Positions 1-64,000 of a stretch of 64,000 nt of DNA are shown in pieces. The stretch spans positions 93,602 through 157,601 of the forward strand of contig CAQIDI010000002.1 in the NCBI GenBank assembly GCA_948806215.1, read 5' to 3'. Below the pieces are notes generated by a model. The model was given only the letters and a program-made list of their open reading frames with translations, ran no database searches and was not told where the DNA came from. A program made the translations under genes and the position numbers. The DNA comes from an uncultured Eubacteriales bacterium (GTDB taxonomy: Bacteria > Bacillota > Clostridia > Christensenellales > UBA1242). How positions within the stretch are numbered: position 1 is the first letter of the stretch; each line of letters begins with the position of its first letter.

Positions 1-1
1 T

Positions 2-133
2 TTAAAAGATAACTGTTATCATAGTGAAATAAAACCAATTATGCACTGCGTTATGTGTGGAAAAACATTATGCGATGAAGATGATAATTATAATGATATT
101 TGTGTGTGCAACAGGTGCAAAGACATTTTATAA
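2..133 (+). CDS. 3' end of a CDS entering from upstream; Cys-rich zinc-ribbon-like C-terminus
   Basis: Frame is open from the window edge to TAA at 131-133. Translation is ...HCVMCGKTLCDEDDNYNDICVCNRCKDIL, with two CxxC pairs. Confidence 0.3.
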   Translation, partial: LKDNCYHSEIKPIMHCVMCGKTLCDEDDNYNDICVCNRCKDIL

Positions 134-167
134 TAATAAAAAATAAGCTAGTTAAAACTTATTTTAA

Positions 168-659
168 TTATAATTGCTTTTGATAATACAAAACTAAAGC
201 ATTATCTTCCTGTAAGTCCACTTCGTAACACACAAAATTTGTGTATCCCCAATGAAGGTATATAGAAAGATTTCTGCTTTCTAACGCTTCAACTCCAATG
301 GTTAAAAACTTTATTCCAATTTGTTTGCAATACTGTTCTGCAAATTTAACAAGTTTTGAAATGTAACCTTTGCCTTCAAACTTTTTTTCTATTCTTAATG
401 CATTTAGGTTTGCAATGGTTTTGCCATTGCAAAGGTTGGGTTTGTTTAACACTGCTTTGCATTTAGGTGATAGTAAAACAGTTAACTCTCCAACTGGAAC
501 ATTATTATTAACGCAAACAAAAGTTATTGCCTCGCCATTTTTATTATAACTTATAAACTGCTCTTTCCATTTAACCCATCTTAAATCGGTAGGGTTATTT
601 TTTATGTTTTTGTTCCATATTAAATCTAAATCGGATAATGTTGCAATTCTGTATTCCAT
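168..659 (-). CDS. GNAT-family N-acetyltransferase
   Basis: 163-aa ORF. The acetyl-CoA binding-type segment LRIEKKFEGKGYISKLVKFAEQYC is typical of the GNAT core. Confidence 0.7.
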   Translation of the reverse strand: MEYRIATLSDLDLIWNKNIKNNPTDLRWVKWKEQFISYNKNGEAITFVCVNNNVPVGELTVLLSPKCKAVLNKPNLCNGKTIANLNALRIEKKFEGKGYISKLVKFAEQYCKQIGIKFLTIGVEALESRNLSIYLHWGYTNFVCYEVDLQEDNALVLYYQKQL

Positions 660-662
660 ATT

Positions 663-1742
663 CTACCTTGCATAGTGATTTAATTTATTAACTGCATCTC
701 TTAGCATCGCCGATTGTTCGTATGCCAAAGTCTGTTCTAAAACTTCGTAAACAGGTTTAAAACTAAAAATAGAATTTTTTAAAACCTTATTAAACATACT
801 AGGCGACCCCATAATGTTTATTTGAAATGCTTGGCTTGAGCCACCTTGCGTTCCAGCTAATCGCTCGCCATTATATAATTGCAAAAACCTTAGCTCCGCA
901 ATAACTGGTTTGTTATCGGTTTTAATTGTTATTATAGCTGGCTCATTTAAATTGTTTTCTAGTGTTGCATCAATTCCAGCTTTTTTCTTTAAAGCTCTTA
1001 ACACCGCAGTTATTGGAGATTCGTATTTTTCTATTTCGTCACCAATTAATCCCAAATAATTAGGAAAATCCGGTTTGTTTTCTGGGCGAACGCCACACAA
1101 AACATAGGTTCTAAGATATGGCACTTTTGATTTTGGTACAATACGTTCTTGCATTGTAAAAATTAAATCCACTGTTTGACGACCTTTTAAAAAGCTACGA
1201 CCTGTATCTTCAAACGCACTTCTAATTCCATTTAACCCATCAACATCGCCAAGCAACATTAATGTTCCAAAAGCAGCAACATCGGCGAATTTTTTAAAAT
1301 CGCCATTAGCAACTGCTCGCCTAAGATCAGTTGCGTGATATGGCATACGGCTATCCTCTTCTGGGTTAACAAAAGTGAACGGAAGCTTTATATTTTTATC
1401 TTTTAACACATCTAAAATTTCTTCTTTGTTGCCAGTTACAAAATGGGTTACATTATATATGTTACAAATTTCTAAAACATCGTTTAGCCAACCTTCAAAA
1501 TCGGAATAATCTTGAATGTAAACCACTGTTATTTTAGAAACATCTCCGCCCTTTTGTGCAACGCTAAGCAACAACATTTTTTCGCGGAAAACTGCAAGCA
1601 AAGGGTGCCTTTGAGAGCCTGCTTCGTAACAACTACCTAAGCCTATTATTACCTTATCGTATTCGCTTAACAATTTCATTACAGCAGCAATATGCCCTTT
1701 ATGAGCTGGAGCGAATCTGCCAATAAATAAAGCTGTTGTCAT
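663..1742 (-). CDS. NadM-type nicotinamide-nucleotide adenylyltransferase fused to a degenerate Nudix-like domain
   Basis: N-terminal FIGRFAPAHKGH matches the (H/T)xGH nucleotidyltransferase motif. The C-terminus keeps the Nudix-box spacing (ESPITAVLRALKKKAGI), but the REx2EE glutamates are replaced by A/KK. Confidence 0.65.
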   Translation of the reverse strand: MTTALFIGRFAPAHKGHIAAVMKLLSEYDKVIIGLGSCYEAGSQRHPLLAVFREKMLLLSVAQKGGDVSKITVVYIQDYSDFEGWLNDVLEICNIYNVTHFVTGNKEEILDVLKDKNIKLPFTFVNPEEDSRMPYHATDLRRAVANGDFKKFADVAAFGTLMLLGDVDGLNGIRSAFEDTGRSFLKGRQTVDLIFTMQERIVPKSKVPYLRTYVLCGVRPENKPDFPNYLGLIGDEIEKYESPITAVLRALKKKAGIDATLENNLNEPAIITIKTDNKPVIAELRFLQLYNGERLAGTQGGSSQAFQINIMGSPSMFNKVLKNSIFSFKPVYEVLEQTLAYEQSAMLRDAVNKLNHYAR

Positions 1743-1790
1743 ATGTATCTCCTAATAAACCTTTATCTATTATTATTTTATCAGTTTTAT

Positions 1791-1817
1791 ATAAAAAAAG
1801 GCTAGTAAACTAGCCTT
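1791..1817 (-). terminator. Rho-independent terminator after pyrG
   Basis: Hairpin AAGGCTAG-taaa-CTAGCCTT (1798-1817), followed by a T-run on the minus strand (A-run at 1793-1799 on the plus strand). Confidence 0.7.
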
Positions 1818-1822
1818 AATAA

Positions 1823-3421
1823 TTAATTTTTACAAGCATTAATAAACTCTAAAAATAATGGATGGGGGTTATCTGGGTGGCTTTTAAATTCCGGATGAAA
1901 TTGAACCGCCACATAAAACTTATTTTTAGGTATTTCCACAATTTCAACTAAGTTTCGTTTTTCGTTAACACCTGCAACCACCATTCCGCATTCTTCAAAG
2001 TTAGTTCTAAACTTATTGTTAAATTCGTAACGATGCCTATGTCGTTCCGATATTTTTTTCTTTCCATATGCTTTAAAAGAAACTGTGTTTGGTGTTAAAG
2101 AACAAGGATATGCACCAAGCCTCATTGTTCCGCCTTTTTCTAATATGCTCTTTTGGTCGTCCATAATATCAATAACATAGTGCTTAGATTTTATATCAAA
2201 TTCAGAAGAAGTTGCATCCTCCCAACCAATAACATTTCTTGCAAACTCAATAACTGCAATTTGCATTCCTAAACACAACCCTAAATAAGGAATGTTATTA
2301 ACTCTGGCATAGTTTGCCGCCATAATTTTTCCTTCTGTTCCTCTTGTTCCAAATCCGCCCGGAACAACAATTCCACTAAGGTTGCTAAGCATTTGTTGTG
2401 TGCCATAGGTTTCAATATCTACCGAACTAATTAACTTAACTTTAACATCGACATCGTTATTATAGCCTGCGTGCTTTAATGCTTCAGTAACCGAAATATA
2501 AGCATCTGCCACTTCGATATATTTTCCTATAACACCAACTGTTATTTGTTTTTTAGGTTTGATTATTTTTTTAACTAATTTTTTCCATTCGGTCATATTA
2601 GCCGCTTTGCTTTTTAGTTTTAGTTGCTTACAAACTATTTTATCAAGCCCTTCGCTTTGAAGCATTAATGGCACTTCGTAAAGGCATTTAGCATCGGAAT
2701 TTTGAATAACATATTCTGGACCTTTTAAGTTGCAAAACATTGCAAGTTTTTGTTTCATTTCGTTATCAACTTCAATATTTGCATTAGTTCGACAAACTAA
2801 AATATCTGGTTGTATGCCCAACCTAGTTAATTCTTTAACACTGTTTTGTGCTGGTTTTGTTTTAACTTCTTTTGCTGCTTCTAGGTAAGGCAAAAGTGCA
2901 CAATGCAAAAACAACAAATTATTTTGTCCTAGTTCCATTCTAAGTTGTCGAACGGCTTCTAAAAAAGCAAGCCCTTCCATATCGCCAACTGTGCCACCAA
3001 TTTCCACAATAACAACATCTATGTTATTGTTTTCAACACTTTTAATTTTTTCTTTAATTTCGTTGGTAACGTGTGGAACAAACTGTATAGTTTTTCCTAA
3101 GTACTTACCTTCACGTTCTTTTGCTATTATACTGCTATAAATTTTTCCGCTTGTGAAATTGCAGTTTTTTTCACAGGTTATATTTAAAAATCTTTCGTAA
3201 TGTCCAATATCTAAATCGGTTTCGGTGCCATCGTCGGTAACAAAAACTTCGCCGTGTTGATAAGGGCTCATAGTTCCTGGGTCCACATTTATATATGGAT
3301 CCAATTTTTGAACAGCCACTTTAAATCCTCTATTTATTAATAGCCTACCAAGCGATGCTGCTGTTATTCCTTTACCAAGGCTAGAAGCAACTCCACCCGT
3401 AACAATAATAAATTTGCTCAT
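1823..3421 (-). CDS. pyrG: CTP synthase
   Basis: MSKFIIVTGGVASSLGKG N-terminus and a glutamine amidotransferase C-terminus (GLCLGMQ, HRHRYE). Start set at the ATG at 3421, preceded by GGAG; the longer ORF to 3514 overlaps the upstream gene. Confidence 0.95.
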   Translation of the reverse strand: MSKFIIVTGGVASSLGKGITAASLGRLLINRGFKVAVQKLDPYINVDPGTMSPYQHGEVFVTDDGTETDLDIGHYERFLNITCEKNCNFTSGKIYSSIIAKEREGKYLGKTIQFVPHVTNEIKEKIKSVENNNIDVVIVEIGGTVGDMEGLAFLEAVRQLRMELGQNNLLFLHCALLPYLEAAKEVKTKPAQNSVKELTRLGIQPDILVCRTNANIEVDNEMKQKLAMFCNLKGPEYVIQNSDAKCLYEVPLMLQSEGLDKIVCKQLKLKSKAANMTEWKKLVKKIIKPKKQITVGVIGKYIEVADAYISVTEALKHAGYNNDVDVKVKLISSVDIETYGTQQMLSNLSGIVVPGGFGTRGTEGKIMAANYARVNNIPYLGLCLGMQIAVIEFARNVIGWEDATSSEFDIKSKHYVIDIMDDQKSILEKGGTMRLGAYPCSLTPNTVSFKAYGKKKISERHRHRYEFNNKFRTNFEECGMVVAGVNEKRNLVEIVEIPKNKFYVAVQFHPEFKSHPDNPHPLFLEFINACKN

Positions 3422-3446
3422 AGTTTTTCTCCTTGCACCATAAAAA

Positions 3447-3917
3447 TTAATTTTCCAAGAAACGAATTTCGTTATAAACTTTTTCTGCTTGCTCCTTAGT
3501 TCCTTCAACTGCAACTATAAAAGCTTTGCGTGGAAATTCGTAATCGTCCAATTCTAATTTTACTCTGCCTTTTTTAAAAACTACTCTAGTTCTAATTAAT
3601 GTGTTATCTCGTTTATATCCCAAAAAATCTAACATCGATTTTATTGCCTTTTCATCATCAAAATTAATAGGCAAACTTTCTTTTCGTTCGTGTAGCACAC
3701 TGGTGGATAAAACACTCTCTTTAAATTCAAGTTCTTTAATTGCCTTTCCATTTTTTTCGATAATAGTAACACGAGCCATTGTGCTGTTTGGGTGCCTATA
3801 AATTATGCGTTGTTGTTTATTAGAACTAACTAGTTCGTAGCCATTATTTCCGCAATATTCAATATAGGGTATTAAATTTTTAACTTCAAAACTATATTCG
3901 TTTTCTTTCATAAACAA
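3447..3917 (-). CDS. CYTH-like domain protein (CyaB/thiamine-triphosphatase fold)
   Basis: 156 aa. An N-terminal FEVK strand and C-terminal KLELDDYEF..FIVAVEG resemble CYTH signatures, but the ExExK motif is not fully canonical. Confidence 0.45.
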   Translation of the reverse strand: MFMKENEYSFEVKNLIPYIEYCGNNGYELVSSNKQQRIIYRHPNSTMARVTIIEKNGKAIKELEFKESVLSTSVLHERKESLPINFDDEKAIKSMLDFLGYKRDNTLIRTRVVFKKGRVKLELDDYEFPRKAFIVAVEGTKEQAEKVYNEIRFLEN

Positions 3918-3990
3918 TTTTCCTTAACTTAAGTATAGCACAATAAAATATTAGTGCCCAACAAAATTAAATTTTGATTTAAAATTTTTT

Positions 3991-4024
3991 AAAAAAAGTT
4001 ACCGCTAAACGGTAACCTTTTTTA
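3991..4024. terminator. Bidirectional-looking hairpin terminator
   Basis: GTTACCG-ctaaa-CGGTAAC (3998-4016), with an A-run before and a T-run after. Lies downstream of the 4037-4648 gene. Confidence 0.65.
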
Positions 4025-4036
4025 TTCTTATTTTAT

Positions 4037-4648
4037 TTATAAGTTTATATTAATACCAAACTCTTTTAGTTTGTTTGCAAAATCTTTAAAGCTATCAATT
4101 CTTTTAACATTAGGTGAACTTTGCAATGTTTTATTATAATCAGTACTCATTAAAAATGCAGTGCATTTAAAATTTTTATTGTTAAAATGTTCTGCCACAT
4201 TTCCAGTTATTTTAATATCATCATCAATAAAAACATTAGCGTGTTCTTGTTCGCAAATTTTTTCTTTATCGTTTCTGCCAATATAAATTTTATTATATTT
4301 TAAGTTGTTGTTTTCTAACCACTTATAAGTTACTTCTTCTGGGTTGGTGTGCCAATCGTTTGCACGCGCAGTTGATATTATAATTTTATGCCCCATATCG
4401 TAAAGTGCGTTAATTAATTTTATTGCATTTGGTTTTGCCGGAAACTCCAACATCATTTGGTCGCCATATTGTTTATACCAATTTAATGCAGTTTCTAAAT
4501 CCCAATCAAACTTTTTTTCTGCAAACCTAACAACTTTTGCAACTTGTTTAAATGGCAGTTTATTATCTTTTATAAACTTATTTATGTAATATTCGCTATA
4601 GGCATCGGTATCACAAATTGTATCGTCTAAATCAAAAACAAAAACCAC
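4037..4648 (-). CDS. HAD-superfamily hydrolase, putative nucleotidase
   Basis: N-terminal FVFDLDDTICD matches the DxDxT HAD motif I; a later FIDDD matches motif IV. Confidence 0.65.
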   Translation of the reverse strand: MVFVFDLDDTICDTDAYSEYYINKFIKDNKLPFKQVAKVVRFAEKKFDWDLETALNWYKQYGDQMMLEFPAKPNAIKLINALYDMGHKIIISTARANDWHTNPEEVTYKWLENNNLKYNKIYIGRNDKEKICEQEHANVFIDDDIKITGNVAEHFNNKNFKCTAFLMSTDYNKTLQSSPNVKRIDSFKDFANKLKEFGININL

Positions 4649-4649
4649 A

Positions 4650-5015
4650 CTACACTTCCTTTACAAAACGCCATTGTTTAAAATAGGTTAACTTTCCTTT
4701 AGCATTTAATTTTATTTCAAAAACTCCGTCAATTAGTTGAGTTACATTAGTTTTAACCATAGTACGTTTCATTTTAAAATGATAAATACAGCTGTTATCG
4801 TCTTCAAACAAAATTTTGCCACTGTAGGAAATATCTTTTTGGTTTTCTTTAACAACCGCCCATAGTGGTTTAACTTGCTCTAATGTTAAACAAGGTTCAT
4901 CAATCGGGTTTTCGTAATACTTTAACTTGCTTGCCATAAGTTCGCAAGTTTTTTCGCCTTCTAAATTTTTCCAACTATCCATAAACAATTTTAAAAATGT
5001 TTTATAATCTTTCAT
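4650..5015 (-). CDS. Hypothetical protein, possibly NTF2/SnoaL-like fold
   Basis: 121-aa ORF packed 1 nt from its neighbour. The fold assignment rests only on size and pattern impression. Confidence 0.3.
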   Translation of the reverse strand: MKDYKTFLKLFMDSWKNLEGEKTCELMASKLKYYENPIDEPCLTLEQVKPLWAVVKENQKDISYSGKILFEDDNSCIYHFKMKRTMVKTNVTQLIDGVFEIKLNAKGKLTYFKQWRFVKEV

Positions 5016-5029
5016 ACCATTACCCCTAC

Positions 5030-5443
5030 TTAAAATTTAACATCTTCGGTTTTTAAATCTTTATAAAATCTTGTGTTTTCTATTGTGAATTTTAACACGC
5101 AATAATCTGGATCGGTTTTACCGTTTTTATAAAAAATACTATCGCCCAATTTCCAAATCTCATTTTTAATTTCTTGATTGGTTAACACTTCCATTTTTCC
5201 TATTAACGCAATTCCTGTGTAACTAATCAAACCCTTTTTATAAAAATAAACGCACGCTTTTGGACAGTTATTATATTCGGTAACTTTATTAGAAGAAAGA
5301 TTTGTGGAAAAATAAAGTTCGTTGCGTTCAATTTTTCTTGGGCGTAGCATTGCCCTAATAACAGGATAGCCGTGTTCGTTAATTGATGAAATTATTGCAA
5401 CCTTTTGTTTTTTTATAAGTTTTATTATATCTTCTTTTGTCAT
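5030..5443 (-). CDS. Pyridoxamine 5'-phosphate oxidase-like FMN-binding protein
   Basis: 137 aa. The pattern VAIISSINEHGYPVIRAMLRP...LYFSTNLSSNKV is typical of the PNPOx/general stress protein 26 family. AGGTGG SD lies upstream. Confidence 0.6.
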   Translation of the reverse strand: MTKEDIIKLIKKQKVAIISSINEHGYPVIRAMLRPRKIERNELYFSTNLSSNKVTEYNNCPKACVYFYKKGLISYTGIALIGKMEVLTNQEIKNEIWKLGDSIFYKNGKTDPDYCVLKFTIENTRFYKDLKTEDVKF

Positions 5444-5655
5444 TTTATTACCACCTATTTTAATTTTATAAAAGTTACTGTTTTATTTTTTTAAATATTT
5501 TATCAACATTAAAACCAATTAATTGTTTTTTTATATGTTTAAAACCAATGTCCAACATTAACACCAGTTATTTTTTTATTTCGTTTAAAGTTAAAACTAG
5601 ACTTTCTAAATTTTTACTACCGACATATTGCCATAATTTTTGATATTTAATAATA

Positions 5656-6459
5656 TTAACTTTTTAAATCTAACATAACCGGTAAGTGATCACTATAATC
5701 TAGTTCTAAAATATCGCAGTTATTTATGTTTTGTTTTTCGCTAGCACTTAGCAATGCATAATCTATGCGATATTTCCAACTGTTGTAGCTATTATCTTGC
5801 CTAGAGCGATAACTTCGCCAAGAATATTTAACAGTTTCTGGATTATAATATCTAAAACAATCAACCAAATTTAGTTTTAACAAGTTGTTAAACGCTTCTC
5901 GCTCGATTGGTAAAAACACCGATTTTGTTTTACATTCTTTAGGGTTAGTTAAATCTATTTCGGTGTGAGCTATGTTAAAATCGCCCACACAAACAACTTT
6001 ATATTGTTCGCCTAGCACTTTTAAGTACTTAGTTAACGCACTTAAATACTGCATTTTAAATTCCAGCCTACTATTTCCGTTTGGGATATAGGCATCAACT
6101 ATAGCAAGATTTCCTAAAATTATGGTTGTTGTTCTGCCTTCGTTATCTTGCCAAAATTCGCTCATATTAAACATAACCTTATCGGGTTTGTGTTTTGTTA
6201 ATATAAGTGTTCCCGCATAACCTGCAATTTCTCCGCAATTATAAATTGGGAAATAATCTTTTAAAATATTGTTATTATCTTCTTCGCCAAACAAACTAAG
6301 CTGGCTAGTTTTAGGATACAAAATTTCTTTAGTTACATTTTCGTTTGCTCTAACTTCTTGAAAACAATAAACATCTGCATCAAAATTTTTTATCCATTCT
6401 ATTAAGCCTAGTTTTGCACTGGCTCTAATTCCGTTTATGTTATAAGATACTATTTTCAT
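5656..6459 (-). CDS. xth: Exodeoxyribonuclease III
   Basis: MKIVSYNINGIRA, CFQEVRA and C-terminal SDHLPVMLDL are hallmarks of the ExoIII/APE1 family. Confidence 0.9.
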   Translation of the reverse strand: MKIVSYNINGIRASAKLGLIEWIKNFDADVYCFQEVRANENVTKEILYPKTSQLSLFGEEDNNNILKDYFPIYNCGEIAGYAGTLILTKHKPDKVMFNMSEFWQDNEGRTTTIILGNLAIVDAYIPNGNSRLEFKMQYLSALTKYLKVLGEQYKVVCVGDFNIAHTEIDLTNPKECKTKSVFLPIEREAFNNLLKLNLVDCFRYYNPETVKYSWRSYRSRQDNSYNSWKYRIDYALLSASEKQNINNCDILELDYSDHLPVMLDLKS

Positions 6460-6599
6460 ACTATTATTTTATAATATAAACAATATTTAATCAACTTTTA
6501 AGTTTATTTAATATCAATTAAACATTTTATAATTAAAATAAAAATGTTGTTTCAATAATTTTTTTGTGATAAAATTTTTTTGAACTGAGGAGAAAAACT

Positions 6600-8000
6600 A
6601 TGGCTTTTAAATACGACATAAATTCAGCTAAAAAAGATAAAGTTTCAAGCGTTTGTTTGTTAACAACACACTCTATTTCAGAAATTATTAATATGCTGGT
6701 TTCAACATTCTTGGTTGGACATATTTATGGCTTTTGCAATAATAATGCCTACACCTATATTTTTAATGTTGGCGTTTATTATTTAACATTATATATTGTT
6801 AGTATTGTTGTGCACTTAATACTAGGCCCATTAGTTGATAAAACAAACAGAGTTTGGTTATATCGAATAAGTTTACTAATGCGAGCAGGTTTAATTGTTG
6901 TGTGTGTTTTCTTAGGAAACAACCTAGCCCAAATGTTGGTTTTAGCCGGAATTTTAAGTGGTATTTCAGAAGGCTTTTATTATGCTGCTTACAACACAAT
7001 GAAGCAAGAAATGGTTAGCAGAACTTCGATTGGCAAATATGTTACACTAAGTATGGTTCTACAAAAATTTGTTTATATTGTTTTCCCAATAACAATGGGT
7101 GCATTAATTGATATTTCTTCTTACTCCACTGTTGCAATTTATGTTTTAGTTATTGCAATAATTCAAATTGGAATTTCGTTTGGAATAAAATCACGAAAAC
7201 CAGAAGGTAGCCATTTTGATTTAAAGGGTTACTTTGTAAAATTAAAAGAGAACCCAGAAATAGGCAAAAAAATGAAAATGCTTTATATTGCTGCAATTCC
7301 TTATGGGCTTGGAACAATTGTTGGCGTTTTGTTAAATGTTTCTATTATGTTACAATTTGAAAAAAGCTTTGACCTTGGTTGGTTAACAACTGTGTTCTCG
7401 ATAGTTTCTGCTTTGTTTATTATAGTTATTAATAAACTAACAAAAAAAGGCGAACGCAGTTGGTTGTTTGTTGTAACTGGAATTTTGCCACTGATAGGCT
7501 CAATTTCATTTAGTGTTTATCCGGGAATTATAACAATTATTATTTATAACATTTGTAATGCTATAAGCAATATAACCTATAAAACCGTTTACGATATTTA
7601 CCGCAATGGCAACTTAAAAGAAGCCGGATTATATAGTGAAATTCAAGAACACCAAACTTTTACCGAGGTTGTGTTTAACGGAATGAGAGTTATTGCTTTT
7701 GCTTTAATGCTAATTTCGGGATTAGTAAAAAATATAATATTCTTTAAAGTTTTCCTATGCATTTGTTCTTTAACCTACACATTTACTTTAATTGCTCTTA
7801 TGATTTACGAAAAAAAGTTTCCGCCTGCAAAACTTGAATTGCAAGCAGAAACAGCTTTAAAAAAACCAATTTTAGCAGTTGACGATAAAAACATTTTAGA
7901 ACAAGTTGAAAACATAAAAAGCCAAGAAGTTAACGAATTACCAACAGAAAATTTAAAGAAAAAACCTAGCAAAAAAGAAGGCGAAAAAAACAATAAATAA
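6600..8000 (+). CDS. MFS-type transporter with a Lys/Glu-rich C-terminal tail
   Basis: 466 aa with about 12 hydrophobic segments. GAGGAG SD lies upstream. Confidence 0.6.
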   Translation: MAFKYDINSAKKDKVSSVCLLTTHSISEIINMLVSTFLVGHIYGFCNNNAYTYIFNVGVYYLTLYIVSIVVHLILGPLVDKTNRVWLYRISLLMRAGLIVVCVFLGNNLAQMLVLAGILSGISEGFYYAAYNTMKQEMVSRTSIGKYVTLSMVLQKFVYIVFPITMGALIDISSYSTVAIYVLVIAIIQIGISFGIKSRKPEGSHFDLKGYFVKLKENPEIGKKMKMLYIAAIPYGLGTIVGVLLNVSIMLQFEKSFDLGWLTTVFSIVSALFIIVINKLTKKGERSWLFVVTGILPLIGSISFSVYPGIITIIIYNICNAISNITYKTVYDIYRNGNLKEAGLYSEIQEHQTFTEVVFNGMRVIAFALMLISGLVKNIIFFKVFLCICSLTYTFTLIALMIYEKKFPPAKLELQAETALKKPILAVDDKNILEQVENIKSQEVNELPTENLKKKPSKKEGEKNNK

Positions 8001-8011
8001 TTATGCCAAAT

Positions 8012-8044
8012 AAAAAATCGAACTAGTTTAGTTCGATTTTTTTG
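8012..8044. terminator. Bidirectional terminator between convergent genes
   Basis: ATCGAACTA-gtt-TAGTTCGAT, flanked by an A-run and a T-run. Confidence 0.75.
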
Positions 8045-8090
8045 TTATTATTCTTTTATTCCTTTAGGAATTGAAACATTAACTAAACTA

Positions 8091-8930
8091 TTATTCAACA
8101 ACAATATAGTTGTTTTTTCCTAAATCATAATATTCAATAATCTCGCCTTTTTCGTATTGTGTTTGGCTAAGTAAAGTAAAACTTTTATTTTCTTTTTCGT
8201 TATAAATCATAACATTATATAACACACCCTTTTTACTTTTGCTATGATAATAAGAATATTTAACAATGGCAGATTTTAACTCTAAGTTCTTAGGCAATTC
8301 CTTTTTGTTAATAGCACTTTTCCTAACACTTTTTATGCCATTTTTAAAATAATTTTTATTTGCGGTTTTTGTAATAATTAAATTAACAACTAAAAGTGTT
8401 AAAAACAATCCTACGCTAACACCTAAAAGAATAAACCCAACAGGACCTATTCGCAATAACACAGTTCCTACAAAAAATATAATAAAACATAGGGCTAGCG
8501 TAATATAAATTCCGTAAACATAAATTTTATCTTTTAACGACGCAGATTTTAAAGCCGACCTAGCCGATTTAGAAAGACCAAAACAAGTTAACACAAGTTC
8601 GCCAACCGAATCGCATTCATCACTAACTAAAACTGCTTTTGCCATTTCTCTTTCTGCTTTATTAGATGCAGTTGCAACTTTTTTTAACAACTTTTCTTCA
8701 TCTTCTAAAGTTCGTTTTTCCTTATTATTTTGTTTCAATTCTTTATTTAAGTCTTTAACAAACATTACAAATGCTGTTATCACAGTAGCATAAGAGCCTA
8801 CCACCATAATAACAATGCCAGCAATTGTTAAACCATTAATTTTATAGGTGCTACCAAAAATTAAAAATGTTATAAAAATTGCCATTAAAATTAATATTAT
8901 CGATAAAAAAATCTTGTCTCTAAATTTCAA
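8091..8930 (-). CDS. Membrane protein of unknown function
   Basis: 279 aa: two N-terminal TM segments, a charged coiled segment, two more TM segments, and a soluble C-terminus of about 90 aa. Confidence 0.5.
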   Translation of the reverse strand: MKFRDKIFLSIILILMAIFITFLIFGSTYKINGLTIAGIVIMVVGSYATVITAFVMFVKDLNKELKQNNKEKRTLEDEEKLLKKVATASNKAEREMAKAVLVSDECDSVGELVLTCFGLSKSARSALKSASLKDKIYVYGIYITLALCFIIFFVGTVLLRIGPVGFILLGVSVGLFLTLLVVNLIITKTANKNYFKNGIKSVRKSAINKKELPKNLELKSAIVKYSYYHSKSKKGVLYNVMIYNEKENKSFTLLSQTQYEKGEIIEYYDLGKNNYIVVE

Positions 8931-8943
8931 ATTTATTCTCCTA

Positions 8944-9480
8944 TTAATTTTTTAAATTTAAAACAATGTTTTCCACAATTTCGGGCTTACCAAATTTAAG
9001 CACTTCAAACTCGCTGGTTGTTTTAAAACCAAAATCGTGAAACACTTTTAATGCACCAACTCTGGTTTTTGGAACTGTATCGGTTAAAGCATAAACTTTG
9101 GCAGTTTTTGCTTTTTTAATTAGTTGGTTTAGTGCCAATCGCATATAGCCACAACCCCTATATTCGTGTTTAATAACAATCCCCATTGTGGCAAGATTGG
9201 TTTTTTCGTCTTTATTAAAATTAACATATCCCACAAAGTTGTTTTTATCAACATCTAAAATGTATGCAAAATAAAAATTAGGATTTTTAAATTTTGTATT
9301 ATACCATTTTGCATAATCTTCTTTTTTAAATTCTATGCATCCAGTGTTATAGTTATAGCCTTGGTAGCTAACATTATAGCCTGCATTATATTCCATTGTT
9401 TTTTCATCGGATAAACACTGGGCTCTAAACCATAAATCTTTTAGTTTGGGTTTAACTAGTTTTATGTTATTCATTACCAT
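8944..9480 (-). CDS. GNAT-family N-acetyltransferase
   Basis: GIVIKHEYRGCGYMRLALNQLIKKAK matches the R/Q-x-x-G-x-G/A acetyl-CoA motif. Confidence 0.7.
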   Translation of the reverse strand: MVMNNIKLVKPKLKDLWFRAQCLSDEKTMEYNAGYNVSYQGYNYNTGCIEFKKEDYAKWYNTKFKNPNFYFAYILDVDKNNFVGYVNFNKDEKTNLATMGIVIKHEYRGCGYMRLALNQLIKKAKTAKVYALTDTVPKTRVGALKVFHDFGFKTTSEFEVLKFGKPEIVENIVLNLKN

Positions 9481-9485
9481 ACCTA

Positions 9486-10727
9486 TTAATTAAATGTGTT
9501 TATAGTTTTATTTTTTATTGCATTATCTAGCTTAATTATTTTTTCGTATAAATGATTAGTTATTATTTCGGAGCTTGTTATTGAACCAACACTATTATCG
9601 TTAATATACGAATCTATAAACGAAAACTTTTTGCCTTTGTTATTAATAGAAACATCGCAACCTTTACCAATTATTTGATAAACATCGTTAAGTTTTTTGC
9701 AAAGTTCTTCACGCGATATAATAAAACAATTATTTAATTGTTTTCCAAACTCTAAAAACATTTTGCTTTGCTTAAAATCTTCTATTTTGCTTTCTGGCAA
9801 AACAATGTATCTGTGAGCTTTAACACCACGGCTTTGAGCATCGATAATCGAAGTTAAATATTCCCTTTCGTTTGCAGTATCAACCCAAGCATAACCACTA
9901 TCGGCAATATCAATCGAATAAATTTCTTCGCCTTTTTTTAGTTTGTTATAGCGTTCCACCAAGGTTTTATATCCACCATAAATTCTGGAGGATTCCATTT
10001 CTTTTTGAAGCAGAATTGAAACATTACCATATCCGCCATCGATTGTAATGTTTTCGCCATTAATAAAGCTACTTTCCTGATTACTTAAAAAGTAAACAAC
10101 ATTGGCAACTTCATATGGCTGAGCAACGCGCTTTAAAGGTGTCCACTTAGGCGATTCGTTAACTTGTTCTGGAGTGTTCATATCGGTATCAATAGCCCCC
10201 GGTGCTATTGAATTAACTCTAATGCCACGCCTGCCAAAGTTTACCGATAGGCTTTTCATAACATTAACAATTGCACCCTTGCTTGCAGCATAAGATATGC
10301 TAGAAAAAGCACCACTAAACGAATCGTTACTACTCATTAAAACAATGCTTCCGTTAACGTTTAAATTGTGTTGAAGTTTAATTGCTATCATCATTGGCGA
10401 ATAAAAATTGCAGTTCATAACTTGTTCAAAATCGGAAAAATCAAAATTAACAAAATCGTCGTTTTCGCTAAAAATTCCAGCATTTAAAAACATAGCATCA
10501 AAGTTAACATTTGAAACACTATCAATAAAATCTTGTGTGCTACGCAAATCGGTAAAATCGTAAGGACCTATTGGCACAAAGGTTTCTTCATATTTTTTTA
10601 TAACATCAATCATATTTTTAAACGATTTGTTATATGTTCCATAAACTTTCCAACCATTTTGCAAAAACTTTTCGGCGGTTGCTCTGCCAATTCCACGGCT
10701 AGCACCTGTTATTAAAATGCTTTTCAT
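9486..10727 (-). CDS. Short-chain dehydrogenase/reductase fused to an uncharacterised C-terminal domain of about 170 aa
   Basis: N-terminal ITGASRGIGRATA (TGxxxGxG) and YAASK (YxxxK) are SDR motifs. Residues from about 245 to 413 match nothing I recognise. Confidence 0.7.
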   Translation of the reverse strand: MKSILITGASRGIGRATAEKFLQNGWKVYGTYNKSFKNMIDVIKKYEETFVPIGPYDFTDLRSTQDFIDSVSNVNFDAMFLNAGIFSENDDFVNFDFSDFEQVMNCNFYSPMMIAIKLQHNLNVNGSIVLMSSNDSFSGAFSSISYAASKGAIVNVMKSLSVNFGRRGIRVNSIAPGAIDTDMNTPEQVNESPKWTPLKRVAQPYEVANVVYFLSNQESSFINGENITIDGGYGNVSILLQKEMESSRIYGGYKTLVERYNKLKKGEEIYSIDIADSGYAWVDTANEREYLTSIIDAQSRGVKAHRYIVLPESKIEDFKQSKMFLEFGKQLNNCFIISREELCKKLNDVYQIIGKGCDVSINNKGKKFSFIDSYINDNSVGSITSSEIITNHLYEKIIKLDNAIKNKTINTFN

Positions 10728-10735
10728 ATTATCTC

Positions 10736-12121
10736 CTATTTTAACATAATGTTTAAAAAGTTATTATCGCTAGCGGCAAGATGCACGCCTTTTTTATCCA
10801 CTATTAACGCGTTGGCTTTTTCACAAATTTTTAACACTGGGTAGTAGTTCCAAATTTTATCACCATTATAAATTGCCCCATTAATTTTTCCGGAAGCAAC
10901 CCAAGCAAACGCAACTGCAATGCTGCCATAATCCCTAAGAATTAAGCCGTGTTCTTTTAAAGCCACAATTTTTTTAATACGCTCTGTTCCAGTTGCTGCA
11001 ATTAATCCCCTTTCCACTGGGCAACTAACAACGTTAATTTTTTTGCCATTTAGATAGCTTGTGGTTTCATCACAAAAATATAGCTCGTTTAAAAATGGTA
11101 AGTAGGTAACAGCAGCAGTGTTTATTCCACCTCGAATAATTGCCATTTGAATGCCAAAAATAGGCATTTGCTTAGACACATTAACCGAGCCATCAATACC
11201 ATTAATAATAACACAGTTATCGCTTAACTTTTCGTTAGGACTAATTTCTTCGCTAATAATATTAAAATTTGGATATTGTTCTTTAACCTTTTTTATAATG
11301 AATTTTTCAATGTTTAACTCCATAGATGTTACAACATCACTATCGCCTTTTTGCATTACTTCAAATTCGTTAACAAGCATATTGGTTGCTTGTTTTATGG
11401 TTTTTATTGCAAAATCACAATCTCTATTCACAATATTTCCTCCTAGAACATTAAAAACATCTTTATTAACTTCAAAACTAAAATCGCTATTGCTTTTTAA
11501 ACATAAATCAAATTTAGAACCATCTAATAAAGAATGAACTTTTAATTGTTCTCTACGTTCTTTGCAACTTTCTAAAACTTCTTTAAAAGTTTTTTCTTTT
11601 TCTCCGTTTCGGGCTCGATGTATTCTTCTTTTGGCTTCGAGTTCTAAATCACAATTAATATAAACAAATAGGCTATTTGGTATTTTATTTAAAAACTGCG
11701 TTCCAACACCTTCAAAAATATGCACATTTGCCTTACCCTTTAACAACTCGTATTCCGAATTATCTTTTGCGTGCTTTGGAACAATATAAAAATCCAACTT
11801 ATTTTGTAAGTTAAATATGGTTGCATTTAAACTGTTTAAACAATAACTTTCCACAAAAGAAGATGAGTAACTTTTTTTACTTTCTTCTCCCACACTGTTA
11901 ATAAAATTTGCAACCGCACTTTTTCTTACTATGGTGTTAGTTATAAAGTCATCAGTATCAACTAAGTTTGCCACAAGTCCATTTTCTTCAAAACACTTTT
12001 TTAAATTTTTTGAAAATGTGGATTTTCCACTGCCACCATTGCCGGAAATAAAAACAAAATTCACATTAGACTTAATGCAAAAATCAAATATTGAGTTAAT
12101 AACACTATTATATTGTTTCAT
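10736..12121 (-). CDS. P-loop kinase-like domain fused to a degenerate inositol-monophosphatase-fold domain
   Basis: Walker A ISGNGGSGKST at the N-terminus. The C-terminal half has an IMPase-like layout (IISEE, NGIDGS, WNYYP), with Asp-to-Asn changes relative to the canonical DPIDGT and WD motifs. Confidence 0.6.
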   Translation of the reverse strand: MKQYNSVINSIFDFCIKSNVNFVFISGNGGSGKSTFSKNLKKCFEENGLVANLVDTDDFITNTIVRKSAVANFINSVGEESKKSYSSSFVESYCLNSLNATIFNLQNKLDFYIVPKHAKDNSEYELLKGKANVHIFEGVGTQFLNKIPNSLFVYINCDLELEAKRRIHRARNGEKEKTFKEVLESCKERREQLKVHSLLDGSKFDLCLKSNSDFSFEVNKDVFNVLGGNIVNRDCDFAIKTIKQATNMLVNEFEVMQKGDSDVVTSMELNIEKFIIKKVKEQYPNFNIISEEISPNEKLSDNCVIINGIDGSVNVSKQMPIFGIQMAIIRGGINTAAVTYLPFLNELYFCDETTSYLNGKKINVVSCPVERGLIAATGTERIKKIVALKEHGLILRDYGSIAVAFAWVASGKINGAIYNGDKIWNYYPVLKICEKANALIVDKKGVHLAASDNNFLNIMLK

Positions 12122-12135
12122 TACTTTTCCTTAAT

Positions 12136-12672
12136 TTATCTCCACTTGTCGCCATTAACCAATTTAGTTAACGCCATTACAAAAGCTAATTCGGTTAAAT
12201 CAATTCGTGAAATGTTATTATGAGTAAGCAGTTGAATTCCACCACCGTGATTGTGGCGATCATCGTCTTTAGTAAATACTTTATTCATTACACTGCTTAA
12301 ATCGGTGCTAATTATTTCATCAACTAAATATGTTGGAACTGGAAACGATGGGCTTGTGCCAAAACTTGAAAACCTATTATTGTTATCCTCAATAACAGCA
12401 ACATTGGTTATCATCCACTCGCCCAAAACATTAGCTATTCCACTTTCAACCGCTAAATATAAATCAGCTTCAATATTGTTGGATTTGCAAAACAACTTTA
12501 AGTTTTTAACTCTATTTTTTGCACCTTCGTAAGTTTCTAAGTTAACAGGCTGATCTCCCACTTCAGAATCGGATGGAATTCCAACAATTTCAATATCTTC
12601 AAAAAAGCGTTCAAATGCTCTGCGTGCACCTTCAATTTTGCCTTCGTTTTTAGTTGCTATTATTAATTTCAT
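12136..12672 (-). CDS. Inosine/xanthosine triphosphatase (YjjX/DUF84 family)
   Basis: The pattern MKLIIATKNEGKIEGARRAF...VGDQP...GAKNRV...AVESGI follows E. coli YjjX. Confidence 0.7.
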   Translation of the reverse strand: MKLIIATKNEGKIEGARRAFERFFEDIEIVGIPSDSEVGDQPVNLETYEGAKNRVKNLKLFCKSNNIEADLYLAVESGIANVLGEWMITNVAVIEDNNNRFSSFGTSPSFPVPTYLVDEIISTDLSSVMNKVFTKDDDRHNHGGGIQLLTHNNISRIDLTELAFVMALTKLVNGDKWR

Positions 12673-12830
12673 ATTAAGTTCCTTTTAATATATAAATTAC
12701 TATTTATATTATAATATATCTTAATTAAAATTTCATATTAAAAATAAGGCATTAATCACAAATAAAAATTTTTTAATTTTATTTAATATTATAAGTATAC
12801 AAGCTTTTATTTACCTTAAGGAAGTATGAA

Positions 12831-13402
12831 ATGTGTTTTTGTAATAATAATTTTGGTTGTAACCAATGTGGATGTTGCAACTGTTCAAATAAAATTTTAG
12901 TTCGTGGTCCGCAAGGCCCTACTGGACCAACCGGACTTGCTGGTGCTACTGGTCCACAAGGCGTTCCTGGCCCGCAAGGTCCAACTGGGGCAACTGGCAT
13001 TGCAAGCGTTTCGGATTTTGGTAGTTACTACACAACTGCCGAACAAACAGTTGATAACTCCTCTTTCCCATTAACAAACACTTTAGAAGCTAATAATTTA
13101 ATTATTAATAATGCAACTGGTGTTGTTACATTACCAACAGCTGGTTTTTATAAAATTGATTATGGTGTTTATGCCGCAAGCAATGCAACAGCTAGCGACT
13201 ATATGGCTATTTTTATTAATGGCGCAGAAGTGGGAGGCACTGCAAGGGGGCTTTAAATAACACTATGATTAATGCCAGTGCTATCGTGCAAACAACAACT
13301 GATAATAGCACTTTAAACATTCAAGTTATAACCGATAATCCTGTTGATTTTTTAGATAACGATGGTATTAATGGTTATTTAGTAATTATTAAAATTGCTT
13401 AA
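12831..13402 (+). pseudogene. Collagen-like, BclA/C1q-like surface protein gene interrupted by a frameshift at a G5 run
   Basis: AAGGAAG SD, then ATG at 12831. Cys-rich N-terminus MCFCNNNFGCNQCGCCNC and ten GXY triplets (12906-12998). ORF stops at 13254-13256; the other frame continues open to TAA at 13400-13402. One extra G at 13246-13250 would fuse the two frames. Confidence 0.65.
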
Positions 13403-13413
13403 ATTTTATAATC

Positions 13414-13441
13414 AAAAAAGAAGGTTGACGCCTTCTTTTTT
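13414..13441. terminator. Bidirectional terminator between convergent genes
   Basis: AGAAGG-ttgacg-CCTTCT, flanked by A6 and T5. Confidence 0.7.
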
Positions 13442-14222
13442 AAAGTTCTAAATTACTTTCGTAAAAAGTATCAATATTATTTAACTTTTTAATAACCTTT
13501 TTACAATTTTGTTTATTACCATAAATAAAAATGTTTTTATTTCTATTAGTAAACAAAACACCACCAGCTTTCCTAATTAGAAAGTTGCCAGGAACTAAGT
13601 CCCACTTGTTTAAAATGTAAACAATATAAACATCCATACTTCCATTTGCAATTTGGCAACTATCGTAACAGGAACTGCCAAACATTCTTATTCGCTTAAC
13701 TTTATCACATAGTTCAAGCATTATTTGTTTTTGGTTATTTAATGTTTGTTTGTAATTCAACTGAAAATCGCCAATATTAACTGCCATATTTTTTAATTCT
13801 TGTTCGCTTGAAACAAAAATTTGTTTACCATTTAAAAAAGCACCTTTATCGCAAGCATAAAACATTTGCTTGTGCTCTGGCAAATATAAGCAAGAAAATA
13901 TTGTTTTTCCATTTTTTAATAGCGCAACTTGTGTGCCATAAATTTTAACATCGTGTTTATAATTAAACGTTCCATCAATGGGATCAACAATCCAAGTGTA
14001 TTCGCCTAATTTATTAATAACACCTTCTTCGCCAATAAATGTGCTATTTGGTAAAAGCTTTAAAAATTGCATTTGCAAATATTTTTGTGTGTTAATATCA
14101 CGATTAGTAACATCGTCGTTATTAAATTTATGCTTATCTTCTCGTTCATAATAAGAACGATTATAATATATTTTAGTTGAGTGTTTTACAATTTTTAATA
14201 TTTTATTAAATAGTTTTTTCAT
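13440..14222 (-). CDS. Inositol monophosphatase-family phosphatase
   Basis: Canonical FIGEEG, WIVDPIDGTFNY and NKWDLVPG motifs. Confidence 0.8.
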   Translation of the reverse strand: MKKLFNKILKIVKHSTKIYYNRSYYEREDKHKFNNDDVTNRDINTQKYLQMQFLKLLPNSTFIGEEGVINKLGEYTWIVDPIDGTFNYKHDVKIYGTQVALLKNGKTIFSCLYLPEHKQMFYACDKGAFLNGKQIFVSSEQELKNMAVNIGDFQLNYKQTLNNQKQIMLELCDKVKRIRMFGSSCYDSCQIANGSMDVYIVYILNKWDLVPGNFLIRKAGGVLFTNRNKNIFIYGNKQNCKKVIKKLNNIDTFYESNLEL

Positions 14223-14617
14223 TATTTATTTTCCCAAAGTTTAATCCAGCCAAGTTCTAACCAGCGTTTTATTTCGTCGTAGCACATAACATTAACATCA
14301 GGCATTTTATAAATAAACACATCAATATTTTTGTTATAATTTAGATTTTGTATTATTGCAAAACTTAGTTCTGCAAAACCTGCTGCACCAACATAGCCTG
14401 TTATGCCTTTTTTATCTTCGTTAAAAAGCAAAAAACAATTAGCGCTAGTAATGTTTTTATAAAAGTTTTTGTGTATTTCTGGGTATAGTTCATTAAAATT
14501 ATTAGTATCAATTTGTTTAGGATAATCAATAACATTATATTCTAGTTTTAACTCGTTAATTAATCTTAGATAATTATTAAAATGTGAAACACTACCCGAT
14601 ATTACTAAATTTTTCAT
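14222..14617 (-). CDS. Nucleoside 2-deoxyribosyltransferase-like protein
   Basis: 131 aa. GYVGAAGFAELSFAI resembles the NDT/DNPH1-type G-x-x-E-x-G/A motif. Its stop overlaps the next start (TAATG). Confidence 0.4.
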   Translation of the reverse strand: MKNLVISGSVSHFNNYLRLINELKLEYNVIDYPKQIDTNNFNELYPEIHKNFYKNITSANCFLLFNEDKKGITGYVGAAGFAELSFAIIQNLNYNKNIDVFIYKMPDVNVMCYDEIKRWLELGWIKLWENK

Positions 14618-14622
14618 ATTTA

Positions 14623-15198
14623 TTAAATCCTTTTTTCTGCTTGTAAAACTTTGATTTTTTCGATTATTTTTTTGTAAACCGGGATCATATAAATTTCCGT
14701 TGCTTTATTAAGTAGTTCGTCAAAAGTTAACCATTCGACCCCACTATTTTCATCAGGTTTTGTTTCGATTAATTCGTTTTCGTCGGCTTCTAACAAATAT
14801 GTAACATTTAAGTGAATATGTGCTGGAACGTATTTTCCGCGTTTAATATGCCCAAGCACTGGCACGCTTTCTAAAGAAATAGGAATGTTTAATAATGGCT
14901 TAACACTTTTAATCGAAGTTTCTTCTTTTGCTTCTTTCATAGCAACATAAAGCATATCGTCGTCGCCATCTGCGTGGCCACCAACCCAAGTCCAAGATTT
15001 GTATATATTATGATAAGAACAAAGAATTTTTGTTTTATCTTTATTAACAACAAAACCAGAACTTGTTAAATGACAACGCTCGTTTTCTCTTGTTAAAATT
15101 TGTTCGATATTTTCACAATCAATAAAAAATTGTTTATCTTTAACTTCTTGTTCGTTAAACGGAACATAATTTTTAATCATTTCTATAGTTTTACTCAT
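14623..15198 (-). CDS. NUDIX hydrolase
   Basis: Nudix box GGHADGDDDMLYVAMKEAKEETSI. Confidence 0.8.
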   Translation of the reverse strand: MSKTIEMIKNYVPFNEQEVKDKQFFIDCENIEQILTRENERCHLTSSGFVVNKDKTKILCSYHNIYKSWTWVGGHADGDDDMLYVAMKEAKEETSIKSVKPLLNIPISLESVPVLGHIKRGKYVPAHIHLNVTYLLEADENELIETKPDENSGVEWLTFDELLNKATEIYMIPVYKKIIEKIKVLQAEKRI

Positions 15199-15394
15199 TT
15201 GCTTTTATCCTTTTATTAAACATTAATTGTTACTGAACTTAACACATTATTTAATAATTCTTCACTAAAACCTCTAAAGAACATAACTTTTGCATTACTT
15301 ACACTACTTCCCATAGATGAATTAGTAAAGAAATTTTAAGTATTAAAACAATGCCTGATAAACATTTTTAATTTTTTTCTTCATTGTTTTTTTC

Positions 15395-16051
15395 CTAATT
15401 AACAACTATACTTTTAAAAGTTTCACGCACTATTTCAATTTCTTCTATCGATTTTATAATAACATCTATCACAAATATTTTTTCTGTATCTCTCATAGAT
15501 ATTTTAACTCGTTCTATTCCTTTAAGTGTTTCAAAATCAACTTTTTTAATTTTACTAGTTTCAACAATTTTAAATTTGTTATCAGAAAAAGACTCGTTTT
15601 TATTTGGACAATTTAAAATAATATTGTTTTTATTAACAAAAACATCCCAACCATTTTGTCCAGAAACAAACACTCCGCCAAAACCAAACACCGAAGTTAA
15701 TGCACTTAATGTGTTAACTGCTGCATTTTTTGCAGTTTGAGCTTTTTTGTTTAGGTATGCAACAAAGTGAGAATATTCTTCTAATCCGCCATAAGTTTTA
15801 TTGGCGTATGATGAATTGTTGTTTATATTTTTATTTGCTTTTTTATAAGTTAAAAATTTACTAATTCCAATAATAAAAAATACAACTGAAACAATAATAA
15901 AAATTATAGAAAACCCGCTAAGAGCCTTAATCTTTTTTAAAGTACCAATTAACCAGCCAGCAATCGAAGCCACCAGTATTACAGCACCAACAATATTTGA
16001 AGTGTTTGCTTGTTTTTTTAAATCGTTTATTTTCTTTTTTAATTCTTCCAT
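15395..16051 (-). CDS. Membrane protein of unknown function
   Basis: 218 aa: charged N-terminus, two TM segments, and a soluble beta-rich C-terminal domain. Confidence 0.5.
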   Translation of the reverse strand: MEELKKKINDLKKQANTSNIVGAVILVASIAGWLIGTLKKIKALSGFSIIFIIVSVVFFIIGISKFLTYKKANKNINNNSSYANKTYGGLEEYSHFVAYLNKKAQTAKNAAVNTLSALTSVFGFGGVFVSGQNGWDVFVNKNNIILNCPNKNESFSDNKFKIVETSKIKKVDFETLKGIERVKISMRDTEKIFVIDVIIKSIEEIEIVRETFKSIVVN

Positions 16052-16068
16052 AAGTTTCTCCTTTAAAA

Positions 16069-16644
16069 TTAATCAATTTTAGCCATTAACAAAAGTTGTT
16101 TAATATTGTTATAAAGCGGTTCAAGTTCCGCTTTAACACAAGGTAAACTTACAATGTTATGTTTTTCTTCTAGTTTTGCAAGAACCATATTAATTGCATC
16201 GTTTTGATTTGCACCTCTATTTGTTACAGTTTGCATAAAGGTAAAAACACCTTGTGGATGAATAAATCTGTAGCAATCGGCGTTGGCACAAATTTCGGCT
16301 TCTATGCTTAAAAATGGAACTTTTCCGTGATGAGCTTCGACACAATTTAATAACACTTGGGTTGTTTTACTATCAACCTTGTTTTGTAATAATATTTGTT
16401 TTGCATATTTTAAACTTTCGCTCACGTGCTCTGCTTGTTTACCTTGTTTTATGCACTCGCCAAGTTTAATATCCATTAATGCTATTCCACATTTAACCAA
16501 ATTAACATCTATTTTTTTATCAATAATATTTGCAATTTGCTCGGCTTTAATCAATGATAAATTATAGTGATTTAGCGATGGTCCACCAAACTTTTCAATT
16601 TCTTCTAATGCAAGTTTGTTTATAATATCAAATAGTTTTTTCAT
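16069..16644 (-). CDS. HD-superfamily-like protein (divergent)
   Basis: EAHHG and ANADCYRF resemble HD-domain motifs, but the expected HD dipeptide reads MD (IALMDIKLG). Confidence 0.4.
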   Translation of the reverse strand: MKKLFDIINKLALEEIEKFGGPSLNHYNLSLIKAEQIANIIDKKIDVNLVKCGIALMDIKLGECIKQGKQAEHVSESLKYAKQILLQNKVDSKTTQVLLNCVEAHHGKVPFLSIEAEICANADCYRFIHPQGVFTFMQTVTNRGANQNDAINMVLAKLEEKHNIVSLPCVKAELEPLYNNIKQLLLMAKID

Positions 16645-16762
16645 ATAAATTCCCTTTTTAATTATGCTCCTTTAAAAATTTTAAGTAAACTTTTTTAAAA
16701 CTTTAGTTATGTTTTTATAAACTTGAACTGTTATTTCGGTTTCCTGCACAATAGCCCCTTAA

Positions 16763-17413
16763 CTATCTTATTTTTAAGTTATGCTTTTTTATATTGTTGT
16801 TAACAAATTTATATAACGGAGCCATTTGCTTTTTTGCTAAGGTTTTTCCAACTTCAGTTTTAATAAGTTCTGCTTGTGGTGCCATTGTTCTGTAAACATA
16901 GTGAGTTGTTGAAAGTGGTTTAATTTCTGGAACATACTCAGAACATTCTAGCGAAAAATCCTTATTATATATTGGAATATTTTTTGTTTTACAAAATTTT
17001 AAGGTTCGCTTTAAGCCATTGTTTCCAAGGGCATCCAATATGTCGGCATCCTGCAAAATTTTTAGTTCAATATTATCTTTTGTTAATTCTATATATTTTT
17101 CATCGTGCATTTTTACTAAATACAAAATTTTATCTAAATCGTTTTTATTCAAGTTAAATTCGCTTAATATTTCTTTAACATATTCTACCGATTCTTCGGC
17201 TGTTACAAATTTGTTTAGTTCGTTATACATAACCCTGTGAACATCGTGAAACATTGTTGCAATAGTTAAAACAAAATTATTGCACTTTTCTTTTTTACAT
17301 ATTTGTTTTTCAAAATTTAAAACTCGTTTTATATGGTTAATATCGTGACCAGTTTTTTCGTTTGCATAAACTTCTTTTGCCTTTTTATAAAACTTTTTAT
17401 ATATCTTTTTCAT
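16763..17413 (-). CDS. HD-domain phosphohydrolase
   Basis: H...HD...D pattern: NHIKRV, MFHDVHR, LQDADILDALG. Confidence 0.7.
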   Translation of the reverse strand: MKKIYKKFYKKAKEVYANEKTGHDINHIKRVLNFEKQICKKEKCNNFVLTIATMFHDVHRVMYNELNKFVTAEESVEYVKEILSEFNLNKNDLDKILYLVKMHDEKYIELTKDNIELKILQDADILDALGNNGLKRTLKFCKTKNIPIYNKDFSLECSEYVPEIKPLSTTHYVYRTMAPQAELIKTEVGKTLAKKQMAPLYKFVNNNIKKHNLKIR

Positions 17414-17431
17414 TTAAACCCACTTATAAAA

Positions 17432-17770
17432 TTAAAAATCTGATTCGCTAAGCAAAGGAACAATATCAATAGCCGGCTCTTCGTAAGGATGAACTTTTCT
17501 TAACTCTGCAACAACTCTTTTAACATCTTCAACATTGCAAATAACTTCTAGTTTTTCTTCTTCTACTATTTCTAACTTGTTTCTAGTTCCTAAAAACGGA
17601 TTTGCTTTTTCGTTTGGAACAAAACTTCCAACACTTTTAACGCTGGTTGAACAATACGAATATTCGCCAATATTTCCAGCTCCTGCACCACACATAGCAT
17701 TTCTAACAACTTCTAAAAACTCTGCTGGAACAGTTACAAAAATTTTTACTTTTTTTATTTCAAATTGCAT
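17432..17770 (-). CDS. Small NIF3-insert/PII-like fold protein
   Basis: 112 aa. The pattern KIFVTVP...VRNAMCGAGAGNIGEYSYCS...GSF.P...ANPFLG...HPYEEPA is seen in stand-alone homologues of the NIF3 PII-like domain. Confidence 0.45.
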   Translation of the reverse strand: MQFEIKKVKIFVTVPAEFLEVVRNAMCGAGAGNIGEYSYCSTSVKSVGSFVPNEKANPFLGTRNKLEIVEEEKLEVICNVEDVKRVVAELRKVHPYEEPAIDIVPLLSESDF

Positions 17771-17782
17771 AGTTTTACTCCT

Positions 17783-18334
17783 TTAATTAAACTCATATTT
17801 TTTAACTTCGCAGTTTTGCAAAAAAGCCTCCATAACATCGCCAAGTTTTCCGCTTTGTGGCAATTCGTTAAAATAAAAATAAACCGCTCTGCTAATAAAC
17901 CCGTGTGCAACTATTAACACATTTTTATCGGAATGTTTTTGTTTAATTTCGTTTAGCACACTATGCACCCTACTAAACACTTCGTCTATTGGTTCTAACC
18001 CATCAAATTTAGTTTTATTGTTAATGTTTAAATAAACGTCAAAAAGCAGTTCATCGGTTATATCAAGCCCATTCATTTTTCCCGCCTTGCGTTCAACCAA
18101 TCTTGGTTCAAAAATAACAGGTGTGTTTTTAGGCAAATTTAATCCTTCTAGTGTTTGTCTTGTTCTAATTAATGGCGAACAATAAACTAAATCAATCTTA
18201 ATATCTTTAAACTGCTTGCCAGCATTTAATGCTTGATTTAAACCAATATCGTTTAACTCCTCATCACATTCTCCATTAAACTTGTGGCTACTATTTGCAA
18301 CGGTTTGACCGTGTCTAATAAAATATAAACTCAT
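17783..18334 (-). CDS. Histidine phosphatase (phosphoglycerate mutase-like) family protein
   Basis: N-terminal FIRHGQTVAN matches the RHG motif; a later VAHG is also present. Confidence 0.8.
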   Translation of the reverse strand: MSLYFIRHGQTVANSSHKFNGECDEELNDIGLNQALNAGKQFKDIKIDLVYCSPLIRTRQTLEGLNLPKNTPVIFEPRLVERKAGKMNGLDITDELLFDVYLNINNKTKFDGLEPIDEVFSRVHSVLNEIKQKHSDKNVLIVAHGFISRAVYFYFNELPQSGKLGDVMEAFLQNCEVKKYEFN

Positions 18335-18349
18335 ACTTAATACCTAATA

Positions 18350-19177
18350 TTATTTTTTTACAGCTTTAATAACTTTTGGTAAATTTCTATAATCGTAGTA
18401 CACCTTAAAGTTTTTATAACGCTTTTTTAAAAGTTGTTTAACAATTTTAAACTGACGATTTGAAAACTCTAAAAAGAAAATTCCACCCGGCTTTAAAAAT
18501 TTTGGCACTTCTTCTATAATTCTTCTAACAAACAATAAGCCATCTTCGCCACCCATAAAATCGTTAGTTAAACTTGTTTCGGCAAGTTTTTTGTTGTTTT
18601 TAACATCTTCTAACGACCAATATGGCGGATTGGCGGTTATAACATCGTATTTTTTTGTTAAAGTTTTATCCCAATCGGTTAAAACATCAAACACACCAAA
18701 ATCAACATTTCCACCTAGGTTTTTACAATTTTCTTGTGCCAAAGCAACAGCTTCTTCTCTAATATCGTAAGCATCGGCGTGGCAACCAGTTGCCTTAGAA
18801 ATTGTTATTGGAACACAACCACTGCCTGTACACAAATCTAATAACTCGGAACTTGGTGTTAGTTTGCCATCTTTAACCGCAGCATTAACCAAAGTTTCGG
18901 TTGTTAATTTTGGTAAAAACACACTATTTCTGGTTGGATATAAATCACCACAAAATTCTTTAAAATCAAAAATATGCGATTGCATTCCAATTTGATTGCA
19001 TAGTTCCAAGTTCTTTTTGATAACATCCAACTTTTCTTCTGTAACATATTTTATGGTGTTAAAATAACTCATACGCTGACCATACGAAAAACAAATAATG
19101 TGTTTTAACATTAGTTCTCCGCCATCGCACTGTTTAGAATAAGTGTTTAAAACTTCTTTTATCGAATATACCTTCAT
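18350..19177 (-). CDS. HemK/PrmC-family N5-glutamine (NPPY) methyltransferase
   Basis: SAM-binding motif LDLCTGSGC and catalytic ITANPPYW. Confidence 0.7.
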   Translation of the reverse strand: MKVYSIKEVLNTYSKQCDGGELMLKHIICFSYGQRMSYFNTIKYVTEEKLDVIKKNLELCNQIGMQSHIFDFKEFCGDLYPTRNSVFLPKLTTETLVNAAVKDGKLTPSSELLDLCTGSGCVPITISKATGCHADAYDIREEAVALAQENCKNLGGNVDFGVFDVLTDWDKTLTKKYDVITANPPYWSLEDVKNNKKLAETSLTNDFMGGEDGLLFVRRIIEEVPKFLKPGGIFFLEFSNRQFKIVKQLLKKRYKNFKVYYDYRNLPKVIKAVKK

Positions 19178-19208
19178 ATTATTTTCCTTAGTTTTTTATT
19201 ATCTGTTT

Positions 19209-19883
19209 TTATATTTTTTCTATTATTTTGCCGTTTAATAGTTTTTGGCAATTTGAGCCTACCATATAGGTTTTGTTTCCGTTAACTATAACTGCCGATT
19301 TATCTGATAAAACATATACTGGATATTTTTGAGCCTTTGATTCTTCCACACAATAACTAAAAGCGTCGCTTGGTGTAAAATCGCCAAATATATGCGGAAT
19401 AATGGAAAAGTTAACAAGTTCTAAATATTTATTAACACCTAAAAAATCATCAATTTTATAAATGTAACTCTGAGTTAATGTTGATGGCATTTTTCCTAAT
19501 ATCATACTACCAGCCGAACTACCTATCCAAACCTTGGTTTCAAGAAGCTTTGGCAACAATTTATTAAATCCGCTTTTTTCAAAAACTTTAAAAAGCCATT
19601 CGGTGTTTCCGCCAAAACAATAAATTATATCAGCCTTAATAATTCTTTGTTTAATTTCATTAATATCTAACGCTAGCAAATTTATTAAATCAATTTCTCC
19701 GCCAAAGGTTTTTGTTAAAAAATTAATTCCATTAAATAACCATTTTTTATCGCCAGTTTCAACTGCACAAGCATCAATTATTAGTGCAACCGAAATATCT
19801 TTTTTAGGTTTACCAACTAATTCTAACACTTGTTTTAAAATGGTTTTTTGTTTAATATCCGACGATGTTAAAACCAATTTCAT
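19209..19883 (-). CDS. Peptidase S51 (dipeptidase E-like) family protein
   Basis: FGGNT and IGSSAGSMILG nucleophile-elbow patterns. Confidence 0.6.
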   Translation of the reverse strand: MKLVLTSSDIKQKTILKQVLELVGKPKKDISVALIIDACAVETGDKKWLFNGINFLTKTFGGEIDLINLLALDINEIKQRIIKADIIYCFGGNTEWLFKVFEKSGFNKLLPKLLETKVWIGSSAGSMILGKMPSTLTQSYIYKIDDFLGVNKYLELVNFSIIPHIFGDFTPSDAFSYCVEESKAQKYPVYVLSDKSAVIVNGNKTYMVGSNCQKLLNGKIIEKI

Positions 19884-19935
19884 AAATTAAACTCCTAAGT
19901 AACTATAACGCTTAAAAAGTTTATAGTTTTTTTAT

Positions 19936-20010
19936 TGGTGCGCCTAGAAGGATTCGAACCCTCGCTAATGGTTCCGAAGACCATTGTGCTATCCATTACA
20001 CCATAAGCGC
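19936..20010 (-). tRNA. tRNA-Arg (anticodon UCG)
   Basis: Cloverleaf read by hand on the minus strand: acceptor GCGCTTA/TAGGCGC, anticodon stem ATGGT/ACCAT with loop CTTCGGA, T arm GAGGG-TTCGAAT-CCTTC, and an encoded CCA. Confidence 0.85.
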
Positions 20011-20207
20011 ATAATTTGTTTTTTTGTTTTTTTATTGTGTTTTTTTAAAGCCTTTTTTATTATGAAGTCACATTAAAATTATAACATAAAAATTTTATTT
20101 TATATATTAATATTAATATATAAATTATTAGGTTTCTGATTAAAAAGTTGAGTAACAAAACCATTAATATATTTTTATTTATTATAAAAAAGATAGGTTA
20201 AGTTATC

Positions 20208-21449
20208 CTACCTTTTTTTAATTATAAAATCGTTTTCGTATAAAACACCTTCAACTGTGTTTTTATCGCCAAGTAACTCCTCTCGTTTACGGGTTTTCAT
20301 TATTGTTTTCTTTTGATTTTGCAATATTGGGAACAGTTCAAAATATTGACGCTCTAGTTGTTTATAATCGTCAATGCGTTTAAAAAACAAATTATCCACC
20401 ATTCTATCGTAAGAATCTGCTAGTTTTTCGGCTTCGGCTTCTAACTTAGAATTTACTTCGGTATTGTTTTCTATTTTGGAATTAATAATTTTTGCCCTTG
20501 CCAACAATTTTTTTGTTATGCGTTCTGCCCCACTATATAAATCATTATCAACTTGATTAATGGTTCTTAAGCCTAAACCTTGGAACACACCATCAACATA
20601 ATCGCAAAGTTCTTGCTTTGCTTGTTTTACATTAGGATAATCCGTTAACAAATCTGCTTTTAAAATGTTTAAAAAAAAGTTAAAGTTAGAAGTTTTTTCG
20701 TCGTAAGCGTGATAAACACTATCGCGAGCTTGCTCCTGAATAAACGCCGAAAAAAGCCTTTTTATTTCTGTTGATAAATTTGGTAAATTTAGCAATTTTG
20801 CACACTCTTGGCAAGTGTAATCACGAGCAGCAATTTCGCAAGGTTCGTTACCATAAAAAAACGATTCGTTAGTGCTTTTTCTAATATCAAACACCAAATC
20901 GTCAATATCAAAAAAGTTACTAAGCAAAATATTTTTGGTTTTATCCTTGCTAAACTTATCACTATTATATTGCTTGTTTATATTATCCATTAACTTTTGA
21001 TAAAGTGCACCAATTTTGCTTTCGGGTTGCAGTTTTGAAAAATCACCACTGTTTATAGCATTAATTTGAAAAATGTGATTACTTTCGTGAATTACAAACT
21101 CAAACACAATAAAAGGGAAAAATTTGTTAAAGCACGCTTTCATAAACTCGTAACTATCGCCAATTTTAGAGTTAAATTCCACACTGGGATTTGCTTCAAA
21201 TTTTGTAAATCCCATTGTTCCACCATTAAATTTTCTATATTTACACGGAGAATATTGTTCGTTTTTAGATTCGCAATATTTTATATGCACTGCTTGCAGA
21301 TACTGCAATAATTCTTGTTTGTTATCAATTTCAAAATAAAACTTATATGGGTTAACTAAACTCATAAGTTGTTCATAAGAATAATTTTCAAATTTTCCCA
21401 CATCAATATCATTTTTGTAGTTAAACATTTTGTTTTTTAATTCAGCCAT
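20208..21449 (-). CDS. Hypothetical protein with an HExxH motif
   Basis: 413 aa. FVIHESNHIF contains HESNH, and a possible third ligand lies in GNEPCEIAARDY. I recognise no family. Confidence 0.45.
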   Translation of the reverse strand: MAELKNKMFNYKNDIDVGKFENYSYEQLMSLVNPYKFYFEIDNKQELLQYLQAVHIKYCESKNEQYSPCKYRKFNGGTMGFTKFEANPSVEFNSKIGDSYEFMKACFNKFFPFIVFEFVIHESNHIFQINAINSGDFSKLQPESKIGALYQKLMDNINKQYNSDKFSKDKTKNILLSNFFDIDDLVFDIRKSTNESFFYGNEPCEIAARDYTCQECAKLLNLPNLSTEIKRLFSAFIQEQARDSVYHAYDEKTSNFNFFLNILKADLLTDYPNVKQAKQELCDYVDGVFQGLGLRTINQVDNDLYSGAERITKKLLARAKIINSKIENNTEVNSKLEAEAEKLADSYDRMVDNLFFKRIDDYKQLERQYFELFPILQNQKKTIMKTRKREELLGDKNTVEGVLYENDFIIKKR

Positions 21450-21615
21450 AAAAATATTCTCCTAAATATATTTTATATCAAAATAGGTAATCAGTCAATA
21501 TTGAATATTTTTAGGAAATAAAACAATGTCGAAATAATATAATTAATTAAAACAAAATTTTAATTTGTTGTTTATGAACTTTTGTTTTTTTTTGTAATAT
21601 GCTAAAATTGGAAAT

Positions 21616-22335
21616 ATGAATAACATTAGTTTTGAATCCGACAACTTAATGTATAAAAAGCCCAACTTTTTTCTAAAATTTTTAAGCGATGCTTTTGTAA
21701 CAGTTTGCATTATTATTGCATTGTTTATAATATTTTTTAGTTTTATTTTTGTAAGCGCACCGGTTACTGGTGTTTCTATGCAACCAACATTAAATGCAAA
21801 TGGCGAATCCAAACAAGACATTGTTTATATTAACAAATTGCTACCTTATAGCTATGGCGATATTGTTGTTATAGAACGACCAACAAATAATGTTGATGTT
21901 AAATACATAATTAAGCGTGTTGTTGGAATGCCCGGTGACAGAATTAAAATTATGCAAGACGAAGATTATAAAGTTTATTTGTTTAGAAATGGTAAAAAAA
22001 TAGAAGAAGATTATATTTTTGATGCCGAAAATTGCGACGACCCACACAACTACGGAATGTATGCAACTTTACAACAATACTTAGACCTTATTAATAATGT
22101 AAAAAAATATCCTAACAACTATCCTAATGTTGTGTTTGACGATGGTTGGTTAGTTTTGCAAAAAGACCAAATTTTTGTTTTAGGAGATAATCGCGGTTAT
22201 AGCGAAGATAGTTCTGCACTAGGACCTTTTAACAAAAATAAAGTTGTTGGCCGAGTTGATTTTATTATTCCGCACGGTGTTGTTCCTTTTTATTATTTCT
22301 TAAAATATTACACAGGTATTGATTTAGGTATTTAA
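21616..22335 (+). CDS. lepB: Signal peptidase I
   Basis: N-terminal TM segment, then GVSMQPTL (catalytic Ser), IKRVVGMPGD (Lys) and VLGDNRGYSEDS. Confidence 0.9.
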   Translation: MNNISFESDNLMYKKPNFFLKFLSDAFVTVCIIIALFIIFFSFIFVSAPVTGVSMQPTLNANGESKQDIVYINKLLPYSYGDIVVIERPTNNVDVKYIIKRVVGMPGDRIKIMQDEDYKVYLFRNGKKIEEDYIFDAENCDDPHNYGMYATLQQYLDLINNVKKYPNNYPNVVFDDGWLVLQKDQIFVLGDNRGYSEDSSALGPFNKNKVVGRVDFIIPHGVVPFYYFLKYYTGIDLGI

Positions 22336-22363
22336 AAGCTTTGCAATTTGCAAGGCTTTTTTT
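22334..22363 (+). terminator. Rho-independent terminator after lepB
   Basis: AGCTTTGCA-att-TGCAAGGCT followed by T7. Confidence 0.7.
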
Positions 22364-22452
22364 ATTTATAATTGATTTAATTAAAAAACCAATATTGACA
22401 ACCTGTAGCTTTTAGTTTACTATTATTTTAAGTTAAAATGGAAGGTGTGGCA

Positions 22453-23121
22453 ATGAGCGAAATAGAAAAGAAAATTTTAACCGAAAATTTAAGAATGGTT
22501 GATTTACCTTACGAACAAGTTGAAGAGTTATATAATGGCGTATTTAAAAAATTTAGCCCCGATTATTTTACAAAAGAAAATCAAACATTTTTTAGTTTGC
22601 CAAAAAACATAACCGAAGAAGAATTAGCCGATTTAAAAATTCCTACAAAAGGCATAATAACTTCAGATGGAACAATATATTCGGTTGATAAATTACACAT
22701 CGAAGTTGGAATGTGGCTTAGAGCAAATAATGTTGATTTAACAAATTCTATTAGATACGCTATTTATCCTAAGGGTTATGAAATTTATCCTTCCTACGAA
22801 AGTTTTGGAAAAATTGAGAATGTTGATAGCTTAGATAAGTTAGAGCAAGAATATTTGGATAAATACGAGAACGATTTATCAACTGACCGCATTATTGAAC
22901 TTAGTAAAAAACAAGTTGTTTCTATTGTTAATGTTGCAAAAAAATATAACGAATCTGCATTAAGTTCTGTTTTAAGAACAAACTGTTTTGGTTTGCACAA
23001 ACAACCATACGAATACGAAAATACAGTGGATGCTTTTAAAGTTAGATATAATCGATTATATTTTGAGGAATGTGGATTTACTGCTAGAGAATTAACAAGC
23101 ATAAAAAAAGGTTGGCATTAA
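22453..23121 (+). CDS. Hypothetical protein
   Basis: ORF 22438-23121. The ATG at 22453 has a better SD (GAAGGTG, 5 nt upstream). No recognisable motif. Confidence 0.45.
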   Translation: MSEIEKKILTENLRMVDLPYEQVEELYNGVFKKFSPDYFTKENQTFFSLPKNITEEELADLKIPTKGIITSDGTIYSVDKLHIEVGMWLRANNVDLTNSIRYAIYPKGYEIYPSYESFGKIENVDSLDKLEQEYLDKYENDLSTDRIIELSKKQVVSIVNVAKKYNESALSSVLRTNCFGLHKQPYEYENTVDAFKVRYNRLYFEECGFTARELTSIKKGWH

Positions 23122-23129
23122 AATTAATA

Positions 23130-23162
23130 AAAAAAGAAAAGCGATATTCGCTTTTCTTTTTT
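23130..23162. terminator. Bidirectional terminator between convergent genes
   Basis: GAAAAGCGA-tat-TCGCTTTTC, flanked by an A-run and a T-run. Confidence 0.75.
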
Positions 23163-26100
23163 AACTTATAATCGCATTTTTAATTGCATTAACAAAGCTT
23201 GCAATTAATTGTTCTATTTCGGAATATTCGTTAACAAACGATTTGCTGTAGCTAGCTTCGTTTCCGCTATTAACTAAATCTAAGTAGTTAACGCATTCTT
23301 CAATGCTTACGCTTAACTTATTATTTAAAGCCTTATAGGAATTATTAATTTCTTCGGTAGCATAACTAGCAACTGGAGTATACCACGATTCAATAATTGT
23401 TCTAAGTTCGGTTAAAACAAATTTATGCATTCTAACTGTTGATTTTAATGGAACAACATTTAGTTTGCTTAAAGCATCTAAGCAAGTTCCAAATGGGGAT
23501 AGAACATAGTTTTCTTTAGTTATTTTAACTTCTTTTAAAATATCAAAAATATCTTTTAAGCCTTCAAACTCACTAAATATTAACTGATATGTCATAACTT
23601 GACCATTGTTAGAAAGTTCTCCCCTTTCGACTTTTTGTGCACAAACTCTGGTTTGAGCATTTATATCGTTTATAGCAATAATAACATCGGTAGCCAAATT
23701 CCCTTCGGTTATAATTGTTTGTGTTAATAACTTATCAAACAATTTAAATCTAATTGGACGAAGCAATACACTATTTCCAAAATCATCTAATTTTTTACCA
23801 ATCCAAGAAATTCCGGTTATTGAACCACTGGTTACATCATCACGAATATCAATAAATTCTTTTAAGTGTTTAAACTCTTCTTCAAAACTTGTAATGTTTG
23901 GCACAGCATTTTTAATATCAATAATCATTTCTTTTAATTCTTGATCATCTGTGCTTTTTTCTGCTTCGTTTAATATCATAACCACAACGTCGTGACGAAC
24001 ATTTCCAAGCAGAACACTATTATCAAATTCATCTAGGAAAGCACCAAAACCAACAAAGTCAAAAGTTGCAACTTCGATAACTTTTAATTCTTCCGCTTTA
24101 TCAACAAATTTCTTTAAATAAGTAAATTCGTTTTGATAGCTTGTTATGTTATCTACATTAGATTTTATTTTATTAATAATATCAACTAAATCTTGTGGGA
24201 AATCGGTTGTATCAATTTTACCAATTATTAACTTAACCAAATCTGCCCTTATTGGCGAAATTATAACGCTTGGTCTAACATCCGAAGAAATATCAAATTC
24301 GTCTAACATTCTGCCAAAGCGAGCATAGTTAAAGTTATCAATATCAATTCTTGTTATTTCGTTAATTAATGTGTTAAGAGCAACAATTTCTTGTTTATAG
24401 CTTAAATCGGTGGTTTCAACAATAATAGTTTTAATTTTATTAACAATTTTTAAAGTGTCTAAATCGGTGATATCTTTTGCAAAATCGTCAACAGCATTAA
24501 CTAGAACTTCGGTTATTACTTCACGATTAATAAGTTTGCTATTTTTTGCAATAACATTATCAATGCGTTCGCCAACCTTTTCCATTGGAACTGTAACATC
24601 GTTAAAGTCGTTTGCAACAAGAGCCAACTCTTTAATTGTTTCAAATTCTAATTTCCAATCAATATTTGTTGCATTTGTTAAATTATTATTAATTTTTATA
24701 AATGCACCATTAGCAATATTTGTTCCTTCTGGAAGCAAACTTTCGGCATAATCGATAATAACTTTTACTAAGTTTTTAATTTCTTTTCCAAACAATGTGC
24801 TATTTTCTAGACTGTTAACACTTTCGCCAAGTTCGCTAAAATAGGTGTTATCATCTTTTAAAATATTTTGTTCAACATCCACATCTGTTGCCATTTTGCT
24901 AAATGTCGAAAATAATTTTTGATAAGTTTTAAATTCTTGTTGCCAACTAGAAACTTGTTCAACATTATTAGAAATTCGTTCTAATATTGGCTTCATATCA
25001 TTTAGTTCTTGTGGTAGTTCGTTTTTAATTAATTTAAAAGTTGCTTTTGCAACTGGTATTATAGCATCACCTAGCAAGGTGGTGGTTTTAACACCATCAA
25101 GCACTGCACCCATATCTTCTAAATTTAGTTCTGGGTCGCCATTGTAACTTTCGTAAACTCTAATTGCGTTATCAAAAACATTTCCAACTTTGGTTAGTTC
25201 TTCTTCGAACTTAGTAATTTTATTTAAGTTATGAACAGAGCTAAGCAATGGTTCTTTGAAATCGTTAAAACTTTCATCTAAATCGTCAAGCATTGATTCA
25301 AGTGAATCGTATAATCTATTTTCAACAGCTGTAATAATTTTTTTGTAGTTTTCAGTTCCCAAACCCGGATATGCAACAATTGCATCTAATATTTGACCAA
25401 TGTAACCAAAGGTTTGATTTGTTACATAATATTTAGATTCGGTATCAATTGTGTTATACGCTTTTAAACTTATGTTAATTAAAGCGTTTGTTAAGTTTTT
25501 AACTTCTTCAACAGAAACAACTTGTTCTTCAACTTTAAAATCGGTTACATCTAAACTTTCGGCAATATACCAAAAAACTGCATTTAAAATAACTGGCATT
25601 GCTGTGCCCAATGTTTTCATTTCATAAATTTGATCGGTTAATGCAGTTGCATCTTCTTCGGATAAGTAATCCCAAACATCGGTTTCTTTAATTTCATTAT
25701 TTAAAATTAAGGCTAACAAATCATTTTTATTTAATATTTTGCAAATGTTTAAAATACAATGTACTTCGTTTTTGAGATCGGTGTATTTAATATCTTTAAT
25801 TTGAGTTAATGTTTCCCTTGCGGTGTAGTTTAAAATTTTATCATTGCTAGCAGGAAGTTTTATAACAAACTCATCGTTAGTAAGCATTTCATTAATTACA
25901 TAAGGAAGCAACTTATCACCAATAACATTAATTGTGTTAATTTCAAACATATTGTTTGTAGCGGTTTCGATTATATCAATAAGTTTTGTTAATTTTTGAT
26001 AATGATAATTTTTAAATTCATAATTTTTCAATTCTGAAAAACTATCAACTGTTTTAAAAACCGATGTTACTTCATTTTTTAAAACAATGTTTTGATTATT

Positions 26101-26925
26101 AACTTTTGTTGTGCTAAGTGCATCAAACGCTAGCCCATTAAAAAACTCGATGCCAGTGTAACGCAAAACACCTAGCGGAACACTCTTATCATAAGCACGA
26201 ATTAGGTCACCAACTTCGGCACTTAAATTTTTAGTAAAAAATCCGTTTTTGCCAGTGCGTAGTTGCTTTCCATTTTTATCAGTTACAACATTGCCATCCT
26301 TATCAAGCAATAACTCGGAAGTTTCATATTCTACTTTGTTTGCAATGTTTAATATTCCCATAACAGGCATTATTGTGGTTGCACCAACAAATATTCCAAG
26401 AAAAACCCCAACAAGCATTCCCCACGCACGATACTTTTTCTTTTTGGTTTTATCTTTGTTTTTCTTTTTAATAAATATTGCACTAAGTATTGCCCATAAT
26501 GGCCACAATAAAATTTTTACTAACCAGAAAAATAATACATATAAAATAGCATTAAAAAATATCGTTACAATTTGAAGAACTGCTTTAATAACATCTGGAT
26601 TATCAATAAATATTTGAGCATATTCGCCAGTAACTTCTTTGTTACATAACAAGCCACTAACAAATTCGTTAATGGTTGTTAACTCAACGCCCTTAACACT
26701 TATTCCTATAAACGAAACATTTAAGTTCATTATTGCGTTTGTTACTACTGGTGTTACAAAAAATAATATTAGGGCAATAACAAAAATCCAAACAAGCCTA
26801 AACGATTGCTTTTTAAGCCCCCTAATAATTCCCCAAAGCATTCCGCTTAAAACAAATAAAACAAACACTCCTAATAGTGCTAGCGGAATAGCCATATTAA
26901 CTGTTGAATTTAATAATAAACTCAT
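23161..26925 (-). CDS. Large membrane-anchored protein: CvpA-like N-terminal TM domain plus tandem alpha-helical repeats
   Basis: Start set at the ATG at 26925 (MSLLLNSTVNMAIPLALLG...). About 5 TM segments in the first ~230 aa, including the GIIRGLKKQ motif resembling CvpA. The remaining ~1000 aa are soluble and contain a recurring module. Confidence 0.7.
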   Translation of the reverse strand: MSLLLNSTVNMAIPLALLGVFVLFVLSGMLWGIIRGLKKQSFRLVWIFVIALILFFVTPVVTNAIMNLNVSFIGISVKGVELTTINEFVSGLLCNKEVTGEYAQIFIDNPDVIKAVLQIVTIFFNAILYVLFFWLVKILLWPLWAILSAIFIKKKNKDKTKKKKYRAWGMLVGVFLGIFVGATTIMPVMGILNIANKVEYETSELLLDKDGNVVTDKNGKQLRTGKNGFFTKNLSAEVGDLIRAYDKSVPLGVLRYTGIEFFNGLAFDALSTTKVNNQNIVLKNEVTSVFKTVDSFSELKNYEFKNYHYQKLTKLIDIIETATNNMFEINTINVIGDKLLPYVINEMLTNDEFVIKLPASNDKILNYTARETLTQIKDIKYTDLKNEVHCILNICKILNKNDLLALILNNEIKETDVWDYLSEEDATALTDQIYEMKTLGTAMPVILNAVFWYIAESLDVTDFKVEEQVVSVEEVKNLTNALINISLKAYNTIDTESKYYVTNQTFGYIGQILDAIVAYPGLGTENYKKIITAVENRLYDSLESMLDDLDESFNDFKEPLLSSVHNLNKITKFEEELTKVGNVFDNAIRVYESYNGDPELNLEDMGAVLDGVKTTTLLGDAIIPVAKATFKLIKNELPQELNDMKPILERISNNVEQVSSWQQEFKTYQKLFSTFSKMATDVDVEQNILKDDNTYFSELGESVNSLENSTLFGKEIKNLVKVIIDYAESLLPEGTNIANGAFIKINNNLTNATNIDWKLEFETIKELALVANDFNDVTVPMEKVGERIDNVIAKNSKLINREVITEVLVNAVDDFAKDITDLDTLKIVNKIKTIIVETTDLSYKQEIVALNTLINEITRIDIDNFNYARFGRMLDEFDISSDVRPSVIISPIRADLVKLIIGKIDTTDFPQDLVDIINKIKSNVDNITSYQNEFTYLKKFVDKAEELKVIEVATFDFVGFGAFLDEFDNSVLLGNVRHDVVVMILNEAEKSTDDQELKEMIIDIKNAVPNITSFEEEFKHLKEFIDIRDDVTSGSITGISWIGKKLDDFGNSVLLRPIRFKLFDKLLTQTIITEGNLATDVIIAINDINAQTRVCAQKVERGELSNNGQVMTYQLIFSEFEGLKDIFDILKEVKITKENYVLSPFGTCLDALSKLNVVPLKSTVRMHKFVLTELRTIIESWYTPVASYATEEINNSYKALNNKLSVSIEECVNYLDLVNSGNEASYSKSFVNEYSEIEQLIASFVNAIKNAIIS
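23600..25300 (-). repeat. Degenerate tandem protein repeats with a period of about 255-275 nt (at least 7 units; boundaries approximate)
   Basis: Recurring anchors are FGxxLDxFxNSxLL... and ...I(I/V)xKIKxNVxNI(T/S)S(Y/F/W)xxEFxxLKxF. Examples: FGRMLDEFDISS, FGAFLDEFDNSVLL, IGKKLDDFGNSVLL; SYQNEFTYLKKF, SFEEEFKHLKEF, SWQQEFKTYQKLF. Confidence 0.55.
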
Positions 26926-27011
26926 AGTAGTATCCTTTACCAATAATAATTGGCGATAAATATTATTTTTAACAATATTAGTATATATTATTTTATTTAT
27001 AATAACAATAA

Positions 27012-27049
27012 AAAACAAAAAAAGTGCATTTAATAAACACACTTTTTTT
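27012..27049. terminator. Hairpin terminator after gyrA
   Basis: AAGTG...CACTT stem with a 13-nt loop, flanked by A-rich and T7 runs. Confidence 0.5.
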
Positions 27050-27058
27050 ACAAAATTT

Positions 27059-29674
27059 TTATTCTAAATCTTCAGAATTTTCGTTATTATTTTCGTTTTC
27101 GCTAACTTCAACTTCGTTATCTAAACTTAACTCTTGGTTATTTGAAACTGTGTTAGTTGGAGTTTCTGGTAAACTTTCGGCTAAAGCTTCTTCCTCTTCA
27201 ACACTTGGAGTTACAGCAACACAAACAATTTTTGCATCCTTATTAACTCTCATTACTCTAACGCCTTTTGTGTTACGACCAATAACGCTAATTTCGCTTG
27301 CTTTAATTCTAATAATGGTGCCATCGTCGGCAATCATCATAACATCATCGGCATCGGTAACTTGTTTTAGGTTAACCAAATTTCCGGTTTGTTCGTTAAA
27401 CACTCCGGCTTTAATACCTTTACCCGATCTGCCTTGAACACGATAATCTTCTTGGCTACTACGCTTTCCGTAACCAAGTTCCGAAATTGTTAACATATAA
27501 CTATCCGGAACAATTACCGACATATCAACAATGCGTTCGCCTTCGTCTAGGCTCATAGACTTAACACCTTGAGTATCACGACCCATTGCTCTAACGCCAC
27601 GTTCGTTAAATCTAATACATTTTCCAGAAGAACTTGCAATAATAATTTCGTTGTTACCGTTAGTGATATAAACCGAAATTAATTCGTCACCATCGTTTAA
27701 CTTAATTGCAACTTTGCCAACTTTTCTTATGCTTGCAAATTCAGTTAAATTTGTTTTCTTAATTAAACCGTTTTTGGTTGCCATCATAAGGTAACCAATA
27801 GTATCTGGTTTAACAGGAATTATTGCGGTTATGCGTTCGTCGCCATCAATTTGTAAAACATTAACTATTGCTCTGCCTTTAGCTGTTCTTTGTGCTTCAG
27901 GAACTTCGAAAGCTTTAATTCTGTAAACTCTACCATAAGAGCTAAAACACAACAAATCGTCGTGAGAAGAAGTTACAAAAATGTTTTCCACAAAATCTTC
28001 TTCTTTAGTTGTGTGAGCAATTATTCCTTTTCCACCACGGTGTTGGCTCTTATACTCGCTAACTGGCATACGCTTTACATATCCACCATGAGTTAAGGAA
28101 ATAACAACATCTTCTTCAGGAATTAAATCTGCAATATCAATATCGCCATAATCTAAACTAATTTCACTTTTTCTAGGCACTCCAAACCTACCTTTTATTG
28201 CTAATAAGTCGGTTTTTATTATATTAAGCACCTTGTTATTGTCAGAAAGTATACTTTGTAGTTCAGAAATTAAGTTTCTAATATCAGCTAAATCTTGTTT
28301 TAGTTTTTCAACTTCAAGCCCTGTTAAGCGTTGTAAACGCATTTCTAAAATGGCTTGAGTTTGTTTTTCGCTTAGTTCAAAATTTTGCATTAACTTTGTT
28401 TGAGCATCATCTTTATCAGCACTTTCTTTAATGATTTTAATAACTTCATCAATGTGTGCTTGTGCTATTACTAAACCATTTAAAATATGTTCTTTTGCTT
28501 GCGCTTTATCAAGATCAAATCTTGTTCTGCGAACAATAACTTCTTCTTGGAAAGCAAGATAGTTTTGTAAAACTTCTTTTAAATTTAAAATTTTTGGAAC
28601 AGAGTTAACAAGTGCTAACATTATAACACCAAAACTTATTTGAAGTTGGGTGTGTTTATATAAAGAATTTAAAACTACTTGTGGGTTATAATCTCGCTTA
28701 ACATCAATAACAATTCTTAAACCTTCACGGTCGGATTCTTCTTTAATATCTGAAATTCCTTCAATGCGTTTATTTTTAACTAAGTCGGCAATTTGAATAA
28801 TTAATTTTGCCTTATTAACCTGATAAGGAATTTCGGTTATTACAATTCGGTTTCTAGTGCCATTGTTAAATTCTTCAATTTCGGCACGGCTTCTAATAAT
28901 AAAGCTACCCCTACCAGTTCTATACGCTTGCTTAATTCCGTTACGACCAAGAATTAAACCTCTGGTTGGAAAATCTGGTGCAGGAATAATTTTTATTAAT
29001 TCGTCAATATCAATTTCTGGGTTTTCAATTAACGCTATAACACCATCAATAACTTCGCCTAGGTTGTGTGGAGGAATGTTTGTTGCCATACCAACAGCAA
29101 TACCATCAGATCCATTAACTAAAAGATTTGGGAAACGAGCTGGTAACACATTTGGTTCAACTTCGCTTTCGTCAAAGTTAGGAACGAAGTTAACAGTGTT
29201 CTTATCAATATCCGATAACATTTCGGCTGCGATTTTGCTAAGTCTGGCTTCGGTATAACGCTGAGCTGCTGGAGGATCGCCATCCACAGAACCAAAGTTT
29301 CCGTGCCCATCAACTAATGGAGCATTAATTGTGAAATCTTGAGCAAGTCGAACTAACGCTTCGTAAACCGCACTATCGCCGTGTGGGTGATATTTACCTA
29401 AAACATCACCGACAATACGAGCACATTTCTTAAAAGGTTTATCGTTATATAATCCTAAATCGCCCATAGCATATAAAATACGACGATGAACAGGCTTTAA
29501 ACCATCTCTAACATCAGGAATAGCACGACTAACATTTACTGCCATTGCATAGGCAATAAATGATTTTTCAAGTTCTTCTTTTATTTTTATATCCAAAAGT
29601 TTTCCGCCATCGTTTCCACCATTGTCGGTAACACTGGCATCACTTTGGATTAATTCTTCTTTTTTATCGTCCAT
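27059..29674 (-). CDS. gyrA: DNA gyrase subunit A
   Basis: [23 protein letters not shown], the YHPHGD QRDR region, C-terminal beta-pinwheel repeats and an acidic tail. Confidence 0.97.
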
Positions 29675-29699
29675 TTTAAAATTTCCTTATTTTTAGTTT

Positions 29700-31661
<1,962 letters not shown>

Positions 31662-31785
31662 TTACTTAAAAAGAATATTCCTTTTAAGTAATCTTAAACT
31701 ATATATATATTATCATATTTATTTACTATATGTAAAGTAAATATAATAAATAATATATATTATATACTATATAACATTTTAAACA

Positions 31786-31856
31786 GCCCAAATTGACACA
31801 ATTTAATAAAAATAATGTATTTTATCGTTTAAATTGGTTTTGTGTCAAATTGGGGC
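31786..31856. promoter_or_regulatory. Inverted repeat bracketing the putative gyrB core promoter
   Basis: GCCCAAATTGACACA (31786-31800) against TGTGTCAAATTGGGGC (31841-31856). 13 of 14 core positions are complementary, with a 40-bp spacer. Confidence 0.45.
31819..31848 (-). promoter_or_regulatory. Putative gyrBA promoter
   Basis: On the minus strand, TTGACA (31848-31843), 18-nt spacer, TAAAAT (31824-31819). This implies a leader of about 180 nt. Confidence 0.45.
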
Positions 31857-31877
31857 GATTTTGCCGTTTATAAATAA

Positions 31878-31906
31878 TTGACAATGTTAAGATAAATTAA
31901 TAAAAT
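31878..31906 (+). promoter_or_regulatory. Putative promoter of the 31930 gene
   Basis: TTGACA, 17-nt spacer, TAAAAT. Confidence 0.55.
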
Positions 31907-31929
31907 ACAAATAATTAGAGGTAATACAA

Positions 31930-32430
31930 ATGAATAATCCAACCAAACAACGAGATTTAACTATTAACTTATTTCACGAAGATGTTTTTAACGAATATGG
32001 TGTTGACGAACACACAATACTACAAGAAGATTTAACTTCTACAATCGAGTCGTTATCGAACACAATAAAAGTTAACACTAAATTAAATTTAAACTTTTGC
32101 GTTAATCAGGGTATTAATGTTGATGAAACAAAATTTATTGAAGCTTATAAAAACACCTTTGCGGCAAACATAAAAATGAAAAGATTGGAGTTAAGCAGAT
32201 GTTTAACAACTGGTTTTTCGTTACTAGTTGTTGGTATACTATTAATTTTACTTAATGTTTTTGTTTTTGAAGAACTAGAAAAATTTACTTACGAAATGTT
32301 TAGTGTTATTTCTTGGGTGTTTATGTGGGCAGCTGTTGAAACATTAACGCTAGAGTTAATTCAAATATTAATCGAAATAAAAAAATCAAAAAAACTGTTA
32401 AAATCAAACTTAACTTTCACAAAAAAATAA
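31930..32430 (+). CDS. Small membrane protein of unknown function
   Basis: 166 aa: soluble N-terminal half followed by two TM segments. AGAGG SD upstream. Confidence 0.5.
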   Translation: MNNPTKQRDLTINLFHEDVFNEYGVDEHTILQEDLTSTIESLSNTIKVNTKLNLNFCVNQGINVDETKFIEAYKNTFAANIKMKRLELSRCLTTGFSLLVVGILLILLNVFVFEELEKFTYEMFSVISWVFMWAAVETLTLELIQILIEIKKSKKLLKSNLTFTKK

Positions 32431-32457
32431 AGTGTTCGTAATTGAACACTTTTTTAT

Positions 32458-34245
32458 TTATTCTACGGTTACCGATTTTGCAAGCGACCTTGGTTTATCA
32501 GGGTTAAGCTTTTTTAGCACGCTTACGTGAAAAGCAATTAATTGCATTATAACAATTACAACAATCGGCATATAAAATTCATCAATATTATTTAACTTTA
32601 TTAACTTATAAACATTATCGCTTTTTAAGTTATACTGGGTAAGTAAAATAACTTTTCCGCCGCGAGAAATAACTTCGTTAACATTGCTAAGCGATTTTTC
32701 TAACAAATCCTTTTCTGTTAAAAATGCAAAAACAAAAGTATTGTTATCTATAAGCGAAATGGTTCCGTGTTTTAATTCCCCAGAAGCATAGGCTTCGCTA
32801 TGAATATAACTTATTTCTTTTAATTTTAAACTGGATTCTAGCGCTGTAACATAATCGAAATTTCTTCCTATCATATAAAGGCTTTGAGATAAATAAATAT
32901 CGTTTGCAACATTATTTGCAAGTATGTTAAATTTTGTTAAATTAATTTGTTTAGAAATATTTTTTAAATTATTAGCCGTGCTTTCTACCAAACCAATTTT
33001 ATCCATAATAACTTCTTTAAAATAGCTTGCAAGCAAATAAAACATACTTAACTGGCTAACATAGGCTTTTGTGCTTGCAACCGCCACCTCCGCCCCAGCT
33101 AATGTATAAAAGCAATAATCCGCAATAAAACTTATGCTTGAATTTTTTACATTAGTTATTGCAATGGTTTTTAATCCATATTGCTTTGCAATTTTTAAAG
33201 CTTTAAGTGTGTCGGCAGTTTCGCCACTTTGGCTAACAAATATCATTAATGTGTTTTTAGGTGGGACAAATTTTGAATAAATAAACTCGGAAGCAAGTTC
33301 ATTTTTTATATTTATATTTAAGTTTTGTTCAAATATTTTTCTTCCCATAAGCCCAGCGTGATAGGCTGTTCCGCAACCAACAATAATAATGTTTTTAGTT
33401 TTTTTAACAATGGTTTTTGGTAGAACCTTTTCAAATTGTTCAAAGGTTTGATACAAATTAACTGTGTTATTAACACTGTTTGGAATTTCATAAATTTCTT
33501 TTTGCATAAAATAATCGAATTTTCCTTTGTTGTTAATATCGCTTTTTTCTACCTTTATTTTTTTTAATTTAACTTGTTCTAATTTTTCATTATATATTTT
33601 AATACCATCAACAGTTAAAACTGCAAAGTTATTATTTTCTAAAACATAAGAATAATCAACTTTTCCAATGCCATTAATATCGCTACAAACTTTTGTTCCA
33701 TCCGCGCTAATTCCAACAACGCAAGGCGAAACCATTTTTGAAACAAACAGTTTATCAGGCTCTTTAGAACTAATTATTGCTAACGCATAACTACCTTTTA
33801 ATAGCTTACTAACCTTAACCAAAGTTTCAAGCATATTTTCACAATAGTATTTTTCGATTAACTTTAAAATAACTTCACTATCGGTTTCGCTTAAAAATTT
33901 GCAATTTAATTGTTTTTTTAACTCGGCATAGTTCTCAATAATTCCATTATGTACCAAACAAAAATCTTTATTTGTGCTAACAAAAGGATGAGCATTTGTT
34001 TTGTTAGGTTTTCCGTGAGTTGCCCAACGGGTGTGAGCAACACAATTAAACGAAACTGGATTAACTCTACCAACTTCAGTTTTTAAATTTTTTATTTCGC
34101 CAACTTGTTTAATAACTTTTACTTTGTTTTTTTCTATATAACCAATTCCTGCCGAATCATAACCCCTATATTCTAAACCTTCAATTCCACCTAAAACATT
34201 AGGCACAACATTGCTTTTACCTATCATTCCAAAAATTCCACACAT
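32458..34245 (-). CDS. glmS: Glutamine--fructose-6-phosphate aminotransferase
   Basis: MCGIFG N-terminal nucleophile, two SIS domains, and C-terminal LAKSVTVE. Confidence 0.95.
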   Translation of the reverse strand: MCGIFGMIGKSNVVPNVLGGIEGLEYRGYDSAGIGYIEKNKVKVIKQVGEIKNLKTEVGRVNPVSFNCVAHTRWATHGKPNKTNAHPFVSTNKDFCLVHNGIIENYAELKKQLNCKFLSETDSEVILKLIEKYYCENMLETLVKVSKLLKGSYALAIISSKEPDKLFVSKMVSPCVVGISADGTKVCSDINGIGKVDYSYVLENNNFAVLTVDGIKIYNEKLEQVKLKKIKVEKSDINNKGKFDYFMQKEIYEIPNSVNNTVNLYQTFEQFEKVLPKTIVKKTKNIIIVGCGTAYHAGLMGRKIFEQNLNINIKNELASEFIYSKFVPPKNTLMIFVSQSGETADTLKALKIAKQYGLKTIAITNVKNSSISFIADYCFYTLAGAEVAVASTKAYVSQLSMFYLLASYFKEVIMDKIGLVESTANNLKNISKQINLTKFNILANNVANDIYLSQSLYMIGRNFDYVTALESSLKLKEISYIHSEAYASGELKHGTISLIDNNTFVFAFLTEKDLLEKSLSNVNEVISRGGKVILLTQYNLKSDNVYKLIKLNNIDEFYMPIVVIVIMQLIAFHVSVLKKLNPDKPRSLAKSVTVE

Positions 34246-34296
34246 TTAATACTCCTTAAAATTTAGATAGTATTTTATATGAATTAATCTGATAAA

Positions 34297-34329
34297 TTGA
34301 TTTTAAAAATCAACAAATTTTGATATAAT
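34297..34329 (+). promoter_or_regulatory. 17-bp palindrome plus an extended -10 promoter abutting the recF start
   Basis: TTGATTTT-A-AAAATCAA (34297-34313), then TGATATAAT (34321-34329). The ATG at 34336 lies 7 nt after the -10, and there is no SD. Confidence 0.5.
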
Positions 34330-34335
34330 ATTTAT

Positions 34336-35415
34336 ATGGAAATTAAAAGTGTTGAGCTAAAGAATTTTAGAAATTATTCACAACAAAAAGTTAATTTTAG
34401 TTCTGGCTTAAATGTGCTAGAAGGTAAAAATGCCCAAGGAAAAACCAATTTAGTTGAGGCAATTTTTTTATGCGCTATTGGAAAAAGCCCACGAGTTAAT
34501 CGTGATAAAGATTTAATTTTATGGAACGAAAATCTTTCTAAGGTAACAATTAACTACGAAAAAAACAGCGGCAACAAAAAAATTGAACTATACCTATTTT
34601 CAAATCAGAACAAAGCAATAAAAATAAATGGTGTTCCCATTAAAAAAATGGGCGAACTAATGGGCGAATTTAATGCAATATATTTTTCTCCGGACGAATT
34701 AAAATTGGTTAAAGAAAGCCCCGACGAACGCCGAAGATTTATGGATATTGACTTAAGCCAATTTAATAAAAATTATTTTTATGCTTTAAATAAATATAAT
34801 AAAATTTTAATGCAACGAAACAAATTGTTAAAATCTAGTAACACCAGTTCCATTCAAGAAACACTATCTATTTGGAACGAACAACTAAGCGAACAAGGTT
34901 CTTACATTATTTGTGAACGATTAAAACTAATAGAAAAATTAAAAGTTTTTGCTAAAGATGCTCACGCCTATTTAACAGATGATGCCGAAAATATGGAAAT
35001 TAGTTATGTTGGCAGAGTTGGAGAAAATAAAGAACAAATAAAACAACTTTTAAAAGCCGATTATGAAAATTCGTTTGAAAAGGATTTAAATCTTGGTTAC
35101 ACAACCGTTGGCCCGCACCGAGATGATATTAAAATTGTTGTTAACGGAATTGATATTAGACACTTTGGCAGCCAAGGTCAACAACGAAGTGCTGCCCTTA
35201 GCTTAAAACTAAGCGAATTAGAAGTTTTTAAGTTTAACATTGGAGAATACCCTATTTTGTTGTTAGACGATGTTTTAAGCGAACTAGACGAAAGCAGACG
35301 AAAAAAATTATTAGATAAAATCTCTAACTTTCAAACAATTCTAACCTGTACCGAGTTCAACGAAAACATAAGTGCAAAAGTGTTTAAAGTTGAAAACGGT
35401 AAAGTTAACTTATAA
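34336..35415 (+). CDS. recF: DNA replication/repair protein RecF
   Basis: LKNFRNY, Walker A GKNAQGKTN, signature GSQGQQRS and LLLDDV. Confidence 0.95.
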   Translation: MEIKSVELKNFRNYSQQKVNFSSGLNVLEGKNAQGKTNLVEAIFLCAIGKSPRVNRDKDLILWNENLSKVTINYEKNSGNKKIELYLFSNQNKAIKINGVPIKKMGELMGEFNAIYFSPDELKLVKESPDERRRFMDIDLSQFNKNYFYALNKYNKILMQRNKLLKSSNTSSIQETLSIWNEQLSEQGSYIICERLKLIEKLKVFAKDAHAYLTDDAENMEISYVGRVGENKEQIKQLLKADYENSFEKDLNLGYTTVGPHRDDIKIVVNGIDIRHFGSQGQQRSAALSLKLSELEVFKFNIGEYPILLLDDVLSELDESRRKKLLDKISNFQTILTCTEFNENISAKVFKVENGKVNL

Positions 35416-35484
35416 TTTACTTTACAATTAAAAGTGGTTAAACTAAAATATTAAATAGATATAAAACTATTAAAAGGAAAAATA

Positions 35485-36834
35485 ATGCTAAACATTGAAG
35501 ATATATGGTTAAAAACTTGCAATATTCTACAACGAGAAGTTACAGCTGTTTCCTATGATTTATGGATTAGATCACTAGCTCCAATAGATTATAGTAACGG
35601 AATAATGTATCTTTCAACTTCTAGCGAATCGGCAAAAGCACGAGTTTTAAAACTTCACTATGGTCAAATTAAAGAGGCCTTATCAGAAGTTGAACCACAA
35701 ATAACCGATTTTAAAGTTTTAGACCCACTAGAAAGAGATAATTACTTTAAACGATTAGAAGAACAAAGCCAAGAAAAATCACCTTACACAAATCCAATTT
35801 GTTCGTTTAATCAAAAATACACTTTTGATAACTTTGTTGTTGGTAATAGTAACAAATATGTTTATGCTGCTGCTCGTGGGGTGGCGGAACATCCTTTTGA
35901 TAAAATTAACCCTTTATTTATTTATGGTGGAGTTGGTTTGGGTAAAACTCACCTTCTACACGCTATTGGAAATTATTTAAAAGTTAATAACCCAGAATTA
36001 AAAGTTTTATATGTTACTTGTGAAAAGTTTACGCACGATTATATTGAAAGCTTAAAAAGTTCAAAGGCCCAAGCAAATGCCGAATATCGTGATAAATACA
36101 GAAATAATATTGATGTTTTAATGATTGACGATATTCAATTTATTTCAAATAAAGCCGGAACTCAAGAAGAGTTTTTCCACACCTTTAACGATTTATATCA
36201 AAAGGGTAAACAAATTATTATTGCTTCCGACCGTAACCCTAAAGAAATTGCTAACCTAGAAGAACGCTTGCGTAGCAGATTTAGTATGGGTATTATTCAA
36301 GATATTCAAGTACCCGATTACGAAACAAGACTTGCTATTTTGCAAAAAAAGGCTCAGCAAGAGCATTATAGCGTTGAAGAAGATGTTATTTCGTTAATAG
36401 CCGAAAAATGCGACACAAACATAAGAGAGCTTGAAGGAATGCTTGGCAAAGTTTGCTTTTATGCAAGTTTGCTTGGCAAACCAACTGCTAACCTAGACGA
36501 TTTTAACGAAGCATTAAAGGATGTTATTAACACTTCAAAACAAAACTTAACAGCCGATAGAATTATAGATTGTGTTTGCAAATATTTTAGCATTAACAAA
36601 GAAGATTTAATTGGTAAAAAGAAAAATAAAGAAATTGTTGAACCAAGACAAATTTGTATGTATTTAATCTGTGAAATGTTAGACCTTCCGTTAGTATCAA
36701 TAGGAGAACTATTTGGCGGCCGCGACCACACAACTGTTATTCACGCAAGAGAAAAAGTTAGCGATTTAATTAAAGAAAACAATCGCATTAAAGTTGAAGT
36801 TAACGATATAAAAAGTATGGCAAACCGAATGTAA
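35485..36834 (+). CDS. dnaA: Chromosomal replication initiator DnaA
   Basis: FDNFVVGNSN, GGVGLGKTHL, the domain IV sequence GGRDHTTVIHA, and an SD upstream. Confidence 0.97.
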   Translation: MLNIEDIWLKTCNILQREVTAVSYDLWIRSLAPIDYSNGIMYLSTSSESAKARVLKLHYGQIKEALSEVEPQITDFKVLDPLERDNYFKRLEEQSQEKSPYTNPICSFNQKYTFDNFVVGNSNKYVYAAARGVAEHPFDKINPLFIYGGVGLGKTHLLHAIGNYLKVNNPELKVLYVTCEKFTHDYIESLKSSKAQANAEYRDKYRNNIDVLMIDDIQFISNKAGTQEEFFHTFNDLYQKGKQIIIASDRNPKEIANLEERLRSRFSMGIIQDIQVPDYETRLAILQKKAQQEHYSVEEDVISLIAEKCDTNIRELEGMLGKVCFYASLLGKPTANLDDFNEALKDVINTSKQNLTADRIIDCVCKYFSINKEDLIGKKKNKEIVEPRQICMYLICEMLDLPLVSIGELFGGRDHTTVIHAREKVSDLIKENNRIKVEVNDIKSMANRM

Positions 36835-37036
36835 TTGTGGAAATGTTAATAACTTATAAAACTTTTTCACATAGTTATAAACATAAATTTTATATCTAAT
36901 AAAATAATAAAATGGCTAAGTTAAGCCAAAAATTATTAATTAAAAACATTAAAAACCCACTTATCCACATTTACACACACATTATTATAATAGATATAAT
37001 TAAAAAAATAAAAAATATATATTTGGAGGCAAAAAA
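36835..37036. other. Candidate oriC segment (DnaA boxes plus AT-rich unwinding region) in the dnaA-dnaN gap
   Basis: Perfect TTATCCACA at 36961-36969. Three 7/9 boxes at 36836-36844 (reverse), 36863-36871 and 36971-36979. A nearly pure A/T tract spans 36981-37020. Confidence 0.55.
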
Positions 37037-38137
37037 GTGAAATTAATTTGTGACGGATTAGATTTGTCTGACGCAGTAGCAAAAGTAATTAAAGCAACAA
37101 GTCAGAAAACAACAAACCCTATTTTAGAAGGTATTAAACTTGTAGCAGAAAACGATTGTTTAACATTAAGTGCAACCGATTTAGAGTTAAGCATTGAAAA
37201 AAAGATTAAGGCAGAAATTTTTATCGAAGGCGAAACTGTTGTTCCGGGTAAATTTTTTGGTGAATATATTAAAAAATTAACTAACGAACAAATAGAGTTA
37301 TCAACAACCGATAACAATATGTTAGCAATTAAATATACCGATAGTGCTGGAACAATTCAATGTTTAAATGCACAAGAATTTCCAACCATTAAAAGTTTAG
37401 TGGATGCAGAATATTTTGAAATTGCAAGCAAAGATTTAAAACAATTAATTTTAAAAACTGTTTTTAGTGTTGCTGTAGATGATAGTCGACCAATTTTAAA
37501 AGGTGTTTTATTTGAAATTACCGATGGAAAAATTAAAGCTATTGCCCTTGATGGTTACAGATTAGCTTTAGTTAATAAAGAATTAAAAAATAACACAGCA
37601 CAATTTAGTTGCATTGTTCCTGCTAGAAGTTTAAACGAAATTAGTAAACTTTTAGAAGATAGTGAAGACAGCCTAAAAGTTCAAGTTCAAAAAAATTATT
37701 TAATGGTTGAAGTTAACGAAACAAAAATAATAACAAGGCTTTTAGATGGCGACTTTATTAACTATAATCAAATTATTCCTGCAGCATTTACAACAAGTGT
37801 TACAATTAATAAAGCGCAGTTAGAAGATGCTTTAGACAGAGCTAGTTTATTAAGTAGAATTGATAAAAACAATTTGGTTAAATTTGATATTGGCGATAAG
37901 CTTATGAAATTAAGTTCAAAAAGCGATATTGGCGATATTAAAGAAAACATTACAATTGCTCTTAATGGTAACGATTTAACCATTGCATTTAATGCAAGAT
38001 ATTTTACCGAAGCAATGCGTGTTATAACCGATGAATTTATAAAATTAAATTTCACAACTCCAAGTGCACCTTGTATTATTAACTCGGCAAACACAAACGA
38101 ATTTATTTATTTAATTTTGCCAGTAAGAATAGTTTAA
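37037..38137 (+). CDS. dnaN: DNA polymerase III beta sliding clamp
   Basis: GTG start 7 nt after GGAGG. Three-domain length (366 aa), with typical PILEGIKL, LDGYRLA and C-terminal LILPVR. Confidence 0.93.
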   Translation: MKLICDGLDLSDAVAKVIKATSQKTTNPILEGIKLVAENDCLTLSATDLELSIEKKIKAEIFIEGETVVPGKFFGEYIKKLTNEQIELSTTDNNMLAIKYTDSAGTIQCLNAQEFPTIKSLVDAEYFEIASKDLKQLILKTVFSVAVDDSRPILKGVLFEITDGKIKAIALDGYRLALVNKELKNNTAQFSCIVPARSLNEISKLLEDSEDSLKVQVQKNYLMVEVNETKIITRLLDGDFINYNQIIPAAFTTSVTINKAQLEDALDRASLLSRIDKNNLVKFDIGDKLMKLSSKSDIGDIKENITIALNGNDLTIAFNARYFTEAMRVITDEFIKLNFTTPSAPCIINSANTNEFIYLILPVRIV

Positions 38138-38165
38138 AAAAACGCTTATTAAAGCGTTTTTTTTA
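38136..38165 (+). terminator. Rho-independent terminator after dnaN
   Basis: AAACGCTT-atta-AAGCGTTT followed by a T-run. Confidence 0.8.
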
Positions 38166-38244
38166 TTATACAATAAAAATTAATTAAATAGTTTTTAAAT
38201 TTGATATTGAATAAAACAATTATTTATTATATAATTATTATGTT

Positions 38245-39147
38245 ATGAGAAATGTTTTTTTTGAAAACAAACAAAAATATGTGGTAACCAAGTTTGATAA
38301 CGAAAATTTATCACACTTATCTTTTGTGTTAAATTTTTTAAAAAAATATTTTTATAATGCTTTTTATAATGTTAAAGATAGCATAATAAGAAATGGTCCA
38401 GAGTTAACTGCGGCTTTAGATAATGGATTTTTTATAGAAGACGAAAACAAGAAAAAAGTTGGGTGTGTTTTGTTTGGGCCAAAAAGTTGTAATGTTCCAT
38501 TAGTGGATTATAAACAAAACACCTTATTTATTCACTATTTAATGGTTTCAGAAAATTATAGAAATAAGGGTTTAGCATCAAAACTTATTAGAAGTGTAAT
38601 TGATTATGCAAAAGCTAATAATTACGATTATATTGAATTATTAAGCAATAAACATTTATTCGAAACAAGGGGTAATGTTTATGAGCATAATAACTTTAAT
38701 AAAATTTCTATGTATGATTCTATACAAAACCCGTTTAAAAAAAATATAGTTTTCAGATTTAATACAAACGAGTTTATAACAAATATTTCTAATTATATTT
38801 TTGCCGAAATGAAAAAGAAAGGACTTAGTAAAATTGATGAACAAGCCTTGGTTGAAAACTTAAATAATCTTTATGGCGATATAATAAAATCAAACACTGA
38901 TAATCTAGAGTTTAATAGCGGATTAAAAGAAAATTTAAAAAAATATAAATCAAATAAAAATGCTAAAAAAATTTCGGCAATGTTAAAAGTTAATCAAACT
39001 TTGGCAATAGTTCCTATTCTTAAAAAAACAAAATATAATTATCAAACTTATTCTAATTTAATTAAAGTTTTTGATAGCCTAGACGATTTATCAAAAAACA
39101 AAAAAATCGAAAATAGCCTAGCTAGTTTAAAAAATAAAAATATGTAA
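38245..39147 (+). CDS. GNAT-domain protein with an extended C-terminal region
   Basis: HYLMVSENYRNKGLASKLIRSVIDYAK acetyl-CoA motif, followed by about 140 aa that are Lys/Asn-rich. Confidence 0.55.
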   Translation: MRNVFFENKQKYVVTKFDNENLSHLSFVLNFLKKYFYNAFYNVKDSIIRNGPELTAALDNGFFIEDENKKKVGCVLFGPKSCNVPLVDYKQNTLFIHYLMVSENYRNKGLASKLIRSVIDYAKANNYDYIELLSNKHLFETRGNVYEHNNFNKISMYDSIQNPFKKNIVFRFNTNEFITNISNYIFAEMKKKGLSKIDEQALVENLNNLYGDIIKSNTDNLEFNSGLKENLKKYKSNKNAKKISAMLKVNQTLAIVPILKKTKYNYQTYSNLIKVFDSLDDLSKNKKIENSLASLKNKNM

Positions 39148-39238
39148 AAATAGAATTTTTTGATGCTTTTATTTTTTTGCTTGAAATATTTAATATTAAT
39201 ATAAATAATATATTAACAAAATAAAGTTAGATTAATTG

Positions 39239-39267
39239 TTGACATAGTTTTCTTATTTCCGTATAAT
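39239..39267 (+). promoter_or_regulatory. Consensus sigma-A-type promoter of rpmH
   Basis: TTGACA (39239-39244), 17-nt spacer, TATAAT (39262-39267). Confidence 0.7.
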
Positions 39268-39341
39268 TAAACAGCAATTATTTTAAAAATAAAAACAATA
39301 TTTGTTTTTTATTAAATTCTAAAAAGGAAGGAAAACTCACA

Positions 39342-39476
39342 ATGAAAAGAACTTATCAACCTAAAAAAAGACAACGTAGTAAAGTTCACGGTTTCAGACA
39401 AAGAATGAGAACTAAAGGCGGCAGAAATGTTTTAGCAAGAAGAAGAAATCGTGGCAGAAAAAAATTATCAGCATAA
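39342..39476 (+). CDS. rpmH: 50S ribosomal protein L34
   Basis: Not in the ORF track (44 aa): [52 protein letters not shown] upstream. Confidence 0.95.
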
Positions 39477-39491
39477 CAAAGAGTAACATTA

Positions 39492-39518
39492 AAGTGCCTT
39501 TAAATTTTAAGGGCACTT
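39492..39518 (+). terminator. Hairpin (terminator or attenuator) between rpmH and rnpA
   Basis: AAGTGCC...GGCACTT stem followed by the weak T-tract CTTTGTATT. Confidence 0.4.
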
Positions 39519-39547
39519 CTTTGTATTAATTATTAAAAGGTAAAACT

Positions 39548-39886
39548 ATGCTTAAACAAGATAACAGATTAACAAAGCGAAAAGAATTTGGTTATGTTTA
39601 TAAACACGGAAAATATGCTTATAACAACTATTTAACACTAATTTATGTTCCATCAAAATTAAAAGATGTTAGAATTGGTTTTTCGGTTAACAAAAAAACC
39701 GGAAAAGCTTATGTTAGAAACAAAATTAAAAGGCAGTTACGAGAAATAGTTAGATTAAATTTAGAAAAATTTGAACCTAATTATAACTATGTGTTTATAA
39801 CAAAACCAGAAATAACTTGGATAAGCTTTAAAGAAATTAGCGATTCTGTTATGGATGTTTTAAAAAAGGCAAACAAGTTAAAATGA
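39548..39886 (+). CDS. rnpA: Ribonuclease P protein component
   Basis: 112 aa and basic. Contains the RNR-like motif KKTGKAYVRNKIKRQLRE. Sits in the conserved position after rpmH. Confidence 0.9.
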   Translation: MLKQDNRLTKRKEFGYVYKHGKYAYNNYLTLIYVPSKLKDVRIGFSVNKKTGKAYVRNKIKRQLREIVRLNLEKFEPNYNYVFITKPEITWISFKEISDSVMDVLKKANKLK

Positions 39887-40158
39887 AAGCTTTTTTAAAA
39901 ATAATATTGTTTCCAATAGAAGTTGTTTGTTATTTATTAATTTACCTTTATAAATTTTTAATTTCTCCAATTTTACCAAACACTTGCATTTACTACCCTA
40001 CTTGCTCAACCTATATGCTTAAAGCCATAAAAGAATTTGGTGTGTTTAAAGGTGTAATGCTTGGAATTAAAAGAATTTTTAGATGTACTCCAAGGCATAA
40101 TGGCGGAATAGATTATGTTCCATTAAATATTAAAGGAGATAAAAAATGGATTTTTTAA
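39883..40158 (+). CDS. yidD: Membrane protein insertion efficiency factor YidD
   Basis: ISPILPNTCIYYPTCSTYMLKAIKEFG. Start overlaps the rnpA stop (ATGA). Confidence 0.85.
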   Translation: MKAFLKIILFPIEVVCYLLIYLYKFLISPILPNTCIYYPTCSTYMLKAIKEFGVFKGVMLGIKRIFRCTPRHNGGIDYVPLNIKGDKKWIF

Positions 40159-41402
40159 CAATAAATATTGCAAACCTTTTGGCAACTCAACCACAAGGTA
40201 TGTGGGAAGCTTTTATTTTTGGTTTAGAAAATGTTATTAAAAACTATGGTTTAACAATTATTTTAATAACATTAATTATTAAAGTTATTTTACTACCATT
40301 TGATTTTTTAAATCGTTATGTAACAAAAAAGAACGCTACAAAAATGGCAGTTATTCAACCAGAAATAGAAAAAATTCAAAAGCGTTATGGTGCTAATCGC
40401 GATTTAATTAATCAAAAAACTATGGAAGTTTATAAAAAACATAACTACTCGGTTACCGGCAGTTGTTTTGCTATGATTTTAAATTTAGCCATTACAATAA
40501 CAATATTCTTTACTTTGTTTACTGGCCTTAACCGAATTGCAGCTTATAAAACTGCAACCGAGTTTGAAACATTGCAAGCGGTTTACGAACAAACAGTTGG
40601 TGGTGAACTTGTTGAAACAAAAATAAGCGATGCCGAAAGCAAAGTTCAAGTAAAATTAGAAGATGGCACTATTATTGATTTAGACGAACAAAAAATTAGT
40701 TTAGCAAACGAAGCTGTTGTTAAAACTTATGGCGAAATTAAAGAAGGCTTTTTGTGGATTAAAAGCATTTGGCGTCCAGATACTAACGCATCGGTAACAT
40801 TAAACTATAAGGATTATTTAAGCATTTCAAAAACAAAAGCCGAAGATTTACCACAAGCGGTTTACGAACAAATTTTTAACCCTATTAAAAACGATAAAGA
40901 ATTTAGTGGCTGGAACGGATATTTTGTGTTAATAATTTTAGCTGCTGTTGCAACCTATTTATCAACTCAAATAAATGTTTGGATTGGTAAAGCAAGAGCA
41001 AGCCTTAAAGGCGAACAATATGTTGATGCTATGGCACAAAATAAAATTTTAATTTATTTAATGCCAATTATTATGGCTTTGTTTGCTTGGTTCTATAATG
41101 CTATGTTTGCAATATATATGGTAACTGGTGCATTATTTGGCCTTGCTACAAACCCAATTATCACATTAATTGTTGATAAGCTTTATGCTAAAAACGAACA
41201 AAAACAAAACGATAAAACATTAGCAACAGTTTCTTATTCAAGAAAGAATATTGAAAAAAATAAAAACTTAAATAATAATTCTGATGTTAAAGTTAAAAAT
41301 GCAAAAATTGCAAAAAATAAGGATACAAAAAATAAACCATTAAATAACGAAATATTATTTAAAAAGTCACAAAAAGATACTTCGAAAAAAGATAAAAAAT
41401 AA
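40146..41402 (+). CDS. yidC: Membrane protein insertase YidC with a Lys-rich C-terminal tail
   Basis: Conserved context. Contains LLPFDFLNRYVTKKNATKMAVIQPEIEKIQKRY plus multiple TM segments. AAAGGAG SD upstream. Confidence 0.9.
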   Translation: MDFLTINIANLLATQPQGMWEAFIFGLENVIKNYGLTIILITLIIKVILLPFDFLNRYVTKKNATKMAVIQPEIEKIQKRYGANRDLINQKTMEVYKKHNYSVTGSCFAMILNLAITITIFFTLFTGLNRIAAYKTATEFETLQAVYEQTVGGELVETKISDAESKVQVKLEDGTIIDLDEQKISLANEAVVKTYGEIKEGFLWIKSIWRPDTNASVTLNYKDYLSISKTKAEDLPQAVYEQIFNPIKNDKEFSGWNGYFVLIILAAVATYLSTQINVWIGKARASLKGEQYVDAMAQNKILIYLMPIIMALFAWFYNAMFAIYMVTGALFGLATNPIITLIVDKLYAKNEQKQNDKTLATVSYSRKNIEKNKNLNNNSDVKVKNAKIAKNKDTKNKPLNNEILFKKSQKDTSKKDKK

Positions 41403-41417
41403 AAAGGGGAAAACATA

Positions 41418-42155
41418 ATGAGTATTATTGTTACAGCTAAAACAATAGAAAAAGCAATTCAACAAGGGCTAGAACAATTAAATGCACAATTAGAAGATGT
41501 TGAAGTTAATGTTATTTCTGAAGGTGGATTATTAAAAAAGGCTAAAGTTGAAATTAGTTTAACAAGCGAAACTGTTGTTGAACAAAAAGAAACAACAAAA
41601 AAACAAACTCAAAAAAATAAAAAAGAAGAAAAAGTGGAAGAAGTTAACTCCGAAATTGCTTTAACCGAAAAAGTTTCAAAGAAAAAAGAAACTTTAATCG
41701 AAACAGAAAAACTAGCAAAACAATGGTTAGAAGGTTTGGTTTATGCTTATAACATTAATGCAACAGTAGAAACCGAAATTAAAAACCAAGAAGTTTATGC
41801 AAAAATTAATGGCGAAAATTTGGGCGTGCTAATTGGATATCACGGCGAAGCAATGGAAGCTATTGGTCACCTTGCTAACAACTATGTTTTTAACAAATTA
41901 AAAAATACTGCTAGAGTTTTTGTTGATGTTAGTGGCTACAGAGAAAAAAGAATTGAAGAGTTAAAAGCAACAGCTTTAAAACTTGCAGAGCGTGTTAAAG
42001 AAAACAAAAGAAAATATAAACTAGACCCAATGAATAGCTACGAACGCAGAGTTATTCACGAAGCGTTATCAAACATTAGTAACATAACAACTCATTCCGA
42101 AGGTGTTGACCCTAATAGATATTTAATTATTGAATATGTAAGTAACGAAGAATAA
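41418..42155 (+). CDS. jag: Jag/KhpB RNA-binding protein (KH + R3H)
   Basis: Conserved position after yidC. C-terminal R3H-type motif SYERRVIHEAL. Confidence 0.85.
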   Translation: MSIIVTAKTIEKAIQQGLEQLNAQLEDVEVNVISEGGLLKKAKVEISLTSETVVEQKETTKKQTQKNKKEEKVEEVNSEIALTEKVSKKKETLIETEKLAKQWLEGLVYAYNINATVETEIKNQEVYAKINGENLGVLIGYHGEAMEAIGHLANNYVFNKLKNTARVFVDVSGYREKRIEELKATALKLAERVKENKRKYKLDPMNSYERRVIHEALSNISNITTHSEGVDPNRYLIIEYVSNEE

Positions 42156-42161
42156 AATAAA

Positions 42162-42190
42162 AATCTACCAGTTAAATTGGTAGGTTTTTT
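42162..42190 (+). terminator. Rho-independent terminator after jag
   Basis: AATCTACCA-gttaaat-TGGTAGGTT followed by T7. Confidence 0.75.
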
Positions 42191-42211
42191 TATAATAATA
42201 AACTTAGTTTA

Positions 42212-42421
42212 CTAGTTAAAAAAATCGTTAGGATTTATTTTTAATATTTCGCAAATATTTAGAAATGTATTTAAACTAATATTTATTTTACCATTTTCAA
42301 CATCGCTAATATACCCTTTGTTTTTACCTAATTTTAAACTTAACTCATAGGCTGAAATATTATTATTTATTCGGTATTGATAAATTTTAAAACGAATGTT
42401 TTTTAGTTTTTTACTATACAT
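42212..42421 (-). CDS. XRE-family helix-turn-helix protein
   Basis: 69 aa. HTH pattern ISAYELSLKLGKNKGYISDVENGK. TATAAT ends 7 nt before the ATG, and there is no SD. Confidence 0.7.
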   Translation of the reverse strand: MYSKKLKNIRFKIYQYRINNNISAYELSLKLGKNKGYISDVENGKINISLNTFLNICEILKINPNDFFN

Positions 42422-42512
42422 ATTTTTATTATAATATACTTTTACATTTACCTAATTGAATAGTATTCCATATAACATAAAAGTGATTGTTTTACGATGG
42501 TTAATTTTTTAA

Positions 42513-42734
42513 TTAATCGTTTTTAATACCTAAAAGATAATCCACTTTAACATTAAAAAATTTGGCTACTTTAATTAACATTTTAATCCGTGGTTCTTTA
42601 CCTCTATTTTCCCAATCGTAAAGGGTTGACCTATTAATTTGCAATAATTTTGAAAGTTCTAAATAACTAAAATTATTTTTTAATCGTAGTTCTTTTAATC
42701 TTTCACTAAATTTATTAACTTTATTATTTTTCAT
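42513..42734 (-). CDS. XRE-family helix-turn-helix protein
   Basis: 73 aa. ERLKELR...YLELSKLLQINRSTLYDWENRGK...VAKFFNVKVDYLLG. TAAAAT ends 7 nt before the ATG, and there is no SD. Confidence 0.75.
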   Translation of the reverse strand: MKNNKVNKFSERLKELRLKNNFSYLELSKLLQINRSTLYDWENRGKEPRIKMLIKVAKFFNVKVDYLLGIKND

Positions 42735-42829
42735 ATTTTTATTTTAATATAAAAAATCATTTTACTATTCGTTTTATACACGATAAAAAAATTATTGTTA
42801 ATATTTTTTTGTTTAAATTTAATATCAAC

Positions 42830-42858
42830 TTGAAAAAAAATGTTTTATAGAGTAAAAT
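42830..42858 (+). promoter_or_regulatory. Putative mnmE promoter
   Basis: TTGAAA, 17-nt spacer, TAAAAT. The canonical start at 42867 lies 9 nt after the -10. Confidence 0.5.
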
Positions 42859-42866
42859 ATATCGTA

Positions 42867-44219
42867 ATGGAAACTATTGCAGCAATATCAACTCCGCAAG
42901 GGGTTGGCGGAATTAGTGTAATAAGATTAAGTGGCAAAGAAGCAAAGAAAGTTGCTTCTAAGGTTTTTTCTTGTTATGGAGATGTTTCGTTTAAAGATAT
43001 TGAACCTAGGAAAATGTATTTGGGAACTTTTAAAGCAGAAAATTTTACAGAAAAATGTATGACTGTTTATTTTAAAGCACCAAATTCCTACACCGGCGAA
43101 GATGTTATCGAATTTCAATGCCACGGTGGAACAGTTATTGCAAATGGTATTTTAACTGCTCTTATCAACAATGGTGCAACCTTAGCAGGCCCAGGTGAAT
43201 TTACAAAACGAGCATTTATTAATGGTAAGTTATCGCTTGATGAAGCTGAAGGTGTTATGGATATGATTAACGCCGAAAGCGAAAGCGAAGTTAGAGCTGG
43301 ATATAACTTGTTAAACGGAAGCTTAAGCAAAGAAATTTTGGAATTACAGAACAACTTAACAAAAATGCTTGCAAAAATAGAAGTGGTTTTAGATTATCCC
43401 GAAAACGATTACGAAGACCAAACTTGCGACGAAGTTGAAAAAGTTTTGTTGGAATCAAAACAAAAAATAGAAAATTTAATTAAAACTTCCGACACAGGTA
43501 TGCTTATTAAAAATGGTAGCAAAGTTTTAATTTTAGGAAAACCTAATGTTGGAAAAAGCAGTTTGTTAAATGCTATTTTAAACTACGATCGAGCAATAGT
43601 TACAAACATTAAAGGAACAACCAGAGATATTTTAGAAGAAAGTTATGTTTATAATGGTGTTAAATTTGTTTTAACCGATACTGCTGGCGTGCACGAAAGT
43701 TCTGATATTGTTGAAAAAATTGGAATTGATAGAGCAAAACAAGCAATTAACTATGCAGATGTTATTTTGGTTGTTTTAGATTCTAGCGAAAAGTTAGAAC
43801 AAGAAGATAAACAAATTTTAGAATTGGTTAAAAACAAAAAAACAATTCTTGTTTTAAACAAAAGCGATAAGCAAAACAAGTTAGACTTATCAGGGTATAA
43901 TTTTGAATACAAATTTAATGTTAGTGCACTAAACAAAACTGGAATCGAAAACCTAAAACAAAGCATTTACGATTTGGTAATTGATAAGAACATAATATCA
44001 TCTAATTTGCTAATAACAAGCAAACGCCATTTGCAAGCTTTAAAAAAAGCGGTTAGTTGCATAAACGATGCATTAAACAGTTTAAAAATTGGAAACACAT
44101 TGGATGTTGTTTCGATTGATATTAAAAATGTGTGGTTTGCGCTTGGAGAGATTACCGGAAACAGTAATAACGAAAGCATTATAACCGAAATATTTAGTTC
44201 TTTTTGTGTGGGAAAATAA
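42867..44219 (+). CDS. mnmE: tRNA modification GTPase MnmE
   Basis: METIAAISTPQGVGGISVIRLSG N-terminus, G-domain GKPNVGKSSLLN and DTAG, and C-terminal FCVGK. The ORF-track start at 42840 is judged an upstream extension. Confidence 0.93.
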   Translation: METIAAISTPQGVGGISVIRLSGKEAKKVASKVFSCYGDVSFKDIEPRKMYLGTFKAENFTEKCMTVYFKAPNSYTGEDVIEFQCHGGTVIANGILTALINNGATLAGPGEFTKRAFINGKLSLDEAEGVMDMINAESESEVRAGYNLLNGSLSKEILELQNNLTKMLAKIEVVLDYPENDYEDQTCDEVEKVLLESKQKIENLIKTSDTGMLIKNGSKVLILGKPNVGKSSLLNAILNYDRAIVTNIKGTTRDILEESYVYNGVKFVLTDTAGVHESSDIVEKIGIDRAKQAINYADVILVVLDSSEKLEQEDKQILELVKNKKTILVLNKSDKQNKLDLSGYNFEYKFNVSALNKTGIENLKQSIYDLVIDKNIISSNLLITSKRHLQALKKAVSCINDALNSLKIGNTLDVVSIDIKNVWFALGEITGNSNNESIITEIFSSFCVGK

Positions 44220-44220
44220 T

Positions 44221-44820
44221 ATGAACTTTATTTGGCGAGAAACAAATGGCGAAGATAAAAAAATTTTTAATGATTGGCATAAAAAAGCAAAGTTAAAAAA
44301 CAACGATTACGATAATATTTCCGTGTTTTTAACCGATAAAACTTTGCTTGGTAATTTTATTGATAATATTACAACATCTTTTCCGGAAAGATTAAAGGCA
44401 TTAACTGCAACATTAAATAATGTTCCAGTTGGAGTTGTTGTTGCCTACATTAGAAACGAACCAAATTTAGATAATGTTATAACATTTGAAGCAATAGCTG
44501 TTAACCCTGAATTTCAAAAAATGGGAATAGGAACTGCAATGGTTTTTGATATTGTTAAAAACAGTGATGCTATATTAAAAGATATTCCAGAATACTTTTT
44601 TGCTTGTATTGATAAGGATAACGCTTCTAGCGAAGCAATTTTTACTAAGAATGGTTTTAAAACCGATAAAATTGAACATTTTGATTATTATAGCTATTAT
44701 CTAGATAAATCCGATGCGGATTTGTTAAAGGATAAGCCAGAACCTTCTTTAGATTTAGCTATTAAAGAAACATTAAAACTGGCTAAACTACAAAAAAATA
44801 ATATAAAAACAAGAAAATAA
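44221..44820 (+). CDS. GNAT-family N-acetyltransferase inserted between mnmE and mnmG
   Basis: IAVNPEFQKMGIGTAMV acetyl-CoA motif. The ATG at 44221 lies just after the mnmE stop. Confidence 0.65.
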   Translation: MNFIWRETNGEDKKIFNDWHKKAKLKNNDYDNISVFLTDKTLLGNFIDNITTSFPERLKALTATLNNVPVGVVVAYIRNEPNLDNVITFEAIAVNPEFQKMGIGTAMVFDIVKNSDAILKDIPEYFFACIDKDNASSEAIFTKNGFKTDKIEHFDYYSYYLDKSDADLLKDKPEPSLDLAIKETLKLAKLQKNNIKTRK

Positions 44821-44821
44821 A

Positions 44822-46681
44822 ATGAAAGATAATTTTTACGATGCAGTTGTAATAGGTTCGGGACACGCCGGTTGCGAAGCGGCTTTGGCACTTGCTCGAA
44901 TGAATAACAAAACTTTACTATTAACCCTTAATCTTGATAGTATTGCTTTTTTGGCGTGCAATCCTAGCATTGGCGGAACTGCTAAGGGGCACTTGGTTTG
45001 CGAAATTGATGCTCTTGGTGGACAAATGGGCATTAACGCTGATAGAACAACTATTCAACGCCGTATGCTTAATAGTTCTAAAGGCCCTGCGGTTTGGTCG
45101 CTTCGAGCACAGGCCGACAAAATAATGTATCACACAACAATGAAAGAAACCCTAGAGCAAACAAAAAATTTGTTTATTAGGCAAGCAGAAGCAAGCAAAA
45201 TTTTAACTAAGAACAATAAAGTTATAGGAGTTAAAACAAGCCAAGGCGACACCTTTAATTGTGGTGCTGTTGTTGTTTGCACAGGCGTTTATTTAAAGAG
45301 CAAAGTTATTGTTGGAAAGTATACTGCTAACACTGGTCCAAATGGTTTTGCTCCTGCTAATAAGTTAACTAAAAGCTTATTAGATTTGGGTTTAAACATA
45401 AGACGATTTAAAACTGGAACTCCAGTTAGAGTTCACTCTGATAGCATTAATTACAATATATTAGAAGAACAATATGGCGAAGATAACATTCAAACCTTTA
45501 GTTTTATGACAAAAACCCCACCTAAAAATGTTATTAAATGTTATTTAACTTACACAACTGAGCAAACTAAAAATTTAATTTTAGATAACTTAGATAAAGC
45601 GCCAATGTATAATGGAGCAATAAAAGGCGAAGGTCCGCGCTACTGCCCTAGCATTGAAAGCAAGGTTGTTAGATTTTCTGATAAAGAACGACATCAGTTG
45701 TTTTTAGAGCCAGAAGCATTAAGTACAAAAGAAATTTATGTTCAAGGATTATCAACCAGTATGCCAACTAACATTCAAAAGCAAATGGTTAGAAGCGTTA
45801 TTGGTTTAGAAAATGCTCAAATAATGCGTGATGCTTATGCTATAGAATACGACTGCATTGATAGCCTAGATTTGTATCCAACTTTGCAATATAAAAACAT
45901 TAGCGGTCTTTATTTTGCTGGCCAAGTTAACGGAACTAGTGGTTACGAAGAAGCAGCAGCACAAGGCATTATGGCAGGCATTAATGCTTCGCAGTTTTTA
46001 AAAGGAAAAGAACCATTAGTTTTAAAACGCAACGAAGCTTATATTGGAGTTTTAATAGACGACCTTGTTACCAAAGGCACAAACGAGCCATATCGAATGA
46101 TGACTAGCCGTGCAGAATATAGGTTGCAACTAAGGCAAGATAATGCCGACCTAAGATTAACGCAAAAAGGTTACGATGTTGGTTTGGTTACCAAACAACG
46201 ATATAACAAATATTTGCAGCGTGTTAACAAAATTAAACAACTTAAAACCGAATTTGATAAAATTAGGCCACCAAAAGAAGTTAACGAAATGTTATCCGAA
46301 AATGGCGAGGTGGAAGCCAAAGTTGGAATTAGCATTAGCGATTGCTTGAAGCGTGCAAACATTACCATAAAAGAAGTTTTAAATTATTTTCCTGAATTTA
46401 AAAATTATCCTACCAGTGTTTTAACTCAAGTTGAAATAGAATGTAAATATGAAGGATATTTAAAACGCCAAGATGTGCAAATAGAGCAAGCAAGAAAACA
46501 AGAAACAACTTTGCTTCCTACAAACATTAATTATTTAAAAATTAAAGGTTTAAGCCTAGAAGCACAACAAAAGCTAGATCAAATAAAACCATTATCGCTT
46601 GGTCAGGCAAGTCGCATTAGCGGTGTTAGCCCTGCCGATATTGCGGTGTTAACAGTTTATATTAAAACTATTAATAAATAA
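44822..46681 (+). CDS. mnmG: tRNA uridine 5-carboxymethylaminomethyl modification enzyme MnmG
   Basis: FAD-binding motif YDAVVIGSGHAGCEAA, plus GTTPR-like FKTGTPVR and GQVNGTSGYEEAAAQG. Confidence 0.95.
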   Translation: MKDNFYDAVVIGSGHAGCEAALALARMNNKTLLLTLNLDSIAFLACNPSIGGTAKGHLVCEIDALGGQMGINADRTTIQRRMLNSSKGPAVWSLRAQADKIMYHTTMKETLEQTKNLFIRQAEASKILTKNNKVIGVKTSQGDTFNCGAVVVCTGVYLKSKVIVGKYTANTGPNGFAPANKLTKSLLDLGLNIRRFKTGTPVRVHSDSINYNILEEQYGEDNIQTFSFMTKTPPKNVIKCYLTYTTEQTKNLILDNLDKAPMYNGAIKGEGPRYCPSIESKVVRFSDKERHQLFLEPEALSTKEIYVQGLSTSMPTNIQKQMVRSVIGLENAQIMRDAYAIEYDCIDSLDLYPTLQYKNISGLYFAGQVNGTSGYEEAAAQGIMAGINASQFLKGKEPLVLKRNEAYIGVLIDDLVTKGTNEPYRMMTSRAEYRLQLRQDNADLRLTQKGYDVGLVTKQRYNKYLQRVNKIKQLKTEFDKIRPPKEVNEMLSENGEVEAKVGISISDCLKRANITIKEVLNYFPEFKNYPTSVLTQVEIECKYEGYLKRQDVQIEQARKQETTLLPTNINYLKIKGLSLEAQQKLDQIKPLSLGQASRISGVSPADIAVLTVYIKTINK

Positions 46682-46687
46682 AAAATA

Positions 46688-46723
46688 AAGATATAGTTAT
46701 ATTTTAATAACTATATCTTTTTT
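46688..46723 (+). terminator. Rho-independent terminator after mnmG
   Basis: 13-bp stem AAGATATAGTTAT-atttta-ATAACTATATCTT followed by a T-run. Confidence 0.8.
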
Positions 46724-46788
46724 GTGTTATAAACTTGTTTTTATTATTATTTAAGCCCTAATAAAAAATTAATATTAATACTAAACAA

Positions 46789-46819
46789 CAAAAAATGGCT
46801 ATATTAAGCCATTTTTTTG
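46789..46819 (-). terminator. Terminator after the SPFH gene
   Basis: AATGGCT-atatta-AGCCATT, flanked by A/T runs. Confidence 0.7.
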
Positions 46820-46822
46820 TTT

Positions 46823-47698
46823 TTAATTATAATCTTTATTAGTTGTTATAACTGGTTGAGCATTTTTATCACCACACAGAACAACTAATAGGTTTCCAAC
46901 TATTTCCGCCTTGCTTTTATCTGAAAGATTAACAATTTTTTTATGGTTAAGTTCTTTTAAAGCCATTTCTACCATACTAACTGCTCCTTCAACAATAATC
47001 TTTCTAGCAGCAATAATGGCACTTGCTTGTTGTCGTTGTAACATAGCAGCTGCAATTTCTTGAGCATAAGCAATGTGGTTTAATCTAACTTCTAAAACTT
47101 CTACTCCAACTTTGTCTAATCGTTTTTGAACAGATTCTTTTAACTTCTCGTTAACTTCATCGTTATTATCTCTAAGAGTTATAACATCTTCTGTAACATC
47201 ATCAAACAAATCGTAAGGATACATACCGGCTAATTCTCTTAAAGCACTTTCGCTTTGGTTTGATACATATTGCTCATAGTCCTCAACTTCATACATAGCT
47301 TCATAGGTATCATCAACTTTCCAAACAACAATAGAACTAATCTCAATAGGATTTCCTAAAGCATCGTTAACTTTAATTTTATCAACATTAAAGTTTCTAA
47401 TTCTTAAACTAATTCTTCTTTTTAAATAAAAAGGATTAACATAATTTATTCCGGTTCTACGGCTTGTTCCTTTATATTTACCAAATAAAGTAAACACTTT
47501 AGCTTCGTTTGGTTGATTAATATAAAAACCATTAAACGAAAAACCGAATGCTGCAAATAAAATTGCTGTTAGTGCTGCTAGTGGTTCTAAAGCAGTTGTT
47601 ATAATTAGGAATATTGAACCCACCGCCAAAGCTAGTAATGTTAATGTTACAGTTAAGCCTATAGCCAAGCTTGTTTTTTCATATTTAATTTCGTGCAT
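46823..47698 (-). CDS. SPFH/band-7 (stomatin/prohibitin-like) domain membrane protein
   Basis: N-terminal TM segments, then an SPFH-like core (VFTLFGKY...INYVNPF...VDKIKVND...) and an Ala/Gln-rich coiled segment. Confidence 0.7.
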   Translation of the reverse strand: MHEIKYEKTSLAIGLTVTLTLLALAVGSIFLIITTALEPLAALTAILFAAFGFSFNGFYINQPNEAKVFTLFGKYKGTSRRTGINYVNPFYLKRRISLRIRNFNVDKIKVNDALGNPIEISSIVVWKVDDTYEAMYEVEDYEQYVSNQSESALRELAGMYPYDLFDDVTEDVITLRDNNDEVNEKLKESVQKRLDKVGVEVLEVRLNHIAYAQEIAAAMLQRQQASAIIAARKIIVEGAVSMVEMALKELNHKKIVNLSDKSKAEIVGNLLVVLCGDKNAQPVITTNKDYN

Positions 47699-47963
47699 TA
47701 TTTTTCCCTCCCATATAATACATAATTATTATATTATTAATTTTTTAGATTTGCAATAAATATAAAACAATAATACAATTCTAAGATAATAAAAGTTTAT
47801 TATTTTTTTAAACATTATTATAATAACCTTTATTAATTTACTAATTTTTTAAATTTGTGATATACTTATTTTAGTATATAATATTATATATTTTACTAAA
47901 AACTAATATGCGCTATCATATAATTTATAATATTTTTAAAAAGTTACAAAAATAAGGAGAAAA

Positions 47964-47979
47964 TGTTTCACGTGAAACA
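47964..47979. other. parS centromere-like site 1
   Basis: TGTTTCACGTGAAACA, a perfect 16-bp palindrome matching the Firmicute parS consensus tGTTNCACGTGAAACa. Confidence 0.85.
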
Positions 47980-47989
47980 TTAAAACAAA

Positions 47990-48700
47990 ATGGAGTTTAA
48001 AACCGAATTAAAACAAACCTTCTTAAAATATGATATTGAACTAACTAATGTTCAAACAGAACAGTTTGAAACTTATTTTAATATGATGATAGAATATAAT
48101 AAGGATGTTAATCTAACGGCCATAACAAATCAGACCGATGTTATTATTAAGCATTTTTTAGATAGCGTGCTATGTGCTAAGGATTTAGGTGAAAATGCAA
48201 AACTTATTGATGTTGGTGCTGGTGCAGGTCTACCGGGAATCCCGCTTAAAATTGTTAGACCAGATTTAGAAGTTACCTTGCTAGATGGCTTAAATAAACG
48301 AATAGTTTTTCTAAATAGTGTTATTAATAAATTAAAACTTACTAAAACAACTGCAGTTCACGCCAGATGCGAAGAGTATGCACGAAAAGTAGAATTTAGA
48401 GAACAATACGACTATTGCGTTGCTCGCGCTGTAGCAAAACTAAACACTTTGGCAGAATATTGTTTGCCGTTTGTAAAATTATATGGCTATATGGTTGCGT
48501 TTAAATCTAGAAATGCACAAGCAGAAATAGAAGAAGCCACTAAAGCATTAAGCATTCTTGGCGGAAAATTAACTGATATAAGAATAACCGATATAGAAGA
48601 AATAGATGCCGAGAGAGATATTTTATTTATTCAAAAGAAATTTAAAACCCCTACTAATTATCCTAGGCTTGGAAATAAACCAAAAACAAATCCGCTTTAA
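47990..48700 (+). CDS. rsmG: 16S rRNA (guanine527-N7)-methyltransferase RsmG
   Basis: YNKDVNLTAIT and DVGAGAGLPGIPLKI SAM motif, in a conserved context. Confidence 0.9.
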   Translation: MEFKTELKQTFLKYDIELTNVQTEQFETYFNMMIEYNKDVNLTAITNQTDVIIKHFLDSVLCAKDLGENAKLIDVGAGAGLPGIPLKIVRPDLEVTLLDGLNKRIVFLNSVINKLKLTKTTAVHARCEEYARKVEFREQYDYCVARAVAKLNTLAEYCLPFVKLYGYMVAFKSRNAQAEIEEATKALSILGGKLTDIRITDIEEIDAERDILFIQKKFKTPTNYPRLGNKPKTNPL

Positions 48701-48718
48701 TCTAAAAAGTTTTAAAAA

Positions 48719-48734
48719 TGTTTCACGTGAAACA
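48719..48734. other. parS centromere-like site 2
   Basis: Identical TGTTTCACGTGAAACA. Confidence 0.85.
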
Positions 48735-48882
48735 TTTTTATTTTTTTAATTCTTACACATTAAAAGCGAAAATGGCTTTATTTAGGGAAAATTTTAAAAT
48801 ATATAAAATTCTAAAATTTTAAAAGTTTCTAAGAAAATAGCTTTATTAATTACTCATAGTAAAAAAAGACTTGTGTTTAAGA

Positions 48883-48898
48883 TGTTTCACGTGAAACA
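48883..48898. other. parS centromere-like site 3
   Basis: Identical TGTTTCACGTGAAACA. Confidence 0.85.
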
Positions 48899-48960
48899 TT
48901 TTTATCACCTAGGATATTTAAAGTTCTTTTCGCCTATGCTCTTTTAAGACTGATTTAATT

Positions 48961-48969
48961 TGATATAAT
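48961..48969 (+). promoter_or_regulatory. Extended -10 element (distal) upstream of parA
   Basis: TGATATAAT preceded by TAATT. The same element occurs upstream of recF. Confidence 0.4.
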
Positions 48970-49051
48970 TTGTGAACTTAACAAATAAATAAATAATTTG
49001 GCAAAATATTAAATTTTTTATTTAAATTGTTTTTACTATATATGTTAATTT

Positions 49052-49060
49052 TGATATAAT
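49052..49060 (+). promoter_or_regulatory. Extended -10 element (proximal) upstream of parA
   Basis: TGATATAAT, 46 nt upstream of the parA ATG. Confidence 0.5.
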
Positions 49061-49105
49061 TCTAATAATAAATAATAGTGCTCTTAAAAAATAAAGGAAG
49101 TGCTT

Positions 49106-49873
49106 ATGGGAAAAGTTGTAAGTTTTATAAATCAGAAAGGTGGCGTTGGTAAAACAACCACTTGCGTTAATATGGCTAGTTATTTAGCTGTTATGGGCAA
49201 AAAGGTTTTGTTGCTTGATTTAGACCCACAAGGAAATGCAACATCTAGTATGGGTATCGAAAAAGAAGGTATTAAAACCATTTACGATGTTATCGTTGAT
49301 GATAATGTTGTGGAAGAAGTTATTGTTAAAAGCAAAGTTAACAACTTAGAAGTTATTCCTAGTTCGGTTGATTTGGCTGGTGCAGAAATAGAATTGGTGC
49401 AAATGAATAATCGTGAAAAAGTTTTAAAGAAAATTTTAAACTCGGTTAGAAACAGCTACGACTATGTTTGCATCGACTGCCCTCCAAGCTTAGGCTTGCT
49501 TACTGTTAACGGTCTAACTGCTAGCGATTCTGTAATAATACCAATTCAGTGCGAATACTTTGCATTAGAAGGTTTAAGCCAATTAATGTATACTATTAAA
49601 CTTGTTAAAAAGCATTTAAACCCTGATATTGATATTGAAGGTGTTGTTTTAACTATGAAGGATTCTCGTAGTAACCTAGGAAACTCGGTAGCAGACGAAA
49701 TTGGAAAATACTTCAATAAAAAGGTATACGACACAATAATCCCGCGTAATATTAGGTTAGCTGAAGCTCCTAGTTATGGTGAACCAATTTGCTTATACGA
49801 CCCTAAATGTAATGGGGCTTTTGCTTATAAGCTTTTAACCGAAGAATTTTTGAAACGAAATAAAAATAAATAA
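49106..49873 (+). CDS. parA: Chromosome partitioning ATPase ParA/Soj
   Basis: Deviant Walker A NQKGGVGKTT. ATG at 49106, 5 nt after AAGGAAG. Confidence 0.93.
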   Translation: MGKVVSFINQKGGVGKTTTCVNMASYLAVMGKKVLLLDLDPQGNATSSMGIEKEGIKTIYDVIVDDNVVEEVIVKSKVNNLEVIPSSVDLAGAEIELVQMNNREKVLKKILNSVRNSYDYVCIDCPPSLGLLTVNGLTASDSVIIPIQCEYFALEGLSQLMYTIKLVKKHLNPDIDIEGVVLTMKDSRSNLGNSVADEIGKYFNKKVYDTIIPRNIRLAEAPSYGEPICLYDPKCNGAFAYKLLTEEFLKRNKNK

Positions 49874-50037
49874 AAATTATGGGTTTCTGACAAAAAAGTG
49901 GTGTTATAACCTAATAAAATTAAAGATAGTAAAAATTATGGTTATTAAATTATAACTTATAATAAATAATAAAATATAATGTTTAAGTTATAAAAACATA
50001 ACCAAACAATAAATAAAAATTAAAAGGATTAATTAAT

Positions 50038-50934
50038 ATGGATAAAAAAGGTTTAGGTCGTGGACTTGGTAGTTTGCTAGGAGTTTTTGATGAACCAGAA
50101 GAAAACTTAGAAATAAAAAAGAACGACGCTGGCAAAATAGAAGAGATTAACGGAGAAAAGGTTGTTGATATTGATATTAAGTTAATTGATAACAATCCTA
50201 ACCAACCGCGTAAGAATTTTGACCCTACTGCCCTAAAAGAACTTTCAGATAGCATTAAGGTGCACGGTGTTATTCAACCAATTATTGTTAATAAAGCTGG
50301 CACAAGATATATGATAGTTGCCGGAGAACGCCGATTTAGAGCAAGTAAGTTGGCTGGCTTAAAAGTTATTCCTGCTATTGTTAAAAACTACACAGAACAA
50401 CAAATAAAAGAAATTTCGTTGCTTGAAAACATTCAGCGTGAAGATTTGAACCCTATTGAAGTAAGCCGAGCTATGAAGGAACTTTTAGAACTTTATGGCT
50501 GGACACAAGATGTTTTAGCAGATAGGCTTGGTAAAAGCCGCCCTGCCATTGCAAATAGTTTAAGATTATTAACTTTGCAACCAGAAGTTATCGAACTTAT
50601 TGAAAGTGGCAAATTAAGTGCCGGACACGCGCGTAGCTTAGTTGTTGTAACCGATCCTGCAACACAAATTAAGCTTGCAAAACTTGCAATAACCAAAAAG
50701 GTTACTGTTAGGGATTTAGAAAAGGCTGTTAAAGAATTAACCAATCCAACCAAACCAAAAGTTAAGGTGGAAGCAAGTGCCGAACTTAAAGAGTTAATTG
50801 ATATTATGCAACATAAGTTTGCAACCAAAGTTAGCTTTTTAGGAAACGATAAAAAAGGTAGAATTTATATTGATTATTATTCTTCTGACGACCTTGATAG
50901 AATTTTAGATTTGTTAAATAAAATAAAAGAATAA
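50038..50934 (+). CDS. parB: Chromosome partitioning protein ParB/Spo0J
   Basis: GLGRGLGSLL, NPNQPRKNF, the GERRFRA arginine patch and an HTH segment. Confidence 0.93.
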   Translation: MDKKGLGRGLGSLLGVFDEPEENLEIKKNDAGKIEEINGEKVVDIDIKLIDNNPNQPRKNFDPTALKELSDSIKVHGVIQPIIVNKAGTRYMIVAGERRFRASKLAGLKVIPAIVKNYTEQQIKEISLLENIQREDLNPIEVSRAMKELLELYGWTQDVLADRLGKSRPAIANSLRLLTLQPEVIELIESGKLSAGHARSLVVVTDPATQIKLAKLAITKKVTVRDLEKAVKELTNPTKPKVKVEASAELKELIDIMQHKFATKVSFLGNDKKGRIYIDYYSSDDLDRILDLLNKIKE

Positions 50935-50994
50935 AAGGTTTTTAAAAAATTTTATTATTATATTTTTATTTAAAATTTATTAAATTATCATATT

Positions 50995-51027
50995 AAAAAA
51001 ACGGCTTATTTTAGCCGTTTTTTTTAT
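50995..51027 (+). terminator. Rho-independent terminator after parB
   Basis: AAACGGCT-tatttt-AGCCGTTT followed by T7. Confidence 0.8.
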
Positions 51028-51057
51028 TTTATGAGTTATTTAAAGTTTTTATTAGCA

Positions 51058-51087
51058 ATAAAAAAGAACCTTAAAAAAGGTTCTTTT
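51058..51087 (-). terminator. Terminator after cvpA
   Basis: AAGAACC-ttaaaaaa-GGTTCTT, with a T-run on the minus strand. Confidence 0.7.
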
Positions 51088-51098
51088 ATTTAACTTAA

Positions 51099-51800
51099 TT
51101 ATGCTCTGGTATCGGTTAACACATAGCAAACATTACCATCGGTAACATATTGTGTGTTATTAGCTTCAACTGCTTTAGCTGCAGGATCTGTGCCTTTACC
51201 AAGAATATCCTCTATTCTTTTTTCTAAGTTGTCGCCAACCCAAGTGCTAACATATTTGTAAACAAAGTTTGTAACTTGGTTTTTATCTTGAATTTCTTTA
51301 ACAATAGAATTATTTGGAACAAAAACTGAAATAACTGTAACTAAACCAAGAGCAACGCATCCAATTAAGAAACCTTTAGCAGCACCAAATATCATTCCTA
51401 GAACTCTATTTAATCCGCTAACTGCACTGCTAGATGCTGTAACATTATCAAATAATTTAGATAATAACCAAATTGCAAGTTTAATTAATAACCAAACACA
51501 AACAACTGCAAGAATTATTGTGCAAGTGTTAGCAAGTTGAGTAGGTGTGAAAACCTTTCCAAATAATGTTGCGCCTTCTGCAGGAACCCAACCCCAAGCA
51601 ACCATTTTTTCTGCAAAGAATGCATTACAATTAGTTATGTTATTTAGGAATGCAGCAACATATTTGCTTGCTAAAATAGCAACTATAATAGATAATGCGG
51701 TGCTAAAAATTGAAAGAATAGATTCAAATAAGCCTCTAGCTAAACCAACAATAGCAAACACCACAATAAGTGCAATGAAAACAATATCAATCCAACCCAT
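51099..51800 (-). CDS. cvpA: CvpA-family membrane protein
   Basis: MGWIDIVFIALIVVFAIVGLARGLFESILS matches the CvpA N-terminal signature. Four or five TM segments. Confidence 0.75.
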   Translation of the reverse strand: MGWIDIVFIALIVVFAIVGLARGLFESILSIFSTALSIIVAILASKYVAAFLNNITNCNAFFAEKMVAWGWVPAEGATLFGKVFTPTQLANTCTIILAVVCVWLLIKLAIWLLSKLFDNVTASSSAVSGLNRVLGMIFGAAKGFLIGCVALGLVTVISVFVPNNSIVKEIQDKNQVTNFVYKYVSTWVGDNLEKRIEDILGKGTDPAAKAVEANNTQYVTDGNVCYVLTDTRA

Positions 51801-51987
51801 AATTAACTCCTCTTATGATTTTTTATTATTTTATTAATAATAATATATCATATAAATTAATAAATGTCACTATCTAGAACCAATATTTTTTTTCAATATT
51901 AAAAATTTGTCTAATTTTAGGGTTAATTTATTAAAAGTTTTTTTTAGGCAATAATAAAAAAAACAAAAAATAAGGGGTTTAAACGCT

Positions 51988-52512
51988 GTGGGATATTATA
52001 GTTATTTGGGTAAAAATGCAAAAAAAAATTTAGCATACGAAATTGGAGGAAAGTTAATAGATTCTAATCCAGTTTTTTTGTGTGTGGGAAATAGCAATGT
52101 TGTGGGCGATTGTTTTGGCCCTTTGGTTGGCGAAATTTTAAGCAATAAGTACCAAATTAAGCGAGTTTTTGGAACTTTAAAACATAATGTAACAAGCAAA
52201 AATTTGACAGAAGTTTATGATTTTATAAAATTAAAATTTCCATTTAGTAAAATTGTTATTGTGGATGCCGCATTAACTCAAGAAGAAAATGTTGGTTTAA
52301 TTAATTTTTTAAATTCTGGATGTGTTCCTGCACACACAACCAATTTTAAAATTTTTGGCGATTATAGTTTGCTTGGTTTAACCAACGTAACTGGTGTTAG
52401 CGGGTTAAACTTTTTAAAAACAGTTAAGTTTAATATGGTTTTAAATATGGCGAATTTTGTTTCTGATGCCATATTTAAAAGTTTAAAACTAATTAATTTA
52501 GCAAGTTTTTAA
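51988..52512 (+). CDS. yyaC: YyaC-like putative sporulation protease (DUF1256)
   Basis: FLCVGNSNVVGDCFGPLVGEIL resembles the YyaC CIGTDRSTGDSLGPLVG motif. GTG start. Lies next to parB, as in Bacillus. Confidence 0.6.
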   Translation: MGYYSYLGKNAKKNLAYEIGGKLIDSNPVFLCVGNSNVVGDCFGPLVGEILSNKYQIKRVFGTLKHNVTSKNLTEVYDFIKLKFPFSKIVIVDAALTQEENVGLINFLNSGCVPAHTTNFKIFGDYSLLGLTNVTGVSGLNFLKTVKFNMVLNMANFVSDAIFKSLKLINLASF

Positions 52513-52683
52513 CACAAAAAATAAAATGTTTAACTAACAAAATTTGGTAAAAACAATTTAAAAATTTTGAAATTTATTGTATTATTTTATTATGTAATAT
52601 TAATAGACTATTATATTATACTATACAATAATTTTAAATTATGGTAGAATTAGTCTGCATTAAAAATTTGGAGGAAAAGTTTT

Positions 52684-55077
52684 TTGGATAACAAGAAAAA
52701 AAGTAAAGCATCCGGAATTTTAACAGTAATAATTTTAGTTCTGGCTGTTATTTTAGTGTTTTGGCTAGCTGGTTCAGGAAGTAACGGAAAGCGTATTGAC
52801 TGGACATCGTTTGAAAATATGATGGAAGCAGGAGAAATTTCCGATGTTTATTTAAGCAACGGAATTGGAAAAGTTAGAAGGGTTGATAGTAACATAACCG
52901 ACCGTGACTGGCCTAAAAATTCTGATTATTATTTCGAATATGTGTTTAGCGCACAAATAGAACGCATTTATGAATTTAACGATAAAATTAACAAAGCAAA
53001 TGGCAAGGGATTAGAAGCAAACGAAACCGCCGACGATTATATTGCATACAAAAACTTTGCAAGAATTTCGATTGAAAGTGTTCCTGCCAAACCTAGTTTC
53101 TTAGAAACATTGTTGCCATATGTTAGCGTTGTTATTGTTTTAGTTATTGGCATTTTAATGTTTAAAATGTTAAGTGGCAAAAGTAGCCCGGCAGGTGGCT
53201 TTGGAAAAAGCAAAGTAAAACTAATGGATAAATCCACAGTTAAGTTTGACGATATTGCCGGTGCAGAAGAAGAAAAAGAAGAAACCAAAGAAATTGTTGA
53301 GTTTTTAAAAAATCCAGAAAGATTTAAAAACTTGGGCGCAAGAATACCAAAAGGTATTTTGTTAGTAGGACCACCGGGAACAGGTAAAACCTTGCTTGCA
53401 AAAGCAGTTGCAGGGGAAAGTAATGTTCCGTTCTATTCTATTAGTGGTTCTGACTTTGTGGAATTATATGTTGGTGTGGGTGCAAGCCGTGTTAGAGATT
53501 TATTTGATACAGCAAAACAACATTCACCTTGCATTGTGTTTATTGATGAAATAGATGCAGTTGGCCGTCAGCGCGGAGCAGGGCTTGGTGGCGGAAACGA
53601 TGAAAGAGAACAAACATTAAACCAACTATTAGTAGAAATGGATGGTTTTGAAAGTAACACCGGAATTATTGTGTTGGCAGCAACCAACCGTGCCGATGTT
53701 TTAGATCCAGCACTACTTCGTCCGGGTAGATTTGACCGTCAAATAATGGTTTATCCGCCAGATGTTAAAGGTCGTGAAGGAATTATTAAAATTCACGCTA
53801 AAAACAAACCTATCGATCCAGAAGTTAACTTAACTGCAATAGCCAGATTAACAAGCGGATTTACTGGTGCAGATATTGAAAACTTCCTAAACGAAGCCGC
53901 AATTCTAGCAGCGCGTGATGGAAGACTTACAATAACAATGGAAGATATTACCGAAGGTATTAACAAAGTTGTGGCTGGCCCTCAGAAAAAGAGCCAACTA
54001 ATAACCGAAGAAGATAAAAAAGTTACAGCTTATCACGAATCTGGACACGCAATTTTATCAAAGCTTTTAAACTATGGCGAACAAGTTCACGAAGTTTCAA
54101 TTATTCCTCGTGGAAACGCAGGCGGATTTACTTTAAACCGTCCAGATAACGATAATAATTATATGTTCTATAACAAACTATGCGATAGAATAACCATGAC
54201 AATGGGTGGCAGAATTGCCGAAGAATTAGTGTTTGGCGATATAACTCCGGGTGCTAGTTCCGATATTGACCACGCAACCAAAATTGCAAGAAGAATGGTT
54301 ACCGAATGGGGTATGAGCAAAAACCTAGGATTTATTAACTTGGGTAGTTCAAACGAAGTGTTTATTGGTAGAGATTATCAAACACAAGTAAACTATTCTG
54401 AAAAAACTGCATCGTTAATCGATGAAGAAATTAAGGCTATTTTGGATAAATGCTATAAAAAAGGAAAAGATTTATTAACTAAAAATCGTAAGATTTTAGA
54501 AAATATGGCACAATTACTATTACTTAAAGAAACTATTTACACCGAAGAAGTTCAAGCAATAGTAGATGGCAAAGATTATAGAAAGGTTGCAGAAGAACTT
54601 GATGTTAAAGAAAAAGCTGCTGCCGCAAAAAATGCAGAACGCAAAAAACAAGCCGAAGAAGAAAATTTGCGTAAGATGCAAGAACTAAAATTAAAAGCAG
54701 CCGAAGCTTTAAGCAATGCAGGAGTTATTACCAAACAAGATTTGGAAATAATAAAAGAAGAAACAAAAAAATTAAACGAATTAGAAAAAACCGAAAAACT
54801 TGCAACTCAACAAAGCAACGAAAAAGTTGAATCTGAAAATGCTGAAACCAAAGTTGAAAAGGTTGAACAAGTTAAACCTAAAACTTCAAGCAAAGCAAAA
54901 TCAACTACTGCAAAAAAGCAAACTGCAAAAACTTCAAGCACAACAAAGGCTTCAAAATCAAGTGCTTCCGGCGAAAACAAAACCATTAGCCCAAAGACTA
55001 AAGCACAAACTAATAAAACTACCAAAAAGTCTGAAAGCAAAAAAACAAATAATAACGACCAAAACAAACAAGGCTAA
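52684..55077 (+). CDS. ftsH: ATP-dependent zinc metalloprotease FtsH with a long low-complexity C-terminal extension
   Basis: TTG start 9 nt after GGAGG. Walker [12 protein letters not shown], and the zinc site HESGHA. The last ~190 aa are Lys/Ala/Thr/Ser-rich. Confidence 0.95.
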
Positions 55078-55144
55078 TTTGCTTTGACAAAATTGTTAAT
55101 TATTATTAAACTTATTCTAGAAATAAAAACATAAGGAAATAAAT

Positions 55145-55762
55145 ATGAAAAACACTTTAACAAAAGTTTTAACCATAGTTGCATTATGCTTGTTTAGTGC
55201 TATAGCAATAACAGCAATAGTGTTGGCTATTGTTAAGCGTGATTATAACCAAGTTGTTAACTCCGATGTTATATCTATCGAAGTTAAAAAAGCAGGGGCT
55301 AGCAATGTTTATTTAAAGGATGACACCGAAGAAGAAAATCGCACCGTGTTTAACGACCTACTAAATAAATATTATCAAGGAACAAAAGAAAGCATTTTAA
55401 GTTCTTTATTCCAAGGTGCATATTCAAGCGATGCCGAAGCAGAAGTTGTTAAAACAACCACAACTGTTAGTTCGCTATCAGCTTCTAGCGAAGTATTTTA
55501 TTTAAGATTTTATTTTGGGCCAGAACAAACTTTAAAAATTAATAATAAAGTTTACGAAGATACCAGATTAACAACTCTTGATAAAACAGTTAAATTTAAA
55601 TCGGTTATTTTAAAAGTTGAAAATAACACAACATTAAACAAAGTAACTATGTATATTGTTGATAGTTCTTATCCAAGCACAAGCTATTATCAAGTTAAAT
55701 ATACAACTCATCATAGTGCTTTATTTGATTATATCGAAGATTTAGAATATCCAGGCTTATAA
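55145..55762 (+). CDS. Membrane-anchored protein of unknown function
   Basis: 205 aa: a single N-terminal TM segment, then a soluble domain. AAGGAAA SD upstream. Confidence 0.5.
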   Translation: MKNTLTKVLTIVALCLFSAIAITAIVLAIVKRDYNQVVNSDVISIEVKKAGASNVYLKDDTEEENRTVFNDLLNKYYQGTKESILSSLFQGAYSSDAEAEVVKTTTTVSSLSASSEVFYLRFYFGPEQTLKINNKVYEDTRLTTLDKTVKFKSVILKVENNTTLNKVTMYIVDSSYPSTSYYQVKYTTHHSALFDYIEDLEYPGL

Positions 55763-55783
55763 AATATAACTAAGCAAAAAAAT

Positions 55784-55809
55784 AAACACACCAATTTGGT
55801 GTGTTTTTT
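55784..55809. terminator. Bidirectional terminator
   Basis: AAACACACC-aattt-GGTGTGTTT, flanked by A/T runs. Confidence 0.8.
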
Positions 55810-56008
55810 ATTCTAAACCTAATAAATAATCTGTGGTGCATTTAAAGAATTTTGCTAGGGCAATTAAAGTATCTACTGATGGAGTGCGACTGCCTTTTTC
55901 CAATTTAGCAATACAAGCTTGGCTCAAACCAGTTTCTTTAGAAAGTTGTGTTTGAGTTAAATTATTATCTATTCGCAAATCCTTTAATCTTTCAGGAAAT
56001 TTGTCCAT
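55808..56008 (-). CDS. XRE-family HTH repressor (paralog A)
   Basis: 66 aa: ERLKDLRIDNNLTQTQLSKETGLSQACIAKLEKGSRTP...LAKFFKCTTDYLLGL. Confidence 0.8.
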   Translation of the reverse strand: MDKFPERLKDLRIDNNLTQTQLSKETGLSQACIAKLEKGSRTPSVDTLIALAKFFKCTTDYLLGLE

Positions 56009-56061
56009 TACTTGCCCCTATAAATTTTTTATAATTATATGGCAAAAGTAATAATAATGTC

Positions 56062-56090
56062 TTGACATATGGCAACTGTCATAATATAAT
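56062..56090 (+). promoter_or_regulatory. Consensus promoter facing away from XRE-A, towards the 3' end of XRE-B
   Basis: TTGACA (56062-56067), 17-nt spacer, TATAAT (56085-56090). Confidence 0.55.
56068..56083. promoter_or_regulatory. Palindromic operator OA1
   Basis: TATGGCA-AC-TGTCATA. It occupies the promoter spacer. Confidence 0.5.
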
Positions 56091-56097
56091 AAATATA

Positions 56098-56113
56098 TAT
56101 GACACTTGCCATA
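56098..56113. promoter_or_regulatory. Palindromic operator OA2
   Basis: TATGACA-CT-TGCCATA, 30 bp centre to centre from OA1. Confidence 0.5.
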
Positions 56114-56123
56114 TTATATTGAA

Positions 56124-56146
56124 TAAAAAAACGGAAAGTTCCGTTT
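56124..56146 (-). terminator. Terminator after XRE-B
   Basis: AAACGGAA-agt-TTCCGTTT, with a T-run on the minus strand. Confidence 0.7.
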
Positions 56147-56351
56147 AATAATCAGTTAAGCCTAGCAAATAATCGGTGGTGCAATCAAAAAATTTAGCCA
56201 AAGCTATCAAACAATCCAAGTTTGGGCTTCGGTTTCCAGCTTCCCACCTTGCAATGGTTGTTTGTGTGTAGTTTAATGCTTTTGCTAATTCGCTTTGCGT
56301 TAAGCCTTTTTCTTCTCGCAATTCCTTTAGCCTAATTGATAATTTATTCAT
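56145..56351 (-). CDS. XRE-family HTH repressor (paralog B)
   Basis: 68 aa: IRLKELREEKGLTQSELAKALNYTQTTIARWEAGNRSP...LAKFFDCTTDYLLGL. About 37 of 66 positions are identical to paralog A by manual alignment. Confidence 0.8.
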   Translation of the reverse strand: MNKLSIRLKELREEKGLTQSELAKALNYTQTTIARWEAGNRSPNLDCLIALAKFFDCTTDYLLGLTDY

Positions 56352-56393
56352 ACTATGTCCTTAAACAGTTGTTTTTCTTATGTATTATTAAAA

Positions 56394-56410
56394 TATGGCA
56401 GAATGTCATA
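56394..56410. promoter_or_regulatory. Palindromic operator OB1
   Basis: TATGGCA-GAA-TGTCATA: the same half-sites as OA1 and OA2, but with a 3-bp spacer. Confidence 0.5.
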
Positions 56411-56445
56411 TTATTAATATTTTACGAAAACCATTGTTTAACAAC

Positions 56446-56474
56446 TTGACTTATACCATATTGTCATATATAAT
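56446..56474 (+). promoter_or_regulatory. Near-consensus promoter divergent from XRE-B
   Basis: TTGACT (56446-56451), 17-nt spacer, TATAAT (56469-56474). Confidence 0.55.
56452..56468. promoter_or_regulatory. Operator OB2 filling the promoter spacer
   Basis: TATACCA-TAT-TGTCATA. Confidence 0.45.
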
Positions 56475-56480
56475 ATAACC

Positions 56481-56654
56481 AATCTAAATTATCTTTATTC
56501 ACGAAAACAAAAATAATGGATTTTGCGCATTAGGGGAAATTTGTTCTGTTATTTTAATCATCAAAGATAATTTAGAGCGATGGATACAGTGAAAATTGCT
56601 CAGTCGTAGGGCATTTTTCACAAAAAAAACACCACTAACCTCGGTGTTTTTTTT
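56481..56654 (+). ncRNA. Candidate structured small RNA of about 175 nt (family unknown)
   Basis: Bounded by the promoter at 56446-56474 and a terminator hairpin plus T8 at 56628-56654. A perfect 14-bp helix pairs 56483-56496 with 56563-56576. Inner helix: 56510-56520 with 56545-56555. Second hairpin: 56589-56601 with 56609-56621. No ORF longer than 9 codons and no SD. Confidence 0.4.
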
Positions 56655-56682
56655 ATTTTGTTATAACAATTTTAAGTTTATT

Positions 56683-57054
56683 TTATATTTTATTTTTTGT
56701 TTTATCGTGTTTATTATTAACAATATTAGTCGCCTTTGTTTTTTTAACTGGTTCTTGTTTTTGTTTAACTTCTTCGGTTTGCTTGTTTTCTTCTTCCATA
56801 ACGTCTGCTTTTCCGGTTAGTGTTTCCGACGACCTAAGTTTTTTAATTAGGTTTTTATAATATTGTTTTTGGGTGTGCTTTAATAGTTTTAAAATATCTT
56901 CGTTGTAAGCACCTAAAAAGGTTGTAAAAATATCGCCAGAGTTTGTTAACGAAATGGTTAACAAAGTGCAACAATTTTCATCAATTAAAGTTTGTTTATT
57001 GTTTGTGTTTGTAACTTTAAAGTTTAACTCGTTAGCTGTATCAATTTTTTCCAT
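56683..57054 (-). CDS. Hypothetical protein with a Lys/Glu-rich C-terminus
   Basis: 123-aa ORF, 13 nt downstream of ychF on the same strand. No recognisable motif. Confidence 0.45.
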   Translation of the reverse strand: MEKIDTANELNFKVTNTNNKQTLIDENCCTLLTISLTNSGDIFTTFLGAYNEDILKLLKHTQKQYYKNLIKKLRSSETLTGKADVMEEENKQTEEVKQKQEPVKKTKATNIVNNKHDKTKNKI

Positions 57055-57067
57055 TAATTTTTACTTC

Positions 57068-58165
57068 CTAAACATTAAATTTAAACAGCATAACATCGCC
57101 GTCTTTAACTACATATTCTTTGCCTTCCATTCTAACTTTGCCTTTTTCTTTTGCTTTAACAAAGTTGCCGCATTCAACAAGGTCGACATAACTTACAACT
57201 TCGGCTTTAATAAAGCCGCGTTCAAAGTCGGTGTGAATTTTTCCTGCAGCTTGTGGCGCACAAGTGCCTTTAGTAATTGTCCAAGCACGAACTTCTTTTT
57301 CGCCAGCAGTAAGATAACTAATAAGCCCTAATAAATCGTAGCCAGCAACAATTAACTTATCTAGCCCTGTTTCGGTTAGGCCTAGTTCTTGTTTAAACAT
57401 TTCTGCTTCTTCATCGCTTAGTCCGCAAAGTTCTTCTTCAAATCTTGCACAAACAACCACAGTTTTAGCATTTTCTTTTGTTGCATATTCTTTAACTTGT
57501 TTAACATAGCTAATTTCATCTTCTGGGGTTGCAATGTTATCGTCAGATATGTTAGCACAATAAATAACTGGTTTATCGGTTATTAAAAAGAAACCTTTAA
57601 TTAATTCTTTTTCTTTTTCGGTTGCCTTATAGCTTCTAACTGGTTTTTCTAGTTCCAATGTGGTTTTAAGGTTAACCAAAACTTCAAATTCGGCAGTGGC
57701 TTCTTTAGCCCCAGTTTTAACAGCCTTTTCAACTTTTTCTAATCGCTTAGTAACGGTTTCAAGGTCGGCTAAAATAAGTTCTAAATTAATTTCTTCAATA
57801 TCTCTGGTTGGATTAACATTTCCATCAACGTGAGTTATGTTAGGGTTATCAAAACATCTAACAACGTGCACAATAGCATCAACTTCGCGAATATGGCTTA
57901 AAAATTTGTTGCCCAAGCCTTCGCCACGGCTAGCTCCTTTAACCAAACCAGCAATATCAACAAATTCGATAATTGCAGGGGTTATTTTTTTTGTGTTATA
58001 AATTTCGCCTAAAACATCTAGCCTTCTATCTGGAACAGCAACAATTCCAACATTTGGTTCAATGGTGCAAAACGGATAGTTTTCGCTTGGAATGCTGTTT
58101 TTTGTTATTGCGTTAAATAGTGTGCTTTTGCCCACATTTGGTAAGCCAACCACTCCTAATTTCAT
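57068..58165 (-). CDS. ychF: Ribosome-binding ATPase YchF
   Basis: [19 protein letters not shown], a TGS-like C-terminus, and a typical length of 365 aa. Confidence 0.95.
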
Positions 58166-58346
58166 AATTTCACCTCGTTTATTTTTGCATTAAAAGCATA
58201 TCATATTTTTAAAAAATTGTAAAAGTGAATTGGTAACATTAATCATAATAATAAATTTTAAAAAATACAATTAATTATGGTTATTAATAAAAACGATTAA
58301 AAGTTTAAATTATTAGGTTTTAGTTAAAACTTAAATGGAGGGGAGT

Positions 58347-59183
58347 ATGGCAATTTGGATTGTAATAATTTTAGGAATAGTGCAGGGTGCTTGCGAGTTT
58401 TTGCCAGTTAGTTCAAGTGGCCATTTGGTTTTGTTTTATAACATATTTAACATAACCGATAACACCATTTTGCTATCGGTTATTTTGCACGTTGCAACCT
58501 TGCTTTCGGTTATTGTTTGCTATTGGAAAGATATAATAAAACTAATAAAAAATCCGTTTTGTAACACAAACAAAAAGTTGGTTATTGCAACCATTCCAAC
58601 TGTTATTATAGTCTTACTTTTAAAAAGTGTGGTGGAAAAAAGTTTTGGTGGCGATTTTATAATAATTGGTTTTTTAATTACTGCAATAGTTTTGTTTATT
58701 TCGCAAATGTTGGAAACAAAAGCAAGTAAAACAGTTAAGAATGCTTACTTTTTGTCAGAAAACAATGTTTATAACAGTATAACCGATATTAACATAAACA
58801 CTAAACAAGCATTGTTTGTTGGTGTTGCACAAGGGCTTGCAATATTCCCTGGGATATCTCGAAGTGGTTCAACAATAGCAATGGGGCTTATGTGCGGAGT
58901 TAAAAAAAGCGAAGTTGCCGACTTTTCGTTTTTGCTTAGCATACCAATTATTATTGCAAGTTTATTGTTTGAAATAATTGATGTTAGTGTTAATAAAATA
59001 AGCATTGGATTTAATCCTTTAACTTTGTTTATCGGGTTTATATTTAGTTTTTTAAGTGGATTAATTTGCATTAAGTTAATGCTTAAGTTTGTTAAAAAAA
59101 GTAAGTTATATTGGTTCTCGTTTTATTTGGTTCTGCTTAGTATTTTTTTAATACTTAATAGTTATGTTTTGTTTTTGTTTTAA
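58347..59183 (+). CDS. uppP: Undecaprenyl-diphosphatase
   Basis: LGIVQGACEFLPVSSSGH and PGISRSGSTI motifs. The ATG at 58347 lies 5 nt after GGAGG; the ORF-track start at 58335 is the alternative. Confidence 0.9.
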   Translation: MAIWIVIILGIVQGACEFLPVSSSGHLVLFYNIFNITDNTILLSVILHVATLLSVIVCYWKDIIKLIKNPFCNTNKKLVIATIPTVIIVLLLKSVVEKSFGGDFIIIGFLITAIVLFISQMLETKASKTVKNAYFLSENNVYNSITDININTKQALFVGVAQGLAIFPGISRSGSTIAMGLMCGVKKSEVADFSFLLSIPIIIASLLFEIIDVSVNKISIGFNPLTLFIGFIFSFLSGLICIKLMLKFVKKSKLYWFSFYLVLLSIFLILNSYVLFLF

Positions 59184-59224
59184 ACCTTGCTATGCTATAA
59201 TATGGCATATAATAGGAGAAAACA

Positions 59225-60931
59225 ATGGATATTAAAAATGCAATAGTAACCGAACTAAATAATATGAATCTTAGTGTTAATATTGATAACATAAAAAATT
59301 TGTTTGTGCTTAGTGCCGATTCTAAAAATGGCGATGTTAGTTTGCCTTGTTTTGCATTAGCAAAAGAATTAAAACAAAACCCTATGGTTATTTCTAATAG
59401 TCTTGTTAGCGAAATTAATTCTAAGTTAACAAATACTTCGCTAATAGAAAAAGCAGAAGCTGTTAATGGTTATGTTAATATTTTTACAAAGCAAACAGTT
59501 GTTGCAAAAAATGTTGTTACCGAAATTTTAAGCAATCCAAATGGTTTTGGTAAAACAAATTTAGGAAATGGCAAAACCTATGTGTTGGATTATTCCAGTG
59601 TTAACTTAGCAAAATATATGCACATTGGTCACTTAAAAACAACCATAATTGGTTTGGTTATTTCCAACCTTTTAAAAAATTTAGGTTATAAAACTGTTTC
59701 AATTAACTATGTTGGCGATTATGGTACTCCATTTGGAAAAATGATAACTGCATATTATAGGTGGGGTAGCGAAGAAGAAATTAAAGCTCGCGGAGTTGAT
59801 GCTGTTCAGGATTTATATGTTAAATTTAATCGAGAAGTAGAAAACGATGCAACATTAGAAGTTGAAGCAAGAGAATGGTTTAAGAAAATTGAAAATGGCG
59901 ATAAAGAAGCAACAAGGTTGGCTAACTGGTTTATTGAACTAAGTCGTGGCGAAGTTGAACGCTTGTGTAATTTGTTGGGTGCTGAATTTGATAGTTGGCG
60001 TGGCGAACGCTATTATTCTGATAAAATGCAACCAGTTATTGCCGAATTAAAATCGAAAAACTTGTTAAAGCAAAGCGAAGGTGCACAAATTGTTGACCTT
60101 GAACAGTATGGTTTGGGTGCAGCTTTAATCCAAAAAAGCGATGGTACAAGTTTATATTTAACCAGAGACTTAGCAGCAGTTCAAGATAGGTTTGAAATGT
60201 ATGGTTTTAACAATGCAATATATGTTACCGATGTTGCACAAAAATTGCATTTTAAACAACTATTTAAAATTGTGGAACTTTTAAACAAACCTTACGCAGG
60301 TTCGCTAGAGCACGTTGCTTATGGCAGATATAGTTTGCCAACCGGTAAAATTTCTAGCAGACTTGGCAAGCAAGCATTACTTGCTGATATATATAATGCT
60401 GCGCTAAACAAAGCAAAAGAAATAATGAACGAGCGTGGAACAAAGGTTGAAAATTTCGAAGATGTTGCAAACAAAGTTGCTGTTGGTGCAATTTCGTTTG
60501 AAGCATTAAAATACGAGCGCGTTAAAGATACCGTGTTCGACCTTAATGCTTCGCTAAACTTTGATGGCGAAACTTCGCCATATATGCAATACACTTATGC
60601 AAGGCTTAATAGTGTTTTAGAAAAAGCTGGCGAGTTTGATTATGGTGCAGTGGATTTTAGCGATATTAATTTAGAAGAAGGCTTTGAAATTATTAAGCAA
60701 TTAAACAAATATCCTTTTGTGATTGTGGAAGCGTTTAATAAACTTGAACCTTGTTTAATAGTTAGGCATTTAATGAATTTATGTAGCGAAGTTAATCGCT
60801 TCTATAATCAAAAACGAATAATCGAAAACGGAAAAGTTAATGTTAACCGATTGGCTGTTATTAATGCAACACTTTGTGTTTTAAAAAATGGCTTTGAAAT
60901 AATTAATATTCCAGTAATCGATAAAATGTAA
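59225..60931 (+). CDS. argS: Arginine--tRNA ligase
   Basis: Class I HIGH motif (AKYMHIGHLKTT), a typical length of 568 aa, and a C-terminal ...DKM ending. Confidence 0.92.
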   Translation: MDIKNAIVTELNNMNLSVNIDNIKNLFVLSADSKNGDVSLPCFALAKELKQNPMVISNSLVSEINSKLTNTSLIEKAEAVNGYVNIFTKQTVVAKNVVTEILSNPNGFGKTNLGNGKTYVLDYSSVNLAKYMHIGHLKTTIIGLVISNLLKNLGYKTVSINYVGDYGTPFGKMITAYYRWGSEEEIKARGVDAVQDLYVKFNREVENDATLEVEAREWFKKIENGDKEATRLANWFIELSRGEVERLCNLLGAEFDSWRGERYYSDKMQPVIAELKSKNLLKQSEGAQIVDLEQYGLGAALIQKSDGTSLYLTRDLAAVQDRFEMYGFNNAIYVTDVAQKLHFKQLFKIVELLNKPYAGSLEHVAYGRYSLPTGKISSRLGKQALLADIYNAALNKAKEIMNERGTKVENFEDVANKVAVGAISFEALKYERVKDTVFDLNASLNFDGETSPYMQYTYARLNSVLEKAGEFDYGAVDFSDINLEEGFEIIKQLNKYPFVIVEAFNKLEPCLIVRHLMNLCSEVNRFYNQKRIIENGKVNVNRLAVINATLCVLKNGFEIINIPVIDKM

Positions 60932-60932
60932 A

Positions 60933-60962
60933 AAAAGGCTACCAAGTGGTAGCCTTTTTTGT
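60933..60962. terminator. Bidirectional terminator between argS and copZ
   Basis: AAGGCTACC-aagt-GGTAGCCTT, flanked by A6 and T6. Confidence 0.8.
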
Positions 60963-60974
60963 TTTTAATTTTAG

Positions 60975-61193
60975 TTATTGTTTAACTTCAAAGCCAGCTT
61001 CGTTAATGGCGTTAATTAAAATATTTGGGTCGATATTTTGTTTTAAAGTTACAATAACAAGTTTGTTTTCTAAATCAAATGTTGTGCGTTTAATTTCCTT
61101 AATTCCTTTTAAGCTTGTTTTTATTGTTTTTACGCAATGTTCACAATGCATATTTGGAACATTAAACACATCTACTGCAAAATTATTTTTCAT
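60975..61193 (-). CDS. copZ: Copper chaperone CopZ (heavy-metal-associated domain)
   Basis: 72 aa with the MHCEHC metal-binding motif. Start overlaps the copA stop (ATGA). Confidence 0.85.
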   Translation of the reverse strand: MKNNFAVDVFNVPNMHCEHCVKTIKTSLKGIKEIKRTTFDLENKLVIVTLKQNIDPNILINAINEAGFEVKQ

Positions 61194-63403
61194 TTTATTC
61201 TCCTTTTTATTTTTAATGTTAAAGCATTTAATATAACAGTTAAACTGCTAAGAACCATTGCAATTCCTGCCAGCATTGGATTTATTGTAAAGTTAAGTGC
61301 ACTAAACACGCCCATTGCAATAGGAATCATTAATGCGTTATAGAAAAATGCCCAAAATAAGTTTTGTTTAATATTTTTTATTGTACGCTTTGATAAACTT
61401 ATTAATTCGCTAATTTTAGATAGGTTGTTATTAAGCAAAACAACATCGGCAGAATTTATTGCAATATCGCTTCCGCCACTAACGCTTACACCGATATCAG
61501 CTATCGATAGTGCTGGACTATCGTTAATGCCGTCGCCACACATAAGCACTTTTTTGCCTTGTTTTTTTAAATTTTTAATAACTTCCGATTTTTGTTTTGG
61601 TAAAACTCCTGCTATAACATTGTTTATTCCTAAATCGCTTGCTATTTGTTTTGCAACTTGTTCGCCATCGCCGGTAAGCATTATTACTTCTAAGCCAAAA
61701 TTATTTAATTCTTTAATTGTTTGTGTTGCTGTTGGATTTATTAAATCGTTAACACCAATTAAGCCAATAATGGTTTTATCTTTAACAACATAAATAACGC
61801 TGCAACCACTATTTAAAAGTTCAAGTTCATCGCTAGCATATAAATTTTTTATTTTAAACTTTTTTAATAGTTTATTATTTCCTAATAAAATTTCGTTAGT
61901 GCCTATGTTTGCACTAATTCCATAACCGCTATAATCTTTAAAGTTGGAAACTTCTAACAATTCTAATCCCAGTTCTTCTAATTTCTGTTTAAAAGCAGAA
62001 GCTATTGGGTGGTTCGATTTGCTTTCAACACTGCCAGCCAGTTTTATTATTTCGTTATCGGATAAATTGCTATAGTTATAAATTTTTGCAAGTTTTAAAT
62101 TACCATAGGTTAAAGTTCCTGTTTTATCAAAAACCACAGTGTTAATTTTGTTTGCAATTTCTAATGTTTCACTTTTTTTAATAAGTATTCCGGCTTTTGC
62201 ACTTATCCCAACACTAATAACAATGGCAAGCGGAGTTGCAAGCCCTAGCGAACACGGGCAAGCAACAACCAAAACTGTTACAAATGTGGTTATAGCAGTT
62301 GCAAAGTTATATCCTAAAATTAAATATATAACAAATGTTAACACCGCTAAACCCATAACTATTGGAACAAATATTCCGCTAACCTTATCGGCTACTTTTG
62401 CTATTGGCATTTTAGTGTTAGTTGCTTCCACAACAAGATTAACTATTTCCGATATTGTAGAATCTTTACCAATTTTAACTGCTTCATATTCGATATAACC
62501 ATTTAAGTTTATGCTACCAGCAATAACTTGGCTGCCAATTGTTTTGTTGTTAGGCTTGCTTTCGCCAGTAATAAAAGCTTCATTTAAATGGGCACTGCCT
62601 TTGGTTATAACCCCATCCACTGCAATTTTTTCGCCTGCAGAACAAATAACAATGTCTCCTTTTTTAACTTCGTCTAAAGTTACAACTTTTGGTTTGCCAT
62701 TAACTAAAATTGTGGCATTGTTTGGAGTTATGGTTACCAAGTCCATAACAGCTTGTTTGGTTTTTATTTTACTAAACGAATCTATGTTTCTGCCAAGTTT
62801 TATAAAATAAACAATTATTGCACACGATTCAAAATAAAGGTTGTGTGCCTCGTAAGCATTACCTAACATAATTAAAACAAACAAATAAATGCTATAAATT
62901 AAACTACTAAAAACACCTAGTGTAACCAAAGTATCCATATTAGGTTTTAGGTGAAACAAATTTTTAAAACCGCTTTTAAAAATGTCTAATCCATAAACCA
63001 AAAATGGAATAGTTAATATTAAAAGAGTAGTTGCATAGCCTTTTGCATTAATATTAGGGCTTATAAAATTTGGCAAGGGCAAGCCCACCATATGTCCCAT
63101 ACTAACATATAAAAGAATAATCGCTAAAACTCCAAACAACCAAAACCAAACCTTTTTTAGTTTGTTGGTTTTTTGTTCGGCATTAATGTTGTATGTGCCA
63201 AGGCTTTTAAAACCTGCTTTTTTAATGTAGGATTCAATATGCTTTAGCGAGATTAATTTTTCATCGTAAGTAATTGTAGTGTTGGCTAAAACCAAATTAA
63301 CACTAGCACTAACAATTCCGTTTTGTTTATTTAAGTGTTTTTCTAGCCCACTAGAACAAGCACTGCAGGTCATACCTTCAACTGATAAAGTTATTTTTTT
63401 CAT
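61190..63403 (-). CDS. copA: Copper-translocating P-type ATPase
   Basis: N-terminal GMTCSACS HMA domain, CPC in CPCSLGLATP, the DKTGTLT phosphorylation site, and GDGINDSPAL. Confidence 0.95.
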   Translation of the reverse strand: MKKITLSVEGMTCSACSSGLEKHLNKQNGIVSASVNLVLANTTITYDEKLISLKHIESYIKKAGFKSLGTYNINAEQKTNKLKKVWFWLFGVLAIILLYVSMGHMVGLPLPNFISPNINAKGYATTLLILTIPFLVYGLDIFKSGFKNLFHLKPNMDTLVTLGVFSSLIYSIYLFVLIMLGNAYEAHNLYFESCAIIVYFIKLGRNIDSFSKIKTKQAVMDLVTITPNNATILVNGKPKVVTLDEVKKGDIVICSAGEKIAVDGVITKGSAHLNEAFITGESKPNNKTIGSQVIAGSINLNGYIEYEAVKIGKDSTISEIVNLVVEATNTKMPIAKVADKVSGIFVPIVMGLAVLTFVIYLILGYNFATAITTFVTVLVVACPCSLGLATPLAIVISVGISAKAGILIKKSETLEIANKINTVVFDKTGTLTYGNLKLAKIYNYSNLSDNEIIKLAGSVESKSNHPIASAFKQKLEELGLELLEVSNFKDYSGYGISANIGTNEILLGNNKLLKKFKIKNLYASDELELLNSGCSVIYVVKDKTIIGLIGVNDLINPTATQTIKELNNFGLEVIMLTGDGEQVAKQIASDLGINNVIAGVLPKQKSEVIKNLKKQGKKVLMCGDGINDSPALSIADIGVSVSGGSDIAINSADVVLLNNNLSKISELISLSKRTIKNIKQNLFWAFFYNALMIPIAMGVFSALNFTINPMLAGIAMVLSSLTVILNALTLKIKRRIK

Positions 63404-63696
63404 TATTGAAACCTTTTAATTAAATTTATAACATCTGCTATTATTTCAGTGTTACCATTTTCGATTTCTCTAACCACACATCCGTTTAAGTGTTTTTCTA
63501 TTAGCTTATTTGCTAAACTTTTAACCGAACTATTAACTGCCGATAACTGAATTAAAACATCATCACAATATCTATTTTCGGTTATCATTTTTTTAATACC
63601 ATTAATTTGTCCTTCAATGCGGTTTAGGTGAGTAATAAGTTCTTTTTTTTCTTTTTCTTTACGAAGTGTTGTTTTAAATTCTTTTGTGTTTTCCAT
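63403..63696 (-). CDS. csoR: CsoR-family copper-sensing repressor
   Basis: LNRIEGQINGIKKMI...RYCDDVLIQLSAV...H..C pattern. Stop overlaps the copA start. Confidence 0.85.
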   Translation of the reverse strand: MENTKEFKTTLRKEKEKKELITHLNRIEGQINGIKKMITENRYCDDVLIQLSAVNSSVKSLANKLIEKHLNGCVVREIENGNTEIIADVINLIKRFQ

Positions 63697-63727
63697 AAAT
63701 TTTATCTCCTTGTTACATTTATAGTAT

Positions 63728-63743
63728 ATACCCCATAGGGTAT
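63728..63743. promoter_or_regulatory. CsoR-type operator
   Basis: ATACCC-CATA-GGGTAT inverted repeat, immediately upstream of a TATACT -10 on the minus strand. Confidence 0.6.
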
Positions 63744-63847
63744 GTTAGTAAAATAAAATTTATAACTTAATAAAAATTTTATTTTGTTAATTTTAATAGT
63801 TAAGGTATACTTTTAAAGTAAAATATTAATATTGTTAGGAATTAATT

Positions 63848-64000
63848 TTGGAAAATTATAAAGAAATAGAAAGGTCAATAATAACCACATATCGAGCAAG
63901 GCTTTGGTCAAAGTTTACTAAAGCAATTAGAGATTACGAATTAATTGAAGAAAACGATAATATTTGTGTGTGCATATCTGGTGGAAAAGATAGTATGGTT
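63848..64000 (+). CDS. ttcA: 5' part of a TtcA-like PP-loop tRNA thiolation ATPase (truncated by the window end)
   Basis: Translation ...LWSKFTKAIRDYELIEENDNICVCISGGKDSMV carries the SGGKDS PP-loop. A TTG at 63848 is the only in-frame start candidate, so the start is uncertain. Confidence 0.6.
   Translation, partial: MENYKEIERSIITTYRARLWSKFTKAIRDYELIEENDNICVCISGGKDSMV

Follow-up and report, generated by a model that had tools for sequence, protein, structure and literature searches.

The stretch of DNA that we analyzed (the window, 64,000 nt from an uncultured Eubacteriales bacterium, a gut member of the Clostridia) carries at positions 23161..26925, on the minus strand, an open reading frame whose translation gives a product of 1,254 aa followed by a stop codon, in line with the original prediction of a protein of about 1255 aa. 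Gene callers chose the same ATG start for this gene (the family gene) on public contigs, and identical copies of the protein were found on 91 contigs. A ribosome-binding site, AAAGGA, could be read directly from the sequence 8 nt 5′ of the ATG (26933..26938, minus strand). Further upstream, in the 133-nt gap after gyrA, lies a promoter-like site, TTGTTA-17-TATACT (26980..27008, minus strand), which is a consensus match only and is weak evidence because such sites in the region did not exceed the shuffled expectation. A terminator-like hairpin with a 15-bp stem (23130..23162, minus strand) is positioned past the stop codon and is common to the convergent gene. Overall, 23161-26925 is one real, well-supported gene that has a ribosome-binding site, a promoter-like site, and a terminator of its own. 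It is wedged, as had been described, between gyrA (27059-29674) upstream and a convergent orphan gene of 227 aa downstream (22438-23121; no library match). The family gene sits beside gyrA in a conserved core region near oriC.

Two further genes belong to this neighborhood: the signal peptidase I gene lepB (21616..22335, plus strand; PF10502, 9e-29), a conserved neighbor in closer relatives, and orf413 (20208..21449, minus strand), which encodes a 413-aa HExxH orphan protein without a library match. In the window, and likewise in loci L001-L005, L007, and L008, lepB adjoins the family gene, and lepB, orf413, and the family gene occur together in eight of nine closer-clade loci, despite inversions and different flanks. 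The more distant loci L006 and L009-L018 lack the lepB adjacency, and the adjacency may reflect inherited synteny. The intergenic gaps, at ∼110-290 nt, argue against tight translational coupling.

The encoded product is a polytopic membrane protein. A Kyte-Doolittle scan revealed four hydrophobic blocks within the first 190 aa and no further membrane segments in the rest of the 1,254-aa protein. The hydrophobicity scan, AlphaFold2 (AF2) models, and hhalign comparison with a CvpA alignment together delimit a CvpA-like four-helix membrane module at aa 14-190 (26356..26886, minus strand), with AF2 helices at residues 2-35, 37-66, 110-139/141-151, and 166-201. The third hydrophobic block is 40 aa long, and in the AF2 model it breaks at the invariant P142 to give helices 110-139 and 141-151. 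The protein therefore has four membrane helices and one short hydrophobic helix, and the earlier description of about five hydrophobic helices with none further was a fair one. The module is also the best-conserved region of the protein, with 16 of 174 columns at least 80% conserved, compared with 7 of 458 in the repeats. Its motifs are W31-G32-x-x-R35-G36 in TM1, F133-W134...K137...P142 in TM3, and G169-x3-G173-x3-G177 in TM4; the family-invariant residues include five glycines (G32, G36, G169, G173, and G177) and four charged residues (R35, K38, R43, and K137).

The original prediction had likened the N terminus to CvpA and had named failure to match PF02674 profiles as a refuting result; taken by itself, this check goes against the prediction. 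PF02674 (Colicin_V; gathering score 29.3 bits) did not match the 1,254-aa protein, even when the isolated N terminus was searched at E ≤10. Among 39 diverse family members, five gave PF02674 matches, all under the Pfam cut-off; these fell on the N-terminal module where coordinates were obtained, and the best-scoring of the members tested (P0162) reached 27.5 bits (E 3.6e-6), the others 13-16 bits. For comparison, the stand-alone canonical cvpA of the window (51099..51800, minus strand) matched PF02674 with 69 bits (5.7e-19). When the family alignment was compared with a CvpA alignment by hhalign, however, we obtained a probability of 95.2% (E 2.7e-8) over 184 columns that were colinear from TM1 to TM4, and a local run gave 94.4%, with E values of 3e-8 to 9e-8 across runs and 13-16% identity. 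The real alignment scored 56, whereas reversed and block-shuffled CvpA controls scored 20-35. A CvpA HMM matched eight family proteins and none of ∼914 background open reading frames; reciprocally, the first non-family match of the family N-terminal HMM was the stand-alone cvpA of the window. CvpA has nearly invariant glycines and a GXXXG motif (bioRxiv 10.1101/2020.09.25.314492), and the family glycines G32, G36, G169, G173, and G177 align with the CvpA invariants G19, G23, G135, G139, and G143. The invariant N-terminal Asp of CvpA (D5 of the CvpA alignment) is not kept; at the aligned position, the family has hydrophobic residues without conservation. By these profile comparisons, the N-terminal 190 aa is a remote CvpA homolog at the profile-profile level and not a Pfam-level member; the proposed likeness thus stood at a probability of 94-95%, above controls, but not by PF02674.

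The ∼1,060 aa after the membrane module are all-alpha. They begin with a juxtamembrane and non-repeat helical region (aa 191-499; 25429..26355, minus strand; AF2 models), which includes short beta-hairpins after TM4 and a conserved Y256-T257-G258 and shows no significant similarity to the repeat profile. Thereafter, aa 500-1231 (window 23233-25428) comprise seven, perhaps eight, tandem repeats, all on the minus strand and spaced 83-102 aa (249-306 nt) apart. Unit 0 (aa 500-595, G510...E574; 25141..25428) aligned with units 1-4 by hhalign at E 2e-6 to 9e-11 and with the repeat HMM at 2e-21. Unit 1 (aa 596-689, MGAVLDGV...SWQQEF; 24859..25140) was supported by hhalign, the repeat HMM, and z-scores of 8.5-10.4 against units 2, 4, and 5. 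Hhalign, the repeat HMM, and Smith-Waterman shuffles likewise identified unit 2 (aa 690-774, LGESVNSL...DWKLEF; 24604..24858), unit 3 (aa 775-860, VGERIDNV...SYKQEI; 24346..24603), and unit 5 (aa 951-1033, FGAFLDEF...SFEEEF; 23827..24075), and unit 4 (aa 861-950, FGRMLDEF...SYQNEF; 24076..24345) was matched by the repeat HMM and by unit 5 (hhalign E 1.5e-23, z 20.6). The degenerate unit 6 (aa 1034-1135, IGKKLDDF...; 23521..23826) aligned with unit 5 at 3e-9 and with unit 4 at 5e-6 (z 5-6). For the tentative unit 7 (aa 1136-1231, FGTCLDAL...; 23233..23520), where the AF2 model shows longer helices, the evidence is weak (hhalign 9e-5 against unit 4; z ≤2.7).

Smith-Waterman z-scores, calculated within the single sequence against 300 shuffles, were 20.6 for units 4/5, 10.4 for units 1/4, 8.8 for units 1/2, and 6.0 for units 5/6, and unit 0 was linked via units 1 and 5 (z 3.7-3.9). 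With family sub-alignments, hhalign gave E 1e-5 to 1.5e-23 for most pairs among units 0-5, the weakest pair being 0 versus 5 (6e-4). Six repeats are very strong, the seventh is significant, and the eighth is tentative. The signature of a unit has two parts: helix 1 carries F-G-x-x-L-D, and helix 4 opens with S-(W/Y/F)-x-x-E-F. No DNA-level tandem repeat was found in the gene, and self-BLASTP of the 1,254-aa protein returned no internal match; the repeats are old and visible at the protein level only. At least seven degenerate helical repeats of ∼90 aa had been predicted, and shuffles and hhalign now back them statistically; every anchor motif quoted is present in the translation, and the period of 255-275 nt agrees with our spacing. 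Repeats are indeed present between 23.6 and 25.3 kb, although the array is slightly wider than that span.

AF2 modeled the helical-repeat domain with a pLDDT of 86 and four helices per unit. The inter-repeat geometry is uncertain (pTM 0.58), and the terms rod and ruler are therefore not established. We did not observe a significant structural neighbor of the helical domain in the PDB (best E 0.22, TM-scores <0.15) or in BFVD (best E 0.013, TM-score 0.07), and the repeats did not match Pfam or NCBIfam.

The topology is predicted to be N-out/C-out, from the charge distribution (the positive-inside rule) and from analogy with CvpA. In 39 diverse members, the K/R content was 35% in loop 1 and 33% in loop 3, and loop 2, the post-TM4 segment, and the remaining protein were net acidic. 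The K/R-rich loops 1 and 3 lie opposite the C-terminal domain, and by the positive-inside rule the cytoplasm should therefore be opposite to it too. Loop 3 of the window protein (aa 153-167, KKKNKDKTKKKKYR; 26425..26469, minus strand) is lysine-rich and predicted to be cytoplasmic; its coding stretch reads as a CTTTTT run on the plus strand. The loop ranges from 12 to 147 aa among diverse members, with charged insertions of up to 147 aa. The C-terminal part has four Cys in about 1,020 aa. For CvpA itself, four membrane passes are predicted, along with a C terminus in the periplasm that varies in length and is needed for function; a role in sensing stimuli or in binding periplasmic partners has been proposed for this C terminus (bioRxiv 10.1101/2020.09.25.314492). 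With N-out/C-out predicted, the repeat domain would therefore be outside the cytoplasmic membrane.

With 1,197 representative clusters at 50% identity, the family is large and, contrary to the original suggestion, not narrowly lineage-specific. All 19 loci from species-representative genomes came from uncultured Clostridia MAGs. Relatives across clades are 35-40% identical over about 83% of the length, and the repeat HMM detected one to nine repeats in 179 of 180 representatives. In alignments, a clade of 1,158-aa homologs is short by roughly one repeat unit's length, missing ∼90 residues across the unit 5/6 junction (about aa 995-1085). The family has no name and is absent from the libraries searched: as anticipated, no characterized relative or homolog of known function was found in Pfam, NCBIfam, PHROGs, PADLOC, the PDB, or BFVD, and none that would back a scaffold role. 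We saw no likeness to phage tape-measure or structural proteins and no prophage context: tblastn found no match in 50,697 phage records, PHROGs gave only a 29-residue match (E 0.0025), the neighbors are gyrB/gyrA and lepB, and the BFVD comparison was not significant. Neither the protein nor its neighbors matched a PADLOC model of anti-phage defense.

We propose, with a confidence that falls a little short of an even chance, that the protein couples a CvpA-type envelope module to a scaffold or spacer that lies outside the cytoplasm and is tethered to the membrane. TM4, following the lysine-rich cytoplasmic loop, would serve as a signal-anchor, such that the helical-repeat domain as a whole would cross the cytoplasmic membrane and stay attached to its outer face. 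In that position, the domain would most likely form an elongated scaffold or spacer, whose modular four-helix units would present a series of docking surfaces to exported or wall-building proteins, perhaps to wall polymers, and whose reach might be set by the number of repeats. Genetic evidence ties CvpA to envelope stress and to homeostasis of the cell wall (including bioRxiv 10.1101/2020.09.25.314492). As the membrane module is the most conserved region, we reasoned that it is probably more than a passive anchor and may supply the still undefined envelope-homeostasis activity of CvpA. The persistent signal peptidase I neighborhood would suggest a tie to protein export or processing.

Other readings of the same data deserve consideration. 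The protein might instead be an envelope sensor or regulator rather than a structural scaffold, with the CvpA-type module working as a channel, transporter, or stress transducer and the solenoid sensing a ligand or partner. Such a role would suit the conservation of the membrane module with its invariant charged residues R35, K38, R43, and K137, as well as the sensing proposed for the CvpA C terminus, and because the genome keeps a separate canonical cvpA, this paralog may have a specialized role. However, a 1,060-aa domain of seven to eight near-equivalent repeats, with a copy number of one to nine, would be unusual for sensing, and no family member has a signaling output domain; we consider this reading unlikely. 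The CvpA likeness could also be convergent, the product of membrane composition and glycine-zipper motifs on an unrelated four-helix anchor. The PF02674 results, the missing Asp, and the low hhalign identity are compatible with such convergence, but the alignment runs colinearly through four helices and both glycine motifs, the real score is far above those of same-composition reversed or block-shuffled CvpA profiles, and the reciprocal HMM searches match only each other among ∼900 background open reading frames; we consider convergence very improbable.

The location of the repeat domain separates two further readings from the extracytoplasmic scaffold. With the topology reversed, the protein would be a cytoplasmic membrane-tethered scaffold of the EzrA/spectrin type that organizes division or cytoskeletal proteins. 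An all-alpha, modular, acidic, cysteine-poor domain would also suit the cytoplasm, and the gene lies in a conserved core region, beside gyrA and near oriC. Yet the positive-inside rule points the opposite way in 39 diverse members, export of the charged loop 3 insertions of 100-147 aa would be difficult, a C-out topology is predicted for the homologous CvpA, the four-helix units of 83-102 aa differ from the three-helix, 106-aa spectrin repeats, and no significant Pfam spectrin or EzrA match was found; we regard this arrangement as quite improbable. Of the options in the original prediction (scaffold, envelope, or cytoskeleton-like protein), an envelope scaffold fits better, and the cytoskeleton-like option is the least likely given the positive-inside rule and the predicted CvpA topology. 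Alternatively, the protein could be a surface fibril, an adhesin, or a released wall-associated protein, its solenoid passing through the wall as an adhesin or a component of a surface layer, and signal peptidase I might release it by cleavage behind TM4. The predicted extracytoplasmic location, large size, and variable repeat number agree with this, TM4 looks signal-sequence-like with its lysine-rich n-region and the helix-breakers P187/G190, and release by signal peptidase I would explain the lepB adjacency. On the other hand, the residues that follow TM4 conserve no small-x-small cleavage site: about 45% of members have L, Y, I, C, or F at position 195, and the pattern is amphipathic-helical. 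The TM4 hydrophobic region of about 22 aa is typical of an anchor. Moreover, no member has a wall-anchoring or adhesin domain, the sequence is highly conserved (91 identical copies; 35-40% identity in relatives), unlike fast-evolving adhesins, and the gene is in a housekeeping neighborhood. A surface protein of this kind therefore seems similarly improbable.

The extracytoplasmic scaffold also has a bolder form, which we think rather unlikely: the proteins would represent a hitherto unrecognized kind of scaffold or "ruler" in the envelope of gut Clostridia, in which a CvpA-type module would hold a solenoid that spans from the membrane to the wall or outer layers, with repeat number setting its reach, and would organize signal-peptidase-dependent export or wall assembly. 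If true, it would offer a first tangible clue to the role of the enigmatic CvpA module.

Compared with known systems, the family shares with CvpA (PF02674) a four-helix membrane module (profile-profile probability 95%), the G-x3-(R/K)G directly after TM1, the G-x3-G-x3-G of TM4 with a basic loop ahead of it, and a topology predicted to be N-out/C-out, in which a variable C-terminal extension would be extracytoplasmic. It differs in lacking a Pfam-level match and the N-terminal Asp, in its longer loop 2 and TM3 and far more basic loop 3, and in a C-terminal extension of ∼1,060 aa in the window protein compared with ∼40-100 aa in CvpA; the window genome has a canonical cvpA besides. Similar to HEAT, ARM, TPR, and related solenoids, its tandem helical units would form an extended platform for protein-protein interaction, but the units are ∼90 aa with four helices, as opposed to 30-45 aa with two or three, match no Pfam repeat, and carry their own F-G-x-x-L-D / S-(W/Y/F)-x-x-E-F signature. 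A single membrane helix anchors EzrA, whose cytoplasmic domain is built of three-helix bundles. EzrA and spectrin-like Firmicutes scaffolds are likewise membrane-anchored, elongated, all-helical, and modular, and are plausible functional analogs as scaffolds, whereas the window protein has a membrane module of four helices and repeat units of four helices each, with the repeat domain predicted to lie externally. No EzrA or spectrin sequence or fold match was obtained beyond sub-threshold spectrin-like Pfam noise (E ≥0.13), and single repeat units matched none of the Pfam spectrin/EzrA models. The original prediction knew of no characterized CvpA fusion of this kind; this holds for relatives in the searched libraries, but the principle of such a fusion is not new. 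A literature search found no link to MarP, and NCBIfam gave no MarP-type match. In MarP (Rv3671c) of Mycobacterium tuberculosis, a periplasmic serine protease is joined to a membrane module of the CvpA type. Both proteins would follow the same architectural principle, in which a CvpA-like module of four helices precedes a large effector domain outside the cytoplasm; this domain is a trypsin-like protease in MarP and a non-catalytic-looking alpha-helical repeat array in the window protein.

The family gene is a single open reading frame (ORF) of 1,254 codons plus a stop at positions 23161-26925 (- strand) of the window. An in-frame GTG upstream, at 27042, would allow a longer ORF; we preferred the ATG at 26925 because a ribosome-binding site, AAAGGA, precedes it by 8 nt and because gene callers place the same start on public contigs. 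The identical full protein was found on 91 public contigs, and the gene is real and conserved. It is probably monocistronic: gyrA (27059-29674) lies 133 nt upstream, the intervening gap holds a promoter-like site with only a weak consensus match, and a 15-bp terminator-like hairpin (23130-23162), common to a convergent 227-aa gene, ends the gene. The window has a G+C content of ∼30%, and its GC skew switches at 34-38 kb, where, judging by position, dnaA/dnaN probably lie; the family gene is therefore near the replication origin. The family gene is origin-proximal in two lineages that are distant from each other: in the window (27059-38137), it follows gyrB-gyrA at ∼8-10 kb from the skew switch and the probable dnaA/dnaN, and at L009, a family locus from another genome (9711-14165), it adjoins recF and a probable dnaA and dnaN.

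We delimited successive repeat units (units 0-7) at the periodically recurring anchor glycines G510, G606, G700, G785, G871, G961, ∼1044, and G1146, and compared them within the single window sequence by scoring local alignments against 300 shuffles. The z-scores linked units 0-6 (20.6 for units 4 vs 5, 10.4 for 1 vs 4, 8.8 for 1 vs 2, 8.5 for 1 vs 5, 6.0 for 5 vs 6, 5.5 for 2 vs 5, 5.2 for 4 vs 6, 4.5 for 2 vs 3, 4.2 for 3 vs 4, 3.9 for 0 vs 5, and 3.7 for 0 vs 1), and unit 7 reached a maximum z of 2.7. Comparison of family sub-alignments by hhalign gave E values of 1e-5 to 1.5e-23 for pairs among units 0-5, except for 0 vs 5 (6e-4); unit 6 matched units 5 and 4 at 3e-9 and 5e-6, respectively, and the best value for unit 7 was only ∼1e-4. 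The array thus comprises six robust repeats, one further significant repeat, and a tentative eighth, which confirms the original prediction of seven or more degenerate units about 90 aa long. Further upstream, aa 195-505 bore no resemblance to the repeat, self-BLASTP returned no internal match, and TRF did not find a DNA repeat of period near 270 nt.

In an alignment of 26 units, one Gly was invariant and a Glu almost so; the consensus was G-x-x-L-D ... S-x-L ... I-K-x-N ... (W/Y/F)-x-x-E-F-x-x-L. A repeat HMM built from this alignment detected 1-9 units, most commonly 6, in 179 of 180 family representatives, and only one match in their residue-shuffled versions. Homologues of 1,158 aa (the clade of family protein P0007) cleanly lack about one repeat length across the unit 5/6 junction, at columns ∼1245-1330 of the family alignment A3, equivalent to aa ∼995-1085 of the window protein.

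An AlphaFold2 model of aa 232-1254 (71-sequence alignment, mean pLDDT 86, pTM 0.58) was wholly helical apart from one small hairpin, with four helices per unit (867-876, 890-902, 911-922, and 930-947 in unit 4). F-G-x-x-L-D forms the short helix 1, and S-(W/Y/F)-x-x-E-F starts helix 4, where the S-x-x-E spacing is suggestive of a helix-capping box, as known from helices in general; the conserved anchors thus seem to serve structure, not catalysis. Foldseek found no comparable fold in the PDB (best E 0.22, TM-score <0.15) or BFVD (best E 0.013, TM-score 0.07). Sequence profiles of the full family, of CvpA, and of a single repeat unit retrieved only helical or coiled-coil noise from the PDB, and Pfam searches with individual units also gave noise only.

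At the N-terminus, a scan found four hydrophobic blocks (aa 12-29, 48-61, 119-144, and 176-186), and AlphaFold2 of aa 1-260 (22 sequences, pLDDT 72) placed helices at 2-35, 37-66, 110-139, 141-151, and 166-201, the fourth of which is short and lies past the invariant P142. The "about five hydrophobic helices" originally counted are best read as four membrane helices (TM1-TM4) plus one short hydrophobic helix. This module is the most conserved part of the protein (≥80% conservation in 16 of 174 columns vs 7 of 458 in the repeats), an argument for a role beyond anchoring.

We then compared the module with CvpA. PF02674 matched neither the whole window protein nor its isolated N-terminus, even at E ≤ 10, whereas the stand-alone cvpA of the same genome (51099-51800, - strand) matched it at 5.7e-19. 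Sequence-to-sequence comparison of the family with cvpA was too weak (BLASTP of the two window proteins gave only E 0.026, over TM3-TM4, and phmmer with cvpA gave weak colinear matches only), so profiles were needed. PF02674 matched 5 of 39 diverse family members; in four representatives scanned singly, the matches fell within the N-terminal module, were colinear with the profile, and all scored below the 29.3-bit cut-off, the best being that of protein P0162 (27.5 bits, E 3.6e-6). An HMM of the family N-terminus ranked the window cvpA top among 915 non-family ORFs, and a CvpA HMM built from 29 sequences matched eight family proteins and no background ORF. By hhalign, the family and CvpA alignments matched colinearly over 184 columns, from TM1 to past TM4, at a probability of 95.2% (E 2.7e-8), and a local run gave 94.4%; reversed and block-shuffled CvpA profiles of the same membrane composition scored 20-35, vs 56 for the real profile. 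The family invariants G32/G36 and G169/G173/G177 align to the CvpA invariants G19/G23 and G135/G139/G143, which include the GXXXG feature described for CvpA (bioRxiv 10.1101/2020.09.25.314492); the CvpA invariant Asp5 is missing from the family. The expected CvpA likeness was thus borne out by profile-level tests, though not as a PF02674 match, and we conclude that the module is a divergent CvpA homologue lying outside PF02674 as Pfam defines it.

To follow topology, we counted charges in 39 diverse family members. Lysine and arginine made up 35% of loop 1, between TM1 and TM2, which had no acidic residues, and 33% of loop 3, between TM3 and TM4 (10.5% D/E); the values for K/R and D/E were 3.9% and 12.4% in loop 2, 6.7% and 14.6% in the segment after TM4, and 7.6% and 15.5% in the remaining ∼1,000 aa. 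The positive-inside rule would make loops 1 and 3 cytoplasmic and would thus place the N-terminus and the entire helical domain outside. The N-out/C-out topology that we infer matches the four-pass arrangement with a periplasmic C-terminus predicted for CvpA (bioRxiv 10.1101/2020.09.25.314492). Loop 3 ranges from 12 to 147 aa, with highly charged insertions. At 26434-26469, the + strand carries a CTTTTT x6 run, the codon footprint of a lysine-rich, predicted cytoplasmic loop (KKKNKDKTKKKK); this homopolymer-rich stretch could be prone to slippage.

A word-indexed search recovered only 32 clusters, and a rerun with the family profile gave the same 32 proteins. An exhaustive profile search, however, returned 1,197 representatives at E ≤ 1e-3 (305 at E ≤ 1e-30) of clusters at 50% identity, so the family comprises at least 1,197 clusters. 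Among the best 150 of these 1,197 representatives, proteins ranged from 368 to 2,031 aa, and the membrane module was present in all 11 N-termini read directly. The 19 family loci recovered from species-representative genomes all came from uncultured Clostridia, Clostridiales, or Christensenella-like gut/rumen MAGs. Pfam, NCBIfam, PHROGs, and PADLOC assigned the window protein to no significant family, a Pfam scan of the longest members (1,860-2,030 aa) found no extra domains, and a single "Metalloenzyme" Pfam match occurred in one member. A phage origin was rejected after searches against phage sequences, PHROGs, and BFVD. Source annotations read "hypothetical protein", with one "YihY/BrkB family protein": this is the 2,031-aa P0165 (NCBI MBE5735608.1), labeled "YihY/virulence factor BrkB family protein" by NCBI; no such domain appeared in its Pfam scan, and the label is probably spurious.

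The signal peptidase I gene lepB (PF10502) adjoins the family gene in the window and at L001-L005 and L007-L008. It is convergent in the first two of these, the window and L001, and elsewhere lies upstream on the same strand. An orphan of 400-413 aa that carries an invariant HExxH usually lies nearby at these loci (window 20208-21449, - strand, 413 aa; L001 6860-8107; L002 3600-4802; L005 2952-4157), and the trio is kept despite differing orientations and outer flanks. Besides the invariant H121-E122-x-x-H125, the orphan shows a conserved N-x-P-x-E-I-x-A-R block. Its N-terminus lacks a hydrophobic segment, and Pfam, NCBIfam, PHROGs, and PADLOC returned no match; it may represent an undescribed zinc-metallopeptidase-like family. 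The 227-aa gene between the family gene and lepB (22438-23121, + strand) was unmatched in every library searched and is missing at the equivalent position of L001, in which the family gene is immediately followed by lepB; it resembles an insertion specific to the lineage. More distant members lack the lepB adjacency; their recurrent neighbors are instead a membrane protein of PF06695 ("small multidrug export") and a regulator resembling MarR/SarA. The PF06695 gene adjoins the family gene or sits 1-3 kb upstream (L009 5075-5680; L010 4183-4872; L012 2386-3096; L013 4155-4841; L017 4242-4922), accompanied in L010, L012, L013, and L017 by the regulator and a small unknown protein.

Overall, the protein combines a CvpA-related four-helix module with a new four-helix repeat array, and its large unannotated family is solid, well delimited, and widespread. 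Genetically, CvpA is tied to bile resistance, to sigma-E envelope stress, and to cell-wall homeostasis (literature including bioRxiv 10.1101/2020.09.25.314492), so an envelope role is the natural expectation. We tentatively favor a model, at somewhat below even likelihood, in which the repeat array would be exported with TM4 as a signal-anchor, would serve as a scaffold or spacer tethered outside the cytoplasm, its reach being modular, and would be functionally coupled to the CvpA-type module, possibly also to protein export or processing. The same architecture could instead be a sensor or regulator, which we consider rather unlikely. A cytoplasmic scaffold resembling EzrA is contradicted by the charge rule, and we hold it to be very unlikely. 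A surface fibril, or a product freed by signal-peptidase cleavage, is just as improbable; for the released product, we found no conserved small-x-small motif past TM4. That the resemblance to CvpA is merely convergent, set beside the profile alignments, appears the least probable. The immediate value of the finding is descriptive, and the functional claim, an exported tethered scaffold or spacer, is one that we infer. The family is currently unannotated or misleadingly annotated; if both the repeat and the divergent membrane module were modeled in the manner of Pfam, thousands of gut/rumen metagenome proteins now called "hypothetical" would gain an annotation.

CvpA is widely conserved and important for bile resistance and gut colonisation, and its C-terminus is variable in length and required for function (bioRxiv 10.1101/2020.09.25.314492). 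The canonical cvpA of the window, with a ∼70-aa C-terminal tail past the Pfam domain and relatives of 217 to 331 aa, illustrates this variable C-terminus. The pairing of a CvpA-type module with a domain outside the cytoplasm is already known in principle, MarP being an example. Our searches returned no usable literature on the MarP-CvpA link or on CvpA domain architectures, and neither the helical repeat nor this particular architecture occurred in any library searched. The family provides a fresh setting in which to ask what the CvpA module does: in this large paralogous family, a CvpA-type module is joined to a presumably extracytoplasmic solenoid of 1,000 residues, which supports the idea that the module works with whatever attaches at its outer C-terminus.

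Follow-up and report, generated by a model that had tools for sequence, protein, structure and literature searches.

We describe a region of approximately 0.9 kb, within the 64 kb stretch of DNA analysed here (the window), that is probably an accessory regulatory module derived from a CI/Cro-type switch and whose output would be a small non-coding RNA (sRNA); this reading of the sequence is held with moderate confidence. The region contains two tandem repressor genes, XRE-A and XRE-B, palindromic operator-like sites in and around outward-facing promoters, and a candidate sRNA gene. If this model holds, it would be a compact natural case of a CI/Cro-type region co-opted as the gate of a stand-alone sRNA, with repressor-plus-operator cassettes exchanged ahead of one RNA gene (A-type in the relative L114, B-type here) and with paralogous repressors that are possibly insulated by operator spacing and not by half-site sequence. 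No new class of system is opened by it, as it would be a phage-style switch to which the chromosome has given a new use or which was simply left there; what it offers is a new structured candidate sRNA from an uncultured gut Clostridia lineage, with two repressors and defined predicted operators as handles.

The repressor genes

55808–56008, minus strand: XRE-A, predicted ORF, gene for a 66-aa Cro/C1-type repressor with an HTH domain only
56145–56351, minus strand: XRE-B, predicted ORF, gene for a 68-aa HTH-only repressor, paralog of XRE-A

The original prediction of tandem XRE paralogs at these positions, with about 37 of 66 residues identical, agrees closely with the 37 of 65 measured (57%; E = 2e-26). 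Both proteins belong to the XRE / Cro-C1-type HTH family, scoring above the curated threshold (23) of the Pfam HTH_3 profile with 61.5 bits for XRE-A (E = 8e-17) and 68.9 bits for XRE-B (E = 4e-19), and the solved structures closest to XRE-A are the N-terminal domain of P22 C2 and ImmR of ICEBs1. Comparison with the sister species L022 gives dN/dS ratios of 0.07 for XRE-A and 0.05 for XRE-B, at a dS of about 0.8–1.2 with synonymous sites near saturation, and these sequence comparisons indicate that both genes are under strong purifying selection.

Neither gene has a partner ORF at the locus and each has its own terminator; in particular, neither XRE operon includes a toxin gene of the kind found in type II toxin-antitoxin systems with an XRE antitoxin (HigA/HipB-like). 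Searches with PADLOC return generic matches to regulatory HTH proteins from defence systems, CapH and controller proteins among them, those to ‘control protein’ being weak. Phage and plasmid sequences (blastn) yield only short, generic matches to HTH genes, and among viral contigs queried with XRE-B no source phage was found, the relatives being at most 55% identical.

Promoters and operators

55784–55806, both strands: bidirectional terminator common to orf205 (plus) and XRE-A (minus), from the terminator scan
56034–56063, minus strand: putative promoter of XRE-A, AAGACA-18-TATAAT, from the promoter scan
56038–56053, unstranded: predicted operator A0, TATGGCA-AA-AGTAATA, 2-bp spacing, degenerate, two mismatches
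56062–56090, plus strand: promoter A, TTGACA-17-TATAAT, outward-facing, 12 of 12 consensus positions, from the promoter scan
56068–56083, unstranded: predicted operator A1, TATGGCA-AC-TGTCATA, exact pattern match
56098–56113, unstranded: predicted operator A2, TATGACA-CT-TGCCATA, exact match, shortly after the predicted start of promoter A
56129–56146, minus strand: XRE-B terminator, strong on this strand and with a weak U-tract on the plus strand; the scan reports the minus strand only
56394–56410, unstranded: predicted operator B1, TATGGCA-GAA-TGTCATA, 3-bp spacing, exact pattern match
56446–56474, plus strand: promoter B, TTGACT-17-TATAAT, 11 of 12 consensus positions, from the promoter scan, with the sRNA downstream
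56452–56468, unstranded: predicted operator B2, TATACCA-TAT-TGTCATA, 3-bp spacing, two mismatches, filling the promoter B spacer

In module A the sites A0, A1 and A2 are spread across the back-to-back promoters AAGACA-18-TATAAT (minus) and TTGACA-17-TATAAT (plus), whose -35 hexamers share 2 bp. A1 fills the spacer of promoter A and is followed, after 4 bp, by the -35 of the XRE-A promoter, and A0 covers the spacer and -10 of the latter; at the sequence level, module A has one of the features of a CI/Cro switch, namely several operators common to divergent promoters including the repressor's own. The predicted XRE-A promoter is identical in L022 and L114, and so is A0, whose counterpart at the homologous position in L023 is a perfect palindrome (TATGACA-AA-TGCCATA); A0 is likely a low-affinity site for auto-repression. 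A1 and A2 are 30 bp apart here and 33 bp apart in L022, the equivalent of A2 in L023 precedes the ribosome binding site of a cro-like gene, and A2 is missing from L114, where the A-type promoter also matches the consensus at 12 of 12 positions. The ORF list has no gene downstream of promoter A in this strain.

In module B, operator B1 is positioned where the promoter of XRE-B itself must be, and the promoter scan detects no consensus-like minus-strand promoter near it; a 67% homolog in L020 has ATGGCG-AAT-TGTCAT upstream of its gene. B2 is unchanged in L022, and the interval 56352–56480 is free of SNPs among nine strains. On the plus strand, the sequence that follows the XRE-B terminator stem in L022 is TTTTAATA.

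The pattern TATGRCA-N(1-4)-TGYCATA has three exact matches in the 64 kb, all at this locus, with none expected from shuffled sequences. With up to two mismatches allowed, the 3-bp-spaced form is found in the 64 kb at B1 and B2 only, and the 2-bp form at A1, A2, the degenerate A0, and two sites elsewhere, both within coding regions. The half-sites are retained in L022 and the centres differ (GT to CT in A1, AG to CT in A2, TTC to ATC in B1), and the promoter and operator blocks are nearly or wholly identical at a dS of about 1 (28/29 positions for promoter A, 29/29 for promoter B), supporting the view that the palindromes behave as operators. The two near-consensus plus-strand promoters, the four palindromes A1, A2, B1 and B2 and the spacings of 2 bp in module A and 3 bp in module B are all as originally described, and the promoters and palindromes are conserved alongside the XRE genes. 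Centres are of 2 bp in the A-type relatives (L022, L114, L023, L111 and L109) and of 3 bp in the B-type relatives (L022 and L020), a distribution that supports an association of spacing with repressor clade. Promoters matching at least 11 of 12 consensus positions number eight in this AT-rich window and 6.5 in shuffled sequences; because they are not rare here, the case for function is made by conservation and homology and not by consensus score.

The candidate small RNA

56481–56622, plus strand: candidate sRNA, unannotated, about 140 nt, from its fold, alignment, and flanking promoter and terminators
56484–56496 paired with 56563–56575, plus strand: outer stem of the sRNA
56533–56546, plus strand: conserved sRNA motif GGGGAAAUUUGUUC
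56582–56591, plus strand: conserved sRNA motif GGAUACAGUG
56589–56621, plus strand: terminator hairpin of the sRNA
56622–56655, unstranded: second terminator, bidirectional (A-run, stem, T-run), which also serves the convergent ychF-orf123 operon

The start of the candidate sRNA at 56481 is placed from the -10 hexamer, and its fold has a z-score of -4.9. An alignment of the three lineages that carry it (the window, L022 and L114) retains both helices, with five pairs changed on both sides, and keeps blocks of 10–15 nt, the region being 64% identical between the sister species; covariation support is thin, with three lineages available. The stem of the 56622–56655 terminator is wholly different in sequence in L022 and L114 yet still pairs. 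The sequence-level features of an sRNA gene (a promoter with the predicted operator of the adjacent repressor, a structure and a terminator) are present and conserved in all three lineages. Strain L002 has one SNP within the conserved GGAUACA motif.

A scan of positions 54000–59000 with Rfam 15 (E <= 10) gives no match within 56478–56660, including to DicF, 6S and type I antitoxin RNAs. A SpF10-like match is the orf205/XRE-A terminator. Two readings of the transcript as coding or formerly coding were rejected: no small ORF is common to the window, L022 and L114, and, by inspection and not by formal scoring, the frame translations do not resemble the 73-aa Cro-like proteins of relatives, as those of a decayed cro-like gene might. 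An exact L022/L114-type pattern has no match in metagenome contigs, and looser patterns produce random AT-rich matches, with nhmmer detecting no true sRNA among the 240 loci listed, so that the sRNA is known from three lineages only. No target was found within the 64 kb.

Genome location and relatives

The module has orf205, ftsH, orf123 and ychF as neighbours, and the original prediction placed it between ftsH and ychF. This is no fixed housekeeping setting: the module is an insert specific to the lineage, at a hot spot that varies from strain to strain, and the syntenic site in related genera is empty. The accompanying statement that no phage, toxin or mobile genes are nearby is correct for this strain, in which neither the window nor its flanks contain phage genes, and fails for other strains of the species, which have a GIY-YIG gene, a cassette with a 166-aa ORF or a cassette for a 199-aa membrane protein at this exact locus, adjoining or separating the XRE genes. 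The 166-aa-ORF cassette is inserted in the loop of the 55784–55806 terminator, with the breakpoint at 55793|55794. PADLOC and Pfam searches of these strain-specific cassettes give no defence-system assignment. Some strains have, in place of the entire A module, another XRE allele whose only outward promoter, TTGTCT-16-TAATAT, is weak and which shows the same arrangement of operator site and -35 as at A1; promoter A is therefore dispensable.

Related modules show what lies downstream of homologous outward promoters. In L023 and L111 an outward TTGACT-17-TATAAT promoter with an operator in its spacer precedes a gene for a 73-aa Cro-like HTH protein, of which L109 retains a truncated remnant. In L114 the A-type promoter and operator immediately precede the sRNA, XRE-B being absent from the interval, and the link between promoter and sRNA is retained under two repressor/operator types (B-type in the window). 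The suggestion that homologous modules in related genomes be examined for cargo is accordingly answered by a Cro-like gene in two relatives and the sRNA in a third, and the likeness to CI/Cro regions that had been proposed is a real homology of architecture. Promoter A is best explained, from these comparisons, as a P(cro)-type promoter whose cargo has been lost or separated. Some of its conservation may have nothing to do with outward transcription, since XRE-A autoregulation requires elements that overlap its -35 and spacer.

These observations raise the question of whether the whole locus is a decaying relic, the control end left over from a prophage, ICE or other element that has been lost, in which the XRE proteins survive as orphan autoregulators and neither promoter A nor the ‘sRNA’ region has a function today. 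The Cro-like gene or its remnant at a position that is empty here, the coming and going of cassettes at the site, the replacement of module A in some strains and the low identity of the sRNA region between sister species are all consistent with this. We nonetheless consider it unlikely, given that both promoter and operator blocks are essentially invariant at a dS of about 1, that the sRNA helices are maintained by compensatory changes together with conserved blocks in three lineages, that the sRNA keeps its link to a promoter under either repressor/operator type (window and L114), and that purifying selection on the XRE genes is strong.

Proposed regulation

In the favoured model of a switch-derived module with an sRNA output, XRE-B would act as a dimeric HTH-only repressor on 17-bp sites (7-3-7), binding B1 in its own promoter region for auto-repression and B2 in the promoter B spacer to keep the approximately 140-nt sRNA off. 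XRE-A would recognise 16-bp sites (7-2-7) and shut promoter A from two of them, A1 within the spacer and A2 where transcription would start; its autoregulation could be lambda-like, as A1 adjoins the -35 of the promoter for XRE-A and the weak site A0 covers the -10 there. Transcripts from promoter A would be terminated weakly at the XRE-B terminator or else continue antisense through XRE-B towards the sRNA, such that loss of XRE-A would lead to less XRE-B and more sRNA, which presumably acts in trans on some target. The antisense cascade and the bistability that the original prediction envisaged are purely what we infer from this arrangement. Its strongest form, a two-tier, heritable and phage-independent epigenetic toggle in a gut Clostridia chromosome, in which it is mainly a 1-bp difference in spacing that insulates two repressors of nearly identical half-site, loss of XRE-A sends antisense transcription across XRE-B and releases the sRNA, and the sole output is a new trans-acting sRNA that may feed back on XRE-A translation, appears distinctly improbable.

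Such feedback could come about if the motif GGGGAAAUUUGUUC paired with the start codon and codons 2–4 of the XRE-A mRNA and blocked translation, with XRE-A repressing transcription towards the sRNA, so that the RNA would take the part of Cro in a double-negative loop between protein and RNA. Pairing was scored as ungapped helices, duplex folding having been discarded for its unrealistic long-loop duplexes. The 13-bp helix (-15.0 kcal/mol) with the XRE-A initiation region is the best among 65 initiation regions in the window, and it recurs in the same register with 10–11 contiguous pairs in L022 and L114. In the mRNA of L114 an A-to-U change accompanies the deletion of 1 nt from the motif, and in that relative the sRNA promoter would be directly under the A-type repressor. 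However, both strands of the window (128 kb) contain nine equally strong chance helices elsewhere, the chance of a helix in that particular region, about 0.004–0.01, applies to a match noticed post hoc, and the sequence is AU-rich with a self-complementary AAAUUU core. The net energy after the cost of opening is -5.6 kcal/mol in the window, +1.0 in L022 and -2.3 in L114, and the sRNA promoter of the window has a B-type operator, not an A-type one. The pairing is thus weak once accessibility and background are taken into account, and we keep this loop as a minor and very unlikely rival. A 9-bp AU helix of the sRNA with the XRE-B mRNA was also considered and rejected, as it is not conserved.

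We give similarly little credence to the idea that the XRE pair is the control region of a small island, defensive or mobile, which in this strain happens to lack its cargo (the GIY-YIG nuclease, the 166-aa protein and the 199-aa membrane protein), a reading prompted by the cassettes next to or between the XRE genes in strains of the same species and by the generic matches to CapH and controller proteins, since the cassettes bring promoters and terminators of their own, with no operator-like palindrome upstream, match no defence-system model beyond weak nuclease-domain hits, leave the XRE-B and sRNA block over 99% conserved whether present or not, and are wholly lacking from the tandem module of L022.

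Comparison with known systems

The closest general likeness is to the lambdoid CI/Cro region, with OR1–OR3 between the back-to-back promoters PRM and PR. Shared elements are the Cro/C1-type HTH (nearest to the P22 C2 N-terminal domain, which with 434 repressor provides the HTH-only relatives in this comparison), three palindromic operators over divergent promoters, weak on the repressor's own promoter and strong on the outward one, and, in relatives of the module, a divergent Cro-like gene. Unlike the lambdoid regions, the locus has no Cro gene downstream of promoter A or B (L023 and L111 do) and no prophage, relatives in phage and viral collections being at most 55% identical. The proteins are only 66–68 aa, without a C-terminal oligomerisation or autocleavage domain, there are two modules in tandem, and the predicted output is an sRNA and not lytic genes. 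The operator centres are also 30–33 bp apart, as compared with 23–24 bp in lambda.

The C proteins of restriction-modification systems (such as C.AhdI and C.Esp1396I) are HTH_3 dimers of about 70–80 aa that autoregulate in a concentration-dependent manner by binding pairs of palindromic boxes ahead of the genes encoding them. They resemble the XRE proteins in their small size, family and palindromes upstream of their own gene; in contrast to those systems, there is no methyltransferase or endonuclease gene at this locus, and the operators also occupy an outward promoter.

In the Qin cryptic prophage of E. coli, the CI-like XRE repressor DicA represses a divergent promoter that yields an sRNA, and the dicBF region, left over from a phage-type switch, shows spontaneous switching of subpopulations (PMC10448788). 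The module described here shares the chromosomal CI-like XRE repressor, the divergent promoter and, if the model holds, the repression and the sRNA output. Proteins, among them the Cro-like DicC and DicB, are encoded in the dicBF operon as well, and DicF arises by processing of a long mRNA (PMC10448788), whereas the sRNA here is a predicted stand-alone primary transcript with its own terminator, is unrelated to DicF in sequence as judged by Rfam, and is not surrounded by a prophage remnant.

Related Cro/CI proteins with different operator spacings are already known, the orthologous N15 and lambda Cro proteins differing in the spacing of their operator half-sites (PMC6649833). The parallel extends to the symmetry axis, which falls on a base pair in a 17-bp site (7-3-7 here) or between base pairs in a 16-bp site (7-2-7). 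The present case differs in that the paralogs are adjacent in one genome and have nearly the same half-site, and spacing may therefore be the main discriminator between them.

XRE genes, promoters and operators

The locus comprises two small HTH repressor genes, XRE-A and XRE-B, and an outward-facing promoter adjoining each (modules A and B).

55808-56008, minus strand: XRE-A, ORF of 66 aa
Overlapped by operator A0 (56038-56053), minus strand: putative XRE-A promoter, AAGACA-18-TATAAT
56062-56090, plus strand: promoter A, TTGACA-17-TATAAT
56145-56351, minus strand: XRE-B, ORF of 68 aa
56446-56474, plus strand: promoter B, TTGACT-17-TATAAT

Both genes belong to the XRE/HTH_3 family and, as the original prediction held, are paralogues on the minus strand (37 of 65 residues identical); each consists of the HTH_3 domain alone with no further domain attached, and the closest solved structures are those of the P22 C2 and ICEBs1 ImmR N-terminal domains. 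Tandem arrangements of small XRE genes occur commonly in this group. The window itself has a second head-to-tail HTH pair (69 aa and 73 aa) at 42212-42734 on the minus strand, directly upstream of and divergent from an mnmE-like gene at 42840; its 73-aa protein has ~40% identity to XRE-A/XRE-B and the same ...DYLLG C-terminal motif. Among relatives, locus L021 (1-520) has three consecutive mini-XRE genes whose stops and starts overlap or abut, XRE genes are paired in the Coproplasma loci L016-L019, and 'Candidatus Coproplasma avistercoris' contigs (L016 3639-4425) carry mini-XRE pairs with a divergent 87-aa ORF weakly matching DUF6809.

The two plus-strand promoters and the palindromes with a shared half-site are likewise present as predicted. 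The pattern TATGRCA-N(1-4)-TGYCATA has three matches in the 64 kb, all at the XRE locus (operators A1, A2 and B1), with none expected by chance. Tolerance of two mismatches adds B2 (56452-56468, 3-bp centre) and a third A-type site, A0 (56038-56053, 2-bp centre), which covers spacer and -10 of the presumed XRE-A promoter, AAGACA-18-TATAAT on the minus strand. The A-site centres are spaced 30 bp apart. The -10 regions of promoters A and B both bear TATAATATAA, and promoter A is directed at the XRE-B terminator, which has a weak U-tract on the plus strand, with XRE-B lying antisense beyond it. Counts of near-consensus promoters do not stand out statistically in a window this AT-rich (eight observed, against 6.5 in shuffles), and function is therefore argued from comparison with other genomes.

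Conservation and operator spacing

The sister species (L022) shares the tandem XRE arrangement, with dS relative to the window of 0.8 for XRE-A and 1.2 for XRE-B and dN/dS of 0.07 and 0.05 respectively. The promoters and palindromes are conserved alongside the genes: promoter B with B2 is identical at 29/29 positions and promoter A with A1 at 28/29. The 7-nt half-sites of A1, A2 and B1 are unchanged and the central bases between them differ, as expected of dimer-binding operators; the A1-A2 distance is 30 bp in the window versus 33 bp in L022. Within the species, nine strains have zero SNPs at 56352-56480, and the SNPs of the shared block in L001-L009 fall in XRE-B (56166, 56172 and 56316) and in the sRNA and its second terminator (see below), with none in the promoter/operator region.

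The A-type relatives L023, L114, L111 and L109 have operators with 2-bp centres. L114 (88% identical) has TATGGCA-AC-TGCCATA, and L023 (71% identical) has TATGGCA-AT-CGCCATA, TATAGCG-TT-CGCCATA and TATGACA-AA-TGCCATA; L111 and L109 use another half-site, TAATACA-NN-TGTATTA, yet keep the 2-bp centre. The B-type relatives L022 and L020 (the latter 67% identical, with ATGGCG-AAT-TGTCAT) have 3-bp centres. Centre length tracks repressor clade (2 bp for A-type, 3 bp for B-type), in keeping with the original suggestion of a role for half-site spacing in specificity. Related Cro/CI proteins are already known to differ in this spacing (PMC6649833). The main interests of the locus are a new sRNA, described below, and the insulation of adjacent paralogues that spacing might provide.

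A predicted small RNA downstream of promoter B

About 56481 to the first terminator, plus strand: predicted transcript (sRNA)
56589-56621: first terminator hairpin of the sRNA
56622-56655: second terminator, bidirectional

This region folds far better than shuffled sequences (z = -4.9), and we found no Rfam match to it and no ORF common to its versions in three lineages. A three-way alignment, too small to carry a formal test of covariation, retains both an outer stem of up to 15 pairs, with one compensatory A-U/G-C change and one G-U, and the terminator hairpin, with four pairs altered on both sides. Where background identity is 64%, blocks of 10-15 nt, including GGGGAAAUU(U)GUUC and GGAUACA, are conserved. 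Within the species (L001-L009) SNPs in the sRNA and second terminator are at 56583, 56592, 56599 and 56639; position 56592 is G in most strains, matching the sister species, and L002 alone has GAAUACA for GGAUACA. Pattern scans of sequence collections, metagenome contigs included, yielded no copies beyond the three lineages among the matches listed. We take the region to be a genuine sRNA gene with moderate to good confidence.

That the sRNA feeds back on XRE-A, through pairing of its GGGGAAAUUUGUUC motif with the start region of the XRE-A mRNA, seems improbable. Complementarity between the motif and this mRNA begins at the G of AUG and extends through codon 4. The conserved GGGAAAUUUGUUC (56533-56546) is complementary over 13 bp to mRNA positions 55994-56006 (minus strand) at the start codon, the helix (13 bp, -15.0 kcal/mol) is the best among 65 initiation regions in the window, and in L022 and L114 the same register gives 10-11 bp. 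However, helices of equal strength arise by chance at nine other places in the window, and the net energies after opening (-5.6, +1.0 and -2.3 kcal/mol across the three lineages) are marginal.

Outward promoters in relatives and a proposed regulatory scheme

Relatives carry cargo downstream of the homologous outward promoters, a question that the original prediction had raised. In L023 and L111 a homologous TTGACT-17-TATAAT with a local operator in its spacer precedes a 73-aa Cro-like HTH gene, and L023 has a second operator between promoter and RBS of that gene; in L109 and L110 the Cro-like gene is reduced to a 43-aa remnant. Module A of the window shares all three operators of the L023 layout and lacks the gene. 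In the third lineage, L114, an A-type promoter and operator lie directly 5' of the same sRNA with no XRE-B between. Insertion/duplication or deletion between TATAATATAA repeats could turn the single form into the tandem one or the reverse; the absence of the A2 site from L114 tends to favour deletion.

From the features, conservation and homologies observed we infer a scheme in which XRE-A and XRE-B form a hierarchical lock on a single RNA output. XRE-B would bind B1 to repress its own promoter and B2 to repress that of the sRNA, and XRE-A would autoregulate in the fashion of lambda, with A1 next to its -35 and A0, a weak site, over its -10; through A1 and A2 it would also shut promoter A. This promoter is probably of P(cro) type, its cargo lost or separated; if it fires, transcription would proceed in the direction of the sRNA, antisense to XRE-B, and the resulting cascade, perhaps bistable, would release the sRNA onto a putative target.

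The proposed resemblance to CI/Cro immunity regions holds in part: the locus would work like one, and homologous promoters face a Cro-like gene, but it has no Cro gene, mobile element or repressor C-terminal domain, which are defining features of such regions. In the closest parallel in logic, DicA/dicBF of the Qin cryptic prophage, a CI-like repressor controls a transcript that bears an sRNA (PMC10448788); DicF has no sequence relation to the window sRNA, which is predicted to be a stand-alone transcript.

Variation at the locus

The window matches GCA_949479415.1 contig CASXUQ010000001.1 at 100% identity, and this Clostridia MAG recurs in many gut metagenomes. Strains of the species differ exactly at the XRE locus, and 56122-56654 (XRE-B terminator to sRNA end) is >99% identical in each of the variants described below. 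Some strains have a ~740-nt insert just past the sRNA terminators (56654|56689; L001 8923-9698); its 199-aa ORF has membrane helices at the N-terminus and matches DUF4760 weakly (E=0.002), and the insert alters the C-terminus of the neighbouring orf123 from 123 aa to 132 aa. Others have an 880-nt insert at 55793|55794 (L001 11056-11935), in the loop of the bidirectional terminator shared by orf205 and XRE-A; it has its own promoter and an acidic 166-aa ORF lacking a Pfam or PADLOC match, and the near-palindromes AATTCCCATAGGGAATT and AATTCCCTATAGGAAGT at its ends suggest a hairpin-targeting mobile cassette. In some strains (L001 10230-10982, for window 56122-55867) a segment with a 93-aa GIY-YIG gene and a different XRE allele stands in place of promoter A, its operators and the 5' two-thirds of XRE-A. 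The breakpoint falls within the coding sequence, at the C-terminal region with the conserved KFFKCTTDYLLGLE, and the allele retains one 2-bp-spaced site, TATTACA-GT-TGCCATA, with an AAGACA -35 lying 4 bp downstream of it.

At the syntenic ftsH-orf205/orf123-ychF junction, related genera (L024 5309-7929; L026 6723-10697; L025 6607-6879) have either an empty spacer of ~250 nt or metabolic genes, which by inspection alone resemble an aldehyde dehydrogenase, a FIST-like protein and an alcohol dehydrogenase. The junction is a recurrent insertion site, and since strains vary here and related genera have it empty or with metabolic genes, the XRE/sRNA module is an insert specific to its lineage, at a site that varies. 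The setting between ftsH and ychF is thus not a fixed housekeeping context. The FtsH homologue (797 aa) has a low-complexity Lys/Glu/Ser/Thr-rich C-terminal tail of ~110 aa (54700-55077), beyond the region aligning with relatives; tblastn matches end at residue 686.

Follow-up and report, generated by a model that had tools for sequence, protein, structure and literature searches.

The locus considered here lies in the ychF-ftsH interval of an uncultured bacterium, within a 64-kb stretch of DNA (30% GC) that was analysed as a whole and is referred to below as the window. A gap at 56352-56682 separates XRE-B, a gene for a small HTH protein, from a 123-aa open reading frame (ORF) that follows ychF on the minus strand, and it is in this gap, divergent from XRE-B, that the RNA unit described below is found. 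A paralogous HTH gene, XRE-A, belongs to the same inserted block (Table 1). Exact-protein look-ups retrieved more than 20 contigs of the same species (at least 99% identical); XRE-A, XRE-B and the gap are kept in all strains seen, and a GIY-YIG gene (93 or 70 aa), a 166-aa gene and a 199-aa gene have been gained or lost around the XRE block between strains. The ychF-ftsH interval as a whole is a hot spot for gain and loss of small genes among strains at least 99% identical, and several combinations occur (variable small genes at 5441-5722, 6284-6784 and 3946-4545 of contig L001, and at 5053-5265 of contig L129). The GIY-YIG nuclease-domain ORF is positioned between both XRE genes, the 166-aa ORF lies after XRE-A and gave no family match, and the 199-aa ORF, with a weak match to DUF4760, comes after the 12x-aa ORF. 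Pfam, PHROGs and PADLOC assigned no system to the variable neighbour proteins (123, 132, 166 and 199 aa, and GIY-YIG). The ORF for FtsH (52684-55077) carries a long Lys/Thr/Ser-rich low-complexity C-terminal tail, with a 36-bp tandem repeat at 54993-55064, and the length of the tail varies across sister species (759-804 aa).

Sister species whose YchF protein is 92%, 89% and 87% identical have syntenic loci with neither the XRE block nor the RNA. In these species ychF and the 12x-aa ORF (in one case also the 199-aa gene) converge directly on a 205-aa gene and ftsH, and the ychF/ftsH gap measures 50-190 bp and holds two terminators. The lack of XRE genes and RNA in these species marks the block of about 850 bp (55807-56654) as a lineage-specific insertion, and the combination of XRE-A, XRE-B and RNA occurs in a single low-GC Bacillota species of the gut, which is uncultured, and in the sister lineage closest to it. 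This sister lineage, represented by contigs L132-L134, was reached through a variant of XRE-B with two amino-acid changes. The bidirectional terminators that bound the XRE block (55776-55809 and 56624-56657) are alike (GGTGTGTTTTTTATT versus GGTGTTTTTTTTATT), their inverted arms being 71% complementary over 34 nt; the likeness may go back to an ancestral terminator that was duplicated or into which the block was inserted.

Table 1. Features of the XRE block and of the predicted RNA unit, with positions given in the window
Feature	Position	Strand	Description
XRE-A	55808..56008	-	66-aa HTH paralogue; Pfam HTH_3 E = 8e-17, 61.5 bits
Second promoter, same design	56062..56090	+	TTGACA-17-TATAAT, perfect; operator TATGGCAACTGTCATA exactly in spacer; gap upstream of XRE-A (56009-56144)
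XRE-B	56145..56351	-	68-aa Cro/C1-type HTH; Pfam HTH_3 E = 3.9e-19, 68.9 bits (cut-off 23)
OB1, operator-like	56394..56410	.	TATGGCA-GAA-TGTCATA; perfect palindrome match; 58 bp upstream of OB2; overlaps likely XRE-B promoter
Sigma-70-type promoter of RNA unit	56446..56474	+	-35 TTGACT 56446-56451, 17-nt spacer, -10 TATAAT 56469-56474; 11/12 consensus matches
OB2, operator-like	56452..56468	.	TATACCA-TAT-TGTCATA (TATACCATATTGTCATA); exactly fills promoter spacer; 2 mismatches to palindrome TATGRCA-N3-TGYCATA
Predicted transcript	56481..56654	+	about 174 nt (about 138 nt if P3 terminates); RNAfold -45.0 kcal/mol, z = -5.65
P1 5' arm	56483..56496	+	UCUAAAUUAUCUUU; perfect 14-bp pairing with 56563-56576
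Interior domain	56497..56562	+	inside P1; predicted P2 (56510-20 with 56545-55) and loop; conserved blocks ACGAAA, CAAAAA, GCGCAU, GAAAUUUGUUC
P1 3' arm	56563..56576	+	AAAGAUAAUUUAGA; pairs with 56483-56496
Linker, single-stranded	56577..56588	+	block GGAUACAGUGA (56582-56592) identical in both lineages
P3 hairpin	56589..56621	+	7 + 5 pairs around a U.U mismatch; RNAfold
Main intrinsic terminator	56622..56654	+	A8-CACC, 9-nt loop, GGUG-U8; bidirectional in form

For the gap next to XRE-B, the first-pass annotation had described a unit of about 175 nt running from a promoter to a terminator, and every feature listed there lies at its given coordinates. By its sequence the unit has a promoter of its own, from which transcription is predicted to start at A56481 or A56482. 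A promoter match of this quality alone is not rare, as the window contains 8 sites with at least 11 of 12 consensus positions against 5.2 +/- 2.1 in shuffled sequence. From the -35 to the -10 box, OB2 included, all 29 positions are identical in L132 despite a neutral divergence of about 40%. Sites of the type TATGRCA-N3-TGYCATA occur twice in the 64 kb, both times within the gap between XRE-B and the RNA; in L132, OB2 is identical and OB1 agrees at 15 of 17 positions, with both half-sites intact and the central GAA replaced by AAT. The conserved promoter and operator-like sites fit with gating by a dimeric HTH repressor, and we infer that XRE-B, rather than XRE-A, would be the protein that binds OB2.

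A similar arrangement is evident in the gap upstream of XRE-A, which holds three operator sites with a 2-nt centre, placed 30 bp apart (56038, 56068 and 56098), as well as the second promoter of Table 1. The operator sites are restricted to the two XRE gaps, and together the site types and promoters indicate that the two XRE genes have different operator types, each gene being accompanied by a rightward promoter of the common design. Since no U tract follows the hairpin at 56129-56146 on the plus strand, a transcript from the second promoter would run antisense into XRE-B. A weaker equivalent of this promoter, TTGGCT-17-TAATAT around TATGGCAAATGTCATA, is seen in L132. Elsewhere in the window, a long-range inverted repeat lies at 31785-31860 (GCCCAAATTGACACAA...TTGTGTCAAATTGGGGC, arms of about 15 bp, AT-rich loop of about 38 nt) in a gap between divergent genes (31632-31929), with a TTGACA box in each arm and promoter matches of at least 11/12 nearby, at 31878-31906 on the plus strand and 31848-31819 on the minus strand. 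This repeat scores weakly against the small RNA models (16.9 and 24.7 bits) and is probably unrelated to the small RNA; it could be an operator across two divergent promoters.

The predicted transcript folds into a stable structure, with none of 200 shuffled sequences as stable as the plus strand; the opposite strand of 56481-56654 reaches -38.8 kcal/mol (z = -4.17). The helices had been called unusually strong, which is tempered by the GC-corrected fold energy, as this is no outlier: the 141-nt body without its terminator ranks 118 of 6386 GC-corrected windows of the genome piece, that is within the top 2%, notable and not extreme. P1 is indeed a perfect 14-bp helix, and the RNAfold minimum-energy structure contains P2 and P3 in the form given earlier. 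The 64-kb window has 4 perfect inverted repeats of 14 bp or more with loops of up to 100 nt, against 0.27 expected; three of them are of terminator type with loops of 3-7 nt, leaving P1 as the sole repeat with a long loop.

The 3' part of the unit contains two hairpins that resemble terminators. A consensus scan scored the inner stem of P3 with the following UUUUU as terminator-like, and it did not return the main terminator because the 9-nt loop of the latter exceeds the scan's maximum of 8 nt; the 12-nt arms of this main terminator (56622-56633 and 56643-56654) are 100% complementary. P3 may, from its sequence, be a first intrinsic terminator, and the unit would then end in tandem terminators. 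It had also been suggested that the last hairpin is shared with the convergent ychF operon, which describes the window-type strains only. Strains with the 199-aa gene have a terminator belonging to that gene, and their homology to the window breaks off precisely at 56654, the final U of the hairpin, showing that the hairpin is part of the RNA unit and not of the ychF operon; in strains other than the window type and in the sister lineage the operon has a terminator of its own and the hairpin stays with the RNA unit. L132 keeps the intrinsic terminator of the unit with a different loop and a longer stem.

The sister lineage provides a diverged copy of the RNA at the same position, which a covariance model built from the window sequence detects with 45.5 bits (E = 1e-8). 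For comparison, the ychF gene is 85.7% identical to that of L132 at the nucleotide level, and identity at 4-fold sites is 59% in ychF and 68% in XRE-B. Identity to L132 amounts to 88% in the 5' arm of P1, 56% in the interior (13 gap columns), 61% in the 3' arm of P1, 67% in the linker, 60% in P3, 65% in the terminator and 33% beyond it, so that the RNA body, at 56-67%, diverges at about the neutral rate. The L132 RNA nonetheless folds to -46.2 kcal/mol (z = -6.17; opposite strand z = -4.78) and keeps P1, and its P3 is a continuous 14-bp hairpin followed by U6.

The substitutions that separate the two copies largely preserve pairing. P1 is free of indels and retains 13 of its 14 pairs: 10 are invariant, two have changed from U-A to U-G, A56487-U56572 has become G-C, and one terminal pair is lost. 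All 12 pairs of P3 are kept (6 invariant, 4-5 altered on one side and still pairing, one flipped from U-A to A-U), and the U.U mismatch of the window is an A-U pair in L132. Taken together, P1 and P3 show 2 double compensatory changes and 7 pairs altered on one side, and strain L129 preserves an intermediate state among these pair changes, in which the 3' side alone is altered. Survival of at least 25 of 26 pairs under 10 random substitutions on the 52 paired bases has a probability of 8e-5 to 2.5e-3 (transition/transversion ratio 1 to 4); these figures should be read with the sample in mind, since with two diverged lineages and an alignment behind the pair counts that was fitted to the model, the covariation rests on two double changes. 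Should P3 be a terminator, P1 would be the only conserved helix of another kind. The earlier reading of the structure thus stands in part, P1 and P3 being kept with compensatory or G-U changes in the comparison of the two lineages but P2 not. In L132, 11 nt are missing from the 5' side of P2, the 3' arm is a different one, and the centroid fold shows an open interior. The 24-nt loop of P2 (UUGCGCAUUAGGGGAAAU), which had been put forward as the exposed functional part, is not conserved in L132 either. Short blocks that are conserved in both lineages are ACGAAA, CAAAAA, GCGCAU, GAAAUUUGUUC and GGAUACAGUGA.

The direction of the one-sided changes is informative as to the level at which the helices are maintained. 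The strain polymorphisms A56592G and C56599U give G-U pairs on the plus strand, and the other two polymorphisms fall in the linker (G56583A) and in the terminator loop. All one-sided changes, these polymorphisms included, are A-to-G or C-to-U on the plus strand, where they leave G-U pairs; on the minus strand they would be A.C mismatches. This pattern points to selection on a plus-strand RNA. It argues against the view that the 14-bp inverted repeat works in the DNA alone, bound by a protein or used for recombination at the edge of the XRE block, since the changes that keep G-U pairs in RNA spoil a DNA palindrome. Such a site would make sense of a perfect inverted repeat near the boundary of a lineage-specific insertion, and of the likeness between the terminators at the two ends of the block, but the homology breakpoint lies at 56654, after the terminator, and not at P1, and the window-type strains have no recombinase or nuclease gene. 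We therefore consider a role at the DNA level very improbable.

A coding function finds even less room. The unit had been described as having no ORF longer than 9 codons, which is not quite the case, as it contains a 15-codon ORF starting with TTG on the plus strand and a 40-codon ORF starting with GTG on the minus strand, and ORFs of 20-37 codons lie in the upstream part of the gap; none of them has a Shine-Dalgarno sequence, as had been stated. In L132 the minus-strand ORF, which is not hydrophobic, is shortened from 40 to 16 codons. A 9-codon ORF on the plus strand stands behind an AGGGG and could, like the two just named, be held to be a small protein gene; 6 of its 9 codons are changed in L132 and the AGGGG is lost there. 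Indels of 2, 11, 4 and 3 nt have been tolerated between the lineages, and no small ORF is conserved on either strand between the window and the sister lineage. With neither Shine-Dalgarno sequences nor conservation, the non-coding reading stands. A 16-nt motif that recurs at a spacing of 343/344 bp across XRE-A, XRE-B and the RNA region raised the idea of a decayed third XRE copy, which was rejected: the region does not align to the XRE genes, has stops in every frame, and shows no similarity in six-frame translation. For these reasons we give hardly any weight to a gene for a small protein, on whichever strand, or to a decayed XRE copy, slightly less than to a DNA-level element.

With regard to known RNA families, the unit had not been recognised as 6S, SRP, tmRNA, RNase P, a T-box or a common riboswitch, and no Rfam family matches it. 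Rfam 15 at gathering score returned a single tRNA for the whole window, located elsewhere, and when 56000-56800 and the sister copy were scanned by E-value the best matches (RNAI, STnc370 and others) reached 12-32 bits against thresholds of 43-228 and are terminator look-alikes. Attenuating leaders usually consist of a structured RNA with terminators behind it, and a cis-regulatory leader or riboswitch might be suspected on these grounds, were there a gene on the plus strand downstream to be regulated; instead, the genes that follow point towards the unit in every strain type as well as in the sister lineage. Membership of an already described family, or a leader function, is accordingly the least probable of the readings considered here. 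The hydrophobic toxin ORF of a type I toxin-antitoxin system is likewise absent, the opposite strand offering only the 40-codon ORF that begins with GTG and has no Shine-Dalgarno sequence. Mimicry of a CRISPR repeat was also rejected, as the window contains no array.

A weightier alternative is that the transcript is a by-product or relic without function. In this scenario the XRE-controlled rightward promoter would be kept for the sake of the switch itself, or would once have driven a cargo gene that is now lost, and the tandem terminators would stop the transcript at once and so prevent an antisense run into the convergent ychF operon. Two hairpins of the unit, P3 and the last one, have the appearance of terminators, the RNA body evolves at about the neutral rate with P2 and its loop not conserved, and the locus is a hot spot where genes come and go among strains. 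A cassette in another genome (L029, discussed below), with the same -35 box, -10 box and first transcribed bases, drives a 113-aa TM2-domain protein, and the covariance-model searches found no homologue of the RNA elsewhere. A mere by-product would not explain, however, why P1, which is not a terminator, has kept 13 of its 14 pairs with a compensatory change to G-C and otherwise wobble-only changes, nor why all strains seen have the unit intact, and why it outlasted a species-level split, when its neighbours were gained and lost. There is also no trace of a decayed coding sequence: six-frame comparison with the neighbours of 80 XRE homologues gave noise, and there is no alignment to the XRE genes. 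A relic of a cargo gene was rejected on these grounds, the tblastn comparison of 4420 ORFs from 88 XRE-homologue loci with the region giving noise of at most 20 bits. On this evidence we hold the by-product scenario to be unlikely, while giving it considerably more weight than any of the preceding alternatives.

The search for relatives placed the RNA in a narrow range. No homologue was found beside other XRE genes, in 80 GTDB species loci and in L093-L100, with blastn, nhmmer and the covariance models R1 and R2, and among the other XRE loci only L029 shares the promoter. No RNA homologue occurs elsewhere in the 64-kb window. Viral collections yielded seven chance matches or none, phage and plasmid collections yielded none by blastn, and an 18-mer scan of metagenomes yielded eight chance matches. 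No target emerged from the predictions: RNAduplex against 84 gene starts was uninformative in such AT-rich DNA, a 13-bp complement (2 G-U) to the start codon region of XRE-A was equalled in 36% of shuffles and has no counterpart in the sister lineage, and for the conserved 11-mers the window offered no complement of any significance. The literature on XRE-linked small RNAs offered no specific precedent.

Considering these observations together, we favour, as on balance probable, the reading that the unit, about 140-175 nt on the plus strand, is a genuine gene for a small non-coding RNA, XRE-gated and lineage-restricted. Judging from the sequence, its transcription, its repression by XRE-B and its action in trans would proceed as follows. 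RNA polymerase would start at A56481 or A56482 from the near-consensus sigma-70 promoter, unless an XRE dimer, most likely of XRE-B, sat on the half-palindromes of the spacer operator and shut the promoter; loss or titration of the repressor would allow the RNA to be made. The transcript would begin 2 nt before P1, which would hide the 5' end and close an interior domain of 66 nt, followed by a short single-stranded linker (GGAUACA) and by a 3' end in which P3 and the main terminator, each a hairpin with a U tract, stand one after the other. Selection would appear to maintain the P1 and P3 helices, the promoter with its operator and a few short blocks, but not P2 or its loop. The most likely role would be that of a trans-acting regulatory RNA forming the output of the XRE switch, in which the unpaired conserved blocks GAAAUUUGUUC and GGAUACAGUGA would be candidate contact sites.

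If transcribed, the unit would give an uncultured lineage of gut Bacillota a small RNA that belongs to no known family, with a clear regulatory input that can be tested, in the form of a 68-aa XRE repressor and an operator in the promoter spacer. As lineage-restricted small RNAs under the control of transcription factors are common, it opens no long-standing question and is best regarded as an ordinary candidate small RNA. A more far-reaching variant of this reading, which we consider improbable, makes the RNA the effector arm of a minimal two-repressor switch: it would be the RNA-only cargo of a portable XRE-promoter cassette, perhaps acting as an immunity or anti-repressor RNA of a phage or mobile element, or in feedback on the XRE pair. 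Were this to be true, the RNA, together with the promoter at 56062-56090 that points antisense into XRE-B, would constitute a repressor/RNA circuit of undescribed design.

Known systems share several of these traits. RoxS/RsaE and SR1 are stand-alone small RNAs of the Firmicutes that end in an intrinsic terminator, and they resemble the candidate RNA in that each has a promoter of its own under a transcription factor, a structured 5' end and an intrinsic terminator, measures about 100-200 nt, lacks coding capacity and is phylogenetically narrow in distribution. There are differences as well, in that the RNA of the window shows no similarity to them in sequence or model, has no C-rich seed loops and is part of a lineage-specific accessory block rather than of the core genome.

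A further parallel in layout is the lambda-type immunity region, in which a Cro/CI-type HTH repressor is combined with back-to-back promoters and with operators that overlap the rightward promoter. In the window, a small HTH gene of the XRE/Cro-C1 type is likewise paired with a strong divergent promoter whose spacer holds an operator; another operator lies at the promoter of the repressor itself, and the paralogous repressor with its set of operators is found next door. In contrast to the lambda arrangement, the rightward product is a terminated non-coding RNA and not cro with the lytic genes, the XRE repressors are in tandem rather than facing one another, and the XRE block has no phage genes around it and no match in the phage and viral collections. 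Mobile elements are also known to encode short terminated transcripts or immunity RNAs, such as the 6S RNA from PR' of lambda, the CI RNA of P4, c4 of P1 and Qs/Anti-Q of pCF10 under PrgX, and these share with the window unit a repressor-linked promoter that gives rise to a short structured RNA with a nearby terminator. The window unit differs from them in having neither a downstream operon to antiterminate into nor an overlapping antisense partner, and there is no similarity in sequence or model, Rfam C4 and related models giving no match.

Another counterpart is provided by L029, a Clostridia MAG from the rabbit gut (3568-4207), in which an XRE protein 53% identical is accompanied by a promoter of the form TTGACT-17-TATAAT with a palindrome in its spacer and by the same first transcribed bases, ATAA(A/C)CAATCT. 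The spacer palindrome itself is a different one (TGGAACAAATTGTTCCA), and the L029 promoter drives its TM2-domain membrane protein behind a 5' UTR of about 30 nt, whereas the promoter of the window precedes an RNA without ORF. The cassette can hence carry different cargo, and the L029 example suggests that XRE-promoter cassettes are portable switches that can be placed before protein or RNA cargo.
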